Shown here: piece after piece, positions 1-64,000 of the stretch | How the letters are laid out: every line of letters begins with the position of its first letter | How positions within the stretch are numbered: the first letter of the stretch is position 1 | NCBI GenBank assembly: GCA_965207185.1 | Contig: OZ242271.1 | Coordinates: forward strand, 3,197,086 to 3,261,085 | Length of the DNA: 64,000 nt | Reading direction: 5' to 3' | Source of the DNA: Chloroflexota bacterium | GTDB lineage: Bacteria; Chloroflexota; UBA11872 | Translations under genes and position numbers: made by a program | The notes under the pieces: model-generated | Told to the model about the DNA's origin: nothing | Seen by the model: the letters and a program-made list of their open reading frames with translations, nothing else | Databases searched by the model: none

Positions 1-348
1 CGCGCGGCTGAGCCCAAAGCCCATTCGATACACGACGCTGTCCGCTCGTAGTTCCAGCACTTGAAGCAGACGCTCACCACGGGAGCCGCTCTGCTTGCCT
101 GCCATCCGGTAGTGACGACGGAACTGGCGTTCGAGCACTCCGTAGATCCGGCGGGCCTTCTGCTTTTCGCGTAACTGAATGGCGTACTCTGTAGGCCGCC
201 GTCGGCTGAAGCTGCGGGCCCCGGGACCGCCGCGGTCACCGCGGCGCTCAATGGCGCACTTCGGTGTGTGGCAGCGGTCGCCCTTAAGGAAGAGCTTTTC
301 GCCCTCCCGCCGGCAGAGGCGGCAGACAGGTCCTGTATAGCGGGCCAT
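1..348 (-). CDS. rpsD: 30S ribosomal protein S4 (3' end runs off window)
   Basis: Reverse-complement translation from ATG at 348-346 reads [36 protein letters not shown]...[17 protein letters not shown]. This is the canonical S4 N-terminus with the Zn-binding motif. The ORF is open to position 1. Confidence 0.9.
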
Positions 349-380
349 TCGAGTTCGTCTCCCTGTGTTCTGGTTGCGGC

Positions 381-770
381 CTACACGCGCCGGCGTTTGG
401 GCGGCCGCGGACCGTTGTGGGGGATTGGCGTGACGTCCGAGATGCCAGAGACATTGAGGCCAACGGACTGCAACGCGCGCACGGCGGCATCGCGACCCGA
501 ACCGGGCCCTTTGACGAATACGTTAATGTCGCGCATTCCGGCGTCCATAGCGCGCTGCGCGGCCTGCTCGGCAGCCTGCTGGGCGGCGAAGGGGGTACTC
601 TTTCGAGATCCACGCGCACCGATGGTGCCTCCGCTAGCCGATGCGATGGTGTCGCCCATAGGGTCGGTGATGGTAATGATGGTGTTGTTGAACGTGGCGT
701 GGATATGCGCGGCGCCTCGCGGCACAGGTGCACGATTGCGACGTCGGGCCCGGCTTGAACGTTCGGCCAT
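381..770 (-). CDS. rpsK: 30S ribosomal protein S11
   Basis: 129-aa ORF containing ...[27 protein letters not shown]...KSTPFAAQ, the S11 signature. Confidence 0.95.
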
Positions 771-774
771 TGGT

Positions 775-1155
775 CTACCCTCGCTTAATCACGCGCTTGC
801 GAATGCCGACGGTCCGACGCGGCCCTTTGCGCGTGCGGGCGTTGGTTCGCGTGCGTTGTCCGCGCGTTGGGAGCCCGATGCGGTGTCGTAGTCCCCGGTA
901 GGAGCCTATTTCACGCAGGCGGGCGATGCTGGTCTGCACCACGCGGCGCAAGTCCCCTTCGACTCGCTCGCGACCGATCAAATCGCGGATCCGCCCAAGT
1001 TCGGCTTCGGTCAAGTCACTGACGCGAGTCTGTGGGTTGATATCGGCCTGCCGGACGATATGTGCGCTTGTCGTGCGTCCGATGCCATAGATGTGGGTCA
1101 GCGCAATGACCACCGGCTTTTGGCGCGGAATGTCAATGCCGGCAATACGAGCCAT
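775..1155 (-). CDS. rpsM: 30S ribosomal protein S13
   Basis: The ORF is longer (775-1224), but the S13 N-terminus [13 protein letters not shown] starts at ATG 1155-1153. I trimmed the start to that ATG. Confidence 0.9.
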
Positions 1156-1168
1156 GTATCCCCCGTTC

Positions 1169-1282
1169 TTAGCCTTGCCGCTGCTTGTGTTTCGGATTGG
1201 AGCAAATGACCATGACGCGCCCATGCCGCCGGATAACGCGGCAGCGGTCGCACCGTGGTTTGACGGAAGCCGAGACTCGCAC
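1169..1282 (-). CDS. rpmJ: 50S ribosomal protein L36 (37 aa, GTG start)
   Basis: Manual minus-strand translation gives (M)[36 protein letters not shown]. This matches the L36 consensus ...[19 protein letters not shown]. The gene is below the ORF-track size cutoff. The GTG at 1282-1280 lies 5 nt after the infA stop. Confidence 0.7.
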
Positions 1283-1287
1283 GATCG

Positions 1288-1632
1288 CTACCGTTCCACT
1301 CGTTGATCAGCCCGCAATCGCCAAGTAATTCGCCCGCGTGAAAGGTCGTACGGCGAGAGCTGCATCCGCACGCGGTCGCCGACGCCTACGCGAATGAAGC
1401 GCAGCCGCATCTTGCCGGCCAGATGGGCGAGGATGGCCTTGGGCTCGTCATCGCCACCGTCCCCGGTCTGGATGCGCAGTGGTTGACCGTTCGGCCCTAT
1501 GGGCTTGACGAGGAACATTGTGTTTGGAAGCGAGTCGACCACTTCGCCTTCAATCTCGATAACCGGCGTTTTGCTCGATGATTCTTCCGGCGGAGCCGGC
1601 GCTTCGTTATTTCGACTTCTGGGCGATGCCAT
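1288..1632 (-). CDS. infA: translation initiation factor IF-1 (atypically long, 114 aa)
   Basis: Contains the S1-like OB core ...LPNTMF.V...GKMR..FIR...GDRV...[12 protein letters not shown]. It also carries a roughly 17-aa insertion ([20 protein letters not shown]) and N- and C-terminal extensions. Confidence 0.85.
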
Positions 1633-1640
1633 GATGAACC

Positions 1641-2423
1641 TCAGGTTACCTCGGTGAGAACGCGTGGGCCCGACTCGGTAACTGCGACGGTGTGCTCAAA
1701 GTGGGCGGACAAGGAGCCGTCTTCGGTACGAGCGGTCCAGCCGTCGGCATCGAAAACTACCCCAGATGAGCCAATGTTTACCATCGGCTCAATGGCCAAT
1801 GTGGTTCCCGGCACTAACTTTGGCCCGCCGCCAGGCCGTCCGAAGTTCGGCACCTGGGGCGACTCGTGCATGGTGCGTCCGATCCCATGACCGACGAAAC
1901 GTCTCACGATGGTGAGTCCAGCCTCCTCGACGAGTTTCTGCACAGCAGCTCCGATGTCTCCAATGTGACCACCCGCGACCGACGCGCGAATGGCTTCAGT
2001 GAGTGCGACGCGAGTCACATCAAGCAGGCGGCTCGCGTCAGGGTCAATCTCGCCAACCGCGAGCGTACGCGCTGAGTCGGAGTGCCAGCCGTCAAGAATC
2101 ACTCCACAGTCCAGCCCAATGATATCGCCTTCACGCAGCACCGCGCTACCCGGAATTCCATGCACGATCGCATCGTTGATTGACGCGCATATTGCGCCGG
2201 GAAACGGACTCACCTGCGGGTCCGCCGCCGGCACGCCCTGAAACGAGGGGATACCGCCATGGTCGCGAATATAGGTCTCCGCGATCGTGTCAAGCTCCCC
2301 GGTGGTAACGCCTGGCTGAATCTCGGCCTCGATTTCGTCGAGTGCGCCCGCCAGCACACGGCCTGAGGCTGCCATTGCTTCAACTTGCTCGGGACTTTTG
2401 GAATTTATGGCCCCCGACATCAT
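1641..2423 (-). CDS. map: type I methionine aminopeptidase
   Basis: 260 aa with MetAP metal-ligand context ...FVGHGIGRTMHE...; sits in the canonical position after adk. Confidence 0.9.
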   Translation of the reverse strand: MMSGAINSKSPEQVEAMAASGRVLAGALDEIEAEIQPGVTTGELDTIAETYIRDHGGIPSFQGVPAADPQVSPFPGAICASINDAIVHGIPGSAVLREGDIIGLDCGVILDGWHSDSARTLAVGEIDPDASRLLDVTRVALTEAIRASVAGGHIGDIGAAVQKLVEEAGLTIVRRFVGHGIGRTMHESPQVPNFGRPGGGPKLVPGTTLAIEPMVNIGSSGVVFDADGWTARTEDGSLSAHFEHTVAVTESGPRVLTEVT

Positions 2424-2992
2424 CGGATTGCCGCCTTGAGCGCAATCCAGACGCGGTGCGCGACGGCTTCTACACCGCCAGCACCATTGACTTCCGCAAG
2501 GACGCCTGACTCACGGTAGTAGTCAATCAGCGGCGCGGTGTCCTCGTGGTAGACCTGCAAGCGGTAGCGGGCCGTCTCTTCTGTATCATCCGCCCGCCCA
2601 CGGGCAAGCAGTCGTTCAAGGGCCAGATGGTCGGGCACGTTGATATATACGACCGCCGTTACCGACAGGTTGAACTGAATGAGGAGGTCGTCCAGCTTCT
2701 CGGCTTGGTTGCGCGTACGGGGAAAGCCGTCAAAGCACGTGTCTCGTCCGCGGGCACCGCCCAAATACTCCTCGATCACTTGGAGTACCACTTGGTCTGG
2801 CACAAGCTGGCCGGTGTGCAGGTAAGACTCGGCCCGCAGGCCAGCGGGCGATCCGGCGGTGACCGCGTCACGAAAGAGATCACCTGTGGATACATGGTCG
2901 AGCGCGATACGGCGAGCCAGCCGCTCACCCTGGGTGCCTTTGCCAGCGCCCGGCGGCCCGAGCAACACTAAAATCACCGGACGTTCGCCCAT
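2420..2992 (-). CDS. adk: adenylate kinase (short form, no Zn lid)
   Basis: 190 aa with P-loop GPPGAGKGTQ and a ...GFPRT..QA..LD... segment. Confidence 0.9.
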   Translation of the reverse strand: MGERPVILVLLGPPGAGKGTQGERLARRIALDHVSTGDLFRDAVTAGSPAGLRAESYLHTGQLVPDQVVLQVIEEYLGGARGRDTCFDGFPRTRNQAEKLDDLLIQFNLSVTAVVYINVPDHLALERLLARGRADDTEETARYRLQVYHEDTAPLIDYYRESGVLAEVNGAGGVEAVAHRVWIALKAAIR

Positions 2993-2996
2993 TCAG

Positions 2997-4277
2997 CTAC
3001 CGAATGAATCCTTCGTAGTTGCGCATCATCAATTGAGACTCAAGCTGACGCATGGTGTCCAGCACAACTCCGACAACGATCAGCATTCCCGTGCTGCTGA
3101 TGGCCACCGCGTCCGCGCCGGTCACGGACTGTGCGACAAAGGGAACCACAGCGATGATCCCAAGGAACACCGCTCCCGCCAGCGTGATGCGGTTGACAAC
3201 ACCGGTGAGATACTGGTGCGTTGGACGGCCTGGGCGGATACCCGGGATAAAGCCGCCGTTCTTCTGTAGATTCTCGGCCAGGTTCTGCTGTTGAAAAACA
3301 ACCAGCGTGTATACGTACGTGAAGATGATGACGAGGAGAAAGGTGAATACCCAGTAGATGCCATTGCTGGGACTAAGGGTGAGCGCAATGGCTCCGGCTG
3401 CATTTGCCAGCCACGAGACGTCTGAGGTCTCGAAGTAACTGGCAACCGTCGCCGGAAGCAGCATTAGCGAGAAGGCGAAGATCAGCGGGATCATGCCCGC
3501 CGAATTGACCTTGAGTGGGATGTGTGTGCTCTGCCCGCCGTACATTCGGGTTCCCCGGATGCGCTTGGCGTAGTGGACCGGGATTCGGCGCTGGGCCTCC
3601 TGCACAAAGACAATGGCTGCGATCATGATGAGCCCGATAATTACGACGGCAATGAAGCCGCCGATGTTCTCGCCAGCAAAGAGCGACTGGCCCAACGCGG
3701 CAGGGGCGCCGGCCACGATTCCAGCAAAGATGATGATCGAGACGCCGTTGCCGATGCCGTTCTCGGTGATCAATTCGCCTATCCAGAGGAGAAACATCGT
3801 TCCCGCCGTCATAACGATCAGCATCACGAGGATGTCGAACGCGCCCAGGGTGGGAGACAACAGGCCTTGCTGAGCTGAGCGCAGGATCTGAATCTGGCCA
3901 AACCCTTGCAGCATGGCGAACGGGATCGTAGCCAGACGCGTCCACTGCGCGATCTTGCGACGCCCGGCCTCGCCCTCGCGGGAGAGTTCCTGCAGCGGTG
4001 GGATCAACGGAACCAGGACTGTCGAGGCAATGTTGGCGGTTACGTAGGGATAGACACCCAACGCGACGACCGAAAAATTCTCCAGCGCCCCACCGGACAG
4101 CAAATTCATGAAGCCCAGCAACTGGTTTCCGGCGAAGAAGTCGGCCAGCAGCTCCGTGTTCACGCCGGGGAGCGGGATGTGCGCAACGGCCCGGAATACG
4201 ACCAGCAGGCCGATTGTGAAGAGAATCTTGCGACGAACGTCGGGAAGCTGGAAGGCCGCGACGGCCGTCTCGATCAC
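2997..4277 (-). CDS. secY: preprotein translocase subunit SecY
   Basis: 426-aa multi-TM protein with a SecY-like N-terminus (ILFTIGLLVVFR) and a conserved plug/TM layout; canonical position after rplO. Confidence 0.93.
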   Translation of the reverse strand: MIETAVAAFQLPDVRRKILFTIGLLVVFRAVAHIPLPGVNTELLADFFAGNQLLGFMNLLSGGALENFSVVALGVYPYVTANIASTVLVPLIPPLQELSREGEAGRRKIAQWTRLATIPFAMLQGFGQIQILRSAQQGLLSPTLGAFDILVMLIVMTAGTMFLLWIGELITENGIGNGVSIIIFAGIVAGAPAALGQSLFAGENIGGFIAVVIIGLIMIAAIVFVQEAQRRIPVHYAKRIRGTRMYGGQSTHIPLKVNSAGMIPLIFAFSLMLLPATVASYFETSDVSWLANAAGAIALTLSPSNGIYWVFTFLLVIIFTYVYTLVVFQQQNLAENLQKNGGFIPGIRPGRPTHQYLTGVVNRITLAGAVFLGIIAVVPFVAQSVTGADAVAISSTGMLIVVGVVLDTMRQLESQLMMRNYEGFIR

Positions 4278-4720
4278 TCGCTCAACTCCTCAACGGAGCC
4301 ACCGGCGCTTTCGATCTTCGCCTTGGCCGCCGCCGAGAATCTAGGTGCGCGCACTGTCAATGCGCGGTCAAGGTCACCGCCGGCAAGGATCTTGAACAGG
4401 CCGGGCTCAATGAGGCCCTTTCCCTTGAGTTCCTCAGGCCCCACCACCGATCCCTCGGGAAAGACATTCAGCGCGCCCACGTTGATCGGCTGGTAGTCGC
4501 GTCTAAACCGATGGTTGGTGAACCCGCGACGTTGGGGGAAGCGCATGAGCAGGCGCGTCTGCCCGCCTTCGAATCCAGGGTATGCGTTGCTGCCGCTTCG
4601 AGCGCCCTGCCCCAGGGTGCCCCGGCCAGTTGTTTTGCCCTTGCCGGACCCCTCGCCGCGGCCAACGCGACGGCGTCGCTTTCGCGGTGGTGCGTCGGCT
4701 GTTATCTGATGCGGCTTCAT
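4274..4720 (-). CDS. rplO: 50S ribosomal protein L15
   Basis: 148 aa with the Gly/Arg-rich N-terminus RRVGRGEGSGKGKTTGRG typical of L15. Confidence 0.93.
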   Translation of the reverse strand: MKPHQITADAPPRKRRRRVGRGEGSGKGKTTGRGTLGQGARSGSNAYPGFEGGQTRLLMRFPQRRGFTNHRFRRDYQPINVGALNVFPEGSVVGPEELKGKGLIEPGLFKILAGGDLDRALTVRAPRFSAAAKAKIESAGGSVEELSE

Positions 4721-4917
4721 GACTGATCGCTGTTCGGCGCGTCCGACTCAACCTTGACGAGGTGCCCCACGACTCTAACCATGGCCCGCACGTCCGGCGT
4801 GTCGGGCCGAGATGACCGACGGCCAACCGCGCCTAGACCCAGGGCCTTGAGCGTGTTGCGCTGCGAGTCCCGAGATCCGATGGAACTCCGCACCTGACGC
4901 AGGCACAGTTCAGTCAT
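4717..4917 (-). CDS. rpmD: 50S ribosomal protein L30
   Basis: 66-aa ORF with L30-like ...LRQVRSSIG....TLKALGL...; canonical position between rpsE and rplO. Confidence 0.8.
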
Positions 4918-5443
4918 CGGTGGACGCCTCCACCGCTTGCTTGCGGCGGGCTACGGTTTCTTCAGGTATCTGCAGGCTGGCCAAGCCGTTGACCGTGGCT
5001 CGGACCACATTCACGGCATTTGTTGAACCGATGATCTTGGTGAGCAGATTGCGAACGCCAGCAAGCTCAAGCACCGCCCGTACCGCGCCACCAGCGATCA
5101 CCCCGGTACCGGGGCGAGCGGGGCGAAGCACGACCTTGGAAGCCCGATAGCTCTCTTCAACATAGTGCGGGATTGAGCCGTCGTCGGTTAGGGGAATCTC
5201 AATCAGGGATCGGCGAGCGCGTTCCTGGCCCTTGCGAATGGCCGCTACCACTTCGTTGGCGCGACCGATACCTACGCCGACACGCCCGCGACGGTCGCCG
5301 ACTACGACTATGGCGTTGAAGCCGAAGCGGCGCCCGCCCTTAACAACCTTCGCCACGCGCTTGATTCGCACAACGCGGTCATCAAGACGATGAAGGTCCC
5401 CGGCGTCTGGACCGCCTGGGGCATGCCGAGTGTCGATGGTCAT
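4910..5443 (-). CDS. rpsE: 30S ribosomal protein S5
   Basis: 177 aa with ...[22 protein letters not shown].....GRANEV..AI.KG... S5 motifs. Confidence 0.95.
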
Positions 5444-5793
5444 AGTGCGATGCCCCCCGTGCGTGCGGCGTCAGCCAACGCCTTAACGCGTCCGTGGTAG
5501 CGGTGGCCGCCACGGTCAAACACCACAGCGGTTATGTCAAGTTCCTTCGCGCGCTCGGCCAAACGCGCACCAACATCCGCCGCACGCTCAAGCTTGGTGG
5601 CGCCCTGCGTTGTGGATTCACGCGAGGAGGCGGCGGCCAGCGTATGTCCAGCCACATCGTCGATCACCTGTGCGTAGGTGTGTTTAAGGCTACGGAATAC
5701 TGCGAGGCGAGGCCGCCCGGGGCGACCGACGACCCGCCGGCGGATTCGGCGGTGCCTGCGCTTGCGCGCCGCTTGTCGGTTCTCAGGTGCCAT
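5440..5793 (-). CDS. rplR: 50S ribosomal protein L18
   Basis: 117 aa with ...[19 protein letters not shown]... and ...[24 protein letters not shown], the L18 signature. Confidence 0.93.
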
Positions 5794-5805
5794 TCGTCAA
5801 TTCAC

Positions 5806-6357
5806 CTATGCCACAGTTGTTGCGGCGGTCTTGCCGGGCTTTAGCCGAACGACTTCGCCCTGGTAACGGAGTCCGTGACCCTTGTAGGGATCGGCGGGTC
5901 GGATTGCTCGAAGGTCCGCCGCAATCTGGCCCACCGCCTGTTTGTCGATACCACGGATGACGATATGGGTCGGGTCGGGCACTTCGAACTCAATGCCACG
6001 AGGTGCCTGGCGCCGCTGCGGATGAGTGAACCCCAACTGCAGGTCGAGCGTGCTGCCCTGGAGTTGGACTCGGTAGCCGGTGCCCTGGATCTCGAGTCGC
6101 TTCTCATATCCCTGCGTGACGCCAAGGATCATGTTGGCTACCAACTGGCGAGCCAACCCATGCATGGCACGGATCCGGTGCTCGTCGCTAGGACGGCTGG
6201 CCAGTAGGCGACCGTTGTCGGGCGTAAATTTGATGATTTGCGGAAGGGCTTGAACCAACTCGCCCTTGGGCCCCTTCACGGTCACGACGTTGTCCGCATC
6301 GAAGCTGACAGTCACTCCATCCGGCACATCAATGGGAGTCAAACCAATGCGAGACAT
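5806..6357 (-). CDS. rplF: 50S ribosomal protein L6
   Basis: The ORF extends to 6465, but the L6 N-terminus MSRIGLTPIDVP begins at aa 37 of that ORF. I trimmed the start to ATG 6357, which sits just after the rpsH stop. Confidence 0.88.
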   Translation of the reverse strand: MSRIGLTPIDVPDGVTVSFDADNVVTVKGPKGELVQALPQIIKFTPDNGRLLASRPSDEHRIRAMHGLARQLVANMILGVTQGYEKRLEIQGTGYRVQLQGSTLDLQLGFTHPQRRQAPRGIEFEVPDPTHIVIRGIDKQAVGQIAADLRAIRPADPYKGHGLRYQGEVVRLKPGKTAATTVA

Positions 6358-6361
6358 AGCC

Positions 6362-6751
6362 CTACCAGACGAAACAGATGATTTCGCCGCCGAGGCGACG
6401 TTTGGCGGCTTCGCGGCCGGACATGATGCCCTGTGAGGTGGAGATAACGGCGGTACCAATGCCACCCATCACTCGCGGAATCTCGCGCGACCGGGTATGG
6501 ATGCGGAGACCGGGACGACTGACGCGCTTGGCGCCGCCGAACGCCGGCTCGCCGTTCTGGTAGCGCAGACTTACTTCCAACCAGTCGCGATGGCCTTCGT
6601 GGATAGTCTCAATGGATCCGACGAAGCCTTCGTCAGCAAGGAGTGCCGCGATTCGGGCCTTGGTCTTCGAATGCGGGATGCGGACTTTGGTGTGACGAGC
6701 CGCCACGGCGTTCCGCAGCCGCGCCAGCATGTCCGCAATCGGGTCGGTCAT
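6362..6751 (-). CDS. rpsH: 30S ribosomal protein S8
   Basis: 129 aa: [15 protein letters not shown]...GGEIICFVW, classic S8 ends. Confidence 0.95.
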
Positions 6752-6758
6752 GGTCGGC

Positions 6759-6998
6759 TCACCAACTCGCTTTCGTCACGCCCGGGATATGCCCCTTTAC
6801 GGCGAGTTCCCGGAAGCAGATTCGGCATATACCGAACCTGCGCATATGCGCGCGCGGTCGCCCGCAGAGTCGGCACCGATTGCGGTAGCGTACTTTGAAG
6901 CGTAGTTTGCGCCCCCGAATAGACTTGGACTCAAACTCAGGGTCCAGCCAGGCCTCGCGCTCGCGTTTCCACTTTTCAACTTTTGCCTTTCTCGCCAT
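6759..6998 (-). CDS. rpsZ: 30S ribosomal protein S14 type Z (Zn-binding; longer than usual at 79 aa)
   Basis: Contains CRLCGR...CRIC (four Cys) plus ...[18 protein letters not shown], the S14 Zn-type C-terminus. Confidence 0.85.
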
Positions 6999-7007
6999 GT
7001 CCGAACC

Positions 7008-7562
7008 TCAGGCCGCCTCTTCGAGGCGTTGGAACGGCATGCCGAAGAGTTCGAGCAGCCGCAGGGCTTCTCCGTCCGTGGGCGCGGTCGTCACGATGAT
7101 GACCTGCAAGCCACGGATTCGATCGATCTGATCGTAGTCGATCTCTGGAAAAATGAGTTGCTCGGTCAACCCCAGCGCGTAATTCCCGCGGCCGTCGAAC
7201 GATGTACGCAGAACGCCCCGGAAGTCGCGCATACGGGGCAAAGCGACGGTGACGAGTCGGTCCAAGAACTCATACATTCGGGTACTGCGCACCGTACCCT
7301 TCACGCCAACTCGTTGCCCGGCGCGTAGCTTGAAGGCCGCCACGCTCTTGCGTGCCCGCGTAACCACTGGACGTTGCCCGGTAATGGTGGCGATATCACG
7401 GACCACGTGGTCCACGGCTGCATCGTTTTCGAGCGCTTCGCCCAGCCCGACGTTCACGATGATTCGGTCCAGGCGCGGGACCGCAAGCGGGTTGGAATAC
7501 CCAAACTCCCGCATCATCTGCGGTCGAATTTCTTCCCGATAGCGCGCGAGGAGACGAGCCAT
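7008..7562 (-). CDS. rplE: 50S ribosomal protein L5
   Basis: 184 aa: ...NPLAVPRLDRIIVNVGLGEA.....GQRPVVTRARKSVAAFKLR.G... Confidence 0.95.
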   Translation of the reverse strand: MARLLARYREEIRPQMMREFGYSNPLAVPRLDRIIVNVGLGEALENDAAVDHVVRDIATITGQRPVVTRARKSVAAFKLRAGQRVGVKGTVRSTRMYEFLDRLVTVALPRMRDFRGVLRTSFDGRGNYALGLTEQLIFPEIDYDQIDRIRGLQVIIVTTAPTDGEALRLLELFGMPFQRLEEAA

Positions 7563-7891
7563 TACACGTCAATCTGTTCGTTGCATTTGCGGCAACTGCG
7601 CCGCTTCACACCATCGTCGCTCAGCCTGTATCCGACTCGGGCCGGCTGGTCGCAGACGGGGCACACCAACATGACGTTCGAGACATCAAGCGGTGCGTTG
7701 AAGTCAATGATACCCGCCGGCTGTCCGATTGCTCGCGGCCTGGCATGGCGCTTGCGGACATTGACGCCTTCTACTACGACCCGACCGGTCGCGGGAACCA
7801 CGCGTTCAACGACGCCGCGCCGGCCCACGTCACGCCCCTGCACGACCTGGATGGTGTCGCCTTTTCGAATTCGAAATCGCCGCACGGACAT
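7562..7891 (-). CDS. rplX: 50S ribosomal protein L24 with a C-terminal CxxC-x19-CxxC zinc-ribbon extension
   Basis: N-terminal KOW region (RIRKGDTIQVVQGRDVGRRGVV..V) followed by ...VCPVCDQPARVGYRLSDDGVKRRSCRKCNEQIDV. Confidence 0.88.
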   Translation of the reverse strand: MSVRRFRIRKGDTIQVVQGRDVGRRGVVERVVPATGRVVVEGVNVRKRHARPRAIGQPAGIIDFNAPLDVSNVMLVCPVCDQPARVGYRLSDDGVKRRSCRKCNEQIDV

Positions 7892-7893
7892 GT

Positions 7894-8259
7894 CTACAGG
7901 ACCTCGGGCGCGAGGGAAACTATGCGCATGAATTGGCGGTCACGCAATTCGCGCCCTACCGGACCGAAGATGCGCGTGCCACGCGGCACGTCGCCCTCAA
8001 GCAGAACCGCAGCATTGTCGTCGAAGCGAATGCGCGACCCGTCTGGCCGCCGATACTCTTTGTTGACCCGAACGACAACCGCATGCACAACGGACCCGCG
8101 GGGCACGGCACTGTTCGGAGCCGCCTGCTTCACGCTGCCCACGATAATATCGCCGACGCGTGCGTACTTGCGGGACGACCCGCCCAGCACGCGGATGCAC
8201 ATAATCTCGCGCGCCCCACTGTTGTCGGCCACTCTCAGCCGACTTTGTTGCTGAATCAT
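7894..8259 (-). CDS. rplN: 50S ribosomal protein L14
   Basis: 121 aa: [27 protein letters not shown]... Confidence 0.95.
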
Positions 8260-8264
8260 GGCCG

Positions 8265-8603
8265 CTAGACCTGCTCGGAGACTTCGAAGTTGGCGTTCGC
8301 TTCGCCCTCGGCCGCCCCTGTACTGAAGGCCGCCTGACGCTCCTCGTCGGTAAGTTGGGTGCGCTCGAGCACCTCGACCAGTCGCCAGCGCTTGCGCCGA
8401 CTCATAGGCCGCGATTCCTCGATCTGCACCACATCACCAATGCGGCAGGTGTTTTCCGGATCGTGGGCCATAAACTTACGGCGAATGCGCACCGGCTTCT
8501 TGTACAGCCGATGGCGGCGGATTGATTCCACCTCGACGGTAATGGTTTTGTCCGCCCGATCGCTGGCAACGCGACCGATTCGGCGAGCACGAGCCCCAGG
8601 CAC
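8265..8603 (-). CDS. rpsQ: 30S ribosomal protein S17 (with C-terminal extension)
   Basis: Core ...[64 protein letters not shown]..., followed by a roughly 30-aa tail. Confidence 0.9.
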
Positions 8604-8606
8604 TGG

Positions 8607-8822
8607 CTAGGCCTCCTCAATCTCGACAGCGGCCAACACCCGTTCGCGCTGAACGGTCAGCATGCGCGCAATATCGCGCCGCACGTGGCGAAGCTGCGAG
8701 GTATCCGCCAGTTGCAGCGTCGCGTGCTGGACGCGCAGGCGGAATAGTTCTTCCTTGGTTTCCGAAATTCGAGTCTCCAGTTCGTCATCGCTCAGGTCTC
8801 GGAATTGATTAGCGTTAGCCAA
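8607..8822 (-). CDS. rpmC: 50S ribosomal protein L29 (TTG start)
   Basis: The ORF track extends to 8924. The L29 core ([32 protein letters not shown]...) begins at TTG 8822-8820, which has GGAGG 7 nt upstream (fwd cctcc 8829-8833). The TTG overlaps the rplP stop. Confidence 0.75.
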
Positions 8823-9240
8823 CGGCGACCTCCGCAGAACGCGACACGACACGAGTCTGAACCGAGAGCTTGTGCGACGCGAGACGCATGGCCTCACGGG
8901 CCATTGTTTCTTCAACGCCGGCAAGTTCGAAGAGAATGCGCCCTGGCTTGATCACGGCGACCCAACTCTCAACGTTGCCTTTCCCACTGCCCATGCGGAC
9001 TTCGGCCGGTTTCTGGGTGACGGGTTTGTCTGGAAAGACACGAATCCAAAGCTGGCCTGTACGCCGAACCGAATGGGTGATCGCCCGACGGGCCGCTTCG
9101 ATCTCGCGGCTGTCGACCCACCCCACGGTGGTGGCCTGCAGCCCGAAGTCACCGGAGACGAGCGAGTTGCCACGTCCAGCCCGGCCACGGCGCCGCCCTC
9201 GGTGCATCTTGCGGAACTTCGTTCGCTTGGGCATCAACAT
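8815..9240 (-). CDS. rplP: 50S ribosomal protein L16
   Basis: The ORF extends to 9342, but the L16 N-terminus [15 protein letters not shown] starts at aa 35 of that ORF. I trimmed the start to ATG 9240, just after the rpsC stop. Confidence 0.88.
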
Positions 9241-9242
9241 GG

Positions 9243-9992
9243 CTAACCTCGCGGTGGCCGACGTCGACGGCCTGCGACCGGTCGTGATACCGACTCCGAC
9301 AAGAACTCGGCGGCATCCCGCGCTGCCCCGCGGTGGACCCACCCCTTCACACCAATCCGGCCCGCTGTCGTTCGAGCTTCAGTGAAGCCGTAGTCGATGT
9401 CGGCATCCAGCGTCTGGAGCGGAACGGTGCCCAGCAGCTCGAACTCGCTACGCGACATTTCGCGGCCACCCAAGCGTCCGCTCACCATGATCTTTACGCC
9501 CTGCGCACCGGCACGCATGGTTCGTTCCGCCGTCATCTTGATTGCCCGACGGAAAGAAACCCGGCGCTCCAGTTGATCGGCGACATTACGAACGACGAGA
9601 AACGCGTCGAGTTCGGGTTGACTGATCTCTTCGACATCCACGACCACGCGCTTGCCGGTGTGCCGCTCAATTCGGTTCTGAATTTCCTCGCGGTTACTAC
9701 CGCCTCGCCCGATCACAATGCCTGGCCGTGCCGTATGGATGACGACTCGAACCTGGCTGACCTGGCGCTCGATCTCGATCTTGGATACCCCGGCCCCGTA
9801 GCTGCCACGCCTGCGGCCACCGCGGCGAGCCGCATTGCGCCCGTTGGGTGCTTCGAGGTACCGACGTACCAGATCGCGGATTGCCAAGTCTTCCAGCAAC
9901 AACTCCGTGTAGTCGCGATCGGCGTACCACGTACTTTCCCAACGCGTGGTGTAGCCCAGGCGGTAGCCGGTGGGATGAACCTTGCGCCCCAT
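9243..9992 (-). CDS. rpsC: 30S ribosomal protein S3 (with Arg/Gly-rich insertion)
   Basis: [24 protein letters not shown]...[16 protein letters not shown] (KH domain) ...[18 protein letters not shown]....G.VPL.TL.ADIDYG. Confidence 0.93.
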
Positions 9993-9994
9993 GC

Positions 9995-10333
9995 CTACGC
10001 CATCCCGTCTTCTACGGTCACGCTAATGTGACCAGAGCGCTTGAGGTACATCCCAACGCGGCCACGCGACCTTGGTCGAAAGCGCCGAAGCGCAGGACCG
10101 TCGTTGACCACGACTGTCTGAATTCGCAACGCATCGCGGTCCAGGGCGTAGTTGTGCTCGGCGTTGGCTGCCGCCGACTTGACCACCTTGGCGATCTCGG
10201 CAGCGGCTCGGTTGGGCATGAACGCCAGTGTAGCCATGGCCTGGTCAATCTCAAGACCAGACAACTCCCGTGCGATCGCCCGTCCGCGCTGGGGCGACAT
10301 GCGCACGTACTTGGCGGTTGCGGAAACCTCCAT
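9995..10333 (-). CDS. rplV: 50S ribosomal protein L22
   Basis: 112 aa: ...AKYVRMSPQRGRAIARELSG...AMATLAFMPNRAA..I.KV.KSA.ANAE.N. Confidence 0.92.
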   Translation of the reverse strand: MEVSATAKYVRMSPQRGRAIARELSGLEIDQAMATLAFMPNRAAAEIAKVVKSAAANAEHNYALDRDALRIQTVVVNDGPALRRFRPRSRGRVGMYLKRSGHISVTVEDGMA

Positions 10334-10336
10334 GGG

Positions 10337-10621
10337 TCAGTGTCCCATCGGCGCCGTAGCGCGTCCGCGCGCATGGCTGCGAAACGTGCGCGTTGGTGCA
10401 AACTCGCCAAGGCGGTGCCCGACCATATTCTCAGAGATATATACGGGAACGTGACGCCGTCCATCGTGGACGGCGATGGTGAGCCCGACCATTTCAGGAT
10501 GAATCACGCTGGCCCGACTCCAGGTGCGGATGACTTGCTTGCGGCGACTGCGTGCGGCTTCGGCAACACGCTTCTCAAGCTTTGGATTGATGTACCAACC
10601 CTTTTTGGTGCTACGTGACAT
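10337..10621 (-). CDS. rpsS: 30S ribosomal protein S19
   Basis: 94 aa: [11 protein letters not shown]...[51 protein letters not shown]. Confidence 0.95.
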
Positions 10622-10627
10622 GCAGTC

Positions 10628-11458
10628 CTACCTATTCCGCCGGCGCACAATGAACTTATCGCTGGGACGCCGCCCGATGCGCGTTCGCCGCCCCTGAGTC
10701 GGCTTGCCCCACGGCGTCTTCGGTCCGGGCATGCCAACCGGCGCCTTGCCCTCGCCGCCGCCGTGCGGATGGTCGCTGGGGTTCATGGCCGCACCCCGCA
10801 CTTGCGGGCGGCGACGACGCCAGCGAATCCGCCCGGCCTTTCCGGCCGACTGGTTACTGTGGTCCACATTCCCCACGCGCCCCACCGTGGCCATGCAGGC
10901 TTGGGACACTTGGCGCATCTCGCCCGACGGCAATCGAAGCGTTGCAAGGCCGCGGTCCTTGGCCATGAGCTGGCACACCATGCCGGCCGAACGCACCAGT
11001 TGGGCGCCGCGTCCAGGGGTCATCTCAACGGCATGCACCTCGGTACCCGCCGGGATGCGGGCCAGTTGCATAGCATTTCCTGGTCGGGGTTCAACGCCTG
11101 GGCCGGAGATGAGCTCGCTGCCTACGTCGATCCCTACGGGCGCCAGGATGTATCGCTTCTCACCGTCGCGATAGTGTAGGAGGGCGATATGCGCCGATCG
11201 ATTCGGGTCGTATTCGACACTGGCCACCACGGCCGGCACCCCAGGCTTGTCACGGCGCCAGTCGATTATTCGGTAGCGCCGCTTCGCGCCGCCACCGCGA
11301 TGTCGCACGGTTATCCGTCCGCTGTTGTTGCGGCCGGCGCGCCTGGCCAGCGGTCGTAGCAGCTTTTTGAGCGGCCGGTCGCCTGACAACTCCGCGTTGT
11401 CAACGGCGACGTAGCCACGTCGACCCGGCGACGTTGGGTTGAAGTTGCGCAGACCCAT
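10628..11458 (-). CDS. rplB: 50S ribosomal protein L2
   Basis: 276 aa containing ...RHRGGG.KRRYR.ID..R.K.G....[26 protein letters not shown]... and the ...HPHGGGEGK... motif. Confidence 0.95.
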
Positions 11459-11461
11459 CGG

Positions 11462-11746
11462 TTAGACCCCTGGCACCACTTCAATGCTGTGGCCCTCGCG
11501 CAAGGTCACCACAGCTTTGCGCCAACTCGGCCGGTGGCCTTGAGAGCGTCCCATACGCCGCGGTTTCCCACGCACGTTCATTACGTTGACCGACAACACC
11601 TCAACGTGAAACATGGCCTCCACGGCGCGCCGAACGGCGTGCTTGGATGCGCCGCTGCGGACCTGGAATACGTACTTTCCGAACTCACTGAGCGCGGTGG
11701 ATTTCTCCGTCACGATTGGGCGTGTGATGACGTCGGCAGGGTTCAT
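11462..11746 (-). CDS. rplW: 50S ribosomal protein L23
   Basis: 94 aa: ...VITRPIVTEKST.L.E.GKYVF.V...A.K..V..AVE..F.V.V.SVN.... Confidence 0.92.
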   Translation of the reverse strand: MNPADVITRPIVTEKSTALSEFGKYVFQVRSGASKHAVRRAVEAMFHVEVLSVNVMNVRGKPRRMGRSQGHRPSWRKAVVTLREGHSIEVVPGV

Positions 11747-12357
11747 GCGCCGACCCGCTGTTGCAGCATATCCAGGGCTGCCTGGCTAGCCACAATGTGA
11801 TCGGCCACTGCGACGGCGTAGAAATTCAGCGAGTCAGCCCGCTCAACGTCCACATTGGGAATATTCTGCGTCGAGCGACGCAACTCCTCTGAGGGGTCAA
11901 CGTCAACCAGCAACACTCGACCAGACAGGCCGGCAGCGTTCAGCCAAGCCGCTCGGTCACGAGTCTTGGGCGAATCCCCCCACGACGCCGCCACGCAAAT
12001 TCGCTCGTCGGCGGCCTTGGCTGCCAAGAGTGCACGTACCGCCCGTCGACGTTCCCGTCGGCTGATTCGTACGCGCGTCCGACCCGGCTTGGGTCCGAAA
12101 GCGACGCCGCCGCCCCTTCGGACTGGCGAGCCGGCGCTACCTGCGCGTGCGCGTCCGGAACCCTTCTGTCGAAAAAGCTTGGCCGTACTTGCCGCAACTT
12201 CGCCGCGACTCTTCGTGTTGGCTGTGGCCTGTCGCTGGTTGGCGGTGTGCACAGTCAGCATGCGCTTCAATAGTTCCGCCGGGGCATCGGCCGAGCCAAA
12301 GCAATCGATGCCCACCGGTGCGAGCGCCACTGGGGATGCAGCTTCGGCAACCATCAA
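11743..12357 (-). CDS. rplD: 50S ribosomal protein L4
   Basis: 204 aa with ...FRQKGSGRARAGS..SP..RGGGVAFGPKP.. Confidence 0.92.
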   Translation of the reverse strand: MMVAEAASPVALAPVGIDCFGSADAPAELLKRMLTVHTANQRQATANTKSRGEVAASTAKLFRQKGSGRARAGSAGSPVRRGGGVAFGPKPGRTRVRISRRERRRAVRALLAAKAADERICVAASWGDSPKTRDRAAWLNAAGLSGRVLLVDVDPSEELRRSTQNIPNVDVERADSLNFYAVAVADHIVASQAALDMLQQRVGA

Positions 12358-12995
12358 TCCGCTCTCCGACCTGACGTGAGGACCGGTCGAATAGCCACCA
12401 CCGTATCGCGCGCTCCAGGAACCGCCCCAACCACCAGGACCAAGCCGCGTTCAACGTCGACCTTTGCCACCGTCAGGTTACGGGCCGTCGTTCGGGCGCC
12501 ACCCATTCGCCCGGCCATGCGAGTCCCCTTGAAGACCCGACTGGGTGACGTTCCAGCACCGATCGATCCCGGAGCGCGTTCGCGGTCAGACTGTCCGTGG
12601 GTCCGCTTTCCGCCCCTGAACCCGTGACGCTTCACCACGCCCGCAAACCCTTTCCCCTTGGACGTACTGATCACGTCAACCCTTGAACCGAGATCGACGT
12701 TTGCAACTGTCAACTCATCGCCCACCGAAAGGTCTGAAGGGCCAACGGTCCGAAATTCGCGAAGGATTCGGTAGGCCGGAAGACGGCCGAGGTGACCGCG
12801 CTCGGCACGCGTAAGCCGGCGCTCCGGCACTTGGTCGAATCCGAGCTGAACCGCCGAATAGCCATTGCTGGCCGCGGTTCGCACTTGCGTGACGTGACAA
12901 GGGCCAGCCTGAATTACCGACACGCCAAATGCACGACCCTGCTCGTCGAATATCTGCGTCATGCCGAGTTTGCGGCCAATCAATCCTACGGACAT
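12354..12995 (-). CDS. rplC: 50S ribosomal protein L3
   Basis: 213 aa: MSVGLIGRKLGMTQIFDEQGRAFGVSVIQAGPC.VTQV... Confidence 0.95.
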   Translation of the reverse strand: MSVGLIGRKLGMTQIFDEQGRAFGVSVIQAGPCHVTQVRTAASNGYSAVQLGFDQVPERRLTRAERGHLGRLPAYRILREFRTVGPSDLSVGDELTVANVDLGSRVDVISTSKGKGFAGVVKRHGFRGGKRTHGQSDRERAPGSIGAGTSPSRVFKGTRMAGRMGGARTTARNLTVAKVDVERGLVLVVGAVPGARDTVVAIRPVLTSGRRAD

Positions 12996-12997
12996 GG

Positions 12998-13390
12998 CTA
13001 TGACTTCAACTCAATGTCAACTCCCGCGGCCAACTGCAGCCGCAGGAGTTCGTCCATCGTTTGAGGTGTTGGATCGATGACGTCAATCAGGCGCTTGTGC
13101 GTCCGCATTTCGAATTGCTCACGCGAGTCCTTGTCGATGAACGGCGAGCGAATCACCGTCCAGGTCTTGCGCTCGGTAGGAAGCGGAATCGGCCCACGCA
13201 CATCGGCGCCCGTCCGCCCCGCCGTTTCGATGATGCGGCGGGCTGCGTCGTCCAGTACGCGGTGGTCATAAGCCTTCAAGCGAATACGGATCCGCTGCGT
13301 GGGCGACTGACGCCGCGGGCGTGCCGGCGCACGCCGACCAGCGGCTTCTATGGGAGCCGGCCGCGGGGGTCGAGCGCGCGCTTGTGCCAT
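12998..13390 (-). CDS. rpsJ: 30S ribosomal protein S10 (with roughly 27-aa Arg/Pro-rich N-terminal extension)
   Basis: Core [16 protein letters not shown]......[37 protein letters not shown]... I found no in-frame alternative start between ATG 13390 and the core. Confidence 0.88.
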
Positions 13391-13393
13391 TGG

Positions 13394-14596
13394 TTACTTG
13401 ACGATGCTCGTCACGACGCCCGCACCGACGGTCACGCCGCCTTCACGAATCGCGAAATTCACGCCGTCTTCCAGCGCGATCGGCTGGTGCAGGCGAACAG
13501 TCATTTCCACGTTGTCGCCGGGCACAACCATTTCAGTCCCCTGCGGCAATTCGATTTCGCCGGTCACGTCCGTGGTTCGAATGTAGAACTGCGGTCGATA
13601 CCCGCTGAAAAATGGCGTGTGACGGCCGCCCTCGTCTCGGGTGAGCACGTAGACCTGGGCCAAGAACTCGGTGTGCGGCGTAATCGAGCCGGTCTTGGCC
13701 AGCACCATTCCGCGCTCAACCTCGTCACGCTCAATCCCACGCAGGAGGCAACCGACATTGTCGCCTGCGACTCCCTCGTCGAGCGTCTTGCGAAACATCT
13801 CAACGCCGGTGACAACTCGCTGGTCGATCTCCGAGCGCATGCCGACAATGTCGATCTGCTCGCCTGCCGTGACCTTGCCGCGCTCCACGCGGCCCGTCAC
13901 TACCGTGCCACGGCCCTTGATCCCAAACACGTCTTCAACCGGCATCAGGAATGGTTGATCAATTGGACGCTCGGGTTGCGGGATATACGAGTCCACGGCC
14001 TCCATCAGCTCGATGATCGGCTGGTATTCGGGCGCGTCCAGATCAGTGCTCTCGGATTCCAGCGCCAGCAGCGCACTGCCGGGAATAATCGGCGCGTTGT
14101 CTCCGTCGAAGTCGTACTTATTCAGCAAGTCCCGAAGCTCGAGTTCGACGAGCTCTAGCAATTCCTCATCCTCGACGATGTCCGCCTTGTTGAGGAACAC
14201 CACAACCGCCGGCACATCCACTTGGCGCGCCAGTAGCACGTGCTCGTAGGTCTGTGGCATCGGGCCGTCGTCCGCACCGACGACCAGGATCGCGCCGTCC
14301 ATCTGAGCTGCACCGGTGATCATGTTCTTGATGTAGTCCCGGTGGCCTGGGGCGTCAATGTGCGCGTAGTGCCGACTTTCAGTCTCGTACTCGGCGTGCG
14401 TGATCGAAATCGTGATTCCGCGCTCCTTCTCCTCCGGTGCGCGGTCGATCTCGTCGAAGGCCATGAAATCGGCCAGGTTCTTGTACGAAAGAACCTTCGT
14501 AATTGCGGCGGTGAGCGTCGTCTTGCCGTGGTCGACGTGCCCAATCGTGCCGACGTTCACGTGCGGCTTCGTTCGTTCAAAGTGTTGGCGTGCCAT
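13394..14596 (-). CDS. tuf: elongation factor Tu
   Basis: 400 aa: [33 protein letters not shown]...NKAD...; full three-domain EF-Tu. Confidence 0.97.
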
Positions 14597-14625
14597 TCGC
14601 TCCTGTGCTCCTGCGCAGTACGCGG

Positions 14626-16698
14626 TTACGAAACCGGCGTCAGACGGCCATCCGCGGTACCCGCTCGTTGAGTCACCGCGTAGTGGGAAAACTCCATGGA
14701 AAACGTCCCGCGACCCTGGGTCGCCGAACGCAACTCGTTAGCGTACCCGAACATTGTCGCCAGCGGTACTTCGGCCGTGATGATGTGCGATCCGCTGCGC
14801 ATGTCCGCACCGTGAATGGTGCCCCGCTTGGCGGCCAGACCAGCCAACGTGTCGCCCACGTAGTCCTCCGGTACCACAACCTGGACACCCATCATCGGCT
14901 CCATCACGTCGGTCCGAGCCCGATTGAGCGCGTCCTCCACGGCCATGGCGCCGGCGATTTCGAATGCGAGTTCTGAAGAGTCGACGTCGTGGTACGACCC
15001 ATCCACCAGCGTTATGCGTACGTCAGTGACTTCCATACCCTGCGGCCCGCTTGTCAACCGACGCGCGGCCCCGCGCTCGGCGGCTGGAATGAACTGCACT
15101 GGAATAGCGCCTCCGACAATGCGACGTTCAATCTGAACTCCGGTGCCCAGAGGTAGCGGTTCGAGTTCAACCGTGACATCTCCGTACTGCCCACGTCCGC
15201 CGGTCTGACGCACGAAGCGCCCGCGCCCGGTGGTTTCCTTGCGCGGTCGCTCCCGATACGACACTTGCGGCCGCCCAACATTGGCGCCCACGCGGTACTC
15301 ACGCAGCAGCCGGTCCACGATGACCTCAAGATGCAACTCACCCATCCCCGCAATCAGCGTTTGTCCAGTCTCTTCGTTGGCGCTAATCCGAAATGTCGGG
15401 TCTTCCTCACCAAGACGCCGCAGCGCATCGATGATCTTGTCCTGGTCGCCCCGGCTCTTTGGCTCGATCGCGATAGTGACCACCGGCTCTGGGAAGCTGA
15501 TGGATTCCAGTTGCAGGGGGTATTTGGGATCCGTCAGGGTATCCCCGGTGTTGGTCGAGCGGACACCGACGGCGGCCAGAATGTCGCCGTAGCGGATCGT
15601 CTCCGACACTTCCTCACGCTTGTCGGCGTGCATGCGAAGCACTCGCGACAGACGCTCCCGCTTGCCGGCGGTGGTGTTGAGCACCGTACCGCCAGGCTCG
15701 ATCGAGCCCGAGTACACCCGGAAATACGCCAGCTTGCCGGCATGTGGATCAGCCACGATCTTGAAGGCAATCGCCGTGAACGGATCATCCTCAGCCGATC
15801 GGCGCTGTTCCTCCGCGCCAGTCTTGGGGTTGATTCCAGTCACTGGCGGAACATCTAGCGGCGAAGGCAAATAGGTCGTGATCGCGTCGAGCAACGACTC
15901 GATTCCCTTGTTTCGCAACGCGGATCCCATGAGTACCGGAACCCCCTGCGCTCGAACCGTCATTTCACGCAGGGCTGCCCTGAGTTCACCGTTGCTCAGA
16001 TCCTCGCCATCGAGATACTTGACGGCCACGTCGTCATCGAGTTCGGCCAGCGCCTCAACCATCCGCTCACGCGCTTCCAGGGCGGGTGCTTCAAGCTCAG
16101 GCGGAATCGGGCCTCGTACGGGCGCCGCGAGACGGTCCTGCGACCAGCGAATGGCCTGCATGGTCACCAGATCGACCACACCTTCAAAATCCGCTTCAAA
16201 GCCAATTGGGATCTGGATGGGCACGGGATTGGCGCCAAGACGGTCGCGAATCGAATCGACCGTTGCGTCAAAGTCCGCGCCGCGCCGGTCCATCTTGTTG
16301 ATGAAGGCCACTCGTGGAACGCTATATCGGTCAGCCTGCCGCCAGACGGTTTCCGACTGTGGTTCAACGCCATTGACCGCATCAAACACGACGACACCAC
16401 CATCGAGGACACGCAACGAGCGCTCCACTTCAGCGGTGAAGTCAACGTGGCCTGGCGTATCGATAATGTTGATCCTGTGATCGTTCCAGGACGCCGTGGT
16501 AGCGGCGGCCACAATCGTGATGCCGCGCTCGCGTTCCTGCGCCATCCAGTCCATCTGGGCATTGCCGTCGTGCACCTCGCCCACGCGGTGAATCCGGCCG
16601 CAAAAGAACAGAATGCGTTCGGTGGTGGTCGTCTTGCCGGCGTCGATGTGCGCAATGATCCCGATGTTGCGGGTACGCGAAATATCCAGGGTGTTCAT
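14626..16698 (-). CDS. fusA: elongation factor G
   Basis: 690 aa: ...[20 protein letters not shown]...DTPGHVDF... with five-domain EF-G length. Confidence 0.97.
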
Positions 16699-16730
16699 GG
16701 TCCTCGTGTTTCGGGATTCAGGCAGACGGG

Positions 16731-17201
16731 CTAATACGCGTAAATCGCGAACGCTCGGTTCGCTTCCGCCATCCGGTGCATTTCATCACGCCGGCGCACG
16801 GCGCCGCCCTGTCCGTCCGCAGCCTCCATGAGTTCAGCCGCCAGGCGGTCGGACATAGAACGGCCGCCGCGGTTACGGGAGGCGTCGATCAACCAGCGTA
16901 CGGCCAGGGAATAGCGCCGGTCTCCGCGGATTTCCACGGGAACCTGGTAGTTGGCGCCACCAACGCGACGGGGCTTGACTTCGATCTGGGGCATGGCATT
17001 ACGGACGGCGGCCTCGAACACGTCGATTGCTGACGCACCGGTACGTCCTTCGATGACATCGAAGGCGCTATAGACGATCCGCTGCGAAAGCGACTTCTTG
17101 CCGTTATGCATGATCTTGTTGATGAACCGCTGCACAGTGCGGTTATTGAATCGCGGATCGGGCGGAATCACCCGACGCTCTGGGCGCTTACGGCGCGGCA
17201 T
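16731..17201 (-). CDS. rpsG: 30S ribosomal protein S7
   Basis: 156 aa: [30 protein letters not shown]......V... Confidence 0.95.
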
Positions 17202-17270
17202 CAGGCGTTACTCATCCGCTGGGTGGCGACTGTGGTCAACGTCATCGGCAAATGCGTTCGTATCTGCGGG

Positions 17271-17684
17271 CTATGCGCCGCGCTTCGCGCCGTACTTGGA
17301 TCGGCTGCGTCGCCGTCCCTCAACGCCGTCGGCGTCGAGCGTTCCGCGCACGACGTGATAGCGCACGCCCGGCAGATCACGAACGCGCCCACCGCGAATC
17401 AAGACCACCGAGTGCTCCTGAAGCCGATGGCCTTCGCCCGGAATGTAGGCCGTGACTTCGATCCCGTTCGAGAGCCGAACTCGCGCCACTTTTCGCAGCG
17501 CCGAATTGGGCTTCTTTGGCGTAACCGTGCGCACCAACGTGCACACACCGCGCTTCTGAGGCGAGCCATCGCTCCACTGCATGCGCCGCCGCAAGCCGTT
17601 GTACGAGTAATGCAGCGCTGGCGCCTTGAGCTTGCTGCGACGTTTCTTGCGCCCTTTGCGGACGAGTTGGTTGATCGTGGGCAC
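17271..17684 (-). CDS. rpsL: 30S ribosomal protein S12 (GTG start; roughly 14-aa internal insertion)
   Basis: The ORF runs to 17750, but the S12 N-terminus (V/M)[11 protein letters not shown] begins at GTG 17684-17682. The core ...[69 protein letters not shown] matches S12. [17 protein letters not shown] is an insertion relative to E. coli and Thermus S12. Confidence 0.85.
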
Positions 17685-17756
17685 GACGTGACCTAGGGAT
17701 CCCTTACACAGAAAAGGCGCGGCAGCACAGAACCAGCCGCGATGTGTCAAAGCCTA

Positions 17757-22400
<4,644 letters not shown>

Positions 22401-22414
22401 TCGTTCGGGTCCCC

Positions 22415-25400
22415 CTAGAGGCGGTATTCACGGCCCTGGATGTTGATGCCATCCAGGTCGGGCAGTTGGTCGTGCATGTGTTCGCCGACCAGCGCGATTT
22501 CCTCCTCGGCGTCGTCCAGGATGTCCACGGAAACGCCAAGGCTTTGCAGTTCCTTCACCAGCACCCGGAACGACTCCGGGATGCCGGGTTCGAGGATGGT
22601 TTCGCCTTTCACAATGGCTTCGTAGGTCTTGACACGGCCGAGAATGTCGTCGGACTTAACCGTCAGCATCTCCTGCAGCGTGTGCGCCGCCCCGTAGGCC
22701 TCCAGCGCCCAGACCTCCATCTCGCCGAAGCGCTGCCCACCCATCTGTGCCTTGCCGCCGAGCGGTTGCTGCGTGATGAGTGAGTACGGTCCGGTCGATC
22801 TGGCGTGAATCTTGTCGTCCACCATGTGACCAAGCTTCATCATGTAGATGACGCCAACGGTCACTTCCTGGTCGAATGCCTCGCCCGTGCGCCCGTCGTA
22901 CAAGACGGCCTTGCCATCGGCCGGCAAGCCGGCTTCCTGCAGCGCATCGGCAATAACGTCTTCATCGGCACTGTCGAAGACCGGGCTGATGGCACGAAAG
23001 CCAATCTTGTCGGCGGCCCACCCAAGGTGCGTTTCCAACGTCTGGCCCACGTTCATACGCGACGCGACGCCCAGCGGGTTGAGAATGATGTCGACCGGGG
23101 TCCCGTCCGCCAGGTAGGGCATGTCTTCCTGCGGAAGAATCATTGAAATGACGCCCTTGTTGCCGTGACGGCCCGCCATCTTGTCGCCAACCATCAGCTT
23201 GCGCTTCGAGGCCACGCTGACCCGGATCATCTCGGTCACGCCGGCCTGAAGATCGTCGCCCTCCTCCGCTGAGAACCGGCGAACATCGATCACGCGGCCG
23301 TACTCGCCAGCCGGCACGTGCTTCGAGGTGTCCTTCACTTCCCGGGCGTCGCGACCAAATATCGCGCGCAACAGGCGGTCCTCACCCGAGAGTTCGGTTT
23401 CGCCCTTGGGCGTGATCTTGCCGACCAGAACGTCGTCCGGCCCAACCTCGGCGCCCACGTACACCACGCCGGTGTCGTCCAGGTTCCGAAGGGCCTCCTC
23501 GTTCTGATTCGGAATGTCGCGGGTGATTTCTTCGGCTCCCAGCTTCGTGTCTCGCGCCTCCACCTCGTACTTCTCGATGTGGATCGACGTAAAGACGTCA
23601 TCCTTCAGCAAGCGCTCGCTCACGACGATGGCGTCTTCGTAGTTGCCGCCCTCCCAGAACATGAAGGCCACCACGATATTCTGGCCCAGGGCGATCATGC
23701 CGTCGGCCGTGGCCATGCTCTCGGCAATCGGCTGACCGGGCACCACCGTGTCGCCGGCAGCCACTACCGGCCGCTGGCTGATGCACGTGGCGGTATTAGA
23801 GCGATCGAACTTTCGGAGGCGGTAGCTTCGTTCGCCGTCGGCGTCGCCATGGTCGATCGTGATCTCTCGCGAGGTCACGTGTTTCACCGTGCCGTCGGCA
23901 GCGGCCAGCAGCATGTGCCCGGAGTCGCGCGCGGTGACCTCCTCAATACCGGTGGCCACGAGCGGCGCGACTGGCTTGATCAATGGCACGGCCTGTCGCT
24001 GCATGTTGGCGCCCATAAGCGCGCGATTGGCGTCGTCATGCTCGAGAAACGGAATCATGGCCGTCGCCAGGCTGACGATCTGCTGCGGCGACGAGTCCAG
24101 GTATTCAACCTCGCTCGCGTCTGCCTCGTGGAAGTTCGGACCCTCTCGAACCGAGACACGCTCAAGTTCAATCTCGTTTTTTGCATTGAGTCGGGTCTTG
24201 GCCTGAGCAATCGTGTGGCGCTCTTCTTCGTCGGCTGCCAGGTATTCGATCTCGTCGGTCACGACAGGCCGGATACGAACGCTCAACTTCTCCGCGCCGT
24301 CCATCTGGCCAATGGCGGCCGCGAGGGCTTCGTCGATCACGTCGCCAGCCTGCGCCAGCAACTCACCCTTTCCGTTCGAGCCGAAGGGTTCGGCCACGGT
24401 CCTGCCGATCAGCCCGTCAGTGTCGGTGGCGGGCACGCGGGTGATCACGCGGCGGTAGGGCGTCTCGATGAATCCGTAGGAGTTGACACGTGCAAGGGTC
24501 GCCAGGGTGTTGATCAGGCCGATGTTCGGGCCTTCCGGCGTCTCGATCGGACAGACGCGTCCGTAGTGGCTGTAGTGCACGTCGCGCACGTCAAAGCCGG
24601 CGCGCTCCCTCGAGAGGCCGCCAGGCCCCATGGCGCTTAGCCGCCGCTTGTGGGCAAGTTCCGCCATCGGGTTGGCTTGATCCATGAACTGGGAAAGTTG
24701 GCTTCCGCCGAAAAACTCCTTCACGGCGGCGGTCACGGGCCGTGTGTTGATCAGCCCGGACGGCGTGGCTTCCGCCGCGTTCTGAATGCTCATTCGCTCC
24801 TTGATCACGCGCTCCATGCGAAGCAGACCGACACGAAACTGGTCGGCCAGCAATTCGCCAACGGCGCGGACGCGTCGGTTGCCCAGATGGTCGATGTGGT
24901 CAGGCATGCCCTGCGTCACGTTCAGGTGCACGATCTCGCGCACGATGGCAACCAGGTCATTCGGCTCAAGCGTGCGCGTGGCCTCGTCCGTCTCGATTTG
25001 GAGGCGCTTGTTCAGCTTGTAGCGTCCGACCGGCCCCAAGTCGTAGCGTCGCTTCTCGAAGAAAGTCTGCTCGATCAACGAGCGGGCGTTGTCAACCGTG
25101 GCTGGATCGCCGGGGCGCAATCGGCCGTAGAGGCGAATCAGAGCTTCGTCGGTATTGAACACCCCGTCGCGGCGATCTTCTTCGATCGTCGTTTCGATGA
25201 ACCGATGCTCCGGGTCGGCATCAACGTCGGTAAACGCTTCGAGCAGCGCCCCGTCTTCACTCAAAGTCGGCTCGATCGCACGGAGAAACGTGGTCACCGG
25301 CAGCTTTCGCTTGCGATCGATCTTCACGTTCACCACGGACTGATTGCTCGTCTCGAATTCCAGCCACGCGCCACGCTTAGGAATGAGCTTGGCGCCAAAG

Positions 25401-25876
25401 CGCCGGCGGCCGGTGGCCGGATCGATCTCCGCGGAGAAATAGACGCCGGGCGATCGCACCAACTGGCTCACGACCACCCGCTCGGCGCCGTTGTAGACGA
25501 AGGTGCCTTGGCGTGTCATGAGCGGGAAGTCGCCCATGTACACGACCATTTCCTTGATTTCACCGGTCTGCTTGTTGTGCAGACGCGCCTTTACACGCAG
25601 GGGCGCCTGATAGGTCCGGTCCTGTTCGCGGCACTCTTCTTCGCTGTACTTCGGCTCGTCGAACGCGTCGTCCGGCACTTCAAAGTGCAGTTCCAGGTTC
25701 TTCCCTGTGAAGTCTTGGATCGGCGAGATCTCGGCGAACAGCTCGTGCAGGTATTCGTCCCTGAATCGTTCGAACGATTCGAGTTGGGTGGAGACGAGGT
25801 GCGGCATTTCCAGGATGCTCGGGACGCGCCCATAGTGCCGTTCGTCAAGGCCCGAAGTCGTGCCGTTTGAACTCAT
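22415..25876 (-). CDS. rpoB: DNA-directed RNA polymerase subunit beta
   Basis: 1153 aa with conserved beta regions. SD-like GGGAGCAGG roughly 8 nt upstream of ATG 25876. Confidence 0.97.
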
Positions 25877-26098
25877 GAATCGCCTGCTCCCTAGGTCTGC
25901 GACGAACGGAATCGATAGCGCCCGTCGACGCCGCAGTCGCGACGCACCGTACGGGCCTTCCCATGCAACGAACCGTGGGGCCGGTAGGAAAACGCAGTGC
26001 GCCGACGTAGGCAGGCCGCCGTCATCAGAGAACCCTGCGACAAAACTGCGTCAGCGCGTCACATCCGTTTTCGAATAGGTACACGTTGGTCGCAAGGC

Positions 26099-26129
26099 AC
26101 AAAAACCCAACCGGCTGTCGCCGGTTGGG
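26099..26129 (-). terminator. rho-independent terminator (closes the upstream grpE-dnaJ-prmA-HIT unit, ahead of the rpoB promoter region)
   Basis: Perfect 10-bp stem cccaaccggc/gccggttggg with loop tgtc at 26106-26129. On the minus strand it is followed by UUUUUGU (fwd acaaaaa 26099-26105). Confidence 0.7.
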
Positions 26130-26473
26130 CAGCGTCTATTCAGTTGACTCGCGACCGTGCGGTTATTCGGGCACCCCCACGTTGAACTGAAGGATACCAC
26201 GTCAACGCCGACGCGCCAAGCCTGGGGAACGGGCGACGGCGATCCCGCATGCTGCCCGCGCACGCGGGAATCCACTCCCGCCTGCCCCCGTACCAAGGGA
26301 CTCCCGCAGGTATCGACGGACCACGGGCCCCCACGCCGCATTGAGCCACCAAAGCGACCTGCAACCCAAGCCTCCGGCCGGCTACGTCGCACACTCATGG
26401 TCGCCCCCTCGAGCCGTTCGGCTCTTGAGATTCGACCATCTCCGCCTCGCACGCCCGGAGCATGTGACCGTTG

Positions 26474-26833
26474 CTAACCGAGTCGCCCACTCAAGGCGCG
26501 TCCGCCCAACACGTGAACGTGCAGATGGGCAACGGTCTGTGCGCCGTCGCGCCCGTGGTTTGTCGCAAGGCGATAGCCCGACTCGGTGAGGTTTTCGGCT
26601 TGGGCGACCGTTACAGCCACGGCCATCACTCGACCCAGAAGCTCCTGGTCGTCCTTTAGCCCGTCAATGCTGGCCACGTGCCGACGCGGCGCCACCAGCA
26701 CGTGTGATGGCGCCTGCGGATTGATGTCACGGAACGCAATGACGTGGTCGTCGGCATAGACGCCGTCGCTGGGGATGGCGCCACCAGCGATGGCGCAGAA
26801 AACACAGTCCTCGTGCGTCGCATCGGTGCTCAT
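26474..26833 (-). CDS. HIT-family (histidine triad) nucleotide hydrolase
   Basis: 119 aa: ...CVFCAI..G.IP...VYADD.VIAFRDINPQAP.HVLV.P..H...HLHVHVLGG (HxHxHxx). Confidence 0.85.
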   Translation of the reverse strand: MSTDATHEDCVFCAIAGGAIPSDGVYADDHVIAFRDINPQAPSHVLVAPRRHVASIDGLKDDQELLGRVMAVAVTVAQAENLTESGYRLATNHGRDGAQTVAHLHVHVLGGRALSGRLG

Positions 26834-27774
26834 TGGCTATGACCTCTCACGGCATCTACGGTTTCCACGTACGTAGCGGACGGCGCTCCCTTGGTGAAGC
26901 TGAGCACCCGCCACTCATCAGCCGCCGCGGCCGCGTTCAGCCTAAAGCCAAGCGGACGGGCGGCCGCGATCACGTCATCAACACGGGCGTCGAGCACTCC
27001 GCTCAGCAATAGCCGCCCCCCGGGCGCCAACAGGTGGGCGTATTCCGGCATCAGTTTCATGTGCACCGACGCCACGATGTTGGCTACAACCAGCGCGGCA
27101 GGCTCCGGGACGGTGAGGGCGGAACTTGGAACGGTCAACACAACTTGGTCCGATACGCCGTTACGCCTGATATTGGCGGCAGCCGCCGGACCTGCCTGAG
27201 GATCCCGATCGAAAGCGTAAACGCGGGCCGCGCCAAGCTTGACGGCCGCAATTGCCAGTATTCCAGAGCCGGTTCCTACATCAACCACCACATCACCCGG
27301 CGTCAGCGAGCCCTCCAGCACGTCCAACGCAAGCTGGGTCGTGGGATGACGTCCGGTGCCAAACGCCATCGCGGAGTCGAGAAAGATTGGAATCCGCTCC
27401 GCCTGGTCCGGCGGCAGCTCCAGCGAGGCGGGCACGATCAACAAGCGTTGACCGACCGCGAGTGGAACCAGGAACTCGCGCCAGCGCGTACGGTCGGCGT
27501 CCGGGTCTATGAACGCCTGAGACGCCTCGCCTACCGCGCCGTCTCCGGCAATGCGCAGCATTTCCAGTGCCCGCAGCAACTCACGACTCGTCGTCTCCTG
27601 CCCCTCGCCCGGGGCCACGTAGGCACGGGCGGTTATAGGCCACGCTTCCGCCGCCAACTGTGGTCGGGTTTCCACGGCGAATGCCGTGCCCACCAGCCGT
27701 TGCAGCGCCATGGATACGTCATCTAAGGCTTCCGGTTGCATGGGCACGCTGATCGACATCCACTGGCTGCTCAC
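26830..27774 (-). CDS. prmA: ribosomal protein L11 methyltransferase
   Basis: 314 aa with PrmA-like N-terminal domain and SAM motif VVDVGTGSGILAIAAVKLGA..V.AFD.D. Confidence 0.8.
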   Translation of the reverse strand: MSSQWMSISVPMQPEALDDVSMALQRLVGTAFAVETRPQLAAEAWPITARAYVAPGEGQETTSRELLRALEMLRIAGDGAVGEASQAFIDPDADRTRWREFLVPLAVGQRLLIVPASLELPPDQAERIPIFLDSAMAFGTGRHPTTQLALDVLEGSLTPGDVVVDVGTGSGILAIAAVKLGAARVYAFDRDPQAGPAAAANIRRNGVSDQVVLTVPSSALTVPEPAALVVANIVASVHMKLMPEYAHLLAPGGRLLLSGVLDARVDDVIAAARPLGFRLNAAAAADEWRVLSFTKGAPSATYVETVDAVRGHSQ

Positions 27775-28877
27775 CGAAATGCGGCTCGAATTTTTTCAAC
27801 GAAGCTGCGTCCGCCTGAATCGCTGCCGCCCGGCAGGGTCTCGCGCAGGCTCTCGAGCAGTTGGCGCTGCTTGCGATTCAACTTTGTCGGGGTGGCCACG
27901 TGCACGAAGAGATAATGGTCGCCGCGTCCTGATCCCCGCAGGCGCGGCGCGCCCTTGCCGCGCAGCCGAATAGGCGTGCCAGCCTGAGTTCCAGCGGGAA
28001 TCTTGATGGAACTGGGACCGTCCGCGGTCTCGACGTCAAGGGTGGCGCCCAAGGCCGCCTCGGCGACGTTGACCACAACGTTGCTCAGGATGTTGTCACC
28101 GTCGCGCTCCAGGACTGGATGCGGCTTGACGTCGATGCCAATGTAAAGATCGCCTGGCGAGCCGCCGCGCGGTCCGTGATTGCCTTCGCCGGTCAGCCGC
28201 AGTTCGGTCCCCGGCTGTAGCCCTGCGGGAACCCTCACCTTGCGCTGCACTGAAAGGCGCTCCAGACCTATTCCGGTGCATGACGGGCACTTACTCTCGA
28301 CCACCCGCCCCGCGCCGCCGCAGGTGTCGCAAACCGTAACGTTGACGAACTGACCGAAGATTGACCGCTGCGCATGCTGAACCTGTCCGGAACCTCGGCA
28401 AGCCGCGCAGGTCGTGGGCGTGGTGCCGGGCGCCGCACCGTTGCCGGCGCACGTACCGCAGGGTTCAAGACGCCGGTAACTAACGTCGGTCTCAACTCCG
28501 AACACGCTGTCCAGGAAGTCCAGTTCCACTTCAACGCGTGCATCGGTTCCCTGCTGCGTCGCTCCAGGCCTCGCCCGGCGTCCGCCGCCAAAAAACGCGT
28601 CAAACACGTCGCCGATCCCGCCAAAGTCATCAAACCCCGCACCGAAGGGAGATCCGGGCCCCTCGTGGCCAAAGCGGTCGTAGTTCGCCCGCTTCTCCTC
28701 ATCGCGCAGAACCTCATAGGCCTCGTTGATCTGTTGAAAGCGGGCCGTGGCGTCCGGTTCGCGGCTGACGTCCGGGTGATGCCGCCGCGCCAGATCGCGA
28801 TACGCCTTGCGAATCTCGTCTGGCCCAGCGGTGCGATCGACGCCCAATACGTCGTAATAGTCGAGTTTGGCGCTCAC
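27771..28877 (-). CDS. dnaJ: chaperone DnaJ (class I, with CxxCxGxG zinc-finger repeats)
   Basis: J-domain (YYDVLGV...HPD) and Gly/Phe region; CGTCAGNG...CAACRGSG...CDTCGGAG...CPSCTGIG. Confidence 0.92.
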   Translation of the reverse strand: MSAKLDYYDVLGVDRTAGPDEIRKAYRDLARRHHPDVSREPDATARFQQINEAYEVLRDEEKRANYDRFGHEGPGSPFGAGFDDFGGIGDVFDAFFGGGRRARPGATQQGTDARVEVELDFLDSVFGVETDVSYRRLEPCGTCAGNGAAPGTTPTTCAACRGSGQVQHAQRSIFGQFVNVTVCDTCGGAGRVVESKCPSCTGIGLERLSVQRKVRVPAGLQPGTELRLTGEGNHGPRGGSPGDLYIGIDVKPHPVLERDGDNILSNVVVNVAEAALGATLDVETADGPSSIKIPAGTQAGTPIRLRGKGAPRLRGSGRGDHYLFVHVATPTKLNRKQRQLLESLRETLPGGSDSGGRSFVEKIRAAFR

Positions 28878-29557
28878 ACGGCCTCGCTGGCGTCGTCGCG
28901 CGAGGCATCGGCTGACCCAACGTCAGCATCGGGCGCGTCATCGGCTGCAGGTTTCGGTCCGGCCCTGACGAGGACAGGTCGAATGACACGATCGTGCATG
29001 CGAAAGCCCCGCTGCAGTTCAGTCACAACGACCGTGGCTTCATCCCCGTCCGTCATGACAACCTCGTGGATCTCCACATCGATCGGGTCGCCCGCCCGGC
29101 AGGCAATCGCGGTCACACCCACGGTCTCCAGCACGCGGTTTAGTTGCGCCTGGATCAGCGCCACGCCGTCGATCCAGGTGAGCAGCCGTAACTCAGACGG
29201 AATCGATACAAACGCACGCTCCAGCGCGTCCATGACACTCAGCAGCTCAAAGGCAAACGCCTGATTTGCGAACTTGGCAATTTCTTGAGCCTCCTCCGTC
29301 GTACGCCGACGGTAGTTGGCAAAGTCGGCCTGTACTCGCGTGAGTCGGTTGAGAAGATCCTGCCGACGCGCGTCGAGCTGTGCGACTTGCGCCTTCAGAT
29401 CCTCCAACTCGTCCAGCGGCCCCTCAGGGCCGCCGCCCTCGTCCGGAGTCGATGCCAGATCCTCATCAATGTTGGAAGCGGACCGATGGTCCGAGACTTT
29501 GACCTCGATCGGCGGTTCATCATCGGCGCCGCCAGCGCCATTCCTATCACTCACCAT
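28874..29557 (-). CDS. grpE: nucleotide exchange factor GrpE (copy 1)
   Basis: 227 aa with GrpE coiled-coil and ...RLTRVQADFANYRRR...FELL.V.D.LERA. Overlaps the dnaJ start by 4 nt. Confidence 0.85.
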   Translation of the reverse strand: MVSDRNGAGGADDEPPIEVKVSDHRSASNIDEDLASTPDEGGGPEGPLDELEDLKAQVAQLDARRQDLLNRLTRVQADFANYRRRTTEEAQEIAKFANQAFAFELLSVMDALERAFVSIPSELRLLTWIDGVALIQAQLNRVLETVGVTAIACRAGDPIDVEIHEVVMTDGDEATVVVTELQRGFRMHDRVIRPVLVRAGPKPAADDAPDADVGSADASRDDASEAV

Positions 29558-29653
29558 GCAGCATTGGGATTCCAGAAGCGTTCAGCGACATTCTACGGAC
29601 GAACTGGGGCCTGACCGGAGAGCCGCCGACCTCGCGATCCACGCACCAGCTGG

Positions 29654-32446
29654 CTAGGGCGGTGGCGCAACGATGCGCACGTCGCCAGGCGTCACAACGA
29701 AATCCGCCGACGCTATGGCGCGGGCCCCAACCATAATCTCGACTCGCCAAGTTCCTGGCGCGGCCGTGGGCGGAAGTCCAAACCAGAATCCGAAACGCGC
29801 CTGCCCGTAGGCAGGCTGCGGATCAGTTAGGAAGGTCCCCTGGAGAGCGTCTCCCGCAAACCAGCGGATTCCAAGGCGCGAACCGCGCGCTACGTTCACA
29901 AATTCAATCGACACGTTGACACGCTCGCCGGGATGAAACGTCAGGGTCGGCTGAACCGGCTCCTGTCCCGGCCCAAGCTGCAAGGCCAGCACCACGCTAT
30001 TGGCCTCGGCCGACTCGTTCGCTGCGACATCCAGTGCCGCGCCGGGGCTTGCGGTCGGTGTCGGCGTGGCGGGTTGTCCCGTTGAAGACGGCCCCGCGCC
30101 TGGCTGTTCAGAGTAGATTCGCCAGATCAGCCCACGCGCTTCGAGCAGATACCCACTCCCGTCCGGCCCCAAGGCAATGTCAACCGACGTGAACAGCGGA
30201 ATGTCGCGAGCCAGGTCGCCGGGCTGCCCCTGACCCAACGGGTTGCCGGCAATGATCTGCGCGTGCCCGCCCGAATCGATTCTGGCGATTTGGCCGCTGC
30301 CGCTCGCCACGACATAGACGGCGCCGACCGCATCCGTGGCGACGCCAATTGGCGCATCCAGCCCAACTTCGCGGGCTGGACCTTCCGTGGGTGCCTCGGC
30401 CCGGCCCGATCCGGCCAAAGTACCGATCACGCCATCGGAATCGACACGGCGAACTACGCCCGCGTGGAGTTGGGTGATGAGCGCCGACCCGTCGGCATGC
30501 AGTGCCACACGCTGCGGGAATCCGACGGCGGCCTCAGTAGCTGGGCCACCGTCACCTCCGCTACCGTCCACGCCGCTTCCCGCGTAAGCGTGAATGAGGC
30601 CATCCGGGCGAATGACGCGCACCCGGTGGACCGGCCCGTCCACCACGAAAAGTGAGCCGTCAGCTCCTAATGCCAGGCCCACGGGCTCGGTGAACTGGGC
30701 ATCGCGAGCGGGACCGCCGTCGCCGCCAATACCGGGCTGCGAACCGCCGGCAAACGTAGTGATGACGCCGTCCGGGTCGATCTTGCGAATTCGAAAATTG
30801 CCCGAATCGGCCACGTAGATTGATCCGTTCGAATCGACGACGAGTGCTGAGGGACGGTTGAGCTGGGCTGCTACAGCGGTCAAGCCGTCGCCAGCGCTCC
30901 CGGGATCGCCGGTACCAGCGACGACACTCAACGCGCCATCGGGCTCAATACGACGGATTCGATGGTTGCCCGTGTCGGCAATCAGTAGACGCCCAACGCC
31001 GTCGATGGCGATGCCCCGCGGCGATGCCAGAGCGGCGCTGAGTCGAAATTCTCCGTCAGCTGCGTTGCCCGATTCGCCTGTACCCGCAAAGATCTCGGCC
31101 ACCAACGCACCGGCAAGGGGGGCGCCGCCGGTCAGGGCGGGCGCCGGCGGGACATAGGCGGCTACAGGCTGTGGTTCGGCCGGCTGAGCGTCCACCGCTC
31201 CAACCGCCTGCACGTCCACGGCGGGCTGTGCCCCCTCGGCGCCGGGCAGCGGCACCAGAGCACGAACCCGGCGCGCGCTCTGCTCGACGATAAGCAGGCT
31301 TCCGTCAAGCGTCGGCACGACATCCAGCGGCAGCGTCAGACGAGATTCCAGCGCTGGCCCACCGGACTCCACGCGACCACCCACCAGACCGGCGACCGTA
31401 TGCATGGTTCCATCAGGGTGGATTCGGCGAATACGCCGACTGTTCCAGTCGGCGATGAAGACTGCGCCGCTTGAGTCCACGACAACGCTTTGGGGCCCAT
31501 GGAGTTCAGCGGCGGTGGCCGGACCGCCGTCGCCAGCGCCGCCCGGCAACCCGGTGCCGGCAATCGTGTCAACCACGCCGCTTGTCGAAACCCGGCGAAT
31601 CCGATTGCCGGCCAGCTCGGCGATCAGCAGGTTGCCCTGGCCATCGACATCCACATCAACGGGCTGGTTGAGTGTTGCGGCCAGGGCCGGACCGCCGTCG
31701 CCAGAGCTTCCAGGCGCACCCGTGCCGGCCACCGTGGCCACGTTTCCGCGCGTGTCGACGCGGCGAACGCGATGAGCCGCCCGTTCAGCGATGAACAGGT
31801 TGCCATCGCCGTCAATCGCCATGCCCTCATTGCCTGCGGTCCTCGCAAATGCGGCTGGCCCGCCGTCGCCCTCCAGGCCCGCGTGGCCGTCGCCGAGAAT
31901 TGTGGACACCAGACCGGTTGGATCGATTCGGCGCACCCGATCAAGTTCCGCCACGAAGAGCGTGCCGGCTTGATCGACCAGCAGGCGGGTGGGATCGGTG
32001 AAGTCCGCTGCCAGGGCGTGTCCCCCGTCACCGCCGTAACCTCGCGTGCCAGTACCCGCCAGCGCTTCGATGACCCCATCGGTGCGGATGCGTCGAATGC
32101 GACTGGCACTGGGATCGGACACATAGATCAGTCCGTCAGAGCCAACCGCGACACCGCCGACACTTCGGAACTGCGCCGCCACGGCCGGGCCGCCATCGCC
32201 CGCATCGCCGATATCTCCGGTGCCCGCGAAGTCTGATATCAGCGCCGGCAGGCGAACTGGCGGCGGCAACGGCTGTGGCATCGGCGCGAAGTAGGCAGGC
32301 GGAGTTTGGGCGGCGCTTCCATCGGTGGACGGTGCGGAATCCGCGCCAAAGCCGCCAATGTCGCAGGCTGTGGCAGCCGAACCGACGGCGAGGAGACCCA
32401 GAACGCGCCGTCGGGAAGTCGTGATTCGCCGCCAGTTAGCCGGCAT
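29654..32446 (-). CDS. NHL-repeat beta-propeller protein, probable Tat-exported lipoprotein (930 aa)
   Basis: N-terminus RRITTSRRRVLGLLAVGSAATAC (twin-Arg plus lipobox-like Cys). It has at least 13 tandem NHL-type repeats (AGTG.PG..GDGGPA..A.L..P.GV.VD..GN.YIAD...N.RIRRI), split by Pro/Ala-rich linkers, plus a roughly 110-aa C-terminal domain. Confidence 0.8.
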   Translation of the reverse strand: MPANWRRITTSRRRVLGLLAVGSAATACDIGGFGADSAPSTDGSAAQTPPAYFAPMPQPLPPPVRLPALISDFAGTGDIGDAGDGGPAVAAQFRSVGGVAVGSDGLIYVSDPSASRIRRIRTDGVIEALAGTGTRGYGGDGGHALAADFTDPTRLLVDQAGTLFVAELDRVRRIDPTGLVSTILGDGHAGLEGDGGPAAFARTAGNEGMAIDGDGNLFIAERAAHRVRRVDTRGNVATVAGTGAPGSSGDGGPALAATLNQPVDVDVDGQGNLLIAELAGNRIRRVSTSGVVDTIAGTGLPGGAGDGGPATAAELHGPQSVVVDSSGAVFIADWNSRRIRRIHPDGTMHTVAGLVGGRVESGGPALESRLTLPLDVVPTLDGSLLIVEQSARRVRALVPLPGAEGAQPAVDVQAVGAVDAQPAEPQPVAAYVPPAPALTGGAPLAGALVAEIFAGTGESGNAADGEFRLSAALASPRGIAIDGVGRLLIADTGNHRIRRIEPDGALSVVAGTGDPGSAGDGLTAVAAQLNRPSALVVDSNGSIYVADSGNFRIRKIDPDGVITTFAGGSQPGIGGDGGPARDAQFTEPVGLALGADGSLFVVDGPVHRVRVIRPDGLIHAYAGSGVDGSGGDGGPATEAAVGFPQRVALHADGSALITQLHAGVVRRVDSDGVIGTLAGSGRAEAPTEGPAREVGLDAPIGVATDAVGAVYVVASGSGQIARIDSGGHAQIIAGNPLGQGQPGDLARDIPLFTSVDIALGPDGSGYLLEARGLIWRIYSEQPGAGPSSTGQPATPTPTASPGAALDVAANESAEANSVVLALQLGPGQEPVQPTLTFHPGERVNVSIEFVNVARGSRLGIRWFAGDALQGTFLTDPQPAYGQARFGFWFGLPPTAAPGTWRVEIMVGARAIASADFVVTPGDVRIVAPPP

Positions 32447-33803
32447 CGCCGCGCATCACAATCAGCAGGGTTCGCAACAAGATTCGCAAGTCGAACAGCA
32501 ATGACCAGTTTTCCACGTAATACAGGTCATAGCGCGTGCGGTCCGCGATTGACGAGTCGCCGCGCATGCCGTTCACCTGCGCCCAGCCCGTCACCCCTGC
32601 GCGCTCGCGGTGCCGGACCATGTAGCGCGAGAACTCACCGCGGAACGTGGCCACGTAATCGGGCTGCTCTGGGCGCGGCCCTACAAGGCTCATATCGCCG
32701 CGAATTACGTTCAGGAGCTGTGGCAATTCGTCAATCCAATAGCGCCGGAGAATCCGCCCGACGCGCGTCTGCCGAGGATCGTTAGCGACGGTCCAGGTCT
32801 GCCCGTACTCATCGGCGTCACTGACCATGGTCCGAAACTTCACGATTGGAAACGGTCGTCCGTCGCGGCCGACGCGCGTCTGCACGTAGAAGGCCGGACC
32901 CTTGGAGTCTAGCTTGATGATGAGGGCGATGAGCAGCATTGGGGCCGATGCCAGCAACAGCACAATCGAGGCCGCAACGAGGTCGAGCGAGCGCTTGGTA
33001 AAACGGCTGAGTCCTCGCAGGCGTACTTCATTGACCGCTATCAAGGGCAGTCCCCGAACGCCGCCTTCAACAACCGGTGAAACCATCAACTGAAAAAGAT
33101 CGGGCAGGAGCCAGACATCGGCGTACGACGCCTCAACCTCGGCAAGGATGGAAAGCAGATCGTCGTGAGAAAGTGAAGGGATGGCGACGACGACCTTGTC
33201 GATCTCGTGCTCCGCGATCACCTCTGAGAGCAGGGCGGATGTGCCCAGCACCGGGAATCGGCGTTCGCCAATGGATACGCGAGATTCAAAATCGTCAAGA
33301 AATCCAACCAGCTGATAACGACGGCTTGGATCCTCGAGCAGACGCCCGCCGACCTCGCGGCCTTCGGTCCCTGCCCCGATTACGAGCATCCGCTGGACCC
33401 CGACACCGCGCTGGGCCAGAACTCGCAGCAGCGCAGCGAGCAGCGACCGCCCTGACGCAACGAAAACAATGCCCAGCGGCCAAGCAATGGGCATGACGTT
33501 TCGCACAGGTTCCAGGCGGTCGGTAAAGACAAAGAAGGTCGCGGCTACAGCAAGCAGAGCGCCAATCGTGACCATGCCCCCACTGCGCGCAACCCTATCG
33601 ATGGGCCCCGCCGTCCGAAATCGCGAGTACATGCCCAGCGACAGACCGCCGATCACCGTGGCCACGGCAAACGCGATGATGACCGGCGCGAGAAATAGAA
33701 AGCGGTTCGGGGGCGTTCCCTCGAACCATCCGAAGCGATAGCGCATGTAGTAGCCCGCGATCAGCGCCAATCCGACGGCGACGACATCGGCCATGAGCGA
33801 CAT
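32436..33803 (-). CDS. polyprenyl-phosphate sugar phosphotransferase (WbaP/EpsB-type priming glycosyltransferase); start uncertain
   Basis: C-terminal Bac_transf domain ...LIIKLDSKGPAFYVQTRVGRDGRPFPIVKFRTM...WIDELPQL.NV..G.MSLVGPRPE... with N-terminal TM segments. The ORF is open to 34091, but that portion overlaps the upstream GT gene. A start at M97 (33803) or M100 is likely. Confidence 0.8.
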   Translation of the reverse strand: MSLMADVVAVGLALIAGYYMRYRFGWFEGTPPNRFLFLAPVIIAFAVATVIGGLSLGMYSRFRTAGPIDRVARSGGMVTIGALLAVAATFFVFTDRLEPVRNVMPIAWPLGIVFVASGRSLLAALLRVLAQRGVGVQRMLVIGAGTEGREVGGRLLEDPSRRYQLVGFLDDFESRVSIGERRFPVLGTSALLSEVIAEHEIDKVVVAIPSLSHDDLLSILAEVEASYADVWLLPDLFQLMVSPVVEGGVRGLPLIAVNEVRLRGLSRFTKRSLDLVAASIVLLLASAPMLLIALIIKLDSKGPAFYVQTRVGRDGRPFPIVKFRTMVSDADEYGQTWTVANDPRQTRVGRILRRYWIDELPQLLNVIRGDMSLVGPRPEQPDYVATFRGEFSRYMVRHRERAGVTGWAQVNGMRGDSSIADRTRYDLYYVENWSLLFDLRILLRTLLIVMRGDAG

Positions 33804-33841
33804 CGTGGAGACGAGGCCGCCCCAGTTGCGCCGCGCCCAGG

Positions 33842-34738
33842 TCAGCACGATGCGCTGTCCGTTTCTGCTGATCGGTGCGTCGCTAGCGCGCGCAGCACAC
33901 CGCCACAGCCAAGGACACATATTCCGGCCAGCACCAGGGCGCGCAGCGGCCAGGGATCGCCGACATGGTGTTTGGCGTAATAGCGCCACATTGACCTGTA
34001 GAACTCGAATCGAGTCCGAAGCGGGCGCTGCCGCGACGATTGGCGCTTGTGATGCCACACGCGCGCCTGTGGCACGAAGAGCGATTTCCACCCCGCGTTC
34101 GCAAGCCGCCGATGCAGGTCCAGATCATCGCCGTACATGAAAAATTCCGGATCAAACCCGCCAACCGCTGCGAAGGCCGTGCGGCGAACCATGAGACACG
34201 CGCCCGATACGGCGTCAATTTCACTTACGGAAGTGTCCACCGGGTCGCCGGCGTTGTAGAGCTTGATGCCGCTTCGGCTGAGGAATCGCGGGGAGCCAAG
34301 CAGTCGGTGCAACGCGTTAGCCGGTCGCGGAAAGTGCCGGCGAGCCGCCGGATCGAGACGACCGTCGGGCAGTGTCAGCCGTGGGCCGGCCGCGGCGACA
34401 TCCGGGCGATGGTTGAGTTCATTGGCCAGTGTCCCGATTGATGCCGGTTCCGGCTCCGTGTCTGGGTTGAGGAAAAGCACCAGTGGCGCCCGCGTGACGG
34501 TCGCTCCGATGTTGTTGGCGCCGCCGAATCCGAGGGCCGGCGAGCCGCGAATTGCTCGTACGTCGTTACGGGCCAAGAGCATCGGCCACGTGTCATCGCC
34601 ACAACCGTTGTCCACCACGGCGACCTCCAGCGTCTGCGAGCCGCGGGCGGCCTCCAAACTGTCGAGGCACCGCTCCAGCAGCGCGCGAACGTTGTACGTA
34701 GTGATGATGACGGCAACATCGGGATCGGCGGCGGTCAT
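33842..34738 (-). CDS. family 2 glycosyltransferase
   Basis: VAVIITTYN...NPDTEPEP... with GT-A fold DxD context and the ...FFMYGDDLDL.RR... motif typical of GT2. Confidence 0.8.
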   Translation of the reverse strand: MTAADPDVAVIITTYNVRALLERCLDSLEAARGSQTLEVAVVDNGCGDDTWPMLLARNDVRAIRGSPALGFGGANNIGATVTRAPLVLFLNPDTEPEPASIGTLANELNHRPDVAAAGPRLTLPDGRLDPAARRHFPRPANALHRLLGSPRFLSRSGIKLYNAGDPVDTSVSEIDAVSGACLMVRRTAFAAVGGFDPEFFMYGDDLDLHRRLANAGWKSLFVPQARVWHHKRQSSRQRPLRTRFEFYRSMWRYYAKHHVGDPWPLRALVLAGICVLGCGGVLRALATHRSAETDSASC

Positions 34739-35676
34739 TGCCGCCACCGACGCGACAGTCCGACGACGCAGCCCGCCATCTTGGCCACATCGCCAACGAT
34801 CCGTAGGACCGGAACCAGCGCGGGGACCACCAACGGCTGGGCGCCGGCGGTATGCCGGCCCATGGTCGGAGCACGCCGCAGGGAACGGCCCAGATAGGCC
34901 GTGGCCAGCAGTGTCAGGAAGGCCCGGGCCGCCGGCGACGGGTAGAGGAACAGGGCAAGACCCAGGGCATAGGCCCCATACCGCAGGGCGTGCCGCCGCA
35001 TAAGCATGCCCGCGTGTCCATCACCGGCGGCGTACAGAAAGTACTGCCTGAAGAAGGCCGCCACGCTGGAACGTGGGCGAATACCGACGTCGGCGCCCGG
35101 AGCATGGCGGAACCACCCGCCGTTGCGCCAGATTTCGCGGTCCAGCCACAAATCCTCACCGTGGGCGAGCCATTCGGGATATCCGCCGACACGCTGCAAC
35201 CATTCGCGTCGAAAGAGCGCCGACCCGCTGCTTGGCGGATAGCGCGTCGGGTCGATCTGGCGCGCAAGCGGTAGTGCCACCGCACCAAGCGCCGCCTCGA
35301 ACGTCGTTTGCGGCGCGGCCAGAATGTAGCCATAGGATCCCGCTGCAAGCGGTTCGTCCTGGGCGGCGGTAACGAGCGACCGAAGCCAGCCCGATGAGCG
35401 TCGTAGGCCGGCGTCCGTTACCGCCACGAACGGCGCCGTTGTCGCCTCAATCGCGAGATTGCGTCCGGCAGCGATATTGGTTCCCGGAGCCCGTCGCAAT
35501 CTGAATCGCGGGTCGCCGGCAACCGCCCCGTGTAACGCTTCATACGTGCCGTCGGTGGAACCGCCGTCAACAATCACGATCTCGTCGGCCGCCAGGTCCT
35601 GTTCGACCAGACTTGCCACCATCGACGCTGCGTCGGCGGCTTCATTCTTCACGGTGGCGCACACGGCAACGGTCAT
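34735..35676 (-). CDS. family 2 glycosyltransferase
   Basis: MTVAVCATVKNEA...IVIVDGGSTDGT... (GT2 N-terminal signature). I trimmed the start to M11 so that ATGA overlaps the upstream stop. Confidence 0.75.
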   Translation of the reverse strand: MTVAVCATVKNEAADAASMVASLVEQDLAADEIVIVDGGSTDGTYEALHGAVAGDPRFRLRRAPGTNIAAGRNLAIEATTAPFVAVTDAGLRRSSGWLRSLVTAAQDEPLAAGSYGYILAAPQTTFEAALGAVALPLARQIDPTRYPPSSGSALFRREWLQRVGGYPEWLAHGEDLWLDREIWRNGGWFRHAPGADVGIRPRSSVAAFFRQYFLYAAGDGHAGMLMRRHALRYGAYALGLALFLYPSPAARAFLTLLATAYLGRSLRRAPTMGRHTAGAQPLVVPALVPVLRIVGDVAKMAGCVVGLSRRWRQ

Positions 35677-36887
35677 GGTGTTGCTCTCGCCGCGGCTGGC
35701 GTACACGTACGCGCATAGGCGTTGCGGAGCTGCTGCCCAACCATCGAGGCGTCGTGCTCGGCCTTGACGTATATGAATCCCCCGGCGGCCGCCTGCTCAT
35801 AAGCCACCGGGTTCGTAAGCAAGGTCGTTACCGCGTTCACGAAGTCCACGGACCGGGCAGGCCGCCTGACGCCGATATCGTTATTCGCCGGCAGGCCGAC
35901 ATATCCCTGGGCACGGGCCACCACCGGCCGGCCAGCGGCCAGAGCCGACAGCACTTTATATGGCGCACCCGCGGCCACCGACGTGGGCGACACGGCGAGC
36001 CAGGCCCGTTGGTATTCCCGATCGATATCGTCCACGGTTCCGCCCAGCGTAGTTTGCACCGGCATGATCGAACGCAAATCGTCCGACTGCGGACCAACAA
36101 CGCGCAGCTCTGCGCTCGGCACCTCACGCGTGACGGCCGGCCAGACCTGACCAAAGAGCCATTCGGCCGCCAGGAGGTTTGGGCGGTAGGCAAAGTTTGC
36201 GGCAAACAGTACGCGCGGATGCCCGGTTCGGCCGTCAACGCCAGGAGGCGCCGCTCCCAGCCGAACGGGGTGAGGGAGGTACTCCGGCGCCGAGGCGCCC
36301 AGCGCTGCCAGACTTGCGCGGTCGTCAGGGGACGAGGCCAAAACCAAGTCAGCGGATCGTGCCACCCAGCCCTCGACCCGACGCAGCAACCCGGCCTGAC
36401 GGCGTGCCCAGAGGGAGCGTGGAAGGGTACCTGCCCGTGCCAATGATTCTTGCAGCACCCACTCGATATTGTGCGCGTCGTAGATGACGCGCGGTCGTCT
36501 GAACTGACGCGGCGTGACGGTCCAGACGTCGCGAATCATGGGAGCCAGTTGCACCTGCGCCACATGCACCGCCCCATACGCACCGCTGCTCAACAGTAGC
36601 TGGACACGCCCTCGCAGACTGCGGGATCCGTGACGAATGAGCAGATCTGGCACACCTCCACGCCAGCCGCCCAGCAGCCGCCGCCAGACCATTGGCGGCG
36701 CCGCGCGAATTTGGATGACACGATTGATGGACGAAGGCGCCTCAACCGGTGCCGCACCCGGCCGATCGAGTGTGACGAGGTCCACGGTGTGCTCAGCCGC
36801 CAGGGCTTCCAGCAACAGGCTGTTCCGCAGCGCCGCACCGTGGGTCGGTGGCCACGGCGGTGTCGAGGTAATCGCCAGGACCTTCAC
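35673..36887 (-). CDS. GT-B (family 4/group 1) glycosyltransferase
   Basis: MKVLAITSTPPWPPTHGAALR... N-terminus and a C-terminal GT1/GT4-like domain. Confidence 0.75.
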   Translation of the reverse strand: MKVLAITSTPPWPPTHGAALRNSLLLEALAAEHTVDLVTLDRPGAAPVEAPSSINRVIQIRAAPPMVWRRLLGGWRGGVPDLLIRHGSRSLRGRVQLLLSSGAYGAVHVAQVQLAPMIRDVWTVTPRQFRRPRVIYDAHNIEWVLQESLARAGTLPRSLWARRQAGLLRRVEGWVARSADLVLASSPDDRASLAALGASAPEYLPHPVRLGAAPPGVDGRTGHPRVLFAANFAYRPNLLAAEWLFGQVWPAVTREVPSAELRVVGPQSDDLRSIMPVQTTLGGTVDDIDREYQRAWLAVSPTSVAAGAPYKVLSALAAGRPVVARAQGYVGLPANNDIGVRRPARSVDFVNAVTTLLTNPVAYEQAAAGGFIYVKAEHDASMVGQQLRNAYARTCTPAAARATP

Positions 36888-37951
36888 GTGCAGGCCCTGT
36901 ACACCGCCAGCGTGTCACGCGCCGTTCGTTCCCAGCTGTATTCGCTCGCTCGGGCACGGCCCCCGGCACTCAGCCGGCCGCGCAGATCAGCATCGTCAGC
37001 CAGCCGATCGATGGCTCCGGTCAACCCGTCCGCATCGTTCGGGTCAATCAGCAGAGCGTCGTCGCCGACAAGCTCGGGCAGCGTGCCGGCCCGGGCCGCG
37101 ATCACGGGCGTTCCACATCCCATCGCTTCGAGTGCGGGAAGGCCGAATCCCTCATCATGCGAGGGCATGAGCACGAACTCGGCCTGCGCAAACAGTCGCG
37201 CCAGGGTTGCATCGGCCACCCGTCCAAGAAACCGCACCGTGCTCGTTCCCTGCTCGGCCCGGACGGCTCGGATGATGGCCGACCCGCGGTAGCCGATCGA
37301 CCCGACAATCAGCAGGGATCCCTGGCGAGCGAAGCGAGAGGCGCCAAACGCACGCGCCGCCAGCCCGATATTCTTGCGCGGCTGGATGGTTCCAACCATC
37401 AATGCGAAGGGCGCAGGCCATTCCCGGCGCTGGCGCCCAGCCGTGACCGCCGGTAGCCCGGACGCATACGGAACGACCGTCACACAATCCGCCGAAACCA
37501 GGTCGCGTCCCACCAGCGCCGACCGCATGTGCTTGGACGGGACGATAATCCTTCTCGCCCGACGCAGCGTCCCAATCGAGGCCGCATAGTGCCGACGGCT
37601 GGCTGCCGAATGTGTCTCAGGCTGAGTGAGAAACGAAATGTCGTGCACGGTCACAATCGCGGGCCGATTGACGCCGTGCGGTATCCCGTGGTCGGGAAAG
37701 TGCACCAGGTCGGCGCCGCGCAGGGCCCGCGGCAGAAACGCGCGTTCCAGCCGGTTGCGGGCAGGAACCGCCACCGGGCGCGCGCGGAGCGACGGGTGGC
37801 CGGGAAGTCCGCCGCGTCGATCCACGAGTAGCTCCAGGTCGATGCCCGTGTGCGGAAGCTTGGCCAGGGCCTCTTGCAGACGCCAGATGTAGCGCCCGAT
37901 CCCTGCCTGGTCGTGTCGAAGCATTCGCCCGTCCAGCGTTACGCAGGTCAT
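36884..37951 (-). CDS. GT-B (family 4/group 1) glycosyltransferase
   Basis: C-terminal ...LMPSHDEGFGLPALEAMGCGTPVIAARAGTLPELVGD... (E-x7-E GT4 motif). Confidence 0.8.
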   Translation of the reverse strand: MTCVTLDGRMLRHDQAGIGRYIWRLQEALAKLPHTGIDLELLVDRRGGLPGHPSLRARPVAVPARNRLERAFLPRALRGADLVHFPDHGIPHGVNRPAIVTVHDISFLTQPETHSAASRRHYAASIGTLRRARRIIVPSKHMRSALVGRDLVSADCVTVVPYASGLPAVTAGRQRREWPAPFALMVGTIQPRKNIGLAARAFGASRFARQGSLLIVGSIGYRGSAIIRAVRAEQGTSTVRFLGRVADATLARLFAQAEFVLMPSHDEGFGLPALEAMGCGTPVIAARAGTLPELVGDDALLIDPNDADGLTGAIDRLADDADLRGRLSAGGRARASEYSWERTARDTLAVYRACT

Positions 37952-39333
37952 GGCTGTTCACACGCCCCTTGGGCAACTCGCGTGACGATCAACCCAACCA
38001 GCGCCCCAAGCAGGTAGACGAGGTGCGGAAAGCTCGCGATGTGATGGTCGAACAGTCCCGCGGTGGCGAACGCCACCAGCGAAGCCAGCAACGGCCGGAC
38101 CTCCGGATCGGCGGCCGACGACCTGATGGCTGCCCACGTCGTGACGCCAATCAGGGTCAGATGCGTCAGCGCGGCGCCGACGCCCGCGCGCTCGGCCAGC
38201 CAGAGCCAGGCATTTGAAACCCCGGCAAAAATATCCGGATGCGGCGCGTCGCCATATCCCACGCCCAGGAGCGGAAATCGGCTGATGACGCGGGACGCCT
38301 CGCGAATCTCGTCAAGTCGCAGCGCCGCGGAACGGTCGCCGCCCAGAAAGCCTTGGCGAATTCGTTCAAATGGCTCCAGTGGCGCGGCCACGACCGCGGC
38401 GCCCAGCACGGCCGCTGCCGCCGCCGCCAGACGCGGTCGGACCAGCGCCAGCCACACCAGCAGACCGGCGGCGGCGGCAATCCAACTCGCGCGCGAAATC
38501 GTCAACGCCAGGGCCACACCAATCAGCGCTGCGGCGGCTAATCCCAGCGCGGAGCGCCGTCGGCCGCCGCCAAGCCACGCCAACCCAAACGGCAGCGCCG
38601 CCGCCAGGGTGACGCCCAGGACGTTGGGATCGACCAACAGCCCTGTCGCTCGCACCGTCACTTGGTCCGGCAAGAAACGCGCCACGCCCGTAGTCGGGTA
38701 TCCGGCCGTTCCGAGCGACTCAAGCAACCGGATTCCCTTCGCCCCCACCACGTGCAGACCGATGGCGACAACGGCTTGGCAGGCGGCTGCGACGGCGACG
38801 AAGGAACCAACGGTCCGCAGCGAGCGCGGTCCCAGACCCGACATCCTCACCATCAGCGGCGCCAAGCCGTAAAGCGACATCTTCACCGCTAGTTGCCCCG
38901 CCTGGACGTCGCTTGACGCTCCGTGTGCCGCGACGCCGGCGGCCAACGGCAGCGCCGCCCCCAGAGCTACCACGCCCACGAACCATCGGGGGGGCACTTC
39001 CCATCCGCCGATTGCCGCGGGCCGGCTCCGGATCGCTCGCACTGCAATCCCTGCGAACGTCGCCGCCACGATGACGTCGAGAACCGGCGGCTGCACGCCG
39101 AACCGCTGGGGAACCACCAGGAAAGGCGCCAACAGAGCCACGCCCAGTGCCGTCACAAGGCCGGCCGCCGGCCGCATGAGACCAAGCCCGGCCCCCAGGA
39201 CGGCAACGCCACCGGCCAGCGCCGCCGGCGGCGGCCTGGCCCCACCAAGCACGCCGGCTAGGATCGCGGCCAAAGCCAGCGCCGAGAGAATCGTCAGCCG
39301 CGTGCCTGCGCTGGGCAGCCTGGCCGCAGTCAC
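37948..39333 (-). CDS. O-antigen ligase/polymerase-like (Wzy_C family) polytopic membrane protein
   Basis: 461 aa, roughly 10-12 predicted TM helices, large periplasmic-loop region ...ALTISRASWIAAAAGLLVWLAL... typical of the Wzy/WaaL family. Confidence 0.65.
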   Translation of the reverse strand: MTAARLPSAGTRLTILSALALAAILAGVLGGARPPPAALAGGVAVLGAGLGLMRPAAGLVTALGVALLAPFLVVPQRFGVQPPVLDVIVAATFAGIAVRAIRSRPAAIGGWEVPPRWFVGVVALGAALPLAAGVAAHGASSDVQAGQLAVKMSLYGLAPLMVRMSGLGPRSLRTVGSFVAVAAACQAVVAIGLHVVGAKGIRLLESLGTAGYPTTGVARFLPDQVTVRATGLLVDPNVLGVTLAAALPFGLAWLGGGRRRSALGLAAAALIGVALALTISRASWIAAAAGLLVWLALVRPRLAAAAAAVLGAAVVAAPLEPFERIRQGFLGGDRSAALRLDEIREASRVISRFPLLGVGYGDAPHPDIFAGVSNAWLWLAERAGVGAALTHLTLIGVTTWAAIRSSAADPEVRPLLASLVAFATAGLFDHHIASFPHLVYLLGALVGLIVTRVAQGACEQP

Positions 39334-39363
39334 CGCATGAACACGTACGGACTCGGGTGTTCT

Positions 39364-39738
39364 CTACCCGTCGTCCGTGTTGGCGTCGCCGGTGCTCGCG
39401 GCCGTCTCCCGTGCCTTCCAAGCTTCGTAAGCGGCCTGATCGACAAGCTCGCCGCCCTCGATGGTGTAGTCACCGGTATAGGCCCGGCCCGTATCGAACA
39501 CCAGGTACAGGTGGATCGTTCGAAAGCTCTTGGCTCCAATGATGTCCTTGTTCGTCGTGTAGTGCGACGCCCCATCGCCTTGCCCGTCAAACTCCGGCGA
39601 GAGGTCGGCGTTCGGGTCCACGCGAACGTCGATGATCTCGTCCGCGTACTTGCTCTTGACGTAGAAATGCCACGCGGTGTCAACAGGTTCCTTCGACCCG
39701 CCGTCGCCGCCGCCGAAGATTCGTCGAAAAAAACCCAT
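39364..39738 (-). CDS. hypothetical protein (124 aa, soluble, acidic; no family recognised)
   Basis: ORF with host-like codon usage embedded between Wzy-like and GT2 genes: MGFFRRIFGGGDGGSKEPVDTAWHFYVKSKYADEIIDVRVDPNADLSPEFDGQGDGASHYTTNKDIIGAKSFRTIHLYLVFDTGRAYTGDYTIEGGELVDQAAYEAWKARE... Confidence 0.5.
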   Translation of the reverse strand: MGFFRRIFGGGDGGSKEPVDTAWHFYVKSKYADEIIDVRVDPNADLSPEFDGQGDGASHYTTNKDIIGAKSFRTIHLYLVFDTGRAYTGDYTIEGGELVDQAAYEAWKARETAASTGDANTDDG

Positions 39739-39756
39739 CGTCGTCCTCCACCTGCG

Positions 39757-40704
39757 TCAACGCTCGAGTAAGGCGTCTATATAAGCGTCCGCCACGCGGC
39801 GTGAACGCTGGCGGCGCGCCCGCTTGCTCCAGGCCCGGGGCAGATGCGCAATCGACGCCAACTGGCCCGCCAGCGTGGCGCGCGCCGCTCGTCCCTGAAT
39901 CGCGCGCAGCGCCGCAACCATCAGTTTAAGCTGCGCCCAGGCAATCCGCCACAAAAACCCGGGCATATTCATCACCGCAACCAGCGGCCGGTTACGCGCC
40001 ACCAGGTAACTGGCGATCGGCCCGCCCGCCGTGGCGCTCAAACGGTGACGCACGACGGCGTCCGGCACGTAGCGACAACGATGCCCCGCCATCTGGGCTC
40101 GCCAGTCAAGATCGATGTCTTCGCAGTACATCACCAGGTCTTCATCAAAGACGCCAACGTCGTCGAATAACTGGCGCCGATAGGCCGACGCGGCCGCGCA
40201 GGCGCCAAATACCTCGCATGGCTCCCGATAGATCGGTCCATCCGGCTGCCAAACCCCGCGATTGGCCGGCAGCCCGTTGCGACTGAACGTGTCGCCGGCC
40301 GCGTGCAGGCGCGACGGATCGTCGTACAGCAGGATTCGGGAGGCGAGGAAGCTGGCGTCGGGCGTTGTCGAGAACGCCCGGTCCAACGCCGCCAGCCATC
40401 CCGGCTCCGGCACGGCGTCGCTGTTGAGCAGCGCGATGAACTTTCCGCGAGTAACCGCGATGCCTCGATTGAGCGCGGCTGCAAGTCCGCGCTGACACGG
40501 AATCTCCACGACCCGATCGCCAGGCCGCTGCGCGCGCATCCAGGCCACCGTGTCGTCGTCGGAACCATCGTCCACCACCACTTCAAAGTCGCGCAGCAGC
40601 TGCCCGTCCAGCCCGTCCAGCGCCTCTTCCAGCAGATGCCGCCCATTCCAGGTCGGGATCAGGACCGACCAGCGCGGTGCGTCCGTGTCCCCACCGGCCG
40701 TCAC
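39757..40704 (-). CDS. family 2 glycosyltransferase (rhamnosyltransferase-like)
   Basis: WSVLIPTWNG...VVVDDGSDDDT...SDAVPEPGWL... GT2 signature. Confidence 0.8.
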   Translation of the reverse strand: MTAGGDTDAPRWSVLIPTWNGRHLLEEALDGLDGQLLRDFEVVVDDGSDDDTVAWMRAQRPGDRVVEIPCQRGLAAALNRGIAVTRGKFIALLNSDAVPEPGWLAALDRAFSTTPDASFLASRILLYDDPSRLHAAGDTFSRNGLPANRGVWQPDGPIYREPCEVFGACAAASAYRRQLFDDVGVFDEDLVMYCEDIDLDWRAQMAGHRCRYVPDAVVRHRLSATAGGPIASYLVARNRPLVAVMNMPGFLWRIAWAQLKLMVAALRAIQGRAARATLAGQLASIAHLPRAWSKRARRQRSRRVADAYIDALLER

Positions 40705-41550
40705 CTAGGCGGCAATCTCTCGGATATGAGCCGACAGCGCCTCGCCCCAGGGCCGTAGTGTCACGCCAATGGCGCGTGCGGTTTCGTTTGCGAGTTCGGC
40801 GTTCGCCGGCACCGCCGCTGTGCGCGGAAACTCGCTGGCGCTGATCTCCTCCAGCGCGACGTCCCTGCGGTCCAGCCCGGTCAGAAAAGCGGCCGCCCAG
40901 CCGTACCAGCTGGTCGCGCCTTCGTTAACCAGGTGGTGCACGCCAAACGCTTCGGTCTCCGTCAATTCCAGAATCGCTCTGGCCAGGTCGCCGGCGTTCG
41001 TTGGATTGGCCACCTGGTCGCCCACGTAGCGCAGCGGGCCGTCAGCCGCATCCACCTGCACGAGACGACTCAGAAAATTTCGGCCCCAACGACTGTACAG
41101 CCAGCTGGTGCGGACAACGTAGAGCCGCTCCAGCACTTGGCGCGCAGCCCGCTCGCCGTGCAACTTCGTCCAGCCGTAGGCGCTCAGTGGCGCCGGGTCG
41201 TCGTATTCCAGATAGGGACCGAGCTTCCGACCGTCAAAGACGTAGTTGGTGCTTACGTACACCATCTGCGCGCCCGCGCGCTCGACGGCCCGTGCCACGT
41301 TCCACGTCCCCACGGCGTTTACCCGATAAGCCTCCGCCCGGTCGCGCTCGCAGCCGTCGACGTTCGTCGCAGCCGCCGTGTGGATGACCAGACGCGGTGA
41401 GATCTCACCCAGCGTTCGCTCGACCAGCGATGCGTTCGTTATGTCGAGTTGCGAGCGGTTCAACGTCACGGCCGTCTGCTCGTCCAGCCGTCGTGTCAAT
41501 TCAATGCCCAGTTGACCGCCGGCGCCTGTCACCACCGTGGCCCCGCTCAC
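40705..41550 (-). CDS. rfbD: dTDP-4-dehydrorhamnose reductase
   Basis: 281 aa: VVTGAGGQLG...VIHTAAATNVDGCE....AY.VNA.G..N.A.A......VYVSTNYVFDG...PY.E.D...PLSAYG.TK (RmlD Rossmann/YxxxK). Confidence 0.85.
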   Translation of the reverse strand: MSGATVVTGAGGQLGIELTRRLDEQTAVTLNRSQLDITNASLVERTLGEISPRLVIHTAAATNVDGCERDRAEAYRVNAVGTWNVARAVERAGAQMVYVSTNYVFDGRKLGPYLEYDDPAPLSAYGWTKLHGERAARQVLERLYVVRTSWLYSRWGRNFLSRLVQVDAADGPLRYVGDQVANPTNAGDLARAILELTETEAFGVHHLVNEGATSWYGWAAAFLTGLDRRDVALEEISASEFPRTAAVPANAELANETARAIGVTLRPWGEALSAHIREIAA

Positions 41551-41551
41551 C

Positions 41552-41830
41552 CTACGACTCCGAATCGTCGGGACCCGACTCGGCGTACATCAGCCCTACC
41601 GCAAACGCCGCCGTCACCACCGCCACCGCCACGAGTCCCGCGTATTGCACGACGCCCAAGGCACGCCCGGCCGAAATCATGAAGACCAGGGCCGTCAGAA
41701 CGGCCGCCAACACAAGAAACGCCATCACGGCGGGGCGGCGGAGAAGTGTCAATCGGGAGCGCAGAAAGTTACCGTCCAGGCTGCGTATCCGGTGCGCATA
41801 CCCCGGAGGGCTATCATACCAGCGTGGCAC
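41552..41830 (-). CDS. small hypothetical membrane protein (2 TM); start uncertain
   Basis: 92-aa ORF with two hydrophobic helices (MAFLVLAAVLTALVFMISA...; LVAVAVVTAAFAVGLMY). Its stop is 1 nt before the rfbD start. The start may be internal (M36). Confidence 0.45.
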   Translation of the reverse strand: MPRWYDSPPGYAHRIRSLDGNFLRSRLTLLRRPAVMAFLVLAAVLTALVFMISAGRALGVVQYAGLVAVAVVTAAFAVGLMYAESGPDDSES

Positions 41831-41868
41831 TTCGGCCCTCGGCCGCTACCTAAGGCTCCATTCACTCG

Positions 41869-43206
41869 ATGCCGCCGACACTGCTCCCCGCCCACCGTGT
41901 GTTCATCTGGACCATCGGCTGCCAGATGAACCGCGCCGACGGTGAACGGATTCAGCGCGAACTCCAGCGCGCCGGCCACGCATCCGCCGATACCCTGGCC
42001 GAGGCCACCGCGGTCGTCGTCAACGGCTGCGCCGTGCGGGATAACGCCGACCGCAAGGTCTGGGGCATGCTCGGCATGATCAAGGGTCTCAAGAAAACCA
42101 AGCCCCATCTCGTCGTCGGCCTCACCGGCTGCACCGTGCACGCCGACGAAGCCGAACTGGCGCCTCACCTCGATCCCGTGGACGTGCTGTTCGACACCCT
42201 CAACGCCGAGCCCCTGCTTGCCAGGCTGGCCCGCTCGGCCCCGGCCGACGCGCCTGCCTACGAGGACGTCGAAGCCCAACCCGCGCCCGGCGCCGGAGCC
42301 GTCTCCCGTTTCGTCAATGTCATCTATGGTTGCGACAAGCGCTGCACCTACTGCATCGTTCCCTTCCGACGCGGCGCCCAGCGCAGCCGGCCCCTGGATG
42401 AAATCCTTGACGAGGTCCGCCGCTTCCGCGACGAGGGTGCGCGCGAGATTGTCCTGCTCGGCCAGATCGTCAACGCCTACGGGTTCGATCTGGACGGGAC
42501 CGGACTGCCGGATGTGCTCCACGCCGTGGACGCCGTGGACGGCATTGAGCGAATTCGCTTCACCACCGCCCACCCCCGCTATATGACCCGGGCGCTGGCG
42601 GAGGCAATGCGCGACATTCCAGGCGTGTGCGAAGAAATCAACCTTCCGGTGCAGTCGGGAGACGACTGGGTTCTCAAGCGCATGGCGCGCGGCTACAGCT
42701 CGGGTTTCTATCGCGACACGATCGACATGCTGCGCGCCACCGTGCCGGGGGTGGCCCTGACCACCGACATCATCGTGGGCTTCTGCGGCGAGCTGGAGGA
42801 ACACTTCCGAAACTCCCTGCGGTTGGTGCGCGACCTGCGCTTCGATCAGGTCCACGTCGCCGCCTTTTCGCCTCGCCGGGGTACCGTCGCCGCCGAGTGG
42901 TCCGACGACGTACCGCAGGCCGAGAAGCTACGCCGCCTCCATCGCATCGAGCGTGAACAGACCGTCATCGCCGAAGACATCAACCGCGCCTACCTCGGCC
43001 AACAGCCCGAGGTCTTGTTCGAAGAGCTCACCCCGGGCAAGGGGGAGCGGAACGAGCCGCGCTGGCGCGGCCGCACGCGGACGAACAAGCTGGTCTTCAC
43101 CCCGGATCATTCCCGCCTGGTTCCCGGTGCTACGCATGCAGTCCGGATCACGGCGGCCACGCCATGGTCGCTCCGGGGCGCGGTCCCCCCCGGCGCCACT
43201 GTCTGA
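41869..43206 (+). CDS. miaB: tRNA-2-methylthio-N6-dimethylallyladenosine synthase (MiaB-type radical SAM methylthiotransferase)
   Basis: 445 aa: N-terminal MTTase domain RVFIWTIGCQMN, radical-SAM CTYCIVPFRRG, C-terminal TRAM domain. Confidence 0.85.
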   Translation: MPPTLLPAHRVFIWTIGCQMNRADGERIQRELQRAGHASADTLAEATAVVVNGCAVRDNADRKVWGMLGMIKGLKKTKPHLVVGLTGCTVHADEAELAPHLDPVDVLFDTLNAEPLLARLARSAPADAPAYEDVEAQPAPGAGAVSRFVNVIYGCDKRCTYCIVPFRRGAQRSRPLDEILDEVRRFRDEGAREIVLLGQIVNAYGFDLDGTGLPDVLHAVDAVDGIERIRFTTAHPRYMTRALAEAMRDIPGVCEEINLPVQSGDDWVLKRMARGYSSGFYRDTIDMLRATVPGVALTTDIIVGFCGELEEHFRNSLRLVRDLRFDQVHVAAFSPRRGTVAAEWSDDVPQAEKLRRLHRIEREQTVIAEDINRAYLGQQPEVLFEELTPGKGERNEPRWRGRTRTNKLVFTPDHSRLVPGATHAVRITAATPWSLRGAVPPGATV

Positions 43207-43212
43207 CGGCCG

Positions 43213-45010
43213 GGTGCGCCCACGGCAGCGGCGCGGCAGGTCGCGCCGCGCCTTCTTGGCCGCTTCCGCTGCGGCCCTTCTAACGACGGCCTGCGGTGAG
43301 GCCGCCCCCTCGTCGGTCAGCTTGTCGGCGCGACCCTACTGGGAACCCGCGCTCACGGTCGCCACCGACTCGCTCGACGTGGTGCGCACGCTGGAACTCA
43401 ACATCCGCGAACTTGGAGCGGGCTCCCAGACGCCCGAGCAGTTCGCGGCCGCCGCGCAGGCTCGATTCGAGGCCATCGGCGCCCTGGGACAGGTCCTCGT
43501 CCCGCTCAGCCCGCCCCCGTCCGCCGCCACGGCTCACCAGCATCTCACCACCGCCGTCGACACCCTGGTCGAGATCATCCCCACGCTGCGCGCCTACCAA
43601 GAACTCGAGGAACCCGAGCGACTCGTCCACGTCATTACCCTGCAGAGGCGCGCGCGAACCGCCATCCGCGCCTTCGCCGAAGTCATTGGGCCCGGCCGGA
43701 CGAAGAACTGGCTGCTCGAGACGATCGCCGACCTGGGCGAGTTTCAGTTAGACGTCGTCCGGGTCCCCATGCTGGCCGTGTTGGTTGGGCCGTTCGACGA
43801 CGAGACCGAAGCGCGCGCCCGAATTGGGCGGAGCCTCCCTTCCCTTCGCATGTCCCGCGTCTTCCGGCGTTGGGTTGAGGCGGGTCGCTACCCCACCGCG
43901 CACGAAGCCGACTCCGCCGCCCGTGAATGGCAGCTCGACGGATTCGCGACCCGAATTGAAGACGTCGTCGATCTCGCCTTCACGCTCACCGACGTCCGAT
44001 CCCCCGCAGCCGGTCGATGGACCGAACGCGCCTGGCTGGCTCGTACCGATTTCGACATCACCGCTCTCGCAGCCTCCGACCAGGCCGAACTCGTGGTCGC
44101 CATCGCACGCGACGGCGCCGTCGCGGCGTTTGGCCCCGGCGGCAACGCCCGCTGGACGCGCAATCTCAGCATCCCGCTGTCGCGCGCGGCCGTGTCGAGC
44201 AACGGCGAACTCATGGCTGCCCACGGCTTCGATCTGCTGCTGCTCGATTCCGACGGCCAGCCGATCTGGCACTCGCCCGCGCGCCCCGACAACCAACTCC
44301 TCGAAGACGTGGTCTTCGCGCCTGACGGCGAATGGCTGGTCGCGCGCTCCACGAATGCCAGCGGCGTCGGGCACGTCTTTGCCTTCGGTCGATCCGGCCA
44401 GCTCTGGGGACCCACCAAGGCGTACATCAGTGCCACCGATGTGGCCCTCAATCCTGAAACCGCTACCGTGGCCGTCGCTTCATCCCACCGAGCGGAAAAC
44501 CACGTCGTTCTGATCACGCCCGACGGCAATCTGGACCAGCGCTTCGGCGTCGATGGCCAGGTGCACCACGTGCTGTTTACGCAGACCGGCGAACACACCG
44601 TGGCCGTTACCGACCGCAGTTCGCAGATCTTTGACAGCGTGCATGGCGACCTCGTGTGGCAAATCGGCTATCCCTCGTCCGCCGCGGCTCGCATGCCCGT
44701 GGCCGACGCCATCGTGCTGGCCGGTCCGAACGGGCTGGCGGCGTTTAGCGTGACTGGGACTCAGCTGTGGCAAGTACCCGGGCTCGCGGTCGATCGACTG
44801 CTCGTTACCGACGCGTACGTGATCGCGCAGACCTCGGAACGCGCGCTTACCGTAATTCGTGCCGATGGAACGCAGCTCGGGCAGCTCGTGACCTCGTCCG
44901 AGATTCGCACCGTCGCCGCCGCGCCGGGCGCCAACCTCCTGCTGACGGCCAACGCCGAACGCACCATCGAAGCCTGGCAGCTGCCCGATGTCGAGCCGGC
45001 CGCCGGCTAG
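43213..45010 (+). CDS. hypothetical lipoprotein with C-terminal PQQ-like/beta-propeller repeats (GTG start)
   Basis: The ORF frame is open from 42953 inside miaB. The first plausible start after the miaB stop is GTG 43213, giving MRPRQRRGRSRRAFLAASAAALLTTACGE (twin-Arg signal plus LTTAC lipobox). The C-terminal half shows repeated ...DG..W.......... strands typical of BamB/PQQ propellers. Confidence 0.55.
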
Positions 45011-45729
45011 GGACGGTCGATCGCCGTCGACACCACGATGTGGTTGCGTAATTCGGCGCCGAATTCCAGCGCGTCGTGTATCTCGATGAACCGGCCCAGC
45101 GCCCGCGCTTCCCGGGCCTGCTGAATGCGCTCGGTAATCGCCGGCTGTCCTGCCAAGCTGTCGAGCAGACTCGATTGTCCGCCCGAACTAGTCGTCAGGA
45201 TCGACCGCAAGAGCAGCGCCAGCGTCTGGGCGTCGGCGGGGAGCTCAGATGTCGCGCGGATTGAGCCGATATCGGCAAGCGCGGCCGCCGTTCCGCCGCT
45301 CTCGGCAATAACTCGCAACCTTGAGGTCTCGTCCCGAAGCGCCTGGGTCGCCAGCATCCCCAGGTAACCGGTGGCTGGGTCGAGTGCCGTCATCACGCGA
45401 TCCGCCTCGCGCAGAAACGAGCGCAAGTCCGGATTGGTGACCATGTTGATCGGAAGCGCCTCCAATGCCTGGAGCCGTAGCGGGTCCGGCCGCGGCGGCA
45501 ATCGCACCAGCGGAGCGCGACTCCGATCCGGGACGTCTGGCACCGCGTCTTCGCTCAGAAGACCGGATTGACTCGTGGACCCCGGCGCCGGCGGCCGCGG
45601 CGCTCCTGCCGGCTCGGTGGTGAGCAGCACCAGCAGCAGCGCTCCCACCGAGAGCGCCAGCACCCCAAGCAGCCCAAACAGCAGCCCGCGCAGCGTCAGC
45701 AGCCCGCCGAGTTGGCGTTTGCCCGTCAC
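45007..45729 (-). CDS. hypothetical membrane-anchored protein (single N-terminal TM, Pro-rich linker, C-terminal helical domain); start uncertain
   Basis: The ORF is open to 45888 (GTG). An internal GTG at 45729 has GGAG roughly 8 nt upstream and directly precedes the TM helix (TGKRQLGGLLTLRGLLFGLLGVLALSVGALLLVLL). Its stop overlaps the convergent lipoprotein gene. Confidence 0.4.
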   Translation of the reverse strand: MTGKRQLGGLLTLRGLLFGLLGVLALSVGALLLVLLTTEPAGAPRPPAPGSTSQSGLLSEDAVPDVPDRSRAPLVRLPPRPDPLRLQALEALPINMVTNPDLRSFLREADRVMTALDPATGYLGMLATQALRDETSRLRVIAESGGTAAALADIGSIRATSELPADAQTLALLLRSILTTSSGGQSSLLDSLAGQPAITERIQQAREARALGRFIEIHDALEFGAELRNHIVVSTAIDRP

Positions 45730-45929
45730 AGGTCCCTGCTCCACACCTGGAGACCACGGACGCAAACGATGCGTCGTCGAATTGGGCGCCTTCGGAACAT
45801 CCAGGCAGTTCGTGCGCGTGCGATAGTCCGAGTCTATCCGCGAACGTCGGGTCGCCTCTGCTATATTTCGTACCGGCCCGGACGCCACCGCGTCGGGCCG
45901 CTTTTACGTGCCCGGACTCCACCAACCGT

Positions 45930-47138
45930 TTGCCTATGAACCCTACTGTCTGCCCCCTGACCTCGGATCGACGCGACGAAGCCTTGGATGTCGCCGATCG
46001 CGCCTTCGACGGCACGCCCCGCGACTATTTCGAACGGCACCAAAGCGCCGACCCCGCCTGGGATGTCTCGCAAAGCCTGGCCGTCGAGGAAGCTGGCGCC
46101 ATCGTTGGGCACCTCTGGATCGCCGATCGGACGATGCGCTACGGCGAAGGGCGCGTTCGGTTCGGCGGCATTGCCGACGTGGGCGTGGATCCGGCCCATC
46201 GCAACCAAGGCTATGCCGGTCGGCTGCTTGACGCGGCGATCGAGCGAATGCAGGCCAACGGCCAGCCGCTGTCGCTGCTCTCGACCGGCCAGCCCCACGT
46301 CTACGCGCGACGAGGATGGCACGCCATTTCAACCGCGCAGGTCGAAGCCGAGTTCCCCAGCGGGGACATTGAGTCTGCCGGCGGCTTCGTTGTCCGCCCG
46401 TTTCAGGCCGATGACGTGACCGCCGTCGCCGGCATCTACCAAGACATCGCGGCTGACCGCGTCGGCCCGCTCGAACGCAGCGAGGCCTACTGGCTCGCGT
46501 TGATGGACTGGCTGCCGCGCCTGAAGCCGGATTCCGAGGTCCGATTCGAAGTGCTGGTGCAGGTTCGAACGGTCGTGGCCTACGCCATCACCCAGTTGGG
46601 CGACGACGAACTGGAGATTCTGGACGGCGGCATCCAGTACGAAGACCTGGCCATCCCCCTGTTGAGCGCCTGGCGGGCCCGCGCCGCGGCGCGCAGCGTC
46701 AGCCGTCTGACCGGCGAACTGCACCCGGCATCCGAGCTGTTCGACCTGTTGCGCAAGCGGGCCGGGGCCAGCCTCAAGCCCGTCAAGCACTACATGGTCA
46801 GGCTCAACTCGCTGCGCGGGGCGTTGGAAAGCGTCGTCCCCGAACTCATCAGGCGCCGACGACGAATGGCCCCCTTGCCGGGTCCCACCTTCGTTCTGCG
46901 TGTCGCCGGCGAAGACGTGAGGATCGAGACGCCGATGGCCAACATGGTCATCGGCGAAGCTGTCGGTAATGAACCGGTCGTCGAACTCACCAGCGGGCAG
47001 TTCCTGGACCTATTCCTCGGAGCGCCCGGTGGCTACGAGGCTCTGGACGCCGCCGGCCTTGCGCCTCACATTGACGTGTATCTGCGCCGGCTGTTTCCCA
47101 ATTCACCATTCATGTATTGGGGCGCTGACCGCTTTTAG
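45930..47138 (+). CDS. Eis-like GNAT N-acetyltransferase with C-terminal SCP2-like domain
   Basis: 402 aa: GNAT motif A region ...HRNQGYAGRLLDAAIERMQANGQPLSLL..., a second GNAT-like lobe and a C-terminal roughly 100-aa domain, matching the three-lobe Eis/enhanced-intracellular-survival architecture. Confidence 0.65.
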   Translation: MPMNPTVCPLTSDRRDEALDVADRAFDGTPRDYFERHQSADPAWDVSQSLAVEEAGAIVGHLWIADRTMRYGEGRVRFGGIADVGVDPAHRNQGYAGRLLDAAIERMQANGQPLSLLSTGQPHVYARRGWHAISTAQVEAEFPSGDIESAGGFVVRPFQADDVTAVAGIYQDIAADRVGPLERSEAYWLALMDWLPRLKPDSEVRFEVLVQVRTVVAYAITQLGDDELEILDGGIQYEDLAIPLLSAWRARAAARSVSRLTGELHPASELFDLLRKRAGASLKPVKHYMVRLNSLRGALESVVPELIRRRRRMAPLPGPTFVLRVAGEDVRIETPMANMVIGEAVGNEPVVELTSGQFLDLFLGAPGGYEALDAAGLAPHIDVYLRRLFPNSPFMYWGADRF

Positions 47139-47643
47139 GCAACGTCGGGTCCGGCGCTGCATAGAGTTGAAACGTCTCGGCCGAGTATCGCCCGTGCGTC
47201 GGAAGGTAATCCTGGCGCGTCAGACCGTGCGTCGATCCCGAGAGGACCGGCAACGCCACCTCCGGCACCAGTGACGCGAACTGCTCGGGCCGTTCCCGCA
47301 GCCGTCTCATGTCCACGACCGCCACGCCGTCGGTCTCCCGACCGTTCGGTCGCGGCTCGCCGCGCACGTACCGCATGCTGAAGATCAGGTAGGTGTTCAG
47401 CTCGCCGGGATCAATCCGATGCCGCACCGCAACCAGAACCTCCGGTTCGGCAATAACCCCGGCTTCTTCCTCGACCTCCCGAACCAGTGCCCCCTCCAGC
47501 GACTCGCCCGGATCGACCTTCCCGCCCGGAAACATGAAGCGCCCTTTGATATCGCTGTAGGTAAGGCGAACCAGCAGCACGCCCCCGTCCATCCGCACCA
47601 CGCCCCCGACGCCGATGATGTTCCGGTGTCCGGTCCTTTCCAT
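47110..47643 (-). CDS. NUDIX hydrolase
   Basis: Nudix box GG.VDPGESLEGALVREVEEEAGV. The ORF is open to 47886 but I trimmed it to ATG 47643 (MERTGHRNIIGVGGVV...). Confidence 0.8.
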   Translation of the reverse strand: MERTGHRNIIGVGGVVRMDGGVLLVRLTYSDIKGRFMFPGGKVDPGESLEGALVREVEEEAGVIAEPEVLVAVRHRIDPGELNTYLIFSMRYVRGEPRPNGRETDGVAVVDMRRLRERPEQFASLVPEVALPVLSGSTHGLTRQDYLPTHGRYSAETFQLYAAPDPTLPKSGQRPNT

Positions 47644-47684
47644 CGCGCCTGGCGCTTGGCTGTGCCTGGAACCCGCGTCAGCCG

Positions 47685-48488
47685 TTATCGGGCCCCCGCC
47701 GAGATCGTCTGGATCAGCCTGACCACTTCCTCCACCGCAATCTCGTAGTACTGCCGTCCCAGGTCCGCCGTCGCGGCCCGCGCATCGTCGCTCAGGCCCG
47801 TGATTCGAGCGCCCGGAAACGACATGTACACCACGTCCGCCACGTTCACGGACGCGCCCATCGTGGACATCCCCAACTTTGGCCACCCCGAGCTTCTCGG
47901 GTCGTCCCGATCCGCGTGCTCGATCGGCAGCAGGTCGTCGCGCACCAGGTCCGGATCCAGGTGCAGCATCAGCGACGTTTCAAAGTCGCCCCCGTGCCCG
48001 GGCACGTGCACCTGGCGGCTGGCCTGTACCGCCTCCAGTCGCGGCCGGGCGATGTCCCAATAGGCGCCCGCGGCCACCCGCACGTCCGGGTGCTGGAGCA
48101 CGAAGTCTCGGGCCGCCTGCTGAATCAACAGGATGTTGCCGCCGTGCCCGTTCAGGATCAGGACGCGCCGAAACCCGGAAAGCGTCAGGCTCTCAAGCAG
48201 TTCCAGGAGGACCAGGCTGAACGTGCTGCTGCGCAGGGTGAGCACACCGGGAAACGGCCGGTGATGATCGGAGCTGCCAAAGTGCAACGGCGGGCTCACG
48301 ATCACGTCAAGCTCGCCTGCCGCCTCGGCCGCCCCGCGCGCCACCGCCATGCAACACATCGTGTCCAGCCCGATCGGGTTATGCGGCCCGTGTTGCTCGA
48401 TCGCTGCCGTCGGAAGAATCGCCACGGCCTCGGGCGCGCGCGCCCCAACTTCATCACGGTTCAGACGTTCCAGCGCCGTATACGCCAT
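47685..48488 (-). CDS. creatininase-family amidohydrolase
   Basis: ...AILPTAAIEQHGPH.P...D.........ILNGHGGN.....AAR..........AGAYWD... creatinine amidohydrolase fold signature. Trimmed to ATG 48488 (MAYTALERL...). Confidence 0.7.
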   Translation of the reverse strand: MAYTALERLNRDEVGARAPEAVAILPTAAIEQHGPHNPIGLDTMCCMAVARGAAEAAGELDVIVSPPLHFGSSDHHRPFPGVLTLRSSTFSLVLLELLESLTLSGFRRVLILNGHGGNILLIQQAARDFVLQHPDVRVAAGAYWDIARPRLEAVQASRQVHVPGHGGDFETSLMLHLDPDLVRDDLLPIEHADRDDPRSSGWPKLGMSTMGASVNVADVVYMSFPGARITGLSDDARAATADLGRQYYEIAVEEVVRLIQTISAGAR

Positions 48489-48648
48489 CGGGTGACCTCG
48501 CAGCGTCGATCCGGCGAATCGTGCCCGGCCGTGCGGTCGCTGGCAAGGCAACCCGAACGCAGATCTGCGGTCAGCGGCGCGGCCGGCGCCGTACGTCCCG
48601 ATGGCCGCCCCCGAACCGGGCCCGCGCCGTCGTCGCGCCGCCGGCGGC

Positions 48649-51165
48649 CTAGCCCTCGGCGACGGCCCCTACGGCGGCTTCTGTCGGCGCTTCCTCCCCG
48701 GTCTCGGCGTCCGTTGCAAACGAGAATTCACCGTCCACCACATCCACCCGCACGGTGCTGCCCGCGCCACACTCCTCGCGCAGCAGCATCCGGGCAATCA
48801 CGTTTTCGATCTCCCGCTGCATCGTCCGGCGCAACGGGCGCGCCCCGTAATTCGGATCCCAGCCCATGGCCAGCACCAGGTCCTTGGCCGCGGTAGTGAG
48901 TTCCACGGCGATCCGCTGCCCTTCCAGCCGCGCCGCCAGTTGCGAGGCCATCAGGTCCACGATTTCTCGCAGCTGCGGTTGCGTCAGCGAGTGGAAGATG
49001 ATGATCTCGTCGATCCGGTTCAGGAACTCGGGCCGGAATCGCCGCCGCAGGTCGGTCATCAGGCGGGCGCGCATCTCGCGATGGTCCCGCGCCTCGGCCG
49101 CCGCGTCGTCCCCGGCGGGCACCCCGAAGCCAAGCTGGTTCTCCCGCCGGATGTGTTGCGCCCCCACGTTCGACGTCATGATGATGATCGTGTTGGCAAA
49201 GTTGACGTGGCGGCCGTGGCCGTCGGTCAGCCGGCCGTCGTCCAGCACCTGCAGCAGCACATTGAACACCTCGGGGTGCGCCTTTTCGATCTCGTCGAAC
49301 AGCACCACCTGGTATGGGCGGCGGCGCACCCGTTCCGTCAGCTGCGCCGCGTCGTCGTAGCCCACGTAACCCGGCGGCGCCCCAATCAGGCGGCTCACCG
49401 TATGCCGCTCCCCGTACTCGGACATGTCCACCCGCAGCAGCGCCGCTTCGTCGTCGAACATGAACTCGGCCAGCGCCCGCGCCAGTTCGGTCTTTCCGAC
49501 GCCCGTCGGACCCAGGAATATGAACGAACCGATCGGCCGCGAGGGATCCCCGATCCCGCTGCGCGACCGCCGAATCGCGTCGGCCACCGCCGTCACCGCC
49601 TCATCCTGGTTGATCAGGCGCCGGTGCAGCGCCGTTTCCATGCCCAGCAGGCGCTCCGCCTCTTCCTCGAACATCCGCGCCACCGGCACGCCGGTGATGC
49701 TTGAGACCACCTCCGCCACGTCGTCCGCGTCCACTGTCTCGGTCAGGTCCTGCTCGGCCAGCCACTTCTTGCGGGCCGACTCCAACTGCGCCTCGTTCTG
49801 CAGGACTTCGGACTTCAAGTTGGCCGCCCGCTCGTAATCGCGCCGCCGCCAAGCCGCCTCTTCGTCGGCCTTCAGGTCGTCAATGACCTTCATGGCCTGC
49901 CGGAGCTCGTCCGGCGCATCGAAGATGTCCACCCGCACCTTGGCCGCCGCCTCGTCGATCAGGTCGATGGCCTTGTCAGGCAGGAAGCGCTCGGTGAGAT
50001 AACGTTCCGACAGTTCCACCGCCGCTTGCAGCGCCGCGTGGCTGATCGTCAGGCCGTGATGATCCTCGTAGCGGTCGCGCACGCCCTCCAGCACCTGCAC
50101 TGTCTCCTCGATGCTCGGCGCCTCGATGTGCACCGGCTGGAAGCGGCGCGCCAGCGCCTTATCTTTCTCCACGTGTTGCCGGTACTCGTCGAGCGTGGTC
50201 GCGCCGATCGCCTGCAATTCGCCGCGCGACAAAGCCGGTTTCAGCATGGTCGCCGCGTCGATCGCGCCCTCGGCCCCGCCCGCGCCCACGGCCTGGTGCA
50301 GCTCGTCAAAGAACAGGATGATCTGGCCCTCGGAGGCCCGCACCTCGTTGATCACCGCCTTCAGCCGCTCTTCGAATTCTCCCCGGAACTTGGCGCCGGC
50401 CAGCATGGCGCCCATGTCCACGGCCAGCAGTTCGCGCCCGCGCAACAACTCCGGCACGTCGCCGCCGGCAATCCGCTGCGCCAGACCCTCCACGATGGCC
50501 GTCTTCCCCACGCCCGGCTCGCCGATCAGGGCCGGGTTGTTCTTAGTCCGCCGGGCCAGCACCTGGATCACCCGCCGGATCTCGGCCTTGCGCCCGATGA
50601 CCGGATCCAGTCGGCCGGCGCGCGCCATGTCCGTCAGGTTGACGCTGTACTTCTCGAGTACTTCGTAGCGGCTCTCCGCGCTCGGCGTGGACGAGCGCTG
50701 CGCGCCGCGAATCTCGCGCAGCGCCCGATACACCCCTTCCGCGTCGATCCCGATCGAGCGCAGGATGCGCCCGGCCTGCGTGTCCTGCGACTTGGTCAGC
50801 GCCAGCAGCAAGTGCTCGTTGCCCACGTATTCGTCGTCCAGCCGGTCCGCTTCCTCGCCGGCCGCCTGGATCGTTGCCACCGCCTGCGGCGTCACGAACA
50901 TCTGGCCCTGCGCAATTGGTCCGTCGGCCTGGTCCGAGGTCACCCGCGGCTTTGCCCCCAGGGCGCGCTTCGCTTCGCCGCGCGCCAGGTCCGGCGAGAC
51001 GCGCAGGCGTTGCAGAATCCGCACCGCCAGCGAGTCGTTCTGATCCAGCAGCGCCATCAACACGTGATCGGCGTCCAGCTGGTTATGACTGCTCTCCAGC
51101 ATGATCGACTGCGCCCGCTGGATCGTCTCCTGCGCCTTCTCCGTGAATTTCTCGAAATTCATCAT
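48649..51165 (-). CDS. clpB: ATP-dependent chaperone ClpB
   Basis: 838 aa: N-domain, two AAA+ modules (GEPGVGKT...; GPTGVGKTE...) with middle coiled-coil. Confidence 0.95.
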
Positions 51166-51581
51166 CGTGGCGGCCGTCTGTCTCGGTAGCGACCGGCGCC
51201 GGGCTCCCTGGTCGCGCGCTGCAGCGCATTTCGGAGTCGTTGAATCTCGGCCTCATAGCGCTGCCGGAGTTCCGTCAGATCGCGCTGATGCTCCGCCGCC
51301 TGCCGCTGATACCGGTCGCGCATGTTCAACACCACCTCAACCCCGGCCAGGTTCACGCCGAGTTCGGAGGTCAGCCGCTGGATCAGCCGCACCCGCTCGA
51401 TGTCCTCCTGCGAGAACATGCGCACGTTGCCGGGCGAGCGGCTGGGCGTGAGCAGGCCGATCCGTTCGTAATGCCGCAGGGTCTGCGGGTGGATTTCGGT
51501 GATCTCCGCCACCACCCCGATGAAGTACGCCGGCCGTGAGTGAAGGTCGTCCGGGTCGTCGCCGTCGCGGTCGAACACCAC
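51162..51581 (-). CDS. hspR: MerR-family heat-shock repressor HspR
   Basis: 139 aa: MerR HTH ...YFIGVVAEITEIHPQTLRHYERIGLLTPSR... Located after dnaJ and overlapping clpB, the classic hspR position. Confidence 0.85.
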   Translation of the reverse strand: MVFDRDGDDPDDLHSRPAYFIGVVAEITEIHPQTLRHYERIGLLTPSRSPGNVRMFSQEDIERVRLIQRLTSELGVNLAGVEVVLNMRDRYQRQAAEHQRDLTELRQRYEAEIQRLRNALQRATREPGAGRYRDRRPPR

Positions 51582-51582
51582 G

Positions 51583-52518
51583 TCAGTTCACCGCCGAGGG
51601 TGTGGGAACTTCCCCGCGGATAGCCGCCAGTTCTTGAAACAACTCGCGTTCGCGCGCGCTCAGGTTTCGCGGAAGGCGCACCTGGATTCGCACAAACATG
51701 TCGCCGCGCTCGCTGCCGCCGCGTCGCGGCAGTCCCTGACCGCGCAACCGCAACCTTCTGCCATGTTGCGTCTCCGGCGGTACGCGCACCGATAGGGACG
51801 AGCCGGACGCCGTCGGAACTTGCACCGAGGTTCCCAGCACCGCCTCGGTAAGCTCGATTGCGACCTCCGTCTCCAGGTCGTCGCCCGTGCGCTTGAATCC
51901 GGGTTCAGCATCCACGCGGACTCGAAGGAACAGGTCCCCCCGCGAACCGTCGGCCCGCACCGCCCCTTCGCCCGCCACCCGCAGCCGCTGCCCGTCGCGC
52001 ACGCCTTTCGGAATCGTCACGTCGATCCGCCGCTGGCGCACGCGGCCGTCGGGCGACGGCACCTGCATCGTCAAGGCCCGGCGCCCGCCGTTCAGTACCT
52101 CGTGCAGGCTCACCGGCAACGTCTCTTCAACATTCGCCTGCTGCGGTCGCTGCGCACGCTGCGGCCGGGCGCGACCGCCGAAGAGCGCGTCAAAGAAGTC
52201 GCTGAATCCCGACGCCCCGCCGCCGCCGAACAAGTCGCCGAACCCGTCCATGCGCGCGCCGCTTTGCCGAAACGCTTCGTCGAACGATCCCGTGCGCCGC
52301 CAGTTCGACCCGAAGCGGTCGTACTGCTGCCGCTTCTCCGGATCGCTCAGCACCTCGTGCGCCTCGTTGATCTCCTTGAACCGCGACTCCGCCGCCGGGT
52401 CGTCCGGATTCACGTCCGGGTGGTAGCGCCGCGCCAGGCGCCGGTAGGCCGACTTGATGTCGTCCGGCGACGCGTTCCGTGGAACACCCAGGGTCTGGTA
52501 GTAGTCCTTGTATTCCAC
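51583..52518 (-). CDS. dnaJ: DnaJ-class co-chaperone, class II (CbpA-like; J-domain, no Zn finger)
   Basis: J-domain YYQTLGV...HPDVN; no CxxCxGxG repeats; C-terminal CTD I/II. Confidence 0.85.
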
Positions 52519-52527
52519 GCGCGCCGC

Positions 52528-53028
52528 CTATGTCCCGTCGTCCGAGACGGCCACTTCCACCCGCGCCGCGCGCAAGACGTCGTCGCCCCAGCGATACCCC
52601 GCCTGGAGCTCGGCGGTGATCGTGCCTGCCGGCACGTCGGCGCTGGGACGCGTGGCCACGGCTTCATGCCAGTAAGGATCGAAGGCGCCGTCCGTCTCGA
52701 TCGAGCGGACCCCCCGCGCCTGCAGCAACGCGTCCAGCCGGCCGCGGGTGAGCTGGACGCCCTCCCGCGCGCTCGCCGCGTCGGATCCCGCGTCCAGCGC
52801 CGCCAGCGTCCGATCAAGATCGTCCGCCACGCTCAGGATGTCGCCCAACAGCGACGACTTGGCCTGCTGGATCAGGTCGTCCGTCGTGCGGTTGACCCGC
52901 TTGCGAAAGTTGTCCATTTCGGCGCGCAGGCGCAGAAGCTGGTCGTTCAGCGCCTCCACCTCCGCCTCCAGTTCGGCTTCGCGCTCGCTGTTGGCATCGG
53001 CCTCGCGCTCGCGTGAATCAGCGTTCAT
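52528..53028 (-). CDS. grpE: nucleotide exchange factor GrpE (copy 2)
   Basis: The ORF is open to 53301, but the GrpE-like sequence starts at MNADSREREADANSEREAELEAEVEALNDQLLRLRAEMDNFRKRVNRTTDD... Trimmed to ATG 53028, 7 nt after the dnaK stop. Confidence 0.85.
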   Translation of the reverse strand: MNADSREREADANSEREAELEAEVEALNDQLLRLRAEMDNFRKRVNRTTDDLIQQAKSSLLGDILSVADDLDRTLAALDAGSDAASAREGVQLTRGRLDALLQARGVRSIETDGAFDPYWHEAVATRPSADVPAGTITAELQAGYRWGDDVLRAARVEVAVSDDGT

Positions 53029-53035
53029 CGGACCT

Positions 53036-54940
53036 CTACTTCTCGTCCGCGGCCTCGAATTCGGCGTCGACCACATCGTCGTCCGCCGCAGCCTCGCCCG
53101 CGTCTGGGGCCGCTTCGGCGCCGTCGGCGCCCGGCGCCGCCTGGTACATCTGCTCGCCCAGCTTCTGGGCCGCGGTCTGCAACACCGCCACCGCGCTCCG
53201 GATTGCCTCCAGATCCTCGCCCTCCAGGGCCTTGCGCACGTCCGCGATCGCCCGCTCCGCCGCCTCCCGGTCAGCCGCCTCGATCTTGTCGCCGTTCTCA
53301 CTGATCAGGCGCTCGGTCTGATAGGCCAGGCTGTCGGCGTTGTTGCGCAGTTCAGCCTCCTCGAGTTGCTGGCGGTCTTCCGCGGCGTGCTGCTCAGCCT
53401 CCTTGACCAGCGCCTCCACCTGATCATCGGACAGGTTGGTGCTGGCCGTGATCGTGATGCGCTGTTCCTTGGCCGTCGCCAGGTCCTTGGCCGAGACGTT
53501 CACAATCCCATTGGCGTCGATGTCGAACGTCACTTCGATCTGCGGCACGCCGCGTGGCGCCGACGGAATACCCTCCAGCCGGAAGCGCCCCAGCGTCGTG
53601 TTGGCCCGCGCCATCGGGCGTTCGCCCTGCAGCACGTGAATGTCCACCGCCGTCTGCCCGTCGTCGGCCGTCGAGAAGATCTCCGACTTGCTGGTCGGGA
53701 TCGTCGTGTTGCGCGGAATCAGCGCCGTCAGCACGCCGCCCAGCGTCTCCACGCCCAGCGACAGCGGCGTCACGTCCAGCAGCACCACGTCCTCGACCTC
53801 GCCGGCCAGCACGCCCCCCTGGATCGCGGCGCCAATGGCCACCACCTCGTCGGGGTTCACGCCCTGGTTGGGATCCTTGCCGGTCAGCTCGCGCACCAGC
53901 GCCTGCACGGCCGGCATGCGCGTCGACCCACCCACCATCACCACCTCGTTAATCTCCGAGGCCCGGATGCCGGCATCGCCCAGCGCGCGCCGGAACGGCT
54001 CCACGCAGCGCTGCGTCAGGTCCTGCGTCAGCCGCTCGAACTCCGCCCGCGTCAGCGCCACGTCCAGGTGCTTCGGCCCGGTCTGGTCCGCCGTGATGAA
54101 CGGCAGGCTGATCTGCGTCTGCGGTACCGACGACAACTCCTGCTTGGCCTTCTCCGAGGCCTCGATCAGCCGCTGCAGCGCCTGCGGGTCCTTGCGCAGG
54201 TCAATGCCCTCGGCTCGCAGGAAGCCATCGGCCACGTGGTCCACCACCCGTCGGTCATAGTCGTCGCCGCCCAGGTGGGTGTCGCCGTTGGTGGCCTTGA
54301 CCTCGAACACGCCGTCGCCCACCTCCAGGATGGTCACGTCGAACGTCCCGCCGCCCAGGTCCCACACCAGGATCGTCTCGGCCCCGCGCTTGTCCAGCCC
54401 GTACGCCAGCGCCGCCGCCGTGGGCTCGTTGATGATGCGCCGCACGTTCAGGCCGGCAATCTCGCCCGCGTTGCGGGTCGACTGGCGCTGCGAGTCGTTG
54501 AAGTACGCCGGCACCGTGATCACGGCGTCCGTCACGTCCTCGCCCAGGTACTTCTCCGCGTCCGCCTTCAGCTTCTGCAGCACCACCGCCGAAATCTCTT
54601 CCGGAGTCACCTCGCGCCCGCTCTCCGGGATCTTGATCAGCACTTCGCCCGCGCGGCCCTCGGTCACGTCAAAGGTCACCGCGGCCGACTCGTCGCCCAC
54701 TTCCGTGAGCCGCCGGCCGACAAACCGCTTGGAGGAATTGATCGTGTTCTTGGGATTCATCACCGCCTGCCGCCGGGCCAGCTGCCCGACCAGGCGCTGA
54801 CCGCCCGCGCCGTACGCCACCACCGACGGCGTCAGGCGGCTGCCCTCGGAGTTCGTGACCACGTTCGGGTCGCCGCCCTCCATCACGGCAACGACCGAAT
54901 TCGTCGTCCCCAGGTCAATCCCAATGATCTTGCTCGCCAT
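53036..54940 (-). CDS. dnaK: chaperone DnaK (Hsp70)
   Basis: 634 aa: [14 protein letters not shown]...DLGGGTFD..., full Hsp70. Confidence 0.97.
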
Positions 54941-54950
54941 CTGCTGCCTC

Positions 54951-57401
54951 CTAGGCTGATCCGGACGCGGCTGCCGGTCCCTGTTGATCCGTCGCCGCGG
55001 ATTCGTTCATCAATACGGTTGCTAGCACGGTGTCCATGTCGTCAACCCATACGAAGCGCATCTGCTTGCGCACCCGCATGGGGATGTCGTCCAGGTCGGA
55101 TCGGTTCTCTTCCGGTGCGATCACGGTGTGCAGGCCGGCCCGATGCGCGGCCAGCACCTTCTCCTTCAGGCCGCCGATCGGCAGCACGCGCCCCCGCAGG
55201 GTCACCTCGCCCGTCATCGCAATCTCGCGCCGCACCCGGCGGCCGGTCATCGCCGAGATGATCGCCGCGCCCATCGTGATCCCGGCGGACGGCCCGTCCT
55301 TCGGCACCCCGCCGGCCGGCACGTGCACGTGCAGGTCGCGCTCGGCAAACAGCCCGGGATCCACGCCCAGCACGCCGGTGCGCGCCCGCGCAAACGACAG
55401 CGCCGCGCGGGCCGACTCGCTCATCACGTCGCCCAGCTGCCCGGTCAGGCGCACCTTGCCGGCGCCCGCGATCCAGGCCGCCTCCACGTCCAGCACCTCG
55501 CCGCCGACCGGCGTCACCGCCAGGCCCGTCGCCACGCCCACTTCCGGCGTGCGCAACTCGTCCTCCGGCAGATATTTCGCCGGCCCCAGCGCCGATCGCA
55601 CCCGGCGCGGCGTCACCCGCGCGGCCGTTCGGTTGTTGGCCGCGATCCGGCGAGCCAGCTTGCGGCACACCGCCGCCAGTTCGCGCTCGAGGTTCCGCAC
55701 CCCCGCCTCGCGGGTGTAGTGCCGAATGACCTCGCGCACCGCCCGATCGGTAAACGTAATGCCGGACTTCCGCAAACCGTGGCTGCGAATCTGCCGCGGC
55801 AACAGGTATCCCTGCGCGATCCGCACCTTCTCGTCTTCCGTATACCCGCTCAGCTCGATGACCTCCATCCGGTCCCGCAGCACCGGCGGAATGTCCTCGG
55901 CCGTGTTCGCCGTGGTCACAAACAGCACCCGCGAAAGATCGAACGGCACTTCCAGGTAGTGGTCCGAGAAGCTGTGGTTGTATTCCGGGTCCAGCACCTC
56001 CAGCAGCGCCGACGAGGGATCGCCCCGGAAATCTCGGCCGATCTTGTCGATCTCGTCCAGCAGCATCACCGGATTGCGCGAGCCGGCCCGTCGCAGCGCC
56101 TGGATGATCCGGCCCGGCAGCGCCCCCACGTAGGTGCGTCGATGCCCGCGGATCTCGGCCTCGTCGCGCACCCCGCCCAGCGAGATGCGCACGAACTCGC
56201 GACCCAGCGCCCGCGCGATCGAGCGGCCCAGGCTCGTCTTGCCCACCCCCGGCGGACCCGCGAAACAAACGATCGGGGTCCGGAATTTGGACGAAATTGC
56301 GCGCACCGCCAGGAACTCCAGCACCCGCTCCTTGGGCTTCTCCAGCCCGTAGTGATCGCGGTCCAGCACACGCCGCGCGCGCGCCAGGCTGCGGTGGTCG
56401 CGCGTTTCGTGCGCCCACGGCAGCGCCAGCAGCCAGTCCAGGTAGCTTCGAATCACTCCCACCTCGGGCGAGGTCGGCGGCGTCGCGTCCAGCCGCGAAA
56501 TTTCCTGCTGCGCCTTCGCCGCCACGTCCTTCGGCAAGTCCGAGGCGTCCACCCGGTCGCTCAGGTCCTGCGCGTCGTCCGTCTGCGGGCTGGATATGCC
56601 TAGTTCCCGCTGGATCGCCCGCAGCTGCTCGCGCAGGTAATAGTCGCGCTGCACCTTCTCAATCCCGTCCTGGATCTCGCCCTGGATCTTGTTGCGAATG
56701 TTCAGAATCTCGACCTGCTTGGCCAGATAGCGCGCCACAAAGCGCAGCCGCTCGGTCAGATCCAGCGTCTCCAACACCGTCTGCCGCTCGTGCGGCGACA
56801 TGTCCGACGAAAAGGCCACATAGTCCGCCAGCCAGCCGGGATCGCCGGCGCGGCGTGTCATGGCCACCGTCTCGGGAGCGAACATGTTCGTCTCCTCCGC
56901 CACCCCCTCCACGTGCGTCACCACCACCCGGCGCAGCGCCTCCAGCTCCAGCGACGGGCTATACCGCACCGTCAGCGGCGTCACGCGGGCTTCAAAGTGC
57001 TCCGCCACCTGCGTGATCTCGTCCACCGACGCCCGATACTGGCCTTCCAGCAACACCTGTACGCCGCCGTCCGGCATGCGCAGCCGCCGGATCACCTTGG
57101 CTGCCGTGCCCACCGAGCACAGGTGCTCCGGATCCACGGTCTTGCGCGCCCGGCGCTGCGTCACCACCACGACCAGGTCGCCGCTGTCGGCCGCCGCCGC
57201 CAGCGCGTCCACCGAGACGGCTCGGCTGGCGTGCAGCGGCATCGTCAACTCTGGATAGGCCACCCAGTCGGGCAACGGCACCACCGGCAGGCGCGTCGAC
57301 TCCGGACGCACCGAAACCACGGTGCGCCGCGGTACCGCCTGCCCGCTTCCCTGATCCTCGCTGCCGTCGGCTTCGGCCTCGGCGCGTTTCGATCCAGTCA
57401 T
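54951..57401 (-). CDS. lon: ATP-dependent Lon protease (LonA)
   Basis: Lon N-domain, AAA+ (GPPGVGKTS), protease domain with catalytic Ser in DGPSAGIT and Lys in ...[12 protein letters not shown]. The ORF-track start (57440) is a TTG inside a TTGACA -35 box. I place the start at ATG 57401 ([10 protein letters not shown]...). Confidence 0.9.
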
Positions 57402-57411
57402 ATCAGGCACG

Positions 57412-57441
57412 ATAGTAGGTATTGAGTGAGTCACTGTCAAG
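57412..57441 (-). promoter_or_regulatory. Candidate sigma70-type promoter (TTGACA-17-TACTAT) overlapped by a HAIR-like HspR operator, immediately upstream of lon
   Basis: Minus strand 5'-CTTGACAgtgactcACTCAATacc TACTAT cgtgcctgat ATG. HAIR consensus is CTTGAGT-N7-ACTCAAG; here CTTGACA-N7-ACTCAAT matches 11/14 with the correct 7-nt spacer. The -10 box ends roughly 10 nt before the ATG, implying a leaderless or near-leaderless mRNA. Confidence 0.5.
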
Positions 57442-57532
57442 TAATCTTACTTACTTCCAGTCAGTATCATCTCGCCGCCCGCACCGGCACTCACCACGAT
57501 TGCTCCGCGAGATCGGGGGCGTCCGCCCTGTC

Positions 57533-58945
57533 CTAACCGCGGATCCCCACGCCCGGCGGGGCGGCCGTGGCCACACCTGCCGCGGGGCATTCGCCGCACC
57601 ACTTTTCCCGGCACCAGCGGCGGTATATCCGCAGCAGCCCTTGCTGCGCCAGCGCCGATCCCAGCCCGCGTCGTTCCAGCCGCAGCGTGTCGGCCATGTA
57701 GCGCGTGTGACGGTTCCAGCCAACCGATCCCAGGCCGGCCAACACCGTGGCGGCCGCGTCGACCAGTTCGGGCCGCCGCGACCAGCCCCCCAGCGCCGCC
57801 GCGAACGGCAGCACCGCGTTCACCAGCACCTCCAGGCTCCGCCCGCGCCCGATCAGCGCCGGCAGCGGCCGCGCCGCCCGCCGCCCCACGTCCAGGCGCC
57901 GCGCCCAGAAGTCCTCCGGACCTACTCGTACTTGGAACCACTCGACCAGGTCGCGACCGCGCCCTTCGTCGTTGGCGTTCAGCACCTGCCCCGCCAGCCG
58001 CTCCGCCAGCCGACGCCGCGCCATTGGCGCCATGCTCAACAGCCTGGCCGCCCCCGCCAGTCGCCGCGCCGGCCGGTTGTGGGGGCGCACCGCCGCCAGC
58101 GTCCAGTCCTCGACCGCCGGCGCCGCGCGCGGCGAGCCGCTGGCCCAGGCCTCCTCGAGCGCGTGCTCATGCGAGTGCTCCGCTTGCTGCCCTCGCTGGC
58201 TCGGCAGCAACCCCGCCGCTCCAAGCAGCTCAGCCTCCACCCGGATCCGCCGCGCCGTCAGCGACGGCCCCGCCAGCGAACTCAGCAGCTCGATCGGCGC
58301 CGCCTCGGCCACCGCCTCGAATTGCTCGGTGTTGGCGCTATATCCCAGCGCCCGCATAATCGCCCGATACAGCGCCTGGTCCGCACCCAGCGCCTCGATG
58401 TCGCTCTCCAGCACCGCCGCCCGCTCCCTGTGCCGCCGCAGACCCTCCGCCTCCACCGTCGCGCGCACGTCCTCCCGGGCCGCCGGCCGCGATCCTGCGA
58501 TCCAGCACGGCCACCCGGCCGGCTTCGCACGCTGACCTCGACGCTCCCCGCGATTGGCCAGCGCCTGCGTCGCCACAATGCACGGCGGCCGGGTCGAGTC
58601 GCTGCGGGCCGCCGCCGTCCAGACCAGGTGCAACAAGTCACCGGCGTAGCGCGCGTCCGCGTCGTGCCCATGCGCCCCCCAGGACGCCTCGTGCAGGTGG
58701 ACTTCCACGTGGATCCGGCGCGCCGGACCGCCCTCAATGCTTACGATCGCGTCTTGCAGGTCCGGACCTGCCAGGCCCGTCCGTCGGCCGGGGTATACCA
58801 CCTCGATCGATCGCCCCAGTGAATCGCGCATGGGACCGGCACGCGAGGCAACCTCCAGCCACAATTGCACCAGTTCGGCTTCGGACCCCGGCCGCGGCGG
58901 GTCGCCGACCCCGATTGCGTCGCGCGTCAACGACAACTCCGTCAC
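57533..58945 (-). CDS. conserved hypothetical protein (possibly DUF2851-like; C-terminal CxxC...CGEC cluster)
   Basis: 470-aa ORF with host-like codon usage and ...HVEVHLHEASWGAHGHD... and ...WCREKWCGECPA... motifs. Function unknown. Confidence 0.55.
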   Translation of the reverse strand: MTELSLTRDAIGVGDPPRPGSEAELVQLWLEVASRAGPMRDSLGRSIEVVYPGRRTGLAGPDLQDAIVSIEGGPARRIHVEVHLHEASWGAHGHDADARYAGDLLHLVWTAAARSDSTRPPCIVATQALANRGERRGQRAKPAGWPCWIAGSRPAAREDVRATVEAEGLRRHRERAAVLESDIEALGADQALYRAIMRALGYSANTEQFEAVAEAAPIELLSSLAGPSLTARRIRVEAELLGAAGLLPSQRGQQAEHSHEHALEEAWASGSPRAAPAVEDWTLAAVRPHNRPARRLAGAARLLSMAPMARRRLAERLAGQVLNANDEGRGRDLVEWFQVRVGPEDFWARRLDVGRRAARPLPALIGRGRSLEVLVNAVLPFAAALGGWSRRPELVDAAATVLAGLGSVGWNRHTRYMADTLRLERRGLGSALAQQGLLRIYRRWCREKWCGECPAAGVATAAPPGVGIRG

Positions 58946-59060
58946 CGCGCACTAAAACGCTCACAGCTTAGTGTGCCCCAATTGTGTCCCGCCCTCCCGC
59001 TATTGACGCGCACCGCATCCTTCCGCACACTCGCCTCGAACTCTTGGGCTACGAGTACGC

Positions 59061-59141
59061 ATGACCCACGGTCACTCGCCAGCTTGCGGCGTCTATTTTG
59101 CGTTTCCAGGGCCGGCGCAGCCGGATCGTGACTCTATGTAG
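59061..59141 (+). CDS. candidate 26-aa leader peptide (MTHGHSPACGVYFAFPGPAQPDRDSM) with Tyr-Phe-Ala-Phe run
   Basis: Short ORF (ATG 59061, TAG 59139-59141) ending 22 nt before an intrinsic terminator in the aroF 5' region. It contains 3 aromatic codons (TAT TTT ... TTT). Confidence 0.3.
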   Translation: MTHGHSPACGVYFAFPGPAQPDRDSM

Positions 59142-59164
59142 TCCAACGATTCGCGGACGCCGGC

Positions 59165-59195
59165 AGCAGAGGTGAAAGCCTCTGCTTTTTTCTTT
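59165..59195 (+). terminator. intrinsic terminator/attenuator hairpin roughly 45 nt upstream of the aroF start
   Basis: Stem agcagagg/cctctgct (8 bp), loop tgaaag, followed by TTTTTTCTTT. aroF has RBS AGGAG at 59225-59229 and ATG at 59239. Confidence 0.6.
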
Positions 59196-59238
59196 CTCCG
59201 AGAACCCACCGCCACCGCCCACATCAGGAGCCCGCCCG

Positions 59239-60270
59239 ATGATCATCGTCATGAAAAATACCGCCGGCCAGGCGGCCCTGGATGCGGTCGAAGCCCGCGT
59301 CCAGGCCGAGGGTCTGGAAACCCGCGTCCTGCCCGGCGAGCACAAGACCGTCATCGCCGTCATCGGCACCCGTCCGCCCGAGCTGCTCCAACAGCTTGAG
59401 CGCATGCCCCACGTCGAGGCCACCATCCCGATCAGCGAACCCTTCAAGCTCGCCGCCCGTACCGACAGCCGCGAGCGCTCGGTCATCCAGGTCGGCGACA
59501 TGGAGATCGGCAACGGCGCCGTCACCATCATGGCCGGCCCCTGCACCGTCGAGAGCCCCGAGCAAATGGCCGCCACCGCCCAACACGTCGCCTCCGCCGG
59601 CGCCCAGCTGCTGCGCGGCGGCGCCTACAAGCCGCGCAGCTCCCCCTACAGCTTCCAGGGCATGGGCGTCCGCGGCCTTGAACTCCTGGCCGAGGCCCGC
59701 GAGGCCACCGGCCTCCCGGTCATCACCGAGGTCCTTGACCCACGTCAGGTCGAAGTCGTGGCCGAATACGCCGACGTCATGCAGATCGGCACCCGCAACG
59801 CCCAGAACTACCCGCTCTTGCGCGAAGTCGGCGGCTGCGGCCGCCCCGCCCTGCTCAAGCGCGGCATGGGCAACACTATCGACGAGTGGCTCATGTGCGC
59901 CGAGTACATCATGGCCGCCGGCAACCCCGACGTGATGCTCTGCGAGCGCGGCATCCGCACCTTCGAAACCTCCTCGCGCTTCACCCTCGACCTCAACGCC
60001 ATCCCCTTGCTGCGGCGCCGCACCCACCTGCCCATCGTCGTCGACCCCTCCCAGGGCACCGGCCACTGGTACATGGTCCAATCCATGGCCCTGGCCTCCG
60101 TCGCGGCCGGCGCCGACGGCATCATCGTCGAGGTCCATCCCTCGCCCGAGTCCGCCTTGATCGACGGCCAGCAGAGCCTCAGCTTCAGGCACTTCAGCGA
60201 GTTGATGGCCCAGCTCGAACCGATGGCCGCGGCCCTGGGGCGCCCGCTCGGCGCAGTGGTCGGCGCGTGA
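59239..60270 (+). CDS. aroF: 3-deoxy-7-phosphoheptulonate (DAHP) synthase, type I-beta with N-terminal ACT/ferredoxin-like regulatory domain
   Basis: Roughly 75-aa N-terminal regulatory domain, then a KDO8PS/DAH7PS core ...GPCTVES..Q...A.....G...LRGGA.KPR.SPYSFQG......G..L..A......PV.TEV.D...... Confidence 0.85.
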
Positions 60271-61571
60271 CCGACGCCCCCGCCCCGCCGGGCGCCGTCG
60301 TCGTCGAACCGGCCCGCCGCCTGCGCGGCGAGCTCACGGTTCCCGGCGACAAGTCCATCACCCACCGGGGCCTCCTGCTCGGCGTCCAGGCGGCCGGACG
60401 TTCGCGCCTGCGCAACCCCGGCCTCGGCGCCGACACTCGCGCCAGCGCCGCGCTCGTCCGGGCGCTCGGCGCGGAAGTCTCGATCGACGCGGACGAGCTC
60501 CGCGTCGTCGGCCTCGGCCTCCACGGCCTCAAGGAACCCGCCGACGTCCTCGACTGCGGCAACAGCGGCACCACCATGCGCCTCGCCGCCGGCCTGCTCG
60601 CCGGGCGGCCCCTGCACGCAGTCCTCACCGGCGACGCCTCCCTGCGCACCCGCCCCATGGACCGCATCGTGCGCCCCCTGCGCGCCCTCGGCGCGCGCAT
60701 CGACGGCCGCGCCAACGGCGCCTACGCCCCCCTCGCCCTCGCACCCGGCCACCTTCACGGCGCTGAGCTGGACATCCCCGTCGCCAGCGCCCAGGTCAAG
60801 TCCGCCATCCTCCTCGCCGCCTTGCGCGCCGACGGCTCCACCCTGCTGCGCCAGCCCGCCCCCTCCCGCGACCACACCGAACGCATCCTCAGCGCCCAGG
60901 GCGCCGTTCTCCACACCACCGGCGGCGAGATTCGCTGCGAACCCGCCGACGACCTCCACGCCCTCGATCTCGACGTCCCCGGCGATATCTCCTCCGCCGC
61001 CTTCTGGATCGCCGCCGCCGTCCTCCATCCCGACGCGGAAATCACCGTTCGCAACGTCGGCCTCAACCCGCTCCGCACCGGCATCCTCGACGCCCTCCAG
61101 GACATGGGCGCCGACATCGACGTACAGATCGAAACCACCGACCCGGAACCCTCGGGCGCCGTCACCGCGCGCTCATCCAACCTGAGATCGGTCCACGCCG
61201 GCGGCCACCTCATCCCCCGCCTCATCGACGAAGCCTCCCTCCTCGCCCTCCTCGCCACCCGAGCCCACGGCGAATCCCGTATCACCGACGCCCAGGAACT
61301 CCGTGTCAAGGAATCCGACCGCCTCCACACCACCGAACGCGCCCTCTCCGCCCTCGGCCTCGAGCTCGAGGCCGAACCCGACGGCTTCACCGTCGCCGGC
61401 GGCGCCCGCGCGGCCGGCGGCACCGTCGACGCCGCCGGTGATCACCGCATCGCCATGCTCGCCGCCGTCGCCGCCGTCAGCGGAACCGGCCCCGTCACCA
61501 TCCGCGGCGCCCAGGCCGTCAACGTCTCCTATCCCAGCTTCTGGGACGACCTCGCCCGCCTCGCCAGATGA
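60267..61571 (+). CDS. aroA: 3-phosphoshikimate 1-carboxyvinyltransferase (EPSP synthase); GTG start overlapping aroF stop (GTGA)
   Basis: ...[19 protein letters not shown]....S.L.N.....D.......LG... and C-terminal ...[12 protein letters not shown].....V.I.......SYP.F.DDL. The frame is open far upstream; the first start consistent with EPSPS length is GTG 60267. Confidence 0.8.
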
Positions 61572-62431
61572 GCGCCGCCTACGCCGTCATCGGCTGGCCC
61601 CTCGGCCACACCCTCTCCCCCGTCATGCACCAGGCCGCTCTCGACGAACTCGGCCTCGACGCCACCTACACCGCCCTGCCCACGCCCCCGGGCACCGAAT
61701 CCGACCGCTTCCAGGGCGTCCGCACCGGCGCCCTGGACGGCCTCAACGTCACCATCCCCCACAAGCTCGCCGCCTTCCGCGCCATGGATCGCCTCACCCC
61801 CGCCGCCCAACGCACCGGCGCCGTCAACACCGTCATCCGCGACGGCTCGCGCCTCCTCGGCGACAACACCGACCCCTACGGCTTCATCGAAGCCCTCCGC
61901 CAATTCGGCGGCTTCGATCCGGCCGGTTCGTCCGCCGTGGTGCTCGGCGCGGGCGGCGCCGCCCGCGCCGCCGTCCTGGCCCTGCTCGACAGCGGCGCCA
62001 GCCGCATCATCGTCGCCAACCGCACACCCGCCCGCGCCCACGAACTCGTGAAAAACCTCGAACCGCCCGACGGCCCGCCCATTGACGCCTATGCGCTAAC
62101 CGACAGCCGCCTGCCCCTGCTCATGCCCCACGCCCAACTCCTCGTCAACACCACCAGCGTCGGCATGGATGGCGGCCCCGCGCCCGCCGAAAGCCCAGTG
62201 CCCCCCGACTGGCTCCACCCCAACCTCTTCGTCTACGACATCGTCTACCGCCCCGCCGTCACGCCCCTCCTCGCAGCCGCCCAACAGATCGGCGCATCCA
62301 CCCTCGGCGGCCTCGAAATGCTCGTCATGCAAGGCGCCGCCAGCCTCCAACAATGGACCGGCCGCCCCGCCCCGGCGCGTACCATGCTCACAGCCGCCCG
62401 CACCGCCCTGCACGCCAGCGAGTCACCGTGA
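61568..62431 (+). CDS. aroE: shikimate dehydrogenase
   Basis: [24 protein letters not shown]...NVTIPHK......D......GAVNT......G..LGDNTD..G......VLGAGGAARA. ATG overlaps the aroA stop (ATGA). Confidence 0.88.
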   Translation: MSAAYAVIGWPLGHTLSPVMHQAALDELGLDATYTALPTPPGTESDRFQGVRTGALDGLNVTIPHKLAAFRAMDRLTPAAQRTGAVNTVIRDGSRLLGDNTDPYGFIEALRQFGGFDPAGSSAVVLGAGGAARAAVLALLDSGASRIIVANRTPARAHELVKNLEPPDGPPIDAYALTDSRLPLLMPHAQLLVNTTSVGMDGGPAPAESPVPPDWLHPNLFVYDIVYRPAVTPLLAAAQQIGASTLGGLEMLVMQGAASLQQWTGRPAPARTMLTAARTALHASESP

Positions 62432-62779
62432 TCGGACCCAACCTGGCAGCCCGTCGTCTCCTCCCTTTCCCTGTGCAATCCTTGCAACGCGCCACTCGCC
62501 CTCGAAGCCACGGCGGCTCTTACTTCCTCTCCTGGCGGATGGCAACTGTGCGCGGCGTCTATCTCTTCCAGGAGACGCCGCTCTTCACCCTCTCCAAGGG
62601 GAGAGGCAGATTCGGGCGTCTTCGGCCGAAATCGGTGAGGGGTCTTCCGGGCACCAATCCCCGGGTTGCGAAAACGTCTCCAGTCGGCTGGAATTCACTG
62701 GAGAGACTTCTCCGTTTGCCAGTGAATCTGCCCCACTACCGGCTGGACGCCGGCCCTACCGAAACTTCACCCTGACCCC

Positions 62780-63964
62780 ATGGCCAACCTCCGCTACCTG
62801 ACCGCCGGCGAATCCCACGGCCCCGGCCTCACCGTCATCGTCGAAGGCCTGCCCCTCGGCGTCCCCCTCGGCGTCCAGGACATCAACCCCGACCTTTCGC
62901 GACGCCAGGGCGGTTACGGCCGCGGCGGCCGCATGAAAATCGAGCGCGACCAGGCCGTCATCCGCAGCGGCATCCGCCTCGGTGAAACCCTCGGCAGCCC
63001 CATCACCCTCCTCATCGAGAATCGCGACTGGGCCAACTGGGGCGAGAAAATGGCCATCGAGGCCCGGCCCGACGACGTCCCCCCCGTCACCAAGCCCCGC
63101 CCCGGCCACGCCGACCTCGCCGGCATGATCAAATACGGCACCGGCGACCTGCGCAACATCCTCGAACGCTCCAGCGCCCGCGAAACCACCGCCCGCGTCG
63201 CCGTCGGCGCCGTCGCCCGCAAATTCCTCGCCGAACTCGGCATCCGCATCCGCAGCCGCACCGCCCGCATCGGGCCCATATTTGACGAACCCGGCCTCGA
63301 CCACGCCCGCCCCGAAAACTGGCCCTGGGACGACGTCGAAGCCTCCCCCGTCCGCGCCGTCACCCCCGAGCGCGCCGACCGGATGATCGCCGAAATCGAC
63401 GCCGCCCGCGTTGAAGGCTCCACCCTCGGCGGCGTCTTCGAAGTCGTCGCCTGGGGCGCCCCCGTCGGCCTTGGCAGCCACGTCCAGTGGGACCGCAAGC
63501 TCGACGCCCGCCTCACCCAGGCCATCGTCAGCATCAACGCCGTCAAGGGCGCCGAAATCGGCCCTGCCTTCGCCAACGCCGCCGCCCGCGGCCACGACGT
63601 GCACGACGAAATCGCCATCGACCCCGACCGCGGCTGGGCCCGCCTTTCCAACCGCGCCGGCGGCTTCGAGGGCGGCATGACCAACGGCCAGCCCATCGTC
63701 GTCCGCGGCGCCCTCAAGCCCATCTCCACCATGCGCCGCCCCCTCCGCACCGTCGACGTCGCCACCCTCCAACCCACCACCGCCCACTTCGAACGCTCCG
63801 ACGTCTGCGTCGTCCCCGCCGCCGGCGTCATCGGCGAAGCCATGACCGCCCTCGTCCTGGCCGACGCCATCCTCGACAAATTCGGCGGCGACAGCCTCCC
63901 CGAAACCCGCGACAACCTGGAACGCTTCCGCCAGGGCTACGCCATACCCCCCGAATCCGAATGA
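62780..63964 (+). CDS. aroC: chorismate synthase
   Basis: MANLRYLTAGESHGPGLTVIVEGLP.G......I...L.RRQ.GYGRGGRMKIE.D...I.SG.R.G.T.G.PI.L.I.N.D. Confidence 0.92.
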   Translation: MANLRYLTAGESHGPGLTVIVEGLPLGVPLGVQDINPDLSRRQGGYGRGGRMKIERDQAVIRSGIRLGETLGSPITLLIENRDWANWGEKMAIEARPDDVPPVTKPRPGHADLAGMIKYGTGDLRNILERSSARETTARVAVGAVARKFLAELGIRIRSRTARIGPIFDEPGLDHARPENWPWDDVEASPVRAVTPERADRMIAEIDAARVEGSTLGGVFEVVAWGAPVGLGSHVQWDRKLDARLTQAIVSINAVKGAEIGPAFANAAARGHDVHDEIAIDPDRGWARLSNRAGGFEGGMTNGQPIVVRGALKPISTMRRPLRTVDVATLQPTTAHFERSDVCVVPAAGVIGEAMTALVLADAILDKFGGDSLPETRDNLERFRQGYAIPPESE

Positions 63965-64000
63965 CAACCTCCAGCGTCGACCGCGTCTTCCTGGTCGGCA
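63961..64000 (+). CDS. aroK: probable shikimate kinase (5' fragment; runs off window)
   Basis: ATG overlaps the aroC stop (ATGA). The first 13 codons MTTSSVDRVFLVG resemble the shikimate-kinase N-terminus leading into the P-loop. Confidence 0.45.
   Translation, partial: MTTSSVDRVFLVG

Follow-up and report, generated by a model that had tools for sequence, protein, structure and literature searches.

How can a sugar chain be assembled on a lipid carrier by a locus in which no gene for moving that chain across the membrane is recognised, and what becomes of the chain afterwards? The question is raised by a stretch of DNA from an uncultured Chloroflexota bacterium (GTDB lineage UBA2235/UBA11872, with a range of sponges and corals only), analysed here as a window of 64 kb, in which the original prediction had placed ten genes for the assembly of a polyprenyl-phosphate-linked glycan.

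Layout and gene content of the operon

All ten open reading frames were found where they had been predicted, on the minus strand. The lower boundary then drawn (32436) excludes an eleventh gene for an NHL-repeat Tat-lipoprotein (29654-32446), which is coupled to the others and conserved together with them; once it is included, the locus spans 29654-41830. In the direction of transcription, its features are:

41813-41821, minus strand: operon promoter, an extended -10 box (TGGTATGAT), lying inside the 92-aa ORF as listed
41765-41812, minus strand: conserved non-coding leader (5′ UTR or operator), from the -10 box to the start codon
41552-41764, minus strand: membrane protein of about 70 aa, a two-helix hairpin with predicted N-in/C-in topology (the ORF listing runs to 41830)
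40705-41550, minus strand: RmlD, dTDP-4-dehydrorhamnose reductase, 281 aa (PF04321, 272 bits)
39757-40704, minus strand: GT2_315, a GT2 glycosyltransferase of 315 aa with no TM segment (PF00535, 76 bits)
39364-39738, minus strand: soluble 124-aa protein of an uncharacterised family
37948-39333, minus strand: WaaL-fold (Wzy_C) polytopic membrane protein, 461 aa, predicted extracytoplasmic ligase or polymerase for a polyprenyl-PP-linked glycan
36884-37951, minus strand: GT4, 355 aa (PF00534, 92.6 bits), with an ATGA overlap with the Wzy_C stop
35673-36887, minus strand: GT4, 404 aa (PF13692, 53 bits), with a GTGA overlap
34735-35676, minus strand: GT2, 313 aa, start ATG 35676, C-terminus hydrophobic (PF00535, 66.8 bits)
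33842-34738, minus strand: GT2, 298 aa, start ATG 34738, hydrophobic segment at the C-terminus (PF13641, 69 bits; PF00535, 63 bits)
32436-33848, minus strand: priming polyprenyl-phosphate hexose-1-phosphate transferase of WbaP/WcaJ type, 470 aa, 5 TM
29654-32446, minus strand: NHL930, predicted Tat-signal lipoprotein of 930 aa, the last gene of the operon

These eleven genes form one operon, read from the extended -10 promoter and lying beside a divergent miaB. Nearly all junctions had been described as 4-nt overlaps; the tightness stands, while the frequency does not, as only four of the nine junctions are of this kind (+1, 0, +18, +30, -4, -4, -4, -4 and -7 nt from 5′ to 3′), and the tenth, between the priming transferase and the NHL gene, is an overlap of 11 nt. 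Some starts differ from those listed: the two shorter GT2 genes begin at ATGA overlaps at 34738 and 35676 (the listed ORFs began at 34747 and 35706, respectively), and the priming transferase begins at GTG 33848 rather than at 34091, in agreement with its orthologues of 469-470 aa. The remaining genes of the window are of the housekeeping kind (ribosomal proteins, rpoBC, EF-Tu/G, chaperones and shikimate genes), and the third-position GC content (GC3) of the locus is host-like and therefore gives no indication of recent transfer.

Searches with Pfam and NCBIfam profiles upheld every enzyme family of the original prediction, and with them the reading of the locus as one for polyprenyl-phosphate-linked glycan assembly. 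Specifically, the priming transferase has five hydrophobic segments, matches PF02397 (Bac_transf, 225 bits) together with PF13727 (CoA_binding_3), and passes TIGR03025 with 423 bits (cut-off 296), while scoring 407.7 against the WcaJ equivalog, whose cut-off is 410.75. The 124-aa protein has an amphipathic N-terminus (MGFFRRIFGGG) followed by a beta domain and an acidic tail, and it is as uncharacterised as had been said, with no match in Pfam, NCBIfam or PADLOC. A role in anti-phage defence was considered for the 355-aa GT4 and rejected, the match to PF20706 ('GT4-conflict', 54.6 bits) lying beneath the stronger generic GT4 match (92.6 bits) and lacking any PADLOC match; indeed, PADLOC gave no match for any protein of the locus.

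The operon is of an ordinary kind for sugar-chain assembly, and its conservation is unusually deep. A distant relative (L038) has the same set of glycosyltransferases, GT2_315 excepted, in the same order at 27-43% identity, and a further one (L082) retains a five-gene core, which suggests a fixed glycan rather than a hypervariable capsule or O-antigen. In L082, the core sits amid wall-glycosylation genes (GT-C/YfhO, PMT_2-like and LPG_synthase_TM), a context that fits a wall polymer.

Promoter, rhamnose module and terminal lipoprotein

The first gene had been predicted to encode a 92-aa protein with two TM segments. The two segments hold, and the length does not, since the first 22 or so codons are promoter and leader and the product has about 70 aa. 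Within the promoter, TAT[G/C]ATA is invariant in 17 of 17 aligned orthologous upstream regions, even where the other flanking sequence of the relatives is unalignable; a consensus promoter scanner overlooked this box because a -35 box is missing. Variability by codon position is flat over codons 1-26 of the listed ORF (0.112/0.088/0.114) and coding-like over codons 36-84 (0.139/0.095/0.402), and the flat profile, together with the invariant box, marks codons 1-26 as non-coding. In the leader itself, about 90% of nucleotides are identical and the three codon positions are equally variable; it gave no match in an Rfam search and, when folded, is not more structured than its shuffles (z = +1.31).

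In the column where translation of the hairpin would start, this genome has CTG (41764-41762) and distant orthologues have ATG or GTG; TTG 41752 and GTG 41728 are other possible starts. The protein consists of two hydrophobic segments joined by a short conserved outer loop (G-R-A-L..Q-Y), and its family is confined to the UBA2235/UBA11872 lineage, with conservation limited to the core. The 92-aa ORF had no match in Pfam, NCBIfam or PADLOC, and a resemblance to ABC2_membrane_2 was discarded as noise (E 0.067; 12.9 bits against 27.2).

RmlD lies above the equivalog cut-off of TIGR01214 (273.6 against 224 bits), and the gene for GT2_315, which is presumably a rhamnosyltransferase by a donor specificity that we infer only, directly abuts its stop (0-nt gap). 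These two genes and the hairpin gene are a separable rhamnose module, jointly missing from L038. The remainder of the dTDP-rhamnose pathway is not encoded nearby, as had been predicted: no RmlA, RmlB or RmlC was found in the 64-kb window (Pfam on coding-like ORFs of at least 100 aa), nor within 10 kb in the flanks of about 30 syntenic relatives. The pathway is therefore evidently split across the genome, and against a split pathway a missing flippase is only weakly odd.

At the other end of the operon, NHL930 comprises two six-bladed NHL beta-propellers (about 66-400 and 441-780), which a Thr/Pro/Ser-rich linker (781-815) joins to a C-terminal beta domain of about 110 aa that is conserved. The profiles matched are TEN_NHL (189 bits in 8 stretches) and NHL (115 bits), i.e. 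PF25021 and PF01436, and the best PDB matches are teneurin-like (E 2.6e-75) and TRIM71 NHL domains. In an alignment of the window protein with 20 orthologues, from which the signal features were read, a twin-arginine S-R-R-[RQ] occurs in 19 of 21 sequences (the exceptions being SRRF in L021 and PRRR in L024), and an A/G/T-rich h-region ends in [AG]-C, as a lipobox, in all 21; NHL930 is accordingly predicted to be a Tat-exported lipoprotein. Among the orthologues, the composition of the linker is kept while its sequence varies. Linkers rich in Thr and Pro are frequent in unglycosylated proteins, which counts against reading this one as a site of glycan attachment.

The start of NHL930 (ATG 32446) overlaps the stop of the priming transferase by 11 nt; in the relatives checked, the NHL gene lies at most 10 nt from that stop or overlaps it, and it follows the priming transferase in every locus examined. 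From this arrangement, the NHL gene appears to be translationally coupled to the glycan operon. However, the adjacencies of miaB and grpE are as deeply conserved, and with synteny so rigid throughout the lineage, the adjacency of the NHL gene is weak evidence of function.

The missing flippase and the fate of the glycan

The 461-aa protein had been predicted to be Wzy/WaaL-like and not itself a flippase, and both its profile and its fold bear this out. PF04932 (Wzy_C) matches residues 267-365 with 40.8 bits (cut-off 31.7), PF04932 or a related family is matched in 60 of 60 homologues, and the structural model, polytopic with about 12 TM segments, is superimposable on solved WaaL; among solved structures an O-antigen ligase comes closest, while a PDB search by sequence had no match. 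A MOP flippase was rejected, as MATE/MOP structures reach a TM score of only about 0.11 to the model. By sequence and fold, a ligase or O-oligosaccharyltransferase (O-OTase) is inseparable from a Wzy polymerase. Wzy_C alone was reported, with no PglL_A, Wzy_C_2 or TPR region at E<=10; this absence lowers the case for a PglL as such, and not the case for a protein that acts as an O-OTase.

Other candidates for translocation were sought with Pfam on every submitted coding-like ORF of at least 100 aa in the 64 kb. No flippase (Wzx/MOP/MurJ, Polysacc_synt), ABC exporter, Wzz/PCP or LCP gene was found in the window, and about 30 syntenic relatives have no flippase, ABC exporter or Wzz up to 10 kb from the locus. 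The absence of Wzx, Wzz and ABC transporters originally noted thus extends from the locus to the window and to the flanks of its relatives. Neither the window nor the precomputed Pfam lists for the syntenic loci contain an ABC-2 permease with its ATPase or a PglK-type exporter. Among 26 distant Wzy_C loci, there was no Wzx, PCP/Wzz or LCP within 10 kb, and a profile check of the neighbours of the L082 core and of nine more multi-TM neighbours, drawn from another seven of these loci, gave no match to the MOP family. The genome has 3.4 Mb, and the gene searches cover the 64-kb window and the flanks of relatives.

The backbone of the pathway is probably as follows: the heterooligosaccharide is lipid-linked, its flippase is encoded away from the operon, and the WaaL-fold protein acts on the extracytoplasmic side. 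More specifically, the WcaJ/WbaP-type transferase would load hexose-1-phosphate onto the lipid carrier at the cytoplasmic face, and the two GT4 and two GT2 enzymes would then lengthen the chain. The module of RmlD and soluble GT2_315, added in the UBA2235/UBA11872 lineage and possibly tethered by the hairpin, would contribute one L-rhamnose, from dTDP-4-dehydrorhamnose supplied by rmlABC located elsewhere, so that the product may be approximately a hexasaccharide. A flippase likewise encoded elsewhere, which present evidence favours as the mundane answer, would turn the lipid-PP-oligosaccharide over. Outside, the WaaL-fold protein may pass the glycan en bloc to an acceptor, as a ligase or O-oligosaccharyltransferase and without polymerising, a branch that we adopt tentatively and at somewhat less than even odds. 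The best candidate for the acceptor would be the co-translated NHL930 at its Thr/Pro/Ser-rich linker, although that particular assignment is doubtful. It is unlikely that an abundant S-layer protein would be made from the last gene of an 11-gene operon.

As a whole, a split polyprenyl-phosphate-dependent surface-glycosylation operon is the best explanation, and a provisional one. It draws on the family matches, the tight or overlapping junctions all the way from the 2-TM gene to the NHL gene, and the promoter footprint; on the lack of Wzz/PCP, LCP, Wzx and ABC-2 genes in the window and about 30 loci; and on the coupling of the NHL gene, its conserved Tat signal, lipobox and linker, the precedent of slg clusters and the joint absence of the rhamnose module in L038. 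The products originally proposed (S-layer or protein glycosylation, or a wall polysaccharide) are still the right shortlist.

A credible competitor, even if it is probably not the correct account, is synthesis of the Wzx/Wzy type, in which the 461-aa protein would polymerise repeat units into a conserved rhamnose-containing wall or capsular polysaccharide, with wzx, a chain-length regulator, LCP and rmlABC elsewhere and the NHL lipoprotein as a co-transcribed neighbour or polymer-binding accessory. Loci for EPS, CPS or O-antigen typically have such a gene content, the primer passes a model named for exopolysaccharide biosynthesis (TIGR03025), the GT4s are similar to those of EPS systems, and the 461-aa protein has no O-OTase-specific domain. 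Among the Wzy_C proteins of monoderms, Wzy polymerases are far commoner than O-OTases; L082, moreover, ties the core to YfhO, PMT_2-like and LPG_synthase_TM genes, and as rmlABC are unlinked, other parts may be so too. Against polymerisation stand the lack of Wzx, PCP/Wzz and LCP within 10 kb in about 30 syntenic and 26 distant loci, a glycosyltransferase content that is constant over class-level divergence (unusual for capsule or O-antigen polymer loci) and the translational coupling to a predicted secreted lipoprotein. In a separate and improbable account, the WaaL-fold enzyme would neither polymerise the glycan nor attach it to a protein, and would ligate it to an anchor made of lipid or glycolipid, akin to LPS core ligation, to give a lipoglycan; the nearest solved structure and the missing O-OTase accessory domains would suit it, but neither the locus nor the 64-kb window holds genes for lipid-anchor biosynthesis, and we know of no such lipoglycan in Chloroflexota.

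It is very unlikely that the glycan is moved without any MOP or ABC flippase, by an oligomer of the hairpin or by the WaaL/SEDS-fold protein itself. It is true that this Wzy_C subfamily has no recognisable flippase gene nearby at any evolutionary depth in the loci examined, and the outer loop of the hairpin has a conserved Arg and Tyr; yet the hairpin is gone from L038, where the remaining pathway persists, WaaL has no known flipping of its substrate, unlinked flippases are common, and the unlinked rmlABC show that the pathway is split. Similarly far-fetched is the idea that the operon and the wider Wzy_C subfamily work free of any MOP or ABC flippase, the glycan being moved by the WaaL/SEDS-fold protein or by small membrane partners, and that the product coats a eukaryote-like NHL surface lipoprotein with a glycan of its own, for use by an obligately sponge-associated lineage at the interface with its host.

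For the surface-glycosylation reading, a lineage-wide fixed operon, set amid housekeeping genes and apparently coupled to an NHL-repeat lipoprotein, is a candidate determinant of host recognition or of the avoidance of phagocytosis. Sponge symbionts are reported to be enriched in 'eukaryotic-like' domain classes, to which NHL repeats belong (PMC3977351). With its primer, five glycosyltransferases and WaaL-fold transferase, the operon further makes up a compact and self-contained cassette that could be tried in glyco-engineering hosts, and, should a flippase truly be missing from these genomes, it would bear on other ways to translocate lipid-linked glycans.

Comparison with known glycosylation systems

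The slg clusters for S-layer glycosylation join a WbaP-type initiator, rhamnosyltransferases, rml genes, a Wzy_C-domain O-OTase and an adjacent gene for the target protein; those of Geobacillus stearothermophilus NRS 2004/3a and Paenibacillus alvei comprise WsaP/WsfP, WsaC-F, RmlA-D, Wzm/Wzt and WsaB/WsfB (PMC2943079). Shared with them are a monoderm host, a five-TM WbaP-type hexose-1-P initiator, rhamnose chemistry, several soluble glycosyltransferases, a Wzy_C-domain membrane protein as last transferase (a role that we infer here) and an adjoining candidate acceptor gene. The present locus differs in having no Wzm/Wzt exporter and only rmlD out of the four rml genes, in the shortness of its Wzy_C protein (461 aa, with no TPR partner or domain), and in its neighbour, an operon-end predicted Tat NHL lipoprotein instead of a separately and strongly expressed S-layer protein.

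With Wzx/Wzy loci (O-antigen, group 1 capsules and Gram-positive CPS/EPS), the locus shares a WcaJ/WbaP-class primer, a GT2/GT4 set and a Wzy_C protein, whereas Wzx, PCP/Wzz or CpsCD, and export or attachment genes are missing from locus and flanks, and, instead of varying, the locus belongs to the core, keeps its synteny and has a native composition. From the WaaL O-antigen ligase of Cupriavidus metallidurans (PDB 7TPG/7TPJ), the 461-aa protein differs in sequence (16% identity) and in its Chloroflexota host, which has no lipid A-core genes in view, so that the acceptor must differ from that of WaaL.

The PglL/PilO O-oligosaccharyltransferases of Neisseria, Pseudomonas and Acinetobacter share the Wzy_C core domain, and transfer lipid-PP-oligosaccharides en bloc to Ser/Thr residues of periplasmic proteins and lipoproteins, within low-complexity stretches rich in Ala, Pro and Ser; a flippase such as PglF normally lies beside their glycosyltransferase genes, which is not so here. 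Finally, in mycobacteria (Rv3266c-Rv3265c), rmlD lies directly beside wbbL, the gene of a soluble GT2 rhamnosyltransferase that acts on a GlcNAc-1-P-primed decaprenyl carrier to form the arabinogalactan linker, and rmlA, rmlB and rmlC are scattered. The adjacency of rmlD and a GT2 gene with unlinked rmlABC is the same in both, a likeness of gene order alone, whereas the primer here is of the hexose-1-P kind and is accompanied by a WaaL-fold enzyme.

Operon structure and enzyme content

The ten minus-strand ORFs originally predicted between 41830 and 32436 are all present, and HMM searches (Pfam, NCBIfam) bear out each of the enzyme-family calls. Specifically, the priming transferase matches Bac_transf (225 bits) and CoA_binding_3, lies above the NCBIfam TIGR03025 cut-off (423 bits vs 296) and slightly below the WcaJ equivalog threshold (407.7 vs 410.75), RmlD exceeds the TIGR01214 equivalog cut-off (273.6 bits vs 224), and the glycosyltransferases comprise three GT2 and two GT4 enzymes. 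The count of ten genes needs correction, as an eleventh follows, its ATG at 32446 overlapping the stop of the transferase by 11 nt. The junctions between the ten ORFs are tight throughout (5′ to 3′: +1, 0, +18, +30, -4, -4, -4, -4 and -7 nt), and the 4-nt overlap that had been ascribed to nearly every junction occurs at only four of the nine. G+C content in the window is ~62-70%. A consensus promoter/terminator scan was uninformative (0 promoters; 14 terminator-like sites vs 9.5±3 expected). The features to which the text refers are as follows.

Features of the operon and its upstream flank
29654-32446, minus strand: eleventh gene, NHL-repeat protein of 930 aa, with strong NHL/teneurin-NHL matches
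33848, minus strand: GTG start of the priming transferase, 470 aa (orthologues 469-470 aa)
35676 and 34738, minus strand: ATG starts of the two middle GT2 genes
41765-41812, minus strand: conserved leader, ~48 nt, ~90% identity, unstructured
41821-41813, minus strand: extended -10 box TGGTATGAT, invariant in the alignment
42953-45010, plus strand: second Tat-motif/lipobox beta-propeller protein, PQQ_2-like; as listed, the ORF shares ~250 nt with the 3′ end of miaB
45007-45888, minus strand: single-TM protein of 293 aa without Pfam match, adjoining the second propeller gene

Two other readings of the locus were rejected: horizontal acquisition, given that the GC3 of its genes (0.69-0.81) is host-like, and a defence-system reading of a GT4-conflict match, given that PADLOC returned no match.

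The two small proteins

The first gene of the operon (41552-41830) had been predicted to encode a 92-aa protein with two TM segments; a two-helix protein it is, but the ORF is over-extended, with promoter and leader inside it. Across 15 orthologous loci, variability is equal at the three codon positions in codons 1-26 (0.112/0.088/0.114) and stands at 0.139/0.095/0.402 in codons 36-84, while the first codon is no start codon in two loci. The motif TAT[G/C]ATA, with TG before it, is invariant in a 17-sequence DNA alignment, and the extended -10 box is kept even where the flanks of relatives have ceased to align. The column holding ATG or GTG in distant orthologues is CTG in the window (41764-41762), which is likely the start codon. 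Because of the codon-position variability, the non-start first codons, the -10 box and the start column, the product is read as a two-helix hairpin of ~70 aa, with 66 or 58 aa as alternatives. The N-terminal third of the annotated ORF (41765-41830, minus strand) is promoter and leader, conserved as nucleotides. An RNA element was rejected for the leader (no Rfam match, secondary structure not in excess), whose conservation may perhaps come from an operator site.

The hairpin, which is confined to the lineage, is basic at its N-terminus and acidic at its C-terminus, and its short outer loop is conserved. Purely by analogy, it might act as a tether or stabiliser of the soluble enzymes of the rhamnose module; eukaryotic dolichol-phosphate-mannose synthase has small two-helix subunits. 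Even at E<=10, Pfam, NCBIfam and PADLOC gave no match for this ORF or for that of the 124-aa protein (39364-39738).

The 124-aa ORF is a genuine gene with, as had been predicted, a soluble product: codon-position variability is 0.068/0.028/0.342 and there is no membrane segment, so the protein is not a flippase. Few genes of the locus are under tighter constraint (identity up to 95% in close relatives), and the Shine-Dalgarno sequence GGTGGAGGA is conserved. In an exhaustive profile search its uncharacterised family (P0123-P0269), for which Pfam has no model, comprised 192 clusters of stand-alone proteins of ~100-130 aa that have in common the N-terminal motif M-x-F-[LF]-[RK]-[RK]-[LI]-F-G; a CxxC (half zinc ribbon) is usual, its cysteines being lost in the members from UBA11872 and from a distant relative's locus, L038. 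Close clusters number only 23 among 5.8 billion proteins; with one genome scanned per species, the protein turned up in 22 MAGs of Chloroflexota, besides a single remote match from Anaerolineae. A role specific to the glycan is weakened by a homologue of 33% identity that L026, an Anaerolineae MAG, carries beside 2-oxoacid:ferredoxin oxidoreductase genes, and by the related locus L029 (Wzy_C 47% identical), which is without the 124-aa gene only; yet the gene is kept in L038. We read the protein as a peripheral accessory, probably associated with the membrane.

In two relatives' loci, L002 (10367-11190) and L022, ~820 nt lie between the 121-aa gene and Wzy_C, vs 30 nt in the window. The motifs PRETI, ARNHP and REKPS recur in translations of the L002 spacer, suggesting an inserted repeat-rich element.

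Conservation, modularity and neighbourhood

Searches by tblastn and gene-call tables revealed one and the same gene order in each locus, namely miaB (divergent) / 2-TM - RmlD - GT2 - 124-aa - Wzy_C - GT4 - GT4 - GT2 - GT2 - priming transferase - NHL / (hrcA) grpE dnaJ, with identities to the window of ~70-90% in close relatives and ~45-65% in more distant syntenic MAGs (L003, L025). The locus is a core operon passed on vertically, as opposed to a variable island of the capsule or O-antigen kind. Like-named MAGs are placed in GTDB c__UBA2235; o__UBA11872; f__UBA11872 (Robbins et al. 2021, supplementary file 9), and reports of the lineage UBA11872 come solely from corals and sponges (PMC10608941).

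Searching metagenomes with the Wzy_C alignment yielded L038 (Wzy_C 33%, NHL 41%, GC 59%), in which the order is miaB / 124-aa-like - Wzy_C - GT4 - GT4 - GT2 - GT2 - priming transferase - NHL - hrcA - grpE. Jointly absent are the 2-TM gene, rmlD and the GT2 next to it (39757-40704 in the window); hence the trio behaves as a single add-on module. We infer that this GT2 is a rhamnosyltransferase and the hairpin its partner, the module behaviour being the best available support. A still more divergent locus, L082 (Wzy_C 28%), retains just the five-gene core Wzy_C-GT4-GT4-GT2-GT2, next to a DegT aminotransferase, an epimerase, a 2-TM GT2, an LPG_synthase_TM protein and a YfhO GT-C enzyme. At L082 5165-9703 and 15744-18926, the 2-TM GT2, the flippase-like LPG_synthase_TM protein, a 766-aa 8-TM protein without Pfam match and the 1060-aa YfhO-family protein resemble, taken together, a polyprenyl-P-sugar three-component glycosylation system. 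In L038, the priming transferase is in two overlapping ORFs (10015-11474) and the NHL ORF (11701-13815) has no signal peptide, which could reflect frameshifts, pseudogenes or assembly errors.

The second propeller and 293-aa genes neighbour the operon in all relatives, the distant L038 included, and two propeller lipoproteins therefore flank it; given its overlap with miaB, the second propeller's true start is probably later than listed. The window also holds two chaperone sets (27771-29557 and 51583-54940), one of them grpE-dnaJ-prmA, immediately downstream of the NHL gene, and the other dnaK-grpE-dnaJ-merR(hspR-like)-clpB. In several relatives (L003, L027, L038) hrcA separates grpE from the NHL gene, whereas the window has no hrcA there, and no CIRCE element was found before grpE or anywhere else in the window.

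Among the coding-like ORFs scanned across the window there is no MOP flippase, ABC-2/ABC exporter, Wzz/PCP or LCP gene, nor any RmlA, RmlB or RmlC, so the predicted absence of flippase, exporter, Wzz and RmlABC stands for the window. The remainder encodes ribosomal-protein operons, SecY, Map, EF-Tu/EF-G, rpoB/rpoC, HIT and PrmA, two DnaJ/GrpE sets, DnaK, ClpB, Lon and MiaB, as well as GNAT, NUDIX, creatininase, DUF2851 and shikimate-pathway enzymes. Two coding-like ORFs near the ribosomal/secY region, 268-891 (plus strand, 207 aa) and 2546-2971 (plus strand, 141 aa), have no Pfam match. Large multi-TM neighbours of Wzy_C homologues were listed in 26 long distant loci; ten from eight of these, plus those of L082, were scanned and yielded PMT_2, YfhO, DUF2142, LPG_synthase_TM, FtsW/RodA, transporters and one SpoIIM-ABC-2 fusion, with no Wzx among them. 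Therefore, having no flippase alongside is a trait of the neighbourhoods of the whole Wzy_C subfamily and is not peculiar to the window.

The Wzy_C protein, the NHL lipoprotein and the fate of the glycan

The 461-aa protein (37948-39333) scores 40.8 bits against the Wzy_C profile (cut-off 31.7), with no PDB match at sequence level, by single sequence or by profile. An AlphaFold model built from 21 homologues (pLDDT 82, pTM 0.85) has as its only significant Foldseek match in the PDB the WaaL O-antigen ligase 7tpg_B (E 4.6e-6, TM 0.55/0.62), while MATE/MOP transporters reach a TM of ~0.11. The possibility that this protein is itself a flippase or synthase came out negative in that its predicted fold is WaaL-like. 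No PglL_A, Wzy_C_2 or TPR regions were detected in it.

The best PDB match of the NHL protein is a teneurin-like protein (E 2.6e-75), and NHL belongs to a domain class termed "eukaryotic-like" in the sponge-symbiont context (PMC3977351). In an alignment of 20 orthologues, the twin-arginine motif and the lipobox cysteine are conserved; two propellers, each roughly six-bladed (residues ~66-400 and ~441-780), are joined by a variable Ala/Pro linker and followed by a Thr/Pro/Ser-rich linker (781-815), conserved in composition and not in sequence, and a conserved C-terminal domain of ~110 aa.

In the proposed pathway, polyprenyl phosphate would be primed with hexose-1-P, extended by the four core glycosyltransferases and one rhamnose, and the lipid-linked glycan flipped by an unlinked flippase, after which the WaaL-fold enzyme would perform the extracytoplasmic step. 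For that step two readings are nearly balanced. The enzyme may transfer the glycan en bloc, as ligase or O-OTase, to the T/P/S linker of the NHL lipoprotein, as the translational coupling of the NHL gene, the absence of all chain-length and attachment genes and the long-term fixity of the glycosyltransferase set would favour. This reading has a precedent in S-layer glycosylation clusters, where a WbaP-type initiator, rhamnosyltransferases and a Wzy_C O-OTase occur together and the target gene lies next to them (PMC2943079). Alternatively, it may polymerise the glycan, to which the priors, a primer of EPS type, the lack of O-OTase accessory domains in the 461-aa protein and the GT-C-rich context of L082 point. 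As a caveat on the synteny, miaB and grpE are kept beside the operon as deeply as the NHL gene, so that gene order in the lineage is generally rigid.

The locus would work like known polyprenyl-linked surface-glycan pathways, its logic being closest to slg clusters and Wzx/Wzy loci. It differs from a complete Wzx/Wzy locus in that Wzx and PCP are missing, from an slg cluster in that Wzm/Wzt, rmlABC and an S-layer gene are missing, and the 461-aa protein differs from a PglL-type O-OTase in its missing accessory regions; the simplest account of these differences is a pathway whose genes are dispersed over the genome. What the locus adds to the known systems is its lineage-wide conservation, two uncharacterised small proteins and, in a clade obligately associated with hosts, its coupling to an NHL lipoprotein of the "eukaryotic-like" type (PMC3977351).

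Follow-up and report, generated by a model that had tools for sequence, protein, structure and literature searches.

The locus examined here raises the question of whether the principal genes for protein repair and degradation in an uncultured Chloroflexota lineage are transcribed from one promoter under the control of their own HspR-type repressor. The window, which is the whole stretch of 64,000 nucleotides analysed, contains six genes placed head-to-tail on the minus strand, in the order lon-dnaK-grpE-dnaJ-hspR-clpC, from position 48649 to 57401. Gene identities were assigned from NCBIfam and Pfam profile matches, and all features described below are on the minus strand.

The first gene (54951–57401) encodes a LonA protease of 816 aa (TIGR00763, 889.6 bits against a cutoff of 608), and the second (53036–54940) encodes DnaK, of 634 aa (NF001413, 970 bits against 648). 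The gene grpE (52528–53028) encodes a protein of 166 aa matching PF01025; dnaJ (51583–52518) encodes a class B J-protein of the CbpA or Thermus type, of 311 aa, with a J domain and a DnaJ_C domain and with neither a zinc finger nor any cysteine. These are followed by an hspR-like gene of the MerR family (51162–51581; 139 aa) and by a gene for a ClpC-type Clp/Hsp100 ATPase (48649–51165; 838 aa). When ATG 53028 is taken as the start of grpE, the junctions measure, in order, 10, 7, 9, 1 and −4 nt, the last being an ATGA overlap with the hspR stop, as expected from a preliminary description of this DNA which gave gaps of at most 10 nt, a 4-nt overlap of the last gene with hspR and a 160-nt space downstream. 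This space (48489–48648) separates the last gene from a creatininase-family gene, assuming ATG 48488 as its start. The 10-nt gap between lon and dnaK holds the GGAGG Shine-Dalgarno sequence of dnaK. No intrinsic terminator was recognisable on the coding strand after the last gene, and the 173-nt region 3′ of it folds no more stably than shuffled sequence (z = +1.15). A search of the whole window against Rfam at gathering thresholds returned zero RNA families, so that no known RNA thermometer or leader is present in it; no tRNA was found in the window either.

The hspR-like gene starts 1 nt past the dnaJ stop, a position conserved across all relatives, and the presence of an HspR-type gene inside the operon, as earlier proposed, is supported. 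The protein scores 104.0 bits with the equivalog model NF047375, 1 bit below its cutoff of 105, and its best NCBIfam match is the fused-dimer model NF047377 (108.5 bits against a cutoff of 300); the next family after both HspR models is MerR, with only 50 bits. The N-terminal region presents a MerR winged helix-turn-helix (PF13411, 65.2 bits; PF00376, 48.5 bits; both above cutoff). A search of the PDB with this protein returned no solved HspR structure, the best matches being GlnR/TnrA and other MerR proteins. Homologues of this protein carry the label 'heat shock protein HspR' in JGI.

The sixth gene had been described as clpB, and this identification is refuted. ClpB is characterised by a long middle domain, a coiled coil of about 120 residues. 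The product of the sixth gene has a short middle domain with a UVR-like segment, which aligns to ClpC without gaps, and residues 1–809 of Bacillus subtilis ClpC align to its residues 2–822 in one stretch (E = 3.8e-260), whereas ClpB structures align to it in two separate stretches. Its score with TIGR03346 is 1067 bits against a cutoff of 1232. Residues LGF at 678–680 align to the VGF loop through which ClpC docks on ClpP, and both the (L/V)GF motif and the length of the middle domain are conserved in 26 relatives. Among the annotated genes of the window, none was identified as encoding ClpP or an adaptor.

Upstream of lon, the −35 hexamer TTGACA (57435–57440) and the −10 hexamer TACTAT (57412–57417) are separated by a 17-nt spacer and match the promoter consensus at 10 of 12 positions. 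A scan for matches of at least 9/12 found this to be the sole promoter-like site on the minus strand within 47.5–58.5 kb, which agrees with the single obvious promoter of the preliminary description, including its hexamers and spacer. The genome has 65% G+C and promoters within coding sequence are poorly predicted, so internal promoters are possible. The gene upstream of lon is transcribed divergently in several relatives, where lon must therefore have a promoter of its own. Directly 5′ of the −35 hexamer lies an A+T-rich block, GAGATGATACTGACTGGAAGTAAGTAAGATTA (57442–57473), that is near-invariant in the 11 closest relatives, while the first 25 lon codons of the same relatives vary at 41 of 75 columns; more distant relatives retain only sub-blocks of it. 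This block is possibly an UP-like element or a site of additional repressor contacts.

The −10 hexamer ends exactly 10 nt before the lon ATG (57401), a distance earlier given as approximate. The first T of the hexamer stands 16 nt upstream of this codon, from which a leader of about 3–4 nt is predicted, whereas the usual leaderless signature places the −10 element (TANNNT) about 12 nt before the start codon (PMC3160421). The sequence directly 5′ of the ATG, CGTGCCTGAT, contains no Shine-Dalgarno site. The ATG is found at +39 from TTGACA in 17/17 clade-A sequences; the first ~22 residues of Lon are acidic and variable, and where indels occur ahead of the conserved PRRTV motif, the reading frame is preserved. 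Other starts were considered and rejected: TTG 57440, proposed by the ORF finder, is the −35 hexamer itself; GTG 57410 lies only 1 nt past the −10 hexamer; and the GTG codons at residues 28, 29 and 31 are within or after the conserved PRRTVVSV motif. The canonical 12-nt geometry, with 6 nt between the −10 hexamer and the ATG, occurs in four relatives (L026, L029, L032 and L122), while other lon genes of sister lineages start 9 nt after the −10 hexamer or at a GTG 32 nt downstream that is led by GGAG, as is the GTG start of clade B lon. The leaderless state thus appears to depend on the lineage, with orthologous lon genes apparently switching between leaderless and Shine-Dalgarno-led starts behind the same promoter. 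For the window we only infer that lon is effectively leaderless, as had been claimed: the short distance and the lack of a Shine-Dalgarno site agree with the claim, but the spacing of 16 nt rather than about 12 nt and the differences among relatives do not.

The candidate operator, CTTGACA-GTGACTC-ACTCAAT (57421–57441), covers the −35 hexamer, which doubles as its left arm, and reaches 14 nt into the 17-nt spacer. It matches the full HAIR sequence CTTGAGT-N7-ACTCAAG at 11 of 14 positions. The minimal HspR operator is TTGAGY-N7-ACTCAA, with the right arm ACTCAA defined experimentally (PMC2687793); to this form the candidate matches at 10 of 12 positions, with a perfect right arm. By itself the 11/14 match is not significant: the window contains three such matches where 0.89 would be expected, a number reached in 6 of 100 shuffles, and the case for the operator was therefore built on conservation and metagenome enrichment instead. 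The element is also weak as an inverted repeat: its symmetry is limited to the core TTGA-N11-TCAA, and an inverted-repeat finder reported nothing in the promoter region. Since the left arm is identical to the consensus −35 hexamer, its conservation is uninformative about a repressor. An AGTGA-C-TCACT palindrome in the operator spacer was rejected as a conserved element, being present only in the window, L002, L010 and L024. The CIRCE operator of HrcA was not found in the window with up to 3 mismatches, and the invariant bases of the promoter do not fit the consensus sequences of CtsR, RheA or sigma-32, which were compared by eye.

Comparisons with related loci showed that the order from lon to clpC is kept in 25/25 genome loci of sufficient length, at Lon identities of 71–98%. 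Among loci found through HspR homologues (55–73% identity), the order is kept wherever the whole unit is spanned and, in loci truncated at their ends, in the part present; overall, the six-gene order is kept in all relatives examined, at HspR identities of 55–98%, and called junctions are mostly of 46 nt or less. A related complete MAG, OY764080.1, is 98% identical; many members of the lineage live as symbionts of sponges or are uncultured bacteria from the sea and from lakes.

Across 30 aligned related promoters, no change is seen in TTGACA, in CTCA or in the TA...T of the −10 hexamer; the final A of CTCAA is at least 90% conserved, and the 8 columns that separate the operator arms are variable. 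The promoter has been retained together with the HAIR-like element, whose arms are invariant and whose spacer is free to vary. The pattern TTGACA-N8-CTCAA occurs exactly once per locus, always at lon. In 625 kb, comprising the window and related loci, no further HAIR match of at least 11/14 is found at an intergenic or promoter position; the five remaining matches are situated elsewhere and appear fortuitous.

The association of this module with heat-shock genes was examined in 120 metagenome contigs, which were chosen blind to gene content with the pattern TTGACA-N8-CTCAA-N4-TANNNT. A heat-shock gene (dnaK, grpE, dnaJ-hspR, hsp20-clpB or lon) is located downstream of the module in 39 of them, and this rate depends on the unspecified base that precedes CTCAA: 33/55 with A, 5/18 with G, 1/21 with C and 0/26 with T. 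In the 39 heat-shock cases, the two unspecified positions in front of CTCAA are mostly filled by C (37/39) and then by A (33/39), and the preference for A recreates the HAIR arm ACTCAA. The promoter-operator module marks heat-shock genes in many unrelated metagenome contigs. Together with the conservation described above, this enrichment upholds the HAIR-like operator proposed earlier at the lon promoter, though the 11/14 match alone is within chance.

These metagenome operons carry the same module as the window, TTGACA-N6-CACTCAA-N4-TANNNT, with a different layout. They are split into units such as dnaK alone, hsp20-clpB, grpE-dnaJ-hspR, dnaJ-hspR-clpB and hsp20-dnaJ-hspR-clpB, which distributes the regulon over at least two to three promoters, whereas the window has one; lon is not included, and the leaders are long (50–170 nt). 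Three contigs, L118, L133 and L148, present hsp20 or grpE followed by dnaJ-hspR, with or without clpB, behind the module. The HspR proteins of the split operons are 46–50% identical to that of the window, and their Clp ATPase is a true ClpB, whose middle domain is 64–65 residues longer than in the window protein and in which the LGF loop is deleted. A ClpC-type ATPase occupies in the window the place held by ClpB in other lineages with the same promoter, and this hints at a shift from disaggregation to degradation.

On the basis of the gene identities and geometry, the conserved gene order and operator, and the association of the module with heat-shock genes, we propose, with a probability of roughly 70%, that the locus is a conserved six-gene proteostasis operon driven by a single sigma-70-type promoter, in which the −35 hexamer and the spacer also serve as an HspR-type (HAIR-like) operator. 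In the mechanism that we infer for HspR binding, repression, signal, transcription start and co-transcription, a dimer of the operon-encoded HspR would occupy CTTGACA-N7-ACTCAAT under normal conditions and block RNA polymerase at the −35 hexamer and spacer; DnaK may act as co-repressor, as in Streptomyces. Proteotoxic stress would free the promoter, by titration of DnaK or destabilisation of HspR, and the resulting polycistronic mRNA would supply Lon, DnaK/GrpE/DnaJ, a ClpC-type unfoldase and more HspR, which would close a negative feedback. Translation of lon would proceed from an mRNA with no leader or a very short one (about 0–4 nt), and the downstream genes may each use a Shine-Dalgarno site of their own or be translationally coupled over the junctions of 1 to 10 nt.

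A rather unlikely alternative, which overlaps with this explanation and is not mutually exclusive with it, is that the cluster is conserved but comprises more than one transcription unit, with promoters inside lon, dnaJ or hspR driving dnaK and/or clpC, and the HspR site serving mainly lon. Promoter prediction is weak at high G+C and the scan demanded at least 9/12 matches; moreover, dnaK has a strong GGAGG site, and in other lineages dnaK and clpB each possess their own copy of the operator-promoter, so that independent control is ancestral. Against this, with junctions of −4 to 10 nt there is no space between the genes, no other promoter-like site occurs on the coding strand, and no second HAIR-like site is present at any point of the operon, in the window or in related loci; the order and tight spacing are also kept down to 55–71% protein identity.

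Recognition of the spacer CTCAA by another repressor, or by a lineage-specific sigma factor as a contact, with HspR acting elsewhere or not as a repressor here, is improbable. In its favour, the operator has little palindromic symmetry, the closest solved structures to the HspR protein are those of MerR proteins of the GlnR/TnrA type, and binding of HspR at CTCAA is deduced from sequence. The element is nevertheless the right arm ACTCAA of the experimental HspR operator, and the downstream set of dnaK, grpE, dnaJ, hsp20-clpB and lon is the known HspR regulon (PMC2687793). An hspR homologue lies behind the same module both here and in the three unrelated contigs named above, and CIRCE is absent from the window.

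The adjacency of the J-protein and MerR-like genes suggests a further reading, which we consider very improbable: the MerR-like protein would be a CbpM-like modulator that binds the J domain in competition with DnaK, and not a DNA-binding repressor. The J-protein is CbpA-like, without a zinc finger, and the MerR-like gene lies 1 nt downstream, an arrangement also seen in cbpA-cbpM of Escherichia coli and cbpA-hspR of Helicobacter pylori; CbpM is structurally a relative of MerR, and CbpA modulates HspR in H. pylori (PMC4063869). However, the two top NCBIfam matches of the protein are HspR models, MerR helix-turn-helix families are matched, and its own promoter carries a conserved HspR-type operator. 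No CbpM family or chain appeared among NCBIfam and PDB matches with E ≤ 0.001, although NCBIfam may not hold a CbpM model. Finally, a chance origin of the HAIR-like match, explained by a strong promoter that happens to lie between genes in A+T-rich sequence, agrees with the shuffling result and with a left arm that is merely a consensus −35 hexamer, but is already effectively refuted by five consecutive spacer positions that are invariant in 30 promoters with randomised neighbours and by the base-dependent enrichment in metagenomes.

The HspR-controlled operon proposed here is a compact variant of the well-known HspR/HAIR heat-shock circuit rather than a novel type of system. For actinomycetes it is textbook knowledge that dnaK, clpB and lon are controlled through HspR and HAIR. 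The three genes are HspR targets in vivo, with DnaK as co-repressor (PMC2687793, PMC6102357, PMC4063869), and lon in Streptomyces and the Lon-family lonB in Deinococcus are targets as separate genes (PMC2687793), which supports the earlier remark that a lon-first layout is not the textbook one. The window shares with Streptomyces and Mycobacterium a MerR-type hspR gene right after dnaJ, an operator of the TTGAGY-N7-ACTCAA type overlapping the promoter, and the set of Lon, DnaK/GrpE/DnaJ and a Clp/Hsp100 ATPase (PMC2687793, PMC6102357). In those genera dnaK-grpE-dnaJ-hspR forms an autoregulated operon, and clpB and lon are targeted separately; in the window, where autoregulation is predicted, one promoter and one operator copy precede all genes and lon is the first cistron. 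The window differs also in its Hsp100, which is ClpC-type with a ClpP-docking loop and not ClpB, in a J-protein without a zinc finger, in the left arm CTTGACA, a perfect −35 hexamer, in place of CTTGAGT, and in its Chloroflexota host.

In Deinococcus radiodurans the HspR targets are scattered over several promoters, whereas in the window they are fused. The operon dnaK-grpE-dnaJ-dafA-clpB of Thermus thermophilus resembles the window in its zinc-finger-less DnaJ, in the union of the DnaK system with an Hsp100 and in a small gene that separates dnaJ from the gene for the Hsp100. In Thermus, however, the small gene encodes the assembly factor DafA and not a MerR repressor, the Hsp100 is ClpB and lon is absent. 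The pairs cbpA-hspR of H. pylori and cbpA-cbpM of E. coli likewise place a gene for a MerR-fold protein immediately after that for a class B J-protein (PMC4063869, PMC6102357), but they are units of two or three genes without dnaK, lon or clp, and CbpM does not bind DNA.

The fused heat-shock operon does not overturn current understanding. It indicates that a whole HspR regulon can be fused behind one operator, and offers a minimal model, easy to test, of how chaperones and proteases are regulated together in a phylum for which hardly any regulatory genetics exists. The pattern TTGACA-N6-CACTCAA-N4-TANNNT is in addition a practical search key, given that about one third of blind matches were heat-shock promoters. 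A bolder proposal, which we regard as doubtful, is that the cytosolic proteostasis network has collapsed to a one-operator regulon, in which a single nearly leaderless, HspR-repressed promoter, as the genome's sole HspR target, would determine how much Lon, DnaK/GrpE/DnaJ, HspR and ClpP-coupled ClpC is made; this ClpC would have taken the place of ClpB beside the DnaK system as its Hsp100 partner. If this replacement is true, the stress response of these bacteria would favour degradation over disaggregation.

In the window, six consecutive genes occupy 48649–57401 on the minus strand. The first, lon (54951–57401), encodes a LonA protein (TIGR00763, 889.6 bits against a cutoff of 608); dnaK (53036–54940) is recognized by NF001413 (970 bits against 648); grpE (52528–53028) by PF01025; and dnaJ (51583–52518) encodes a J domain and a C-terminal domain only, with neither a zinc-finger domain nor any cysteine in its product. 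The fifth gene (51162–51581) is hspR-like and encodes a MerR-family protein of 139 aa, whose top score (108.5 bits) is to a fused-dimer HspR model, followed by the HspR equivalog NF047375 (104.0 bits, 1 bit short of its cutoff of 105) and then by MerR at 50 bits. The last gene (48649–51165) encodes a Clp/Hsp100 ATPase of 838 aa. The junctions from lon to clp measure 10, 7, 9, 1 and −4 nt, with the grpE ATG set at 53028. The preliminary description had presented the region 48649–57441 as one lon-dnaK-grpE-dnaJ-hspR-clpB unit with a HAIR-like operator on a leaderless lon promoter, and every element was found in its place. A creatininase-family gene, whose ATG is probably that at 48488, follows the last stop codon after 160 nt. 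Searches 3′ of the operon for a terminator or a stable hairpin came up empty, as did Rfam and tRNA scans of the window.

An ordinary block of core translation and transcription genes, which marks the window as part of the core chromosome, runs on the minus strand from 2997 to 25876 and includes secY, the genes for ribosomal proteins S8, L14, L22, L2, L23, S7 and S12, tuf, rpoC (17757–22400) and rpoB (22415–25876). A minus-strand cluster of glycosyltransferases (GT2, GT2 and GT4) and a Wzy/O-antigen-ligase-like gene occupies 33842–39333. The G+C content is 65% and climbs steadily from left to right across the window (1–64000), from 0.62 to 0.72. At the third codon position, scored for the heat-shock genes other than grpE and dnaJ, it is 0.84–0.92 in lon, dnaK, hspR and the Clp gene, against 0.72–0.80 in the ribosomal-protein and rpo genes.

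The 130-nt gap between lon and a DUF2851 gene (57533–58945) holds a promoter with the −35 hexamer TTGACA (57440–57435), a 17-nt spacer and the −10 hexamer TACTAT (57417–57412), all on the minus strand. A longer lon reading frame called by the ORF finder from a TTG start was rejected, because this TTG belongs to the −35 hexamer. Over the −35 and spacer lies CTTGACA-GTGACTC-ACTCAAT (57441–57421, minus strand), which matches 11 of 14 positions of the HspR-associated inverted repeat (HAIR), CTTGAGT-N7-ACTCAAG, and 10 of 12 of the minimal HspR operator TTGAGY-N7-ACTCAA (PMC2687793), with a perfect right arm. By itself the 11/14 match is not significant: three such matches occur in the window where 0.89 would be expected, and at least three turned up in 6 of 100 shuffles. 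The repeat tool reported no inverted repeat, and no CIRCE element was found in the window. A perfect 5-1-5 palindrome in the operator spacer, AGTGA-C-TCACT (57424–57434), is probably incidental, because only the window and three relatives (L002, L010 and L024) have it.

Internal promoters within the coding sequences are possible in a high-G+C genome, but the junctions leave no room for them, and the promoter scan of the coding strand from 47.5 to 58.5 kb returned TTGACA-17-TACTAT as the sole promoter-like site. Nor is there a second operator: in the 625 kb searched, made up of the window and relatives' loci, no other HAIR-like site of at least 11/14 occupies an intergenic or promoter position, and the five further matches, which lie elsewhere, look like chance.

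A scan with the Lon protein, taking one genome per species, gave 25 relatives' loci, all in MAGs labelled Chloroflexota bacterium and many from sponges. Their Lon proteins are 89–98% identical to that of the window in clade A, to which the window belongs, and about 71% in clade B. In tblastn searches with the six window proteins, the order lon-dnaK-grpE-dnaJ-hspR-clp was common to every locus long enough, and the called junctions are mostly of 46 nt or less. The arrangement was found again by an HspR protein search (homologues 55–73% identical; marine, sponge and lake assemblies): contigs spanning the whole unit have all six genes, and two cut by contig ends (L030 and L031) retain their part. 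In one relative (L022:4348–4363) tblastn matches lon as two segments (residues 1–472 and 470–809), and the gene therefore carries a frameshift or the assembly an error.

The flanks are also conserved, with the DUF2851 gene upstream and, in most relatives examined, the creatininase-family gene (47685–48551 in the window) downstream, beyond which lie the shikimate-pathway genes for EPSP synthase, DAHP synthase and shikimate dehydrogenase. In some relatives the upstream neighbour is instead a divergently transcribed solute-binding-protein gene, and lon must therefore have its own promoter there.

Each of the 24 loci with DNA upstream of lon contains TTGACA-N8-CTCAA a single time, always at the lon promoter. 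In an alignment of 30 lon promoters from the window lineage and its relatives, no variation is seen in TTGACA, in CTCA or, within the −10, in the initial TA and the last T; the A after CTCA is conserved at 90% or more, and the arms are separated by eight freely varying columns. Since unconstrained non-coding DNA should be randomised at HspR identities down to 55%, the four to five fixed positions within the spacer are best read as a footprint left by something besides RNA polymerase. A 32-nt A+T-rich block (57442–57473) abuts the −35 upstream. It is near-invariant in the 11 closest relatives, although 41 of the 75 alignment columns covering their first 25 lon codons are variable; in more distant relatives only the sub-blocks ATACTGA and AAGTnAGATT survive, and a single A at −7 is invariant in 30/30 promoters. 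The block may be an UP-like element or a flank contacted by the repressor, as in H. pylori.

A metagenome collection was scanned for TTGACA-N8-CTCAA-N4-TANNNT (14 specified bases), which matched at least 120 contigs, and same-strand downstream genes were identified in the 120 listed by tblastn with the six window proteins. Among these listed matches, 39 have a heat-shock gene downstream, the first being dnaK (23), a Clp ATPase gene (8), grpE (4), dnaJ (3) or lon (1, a relative of the window lineage). Of the two unspecified bases that precede CTCAA, the first is C in 37 and the second A in 33 of these 39, which rebuilds the HAIR arm ACTCAA. Again among the matches listed, a heat-shock gene follows in 33/55 contigs with A before CTCAA, 5/18 with G, 1/21 with C and 0/26 with T. 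Three contigs carry hspR itself behind TTGACA-N6-CACTCAA-N4-TANNNT: grpE-dnaJ-hspR (L118), dnaJ-hspR-clpB (L133) and hsp20-like-dnaJ-hspR-clpB (L148), with HspR proteins 46–50% identical to that of the window. These split HspR-type operons sit in unrelated contigs, and in 23 of the contigs listed the promoter stands before dnaK alone. In the clp cases, the gene between promoter and clp resembles a small heat-shock protein (alpha-crystallin-like sequence, by eye); this hsp20-like gene precedes a ClpB-type gene in L080, L085 and L113 and a Clp ATPase gene in L134, L079 and L044. The leaders of hsp20-clpB pairs from different contigs look alike too, e.g. TTTTATGCTTCTTTTACGCTAAC.

The enrichment and the hspR-carrying contigs point to a widespread heat-shock promoter type, with its operator in the −35 and spacer, that travels with hspR; the element itself is thus not new, and the HAIR match noticed at first becomes a well-supported predicted operator assignment. 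CTCAA could be read by a factor other than HspR, but the set of genes found downstream and the hspR that travels with the promoter point to HspR. The MerR-like protein could also act on the adjacent CbpA-like J-protein in the manner of CbpM (PMC4063869), but it scores as HspR, not CbpM, and its own promoter carries an operator of HspR type. A chance match is excluded by the invariance of TTGACA and CTCA across the 30 promoters and by the dependence of the heat-shock rate on the base before CTCAA (A against T, among the matches listed).

The label clpB for the last gene had to be replaced, its product being of the ClpC type. Among solved structures, it aligns with B. subtilis ClpC in one stretch (query 2–822 to ClpC 1–809, E = 3.8e-260), without gaps in the middle domain, UVR-like segment included, and matches ClpB structures only as two separate stretches. 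LGF (678–680) lies opposite VGF of the ClpP-docking loop of ClpC; an (L/V)GF tripeptide and the length of the middle domain are retained in 26 relatives; and the ClpB model TIGR03346 gives 1067 bits, under its cutoff of 1232. In other lineages, the Clp ATPases found with this promoter type are true ClpBs, without the ClpP-docking loop, and require a 64–65-residue insertion in the middle domain relative to the window protein. Given the ClpC-type features, the slot of clpB in other HspR operons appears to be filled here by a ClpP-coupled type of unfoldase.

The lon ATG (57401) lies exactly 10 nt after the −10, without a Shine-Dalgarno sequence, whereas dnaK has GGAGG. All 17 clade A sequences have this ATG at +39 from the T of TTGACA, also without Shine-Dalgarno. 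The first 22 or so codons (57338–57401) encode an acidic, poorly conserved extension before the conserved PRRTV motif, with the Pfam substrate-binding domain beginning at residue 38. The extension differs in length by whole codons between relatives, and as its indels preserve the frame up to PRRTV, the clade A ATG is the lon start. By the published signature, leaderless genes carry TANNNT about 12 nt ahead of the start codon; they were detected in 4 of 12 Chloroflexi genomes, at an estimated 5% or so of genes there (PMC3160421). The distance in the window is 16 nt, for a predicted leader of about 3–4 nt.

Other relatives differ: four (L026, 3724–3761; L029, 3976–4013; L032, 3997–4034; and L122) have the ATG 6 nt after the −10, the canonical leaderless geometry; L027 starts at 9 nt; and clade B (L015–L021 and L025) and L028 (4125–4188) start at a GTG, 32 nt beyond the −10, behind a conserved GGAG. 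Five of the eight clade B loci additionally retain an ATG in frame 8 nt from the −10; three lack a usable ATG close to the −10, two of them because of in-frame stops and one for want of any ATG in frame. A leaderless lon is thus plausible for the window but not uniform among relatives, and orthologous lon genes behind one promoter-operator would use different initiation modes.

Beside the observed gene identities, geometry, conservation and enrichment, we infer binding, signal, start site and co-transcription of the operon as follows. HspR from the fifth cistron would bind the operator over the −35 and spacer as a dimer and exclude RNA polymerase; stress would take it off; and a single mRNA would then yield Lon, DnaK/GrpE/DnaJ, HspR and ClpC. 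The build-up of HspR would close the promoter again, with help from DnaK if that protein serves as co-repressor, as it does in Streptomyces (PMC2687793, PMC4063869). No solved HspR structure was found in the structure search.

HspR/HAIR regulons are known from Streptomyces, Mycobacterium, Deinococcus, Helicobacter and Campylobacter (PMC2687793, PMC6102357, PMC7464140), and the circuit in the window corresponds to them. Full-text searches of one library, which are not proof of novelty, returned no papers on Chloroflexi HspR regulation or on the order of genes seen here. Lon is already an HspR target in the known systems, but as a separate gene, whereas here lon comes first in the operon. The window further differs from them in its phylum, in having all the genes fused behind a single operator, in a ClpC-type ATPase that replaces ClpB, in a class B J-protein and in what would be a near-leaderless first cistron.

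Follow-up and report, generated by a model that had tools for sequence, protein, structure and literature searches.

Leader-peptide attenuation is textbook knowledge in Proteobacteria and is documented in Actinobacteria. In the pheL-pheA and trpL-trpE leaders of Enterobacteria, which follow the 1:2/2:3/3:4 model, segment 3 is common to the antiterminator and the terminator. The leader ORF of Escherichia coli pyrBI extends through the terminator; the signal there is the pausing of polymerase at low UTP, and a ribosome near the polymerase physically prevents the terminator hairpin, with no alternative RNA helix. We found no described case of leader-peptide attenuation in Chloroflexota in the open literature searched. 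For the DAHP synthase gene aroF itself, a leader-peptide attenuator was shown experimentally in the aroR-aroF system of Corynebacterium glutamicum (Neshat et al. 2014, via PMC11802643). A predicted motif, uORFC-13-1, lies upstream of aroF in Acholeplasma (PMC8632094).

The leader analyzed here precedes aroF in the window, as we call the whole 64,000-nt stretch of Chloroflexota DNA that was studied. As far as the account in PMC11802643 describes the C. glutamicum system, the two are alike in that a short leader ORF, there with a Phe-Tyr-Phe run, stands before aroF, and in that stalling at aromatic codons raises transcription: the gene, the amino acids and the principle are the same. They belong to different phyla, with a different DAHP synthase context, and share no detectable sequence similarity. 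By that description the C. glutamicum leader is an ordinary attenuator, whereas the Chloroflexota leader is without an overlapping antiterminator. The consensus of uORFC-13-1 is not in Rfam, and the comparison with it, made by text description, reveals an architectural resemblance: a uORF with Phe codons stands directly before an intrinsic terminator, together with an extra conserved paired element of unknown role. That motif differs from the present leader in being restricted to Acholeplasma and A+T-rich (PMC8632094). We propose that the Chloroflexota element is likely to be a leader-peptide attenuator, and most likely a starvation switch of a known type, though unusual in its construction and not described so far in this form.

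The aroF locus and the conserved leader ORF

The features of the locus are as follows (positions are those of the window).
57533-58945, minus strand: DUF2851 gene, upstream of the leader and divergent from aroF
59003-59031, plus strand: predicted sigma-70-type promoter, TTGACG (59003-59008), 17-nt spacer, CACACT (59026-59031), read from the sequence
59061-59141, plus strand: leader ORF of 26 codons with ATG start and TAG stop, peptide MTHGHSPACGVYFAFPGPAQPDRDSM, from the ORF listing
59094-59105, plus strand: regulatory codon cluster TAT TTT GCG TTT (Tyr-Phe-Ala-Phe), from the sequence
59111-59164, plus strand: hairpin H2, base stem GCCGGCG (59111-59117) / CGCCGGC (59158-59164)
59165-59195, plus strand: intrinsic terminator, stem 59165-59173/59178-59186, loop GAAA, U tract 59187-59195
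59226-60270, plus strand: aroF with its SD AGGAG (59226-59230) and ATG at 59239, Pfam PF00793 and PF18152
62780-63964: aroC ORF, from the ORF listing

aroF heads the cluster that would be under control, aroF-aroA-aroE(-aroC). Pfam identifies EPSP synthase and shikimate dehydrogenase genes downstream of it, and the aroC ORF would encode chorismate synthase. A preliminary description of this DNA had called the DAHP synthase ACT-fused; aroF has no Pfam ACT match, and its product is a DAHP_synth_1 protein (PF00793) whose N-terminal domain is the ferredoxin-like FXD (PF18152). The same description had correctly located the 26-codon ORF with its Tyr-Phe-Ala-Phe run at 59061-59141, and its estimate that the aroF ribosome-binding site follows the terminator by about 30 nt agrees with the position of AGGAG, 31 nt past the U tract. 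Because the DUF2851 gene is divergent, on the minus strand, the leader terminator cannot be the 3' end of that gene.

The aromatic codons of the window leader are Tyr at 59094-59096 and Phe at 59097-59099 and 59103-59105. With the local protein composition, the chance of at least three aromatic residues within four codons is about 0.5% for a 26-codon ORF. The cluster uses the rarer synonymous codons for both Tyr and Phe, TTT accounting for 8 of 43 Phe codons and TAT for 12 of 40 Tyr codons in six neighboring genes. The SD ahead of the leader ATG is weak, consisting of GAG alone at -10 to -8. The G+C content of the genome is 65%; at that value a 26-codon open frame carries little weight alone, and several frames overlap here.

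We found 16 distinct homologous leaders upstream of aroF orthologues (protein identity 58-98% and 54%) in Chloroflexota metagenomes; all relatives with a homologous leader are metagenomic. Every one of the 16 contains the leader ORF, which is 14-33 codons long, and keeps the in-frame start codon (ATG, GTG or TTG), the aromatic codon cluster and the stop codon. The preliminary description had asked whether relatives keep the small ORF together with its aromatic codons; thirteen close leaders and three more distant groups clearly do, with substitutions of the coding type. Third-position changes occur within the cluster (TTT/TTC, TAT/TAC, Ala GCG/GCA), as does GCG/TCG; one extra in-frame codon (ACC, CCC or CGT) is inserted between Tyr and Phe at loci L003, L176 and L083; L083 has Trp in place of a Phe, and L179 has an additional Trp. 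The resulting runs are Y(x)FAF, YRWAF and YFAFAW, and distant groups have WYSWYYF, FGYYFY and YYYLF runs despite unrelated nucleotide sequences. The remaining N- and C-terminal residues of the peptide vary freely. In the close clade the stop invariably lies 11 codons past the last Phe, and TAG, TGA and TAA interchange at one position. The synonymous, in-frame codon, Phe-to-Trp and stop-codon changes are together characteristic of a sensor ORF that is translated. The genes adjoining the homologous loci differ (DUF2851, HAD hydrolase and others), and no regulator gene is linked to them.

Transcription of the leader would start near 59037-59039, judging from the predicted promoter. This promoter falls under the threshold of a consensus scan, with 3 of 6 matches in the -10 element. 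In an initial alignment of six leaders, GTTGACG and CGCACACTC stand out as conserved blocks, the -10 element reads CAGACT, GAGACT or CAAACT in three later leaders, and the distant leaders L167 and L169 have TTGACA-17-TATACT. In L166 and L177 the leader ATG lies only 9 nt past the -10 element, so these two are probably leaderless.

Hairpin H2 and the intrinsic terminator

The 5' arm of H2 consists of the final 10 codons of the leader ORF. The upper stem of H2 is irregular, and its apical loop (59134-59139) includes the Met codon together with the first stop-codon base. H2 folds at -29.6 kcal/mol (z = -3.66), and none of 200 shuffled sequences was equally stable. Across the family its length is 52-72 nt. 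The base stem is kept by compensatory changes from G-C to A-U and has quite different sequences in distant groups; the sequence of the interior is not conserved. In a model-fitted alignment, 95.5% of the cells are paired, 7 pairs differ in both partners, and covariation scores 0.251, compared with 0.097 ± 0.013 for shuffles and at most 0.059 when the partners are slid.

The position of H2 relative to its neighbors is fixed as well. The aromatic cluster ends 4-6 nt 5' of H2 across groups with differing H2 sequences, which places the H2 base at +8 from the first base of the last aromatic codon; this is its position in the window and likewise in 11 of 16 leaders by automatic scoring. The spacer between H2 and the terminator is 0-3 nt in all members and 0 nt in the window, and the leader stop codon lies inside H2 in all members. 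The ORF, the aromatic codons, H2, the terminator and the fixed spacing are all conserved.

A strong terminator at 59165-59195 had been described before, and stands. Its details differ from the 8-bp GC-rich stem, the T6CT3 tract and the 22-nt distance from the stop codon then given: the stem has 9 pairs, of which 5 are G-C and the rest A-U with one U.G, the U tract is T5-C-T3 ending at 59195, and the stem begins 23 nt after the stop codon. Folded by itself, the hairpin has an energy of -14.8 kcal/mol. The 64-kb window has only 4 sites with a strong hairpin and a T run, both strands counted, and a search of the window for a second copy of this terminator motif found none. The terminator is conserved in all family members. 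The close clade, L167 and L169 all have GCAGAGG/CCTCTGC as the unvarying core of its stem; in the L171 group the stem covaries to GCAGAAAG/CTTTCTGC, and the top pair covaries too. The loop varies freely, with a length of 3 to 6 nt.

The earlier reading as a leader-peptide attenuator is well supported by the conserved ORF, codons and terminator, but the classic attenuation geometry attributed to it is not what we found, because an overlapping antiterminator is missing. Mutually exclusive antiterminator and terminator structures were sought and not found; H2 adjoins the terminator and shares no bases with it. A duplex search detected no complementary partner for the 5' arm of the terminator in the part of the leader left free by a stalled ribosome. 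The best duplexes in the close clade, at -4.4 to -7.9 kcal/mol, were no better than shuffled sequences, and in the same test five other aroF leader-peptide families, used as a control, gave -10.7 to -21 kcal/mol. Pairing of the terminator arm with upstream sequence gains -0.6 to -6.8 kcal/mol, compared with -12 to -17.6 kcal/mol for the terminator hairpin in the same calculation. In equilibrium folding with ribosome masks at every codon the terminator formed at every position; since this test was uninformative for four control leaders too, it is not diagnostic by itself. Nor was sequestration of the 5' arm seen in ribosome-masked folding of the leader cut before the terminator 3' arm.

Several individual pairings were considered and rejected. 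Pairing of the terminator 5' arm with the 5' UTR or early ORF reaches -14.0 kcal/mol in the window and -18.9 kcal/mol in L002, but it is absent in L082, L003 and L083 and hence not conserved. UUUUGC (59096-59101) can form 6 pairs with GCAGAG in the window and L002, and most members have UUC, giving a C-A mismatch. Four further possibilities, examined by hand, yielded at most 4 pairs each, none of them conserved: the H2 3' arm paired with the terminator arm, the palindromic GCCGGC in a shifted register, and the terminator 3' arm engaged either with the H2 apex (AUGUAG) in a pseudoknot or with the aroF SD.

The ribosome masks were applied to H2 as well. With the mask on the Tyr or the first Phe codon, the pairing probability of the H2 base stem is about 1.0; in L167, L169, L171, L004 and L016 it drops to 0.00 for a ribosome positioned at the stop codon, since the 5' arm is then itself masked. 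In the window's clade, where the stop codon lies at the H2 apex, the folding program still pairs the arms of H2. If a larger footprint (to +11) is assumed, the base of H2 no longer stays closed when the ribosome is stalled on the last Phe codon, so that the outcome depends on which codon stalls the ribosome.

A proposed mechanism and its precedents

We somewhat favor a ribosome-mediated transcription attenuator upstream of aroF with H2 as its switch; that H2 is the ribosome-sensitive part is moderately likely. Expression of the aromatic-pathway operon would be set by the supply of charged tRNA-Tyr and tRNA-Phe, and in some relatives of tRNA-Trp. Transcription would proceed from about 59038, and a ribosome would translate the 26-codon leader while polymerase heads toward the terminator at 59165-59195. 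When Tyr or Phe is scarce, the ribosome would stall at 59094-59105. As H2 starts at +8, taken to be the limit of unwinding by the ribosome, it would stay folded, flush against the terminator stem. When these amino acids are plentiful, the ribosome would unwind the 5' arm of H2 and reach the stop codon at its apex, where it would hold the two arms apart while the terminator is transcribed; for the window's clade, this step is a steric conjecture. With the 3' arm of H2 single-stranded, the terminator could fold freely and the transcript would end at about 59190-59195. We infer both the translation of the leader and the positions of stalling.

How H2 would antagonize the terminator is likewise inferred, and the way is probably steric. 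If the G+C-rich H2 is folded and a ribosome sits at its base, no flexible spacer would remain 5' of the terminator stem, and the lowest terminator pairs might then be unable to close in the RNA exit channel of polymerase, which would result in read-through. With about 54 nt looped out by H2, the polymerase at the terminator could also come within effective reach of a ribosome stalled some 90 nt upstream. A coupling of H2 to the terminator that is purely steric is conceivable, if doubtful. The specific proposal that H2 acts as a non-overlapping antiterminator, the 0-3-nt spacer and the stalled ribosome at +8 together keeping the lowest terminator pairs open, is rather unlikely as it stands. A literature search for precedents of a helix that blocks a terminator by mere abutment found none, and we know of no demonstrated case in which a helix that only abuts a terminator prevents termination. 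If true, a steric coupling of ribosome position to intrinsic termination would, to our knowledge, be hitherto undescribed.

Like the pheL-pheA and trpL-trpE leaders, this leader has a peptide with codons for the end products and a terminator before the first structural gene. The stop codon, moreover, is placed as it is there, where a terminating ribosome prevents 2:3 from forming, and H2 sits in the place of 2:3. Unlike in those leaders, the 3' arm of H2 and the 5' arm of the terminator are adjacent (0-3 nt) and share no base. For a steric mechanism, pyrBI is the nearest precedent. Unlike the pyrBI leader ORF, that of the Chloroflexota leader ends 23 nt before the terminator, and the ribosome could act only via folded H2, which would loop out 54 nt and shorten the tether. 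The family thus has every element of an attenuator minus the overlapping antiterminator and, instead, two fixed distances, +8 and 0-3 nt. If that geometry prevents termination, it would represent a new design principle for the control of terminators.

Alternative explanations and related leaders

A classical attenuator whose paired antiterminator is weak or cryptic is an unlikely reading of the element; in it, GCGUUU.C (59100-59107) would pair with AGAGGY (59168-59173) and extend H2 downwards. RNAalifold does propose this extension once the terminator 3' arm is omitted, and both GCGUUU and the purine-rich arm AGCAGAGG are nearly invariant; in the L171 group, UCUGUU (within the Tyr-Leu-Phe codons) could form 6 pairs with AGCAGA, and the stop-codon segment GCUCCUU of L167 is complementary to AAGGAGC in the terminator arm, with -11.7 kcal/mol. 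However, the energy gained is the small one given above, and it comes with a G/G mismatch and an internal loop, while the L167 pairing is about 1 SD better than shuffles and is absent in the close clade. The UUC of most members breaks the UUUUGC:GCAGAG pairing of the window, as judged by hand. Moreover, the partner lies in or near the aromatic codons, within the footprint of the stalled ribosome, and would therefore be unavailable in the very state that needs read-through. The missing base-paired antiterminator is itself a point for a factor-dependent mechanism, in which a protein or other trans-acting factor reads the hairpin AGCAGAGG-loop-CCUCUGCU or the junction of H2 and the terminator, and the ORF is secondary or unrelated. 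The terminator stem is invariant across lineages whose aroF proteins are 58-70% identical, with a free loop, and conservation without covariation is the mark of a sequence-specific binding site. We nevertheless regard this as improbable, since it leaves unexplained both the in-frame aromatic codons with start and stop in groups unrelated in nucleotide sequence and the fixed +8 spacing from codon to H2, and since no regulator gene is linked to the loci, whose neighbors differ. Stem covariation (in the L171 group and at the top pair) and the 3-6-nt loop fit an RNA hairpin better than a dimer operator; on account of the variable loop length and the stem covariation, we rejected a DNA operator as the meaning of the invariant inverted repeat.

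The element might also regulate nothing: the terminator would then act behind a strong promoter as an insulator or as a partial stop that is constitutive, and the ORF would be a by-product of the structured, G+C-rich leader or would affect only translation or stability. The weak SD of the leader, the termination predicted in all folding states and the frequency of open frames in 65% G+C DNA, several of which overlap here, would agree with this. The likelihood is nonetheless very small, given that substitutions occur codon-wise with aromatic residues swapped for aromatic ones, that one design recurs in three groups unrelated in sequence, and that comparable aromatic uORFs stand ahead of aroF in many phyla. 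Finally, a long structured leader with a terminator before an amino-acid biosynthesis operon would suit direct sensing of tRNA or a metabolite by a T-box, a riboswitch or some other known cis-regulatory RNA, and T-boxes do control aroF elsewhere, as at the Acholeplasmatales locus L078 (105.7 bits). We consider this extremely remote. None of the Rfam 15 families matched the whole window at gathering score, and positions 58800-59400 had no match at E values up to 10, T-box (RF00230) and amino-acid leaders included, in accordance with the earlier remark that no T-box-like sequence was seen. At gathering score, one T-box and one tRNA were the only matches in the 20 related loci. Further, the codons are the only conserved single-stranded elements, and H2, with an interior that lacks sequence conservation, offers no candidate binding pocket.

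The proposed ribosome-mediated attenuator with H2 as its switch offers a conserved and well-delimited example of an attenuator for the common aromatic pathway of uncultured Chloroflexota. In many phyla, FXD-type aroF genes are often preceded by uORFs rich in aromatic codons and then a terminator; none of these leaders is in Rfam, and their wide distribution is useful to know for annotation. At the locus L078, the T-box takes the place ahead of aroF instead of a leader of the uORFC-13-1 kind.

Leader ORF and terminator upstream of aroF

The interval between aroF, encoding a DAHP synthase with an N-terminal ferredoxin-like FXD domain, and a divergent DUF2851 gene contained the features listed here with their neighbours (window positions).

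57533-58945, minus strand: DUF2851 gene
58946-59238: intergenic interval of 293 nt separating the two divergent genes
59003-59031: promoter-like TTGACG-17-CACACT
59061-59141: leader ORF MTHGHSPACGVYFAFPGPAQPDRDSM, stop TAG
59094-59096: Tyr codon
59097-59099 and 59103-59105: Phe codons
59111-59164: H2, a long irregular hairpin between the aromatic codons and the terminator
59165-59173 / 59178-59186: terminator stem, followed by T5CT3 to 59195
59239-60270, plus strand: aroF
62780-63964: chorismate synthase, identity read from the ORF

Downstream of aroF lie genes for EPSP synthase (aroA) and shikimate dehydrogenase (aroE) and then the chorismate synthase ORF. The genes of the cluster follow one another closely, with stop and start codons that overlap; the exception is a 348-nt gap after aroE (62432-62779) that has no convincing ORF and in which neither a terminator-like site nor an Rfam match was seen. 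If the promoter-like sequence is used, the transcript would start at about 59038 with a leader of about 200 nt. The small ORF was found exactly as in the preliminary description, and the terminator proposed there was confirmed as a 9-pair stem with a GAAA loop that folds at -14.8 kcal/mol. Since the upstream gene is divergent, this terminator cannot belong to another gene. Under a stricter hairpin-plus-T-run criterion, the whole 64-kb window contained only four such sites, counting both strands. The statement that no T-box is present also held, as Rfam 15 gave no match in the window and none in the aroF upstream interval even at E = 10. Apart from that of aroF, the best terminator-like hairpin of the window (CCCAACCGGC-GACA-GCCGGTTGGG plus T5) was located on the minus strand, about 90 nt after a TTGACG promoter-like hexamer; this element (26220-26095), which had no Rfam match, may be a small RNA or a further short leader.

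In a genome of 65% G+C, an open frame alone is weak evidence. Loci of relatives were obtained by AroF protein scans of species-representative genomes (L002, L003, and L001 without upstream DNA) and metagenome contigs (L081, L082, L083), and from look-ups of exact AroF homologues (L161-L180); the matching genome records were Chloroflexota metagenome-assembled genomes. Thirteen distinct leaders, from aroF orthologues with 68-98% protein identity, aligned with the window leader at the promoter and the aromatic codons, in a segment that contains GCCGGC and in its match further downstream, and at the terminator. Three more distant groups, among L167/L168 and L169 (58% AroF identity) and L171-L173, L004, and L016 (54-55%), were laid out in the same way but differed in most of their sequence. 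A covariance model built from the close-clade leaders recovered all distant leaders at full length, with E-values from 1e-4 to 6e-3, and gave no further match anywhere in the window.

Within the close clade, the TAT TTY GCG TTT block differed at third positions (TTT/TTC, TAT/TAC, GCG/GCA) or by a change to Ser (TCG), three leaders carried one additional codon (ACC, CCC or CGT) between Tyr and Phe, and Trp replaced Phe in L083 and was added in L179. The residues flanking the block on both sides varied freely, and the stop codon (TAG, TGA or TAA) was 11 codons past the last Phe in every case. The leader ORFs of the distant groups encode MAATAWYSWYYFRSRHDGAP, MSINLFGYYFYSTA, and (V)LHSAFAYYYLFIEPEGPA, which are aromatic runs with unrelated nucleotides. 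The small ORF and its aromatic codons are thus conserved in relatives, through codon-wise changes in the close clade and aromatic runs in the distant groups. Judged from these sequences, the substitution pattern is as expected of a leader peptide in which only the kind and placement of the aromatic codons are under selection, and would be hard to explain by RNA structure alone. The window leader contains the rarer codons for both residues: in six neighbouring genes, TTT makes up 8 of the 43 codons for Phe and TAT 12 of the 40 for Tyr. Longer leader ORFs of 33 and 32 codons were observed in L166 (start at ~990-1000) and L177 (start at ~480-490), where the ATG is 9 nt past the -10 hexamer (CAGACT or GAGACT), so that the mRNA from which the peptide is translated is probably leaderless or nearly so.

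Hairpin H2 and its fixed spacings

H2 has a folding energy of -29.6 kcal/mol (z = -3.66 versus dinucleotide shuffles). Its base stem GCCGGCG:CGCCGGC is retained in relatives, with the innermost pair changed from G-C to A-U in L082, L162, and L166, and reads CGGCAUGACGGGG:CCCCGUCAUGCCG in L167 and L169 and GCCGGAGGGU:ACCCUCCGGC in the L171 group; the interior is different in each lineage and folds in all of them. In an alignment of related sequences whose fitting to the model favours the structure, 95.5% of cells pair, both sides have changed in 7 of 18 pairs, and the covariation score is 0.251, compared with 0.097 +/- 0.013 when partners are shuffled and no more than 0.059 when they are slid. 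H2 begins 4-6 nt after the last aromatic codon in all groups (by automatic scoring, 8 nt from the first base of that codon in 11 of 16 leaders), and the spacer between H2 and the terminator stem is 0-3 nt across groups and 0 nt in the window. The leader stop codon is within H2 in all groups, its place being the apex in the window clade and the 5' arm, or just past it, in the distant groups. The last sense codon before it is always AUG or GUG, and the apex (window 59136-59141) reads RUG-URR (AUGUAG, GUGUAG, AUGUGA or AUGUAA) with an invariant UGU. The attenuator model does not account for this constant apex, which may represent a motif of the loop, a context favoured for termination or a start-stop element.

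Antiterminator search and ribosome-dependent control

The mutually exclusive terminator and antiterminator structures expected in the preliminary description were not found. When the leader was folded with a ribosome mask of 29 nt placed on each codon in turn, the terminator was kept at every position, without position-specific sequestering of its 5' arm. Since this equilibrium test was equally flat for four control leaders, we turned to a more direct measure: how strongly the terminator 5' arm can at best pair with whatever part of the leader is left free when the ribosome stalls at the last aromatic codon. The same locus set contained five other aroF leader-peptide families (L008, L091, L044, L122, L094), whose best duplexes reached -10.7 to -21.0 kcal/mol over 9-12 pairs and surpassed shuffles by 1.5-3.3 SD. 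In contrast, 13 sequences of the window clade and the L171 group stayed at -4.4 to -7.9 kcal/mol and did not surpass shuffles (window leader, -4.4 versus -7.0 +/- 1.8), and only L167 offered a modest candidate (GCUCCUU:AAGGAGC, -11.7, about 1 SD better than shuffles). Freeing the terminator 5' arm to pair anywhere upstream gained only -0.6 to -6.8 kcal/mol; the partners it found, GCGUUU (close clade) and UCUGUU (L171 group), are both within the stalled ribosome's footprint. Masked folding, duplexes, and upstream pairing thus yielded no antiterminator sharing bases with the terminator, the defining feature tested. We consider the element probably a leader-peptide attenuator; that it does not regulate at all is an alternative.

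The fixed geometry points to H2 as the element acted on by the ribosome. In masked folding, a ribosome that stalls at Tyr or at the first Phe leaves the H2 base stem free, with a pairing probability of ~1.0. With the ribosome at the last Phe, the base stem starts exactly at +8, and according to established work on the ribosomal helicase the ribosome stops unwinding mRNA at about +8; a footprint reaching +7 was predicted to spare the stem, and one reaching +11 to open it. A ribosome continuing to the stop codon would have to unwind the H2 5' arm. At the stop, this arm is covered in the distant groups (pairing probability 0.00), and in the window clade the ribosome would sit at the apex, covering ~59124-59151 with one arm on either side, which on steric grounds should be unable to pair around it. 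Relative to the classical pheL and trpL attenuators, H2 would take the place of helix 2:3: starvation would leave it folded, and completed translation would prevent it. The L171 group has a clear 1:2 alternative, a 17-pair local hairpin in which the Tyr-Leu-Phe codons and the H2 5' arm pair with sequence past the stop codon, leaving the 3' arm of H2 single-stranded in untranslated RNA. We somewhat favour the view that H2 is the ribosome-sensitive switch.

Regulation would require folded H2 to lower termination. Since H2 shares no base with the terminator, steric coupling is the simplest explanation: the 5' end of the terminator stem must be drawn into the RNA exit channel beside the hybrid, and a rigid G+C-rich helix joined without a spacer would leave no room to close the lowest terminator pairs. 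A ribosome lodged at the H2 base would strengthen the block. With H2 looped out, only ~40 nt of path would separate the stalled ribosome from the active site of a polymerase at the U tract. That the coupling is purely steric is nonetheless doubtful, and a weak base-paired extension of H2 is an alternative. Another would be a trans-acting factor that recognises the invariant terminator stem. The core GCAGAGG/CCUCUGC is constant over lineages with 58-98% AroF identity, for which the attenuator model has no account, and the loop varies freely; the stem AGCAGAGG/CCUCUGCU is invariant in the window (59165-59186), L002, L003, L081-L083, L161-L169, and L174-L180, across lineages with AroF proteins as little as 58-70% identical to that of the window, and covariation is restricted to the 54% identity group (AGCAGAAAG/CUUUCUGCU). 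Its 5' arm is purine-rich and Shine-Dalgarno-like (GAGG; AAGGAG in L167 and L169).

Known systems and other aromatic leaders

In Corynebacterium glutamicum, aroF is known to be controlled by a leader peptide, AroR, which has a Phe-Tyr-Phe sequence and reacts to Phe limitation (PMC11802643, citing Neshat et al. 2014). The Acholeplasma uORFC-13-1 motif, upstream of aroF, was reported as a candidate uORF that has Phe codons and is adjacent to a terminator; it carries an additional unexplained stem (PMC8632094). No description of such a leader for Chloroflexota was found in the searchable literature, and no Rfam family covers the window leader or the other aromatic uORFs searched. By these comparisons, including pheL and trpL, the sensor and target of the Chloroflexota leader are as known, whereas its architecture differs, with two fixed spacings instead of an overlapping antiterminator. 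A T-box (L078:2725-2955, 105.7 bits) precedes an Acholeplasmatales aroF, indicating that different lineages control aroF through at least two unrelated RNA-based mechanisms.

Aromatic-rich small ORFs, with runs such as MKLGKHAEMGIFYFGYYYWFFG..., ...YFWWYYF..., and ...FYFYGFGWSYYYGFGYF..., precede FXD-type aroF by 150-330 nt in many phyla, including Anaerolineae, Desulfomonilaceae, Clostridia, Planctomycetota, and others (L008, L091, L044, L094, L116, L127, L030, L111/L122, L097, L144, L056, L150, L014/L019/L084, L155/L156/L159, L096/L074, L146, L148, L071, L072, L077). A terminator follows most of them, and five of these leaders have a clear overlapping antiterminator. The covariance model also gave weak matches (E 0.04-0.14) at L015:1571-1679, L010:1394-1510, and L025:2059-2162, which are the aromatic leader ORFs MKHSLESAQAYMYTFYFSRPTGVGRFALPGG, MNSQIWFAYYYFYFSCPPAGRLLRVARG, and MLTKPVYFYFYFFSS..., each followed by a strong terminator. 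Because they are 0.5-1.6 kb upstream of aroF, they presumably precede another gene of the same operon. The L015 and window leaders have UUUGCGUUGCC and UGUAGUC in common.
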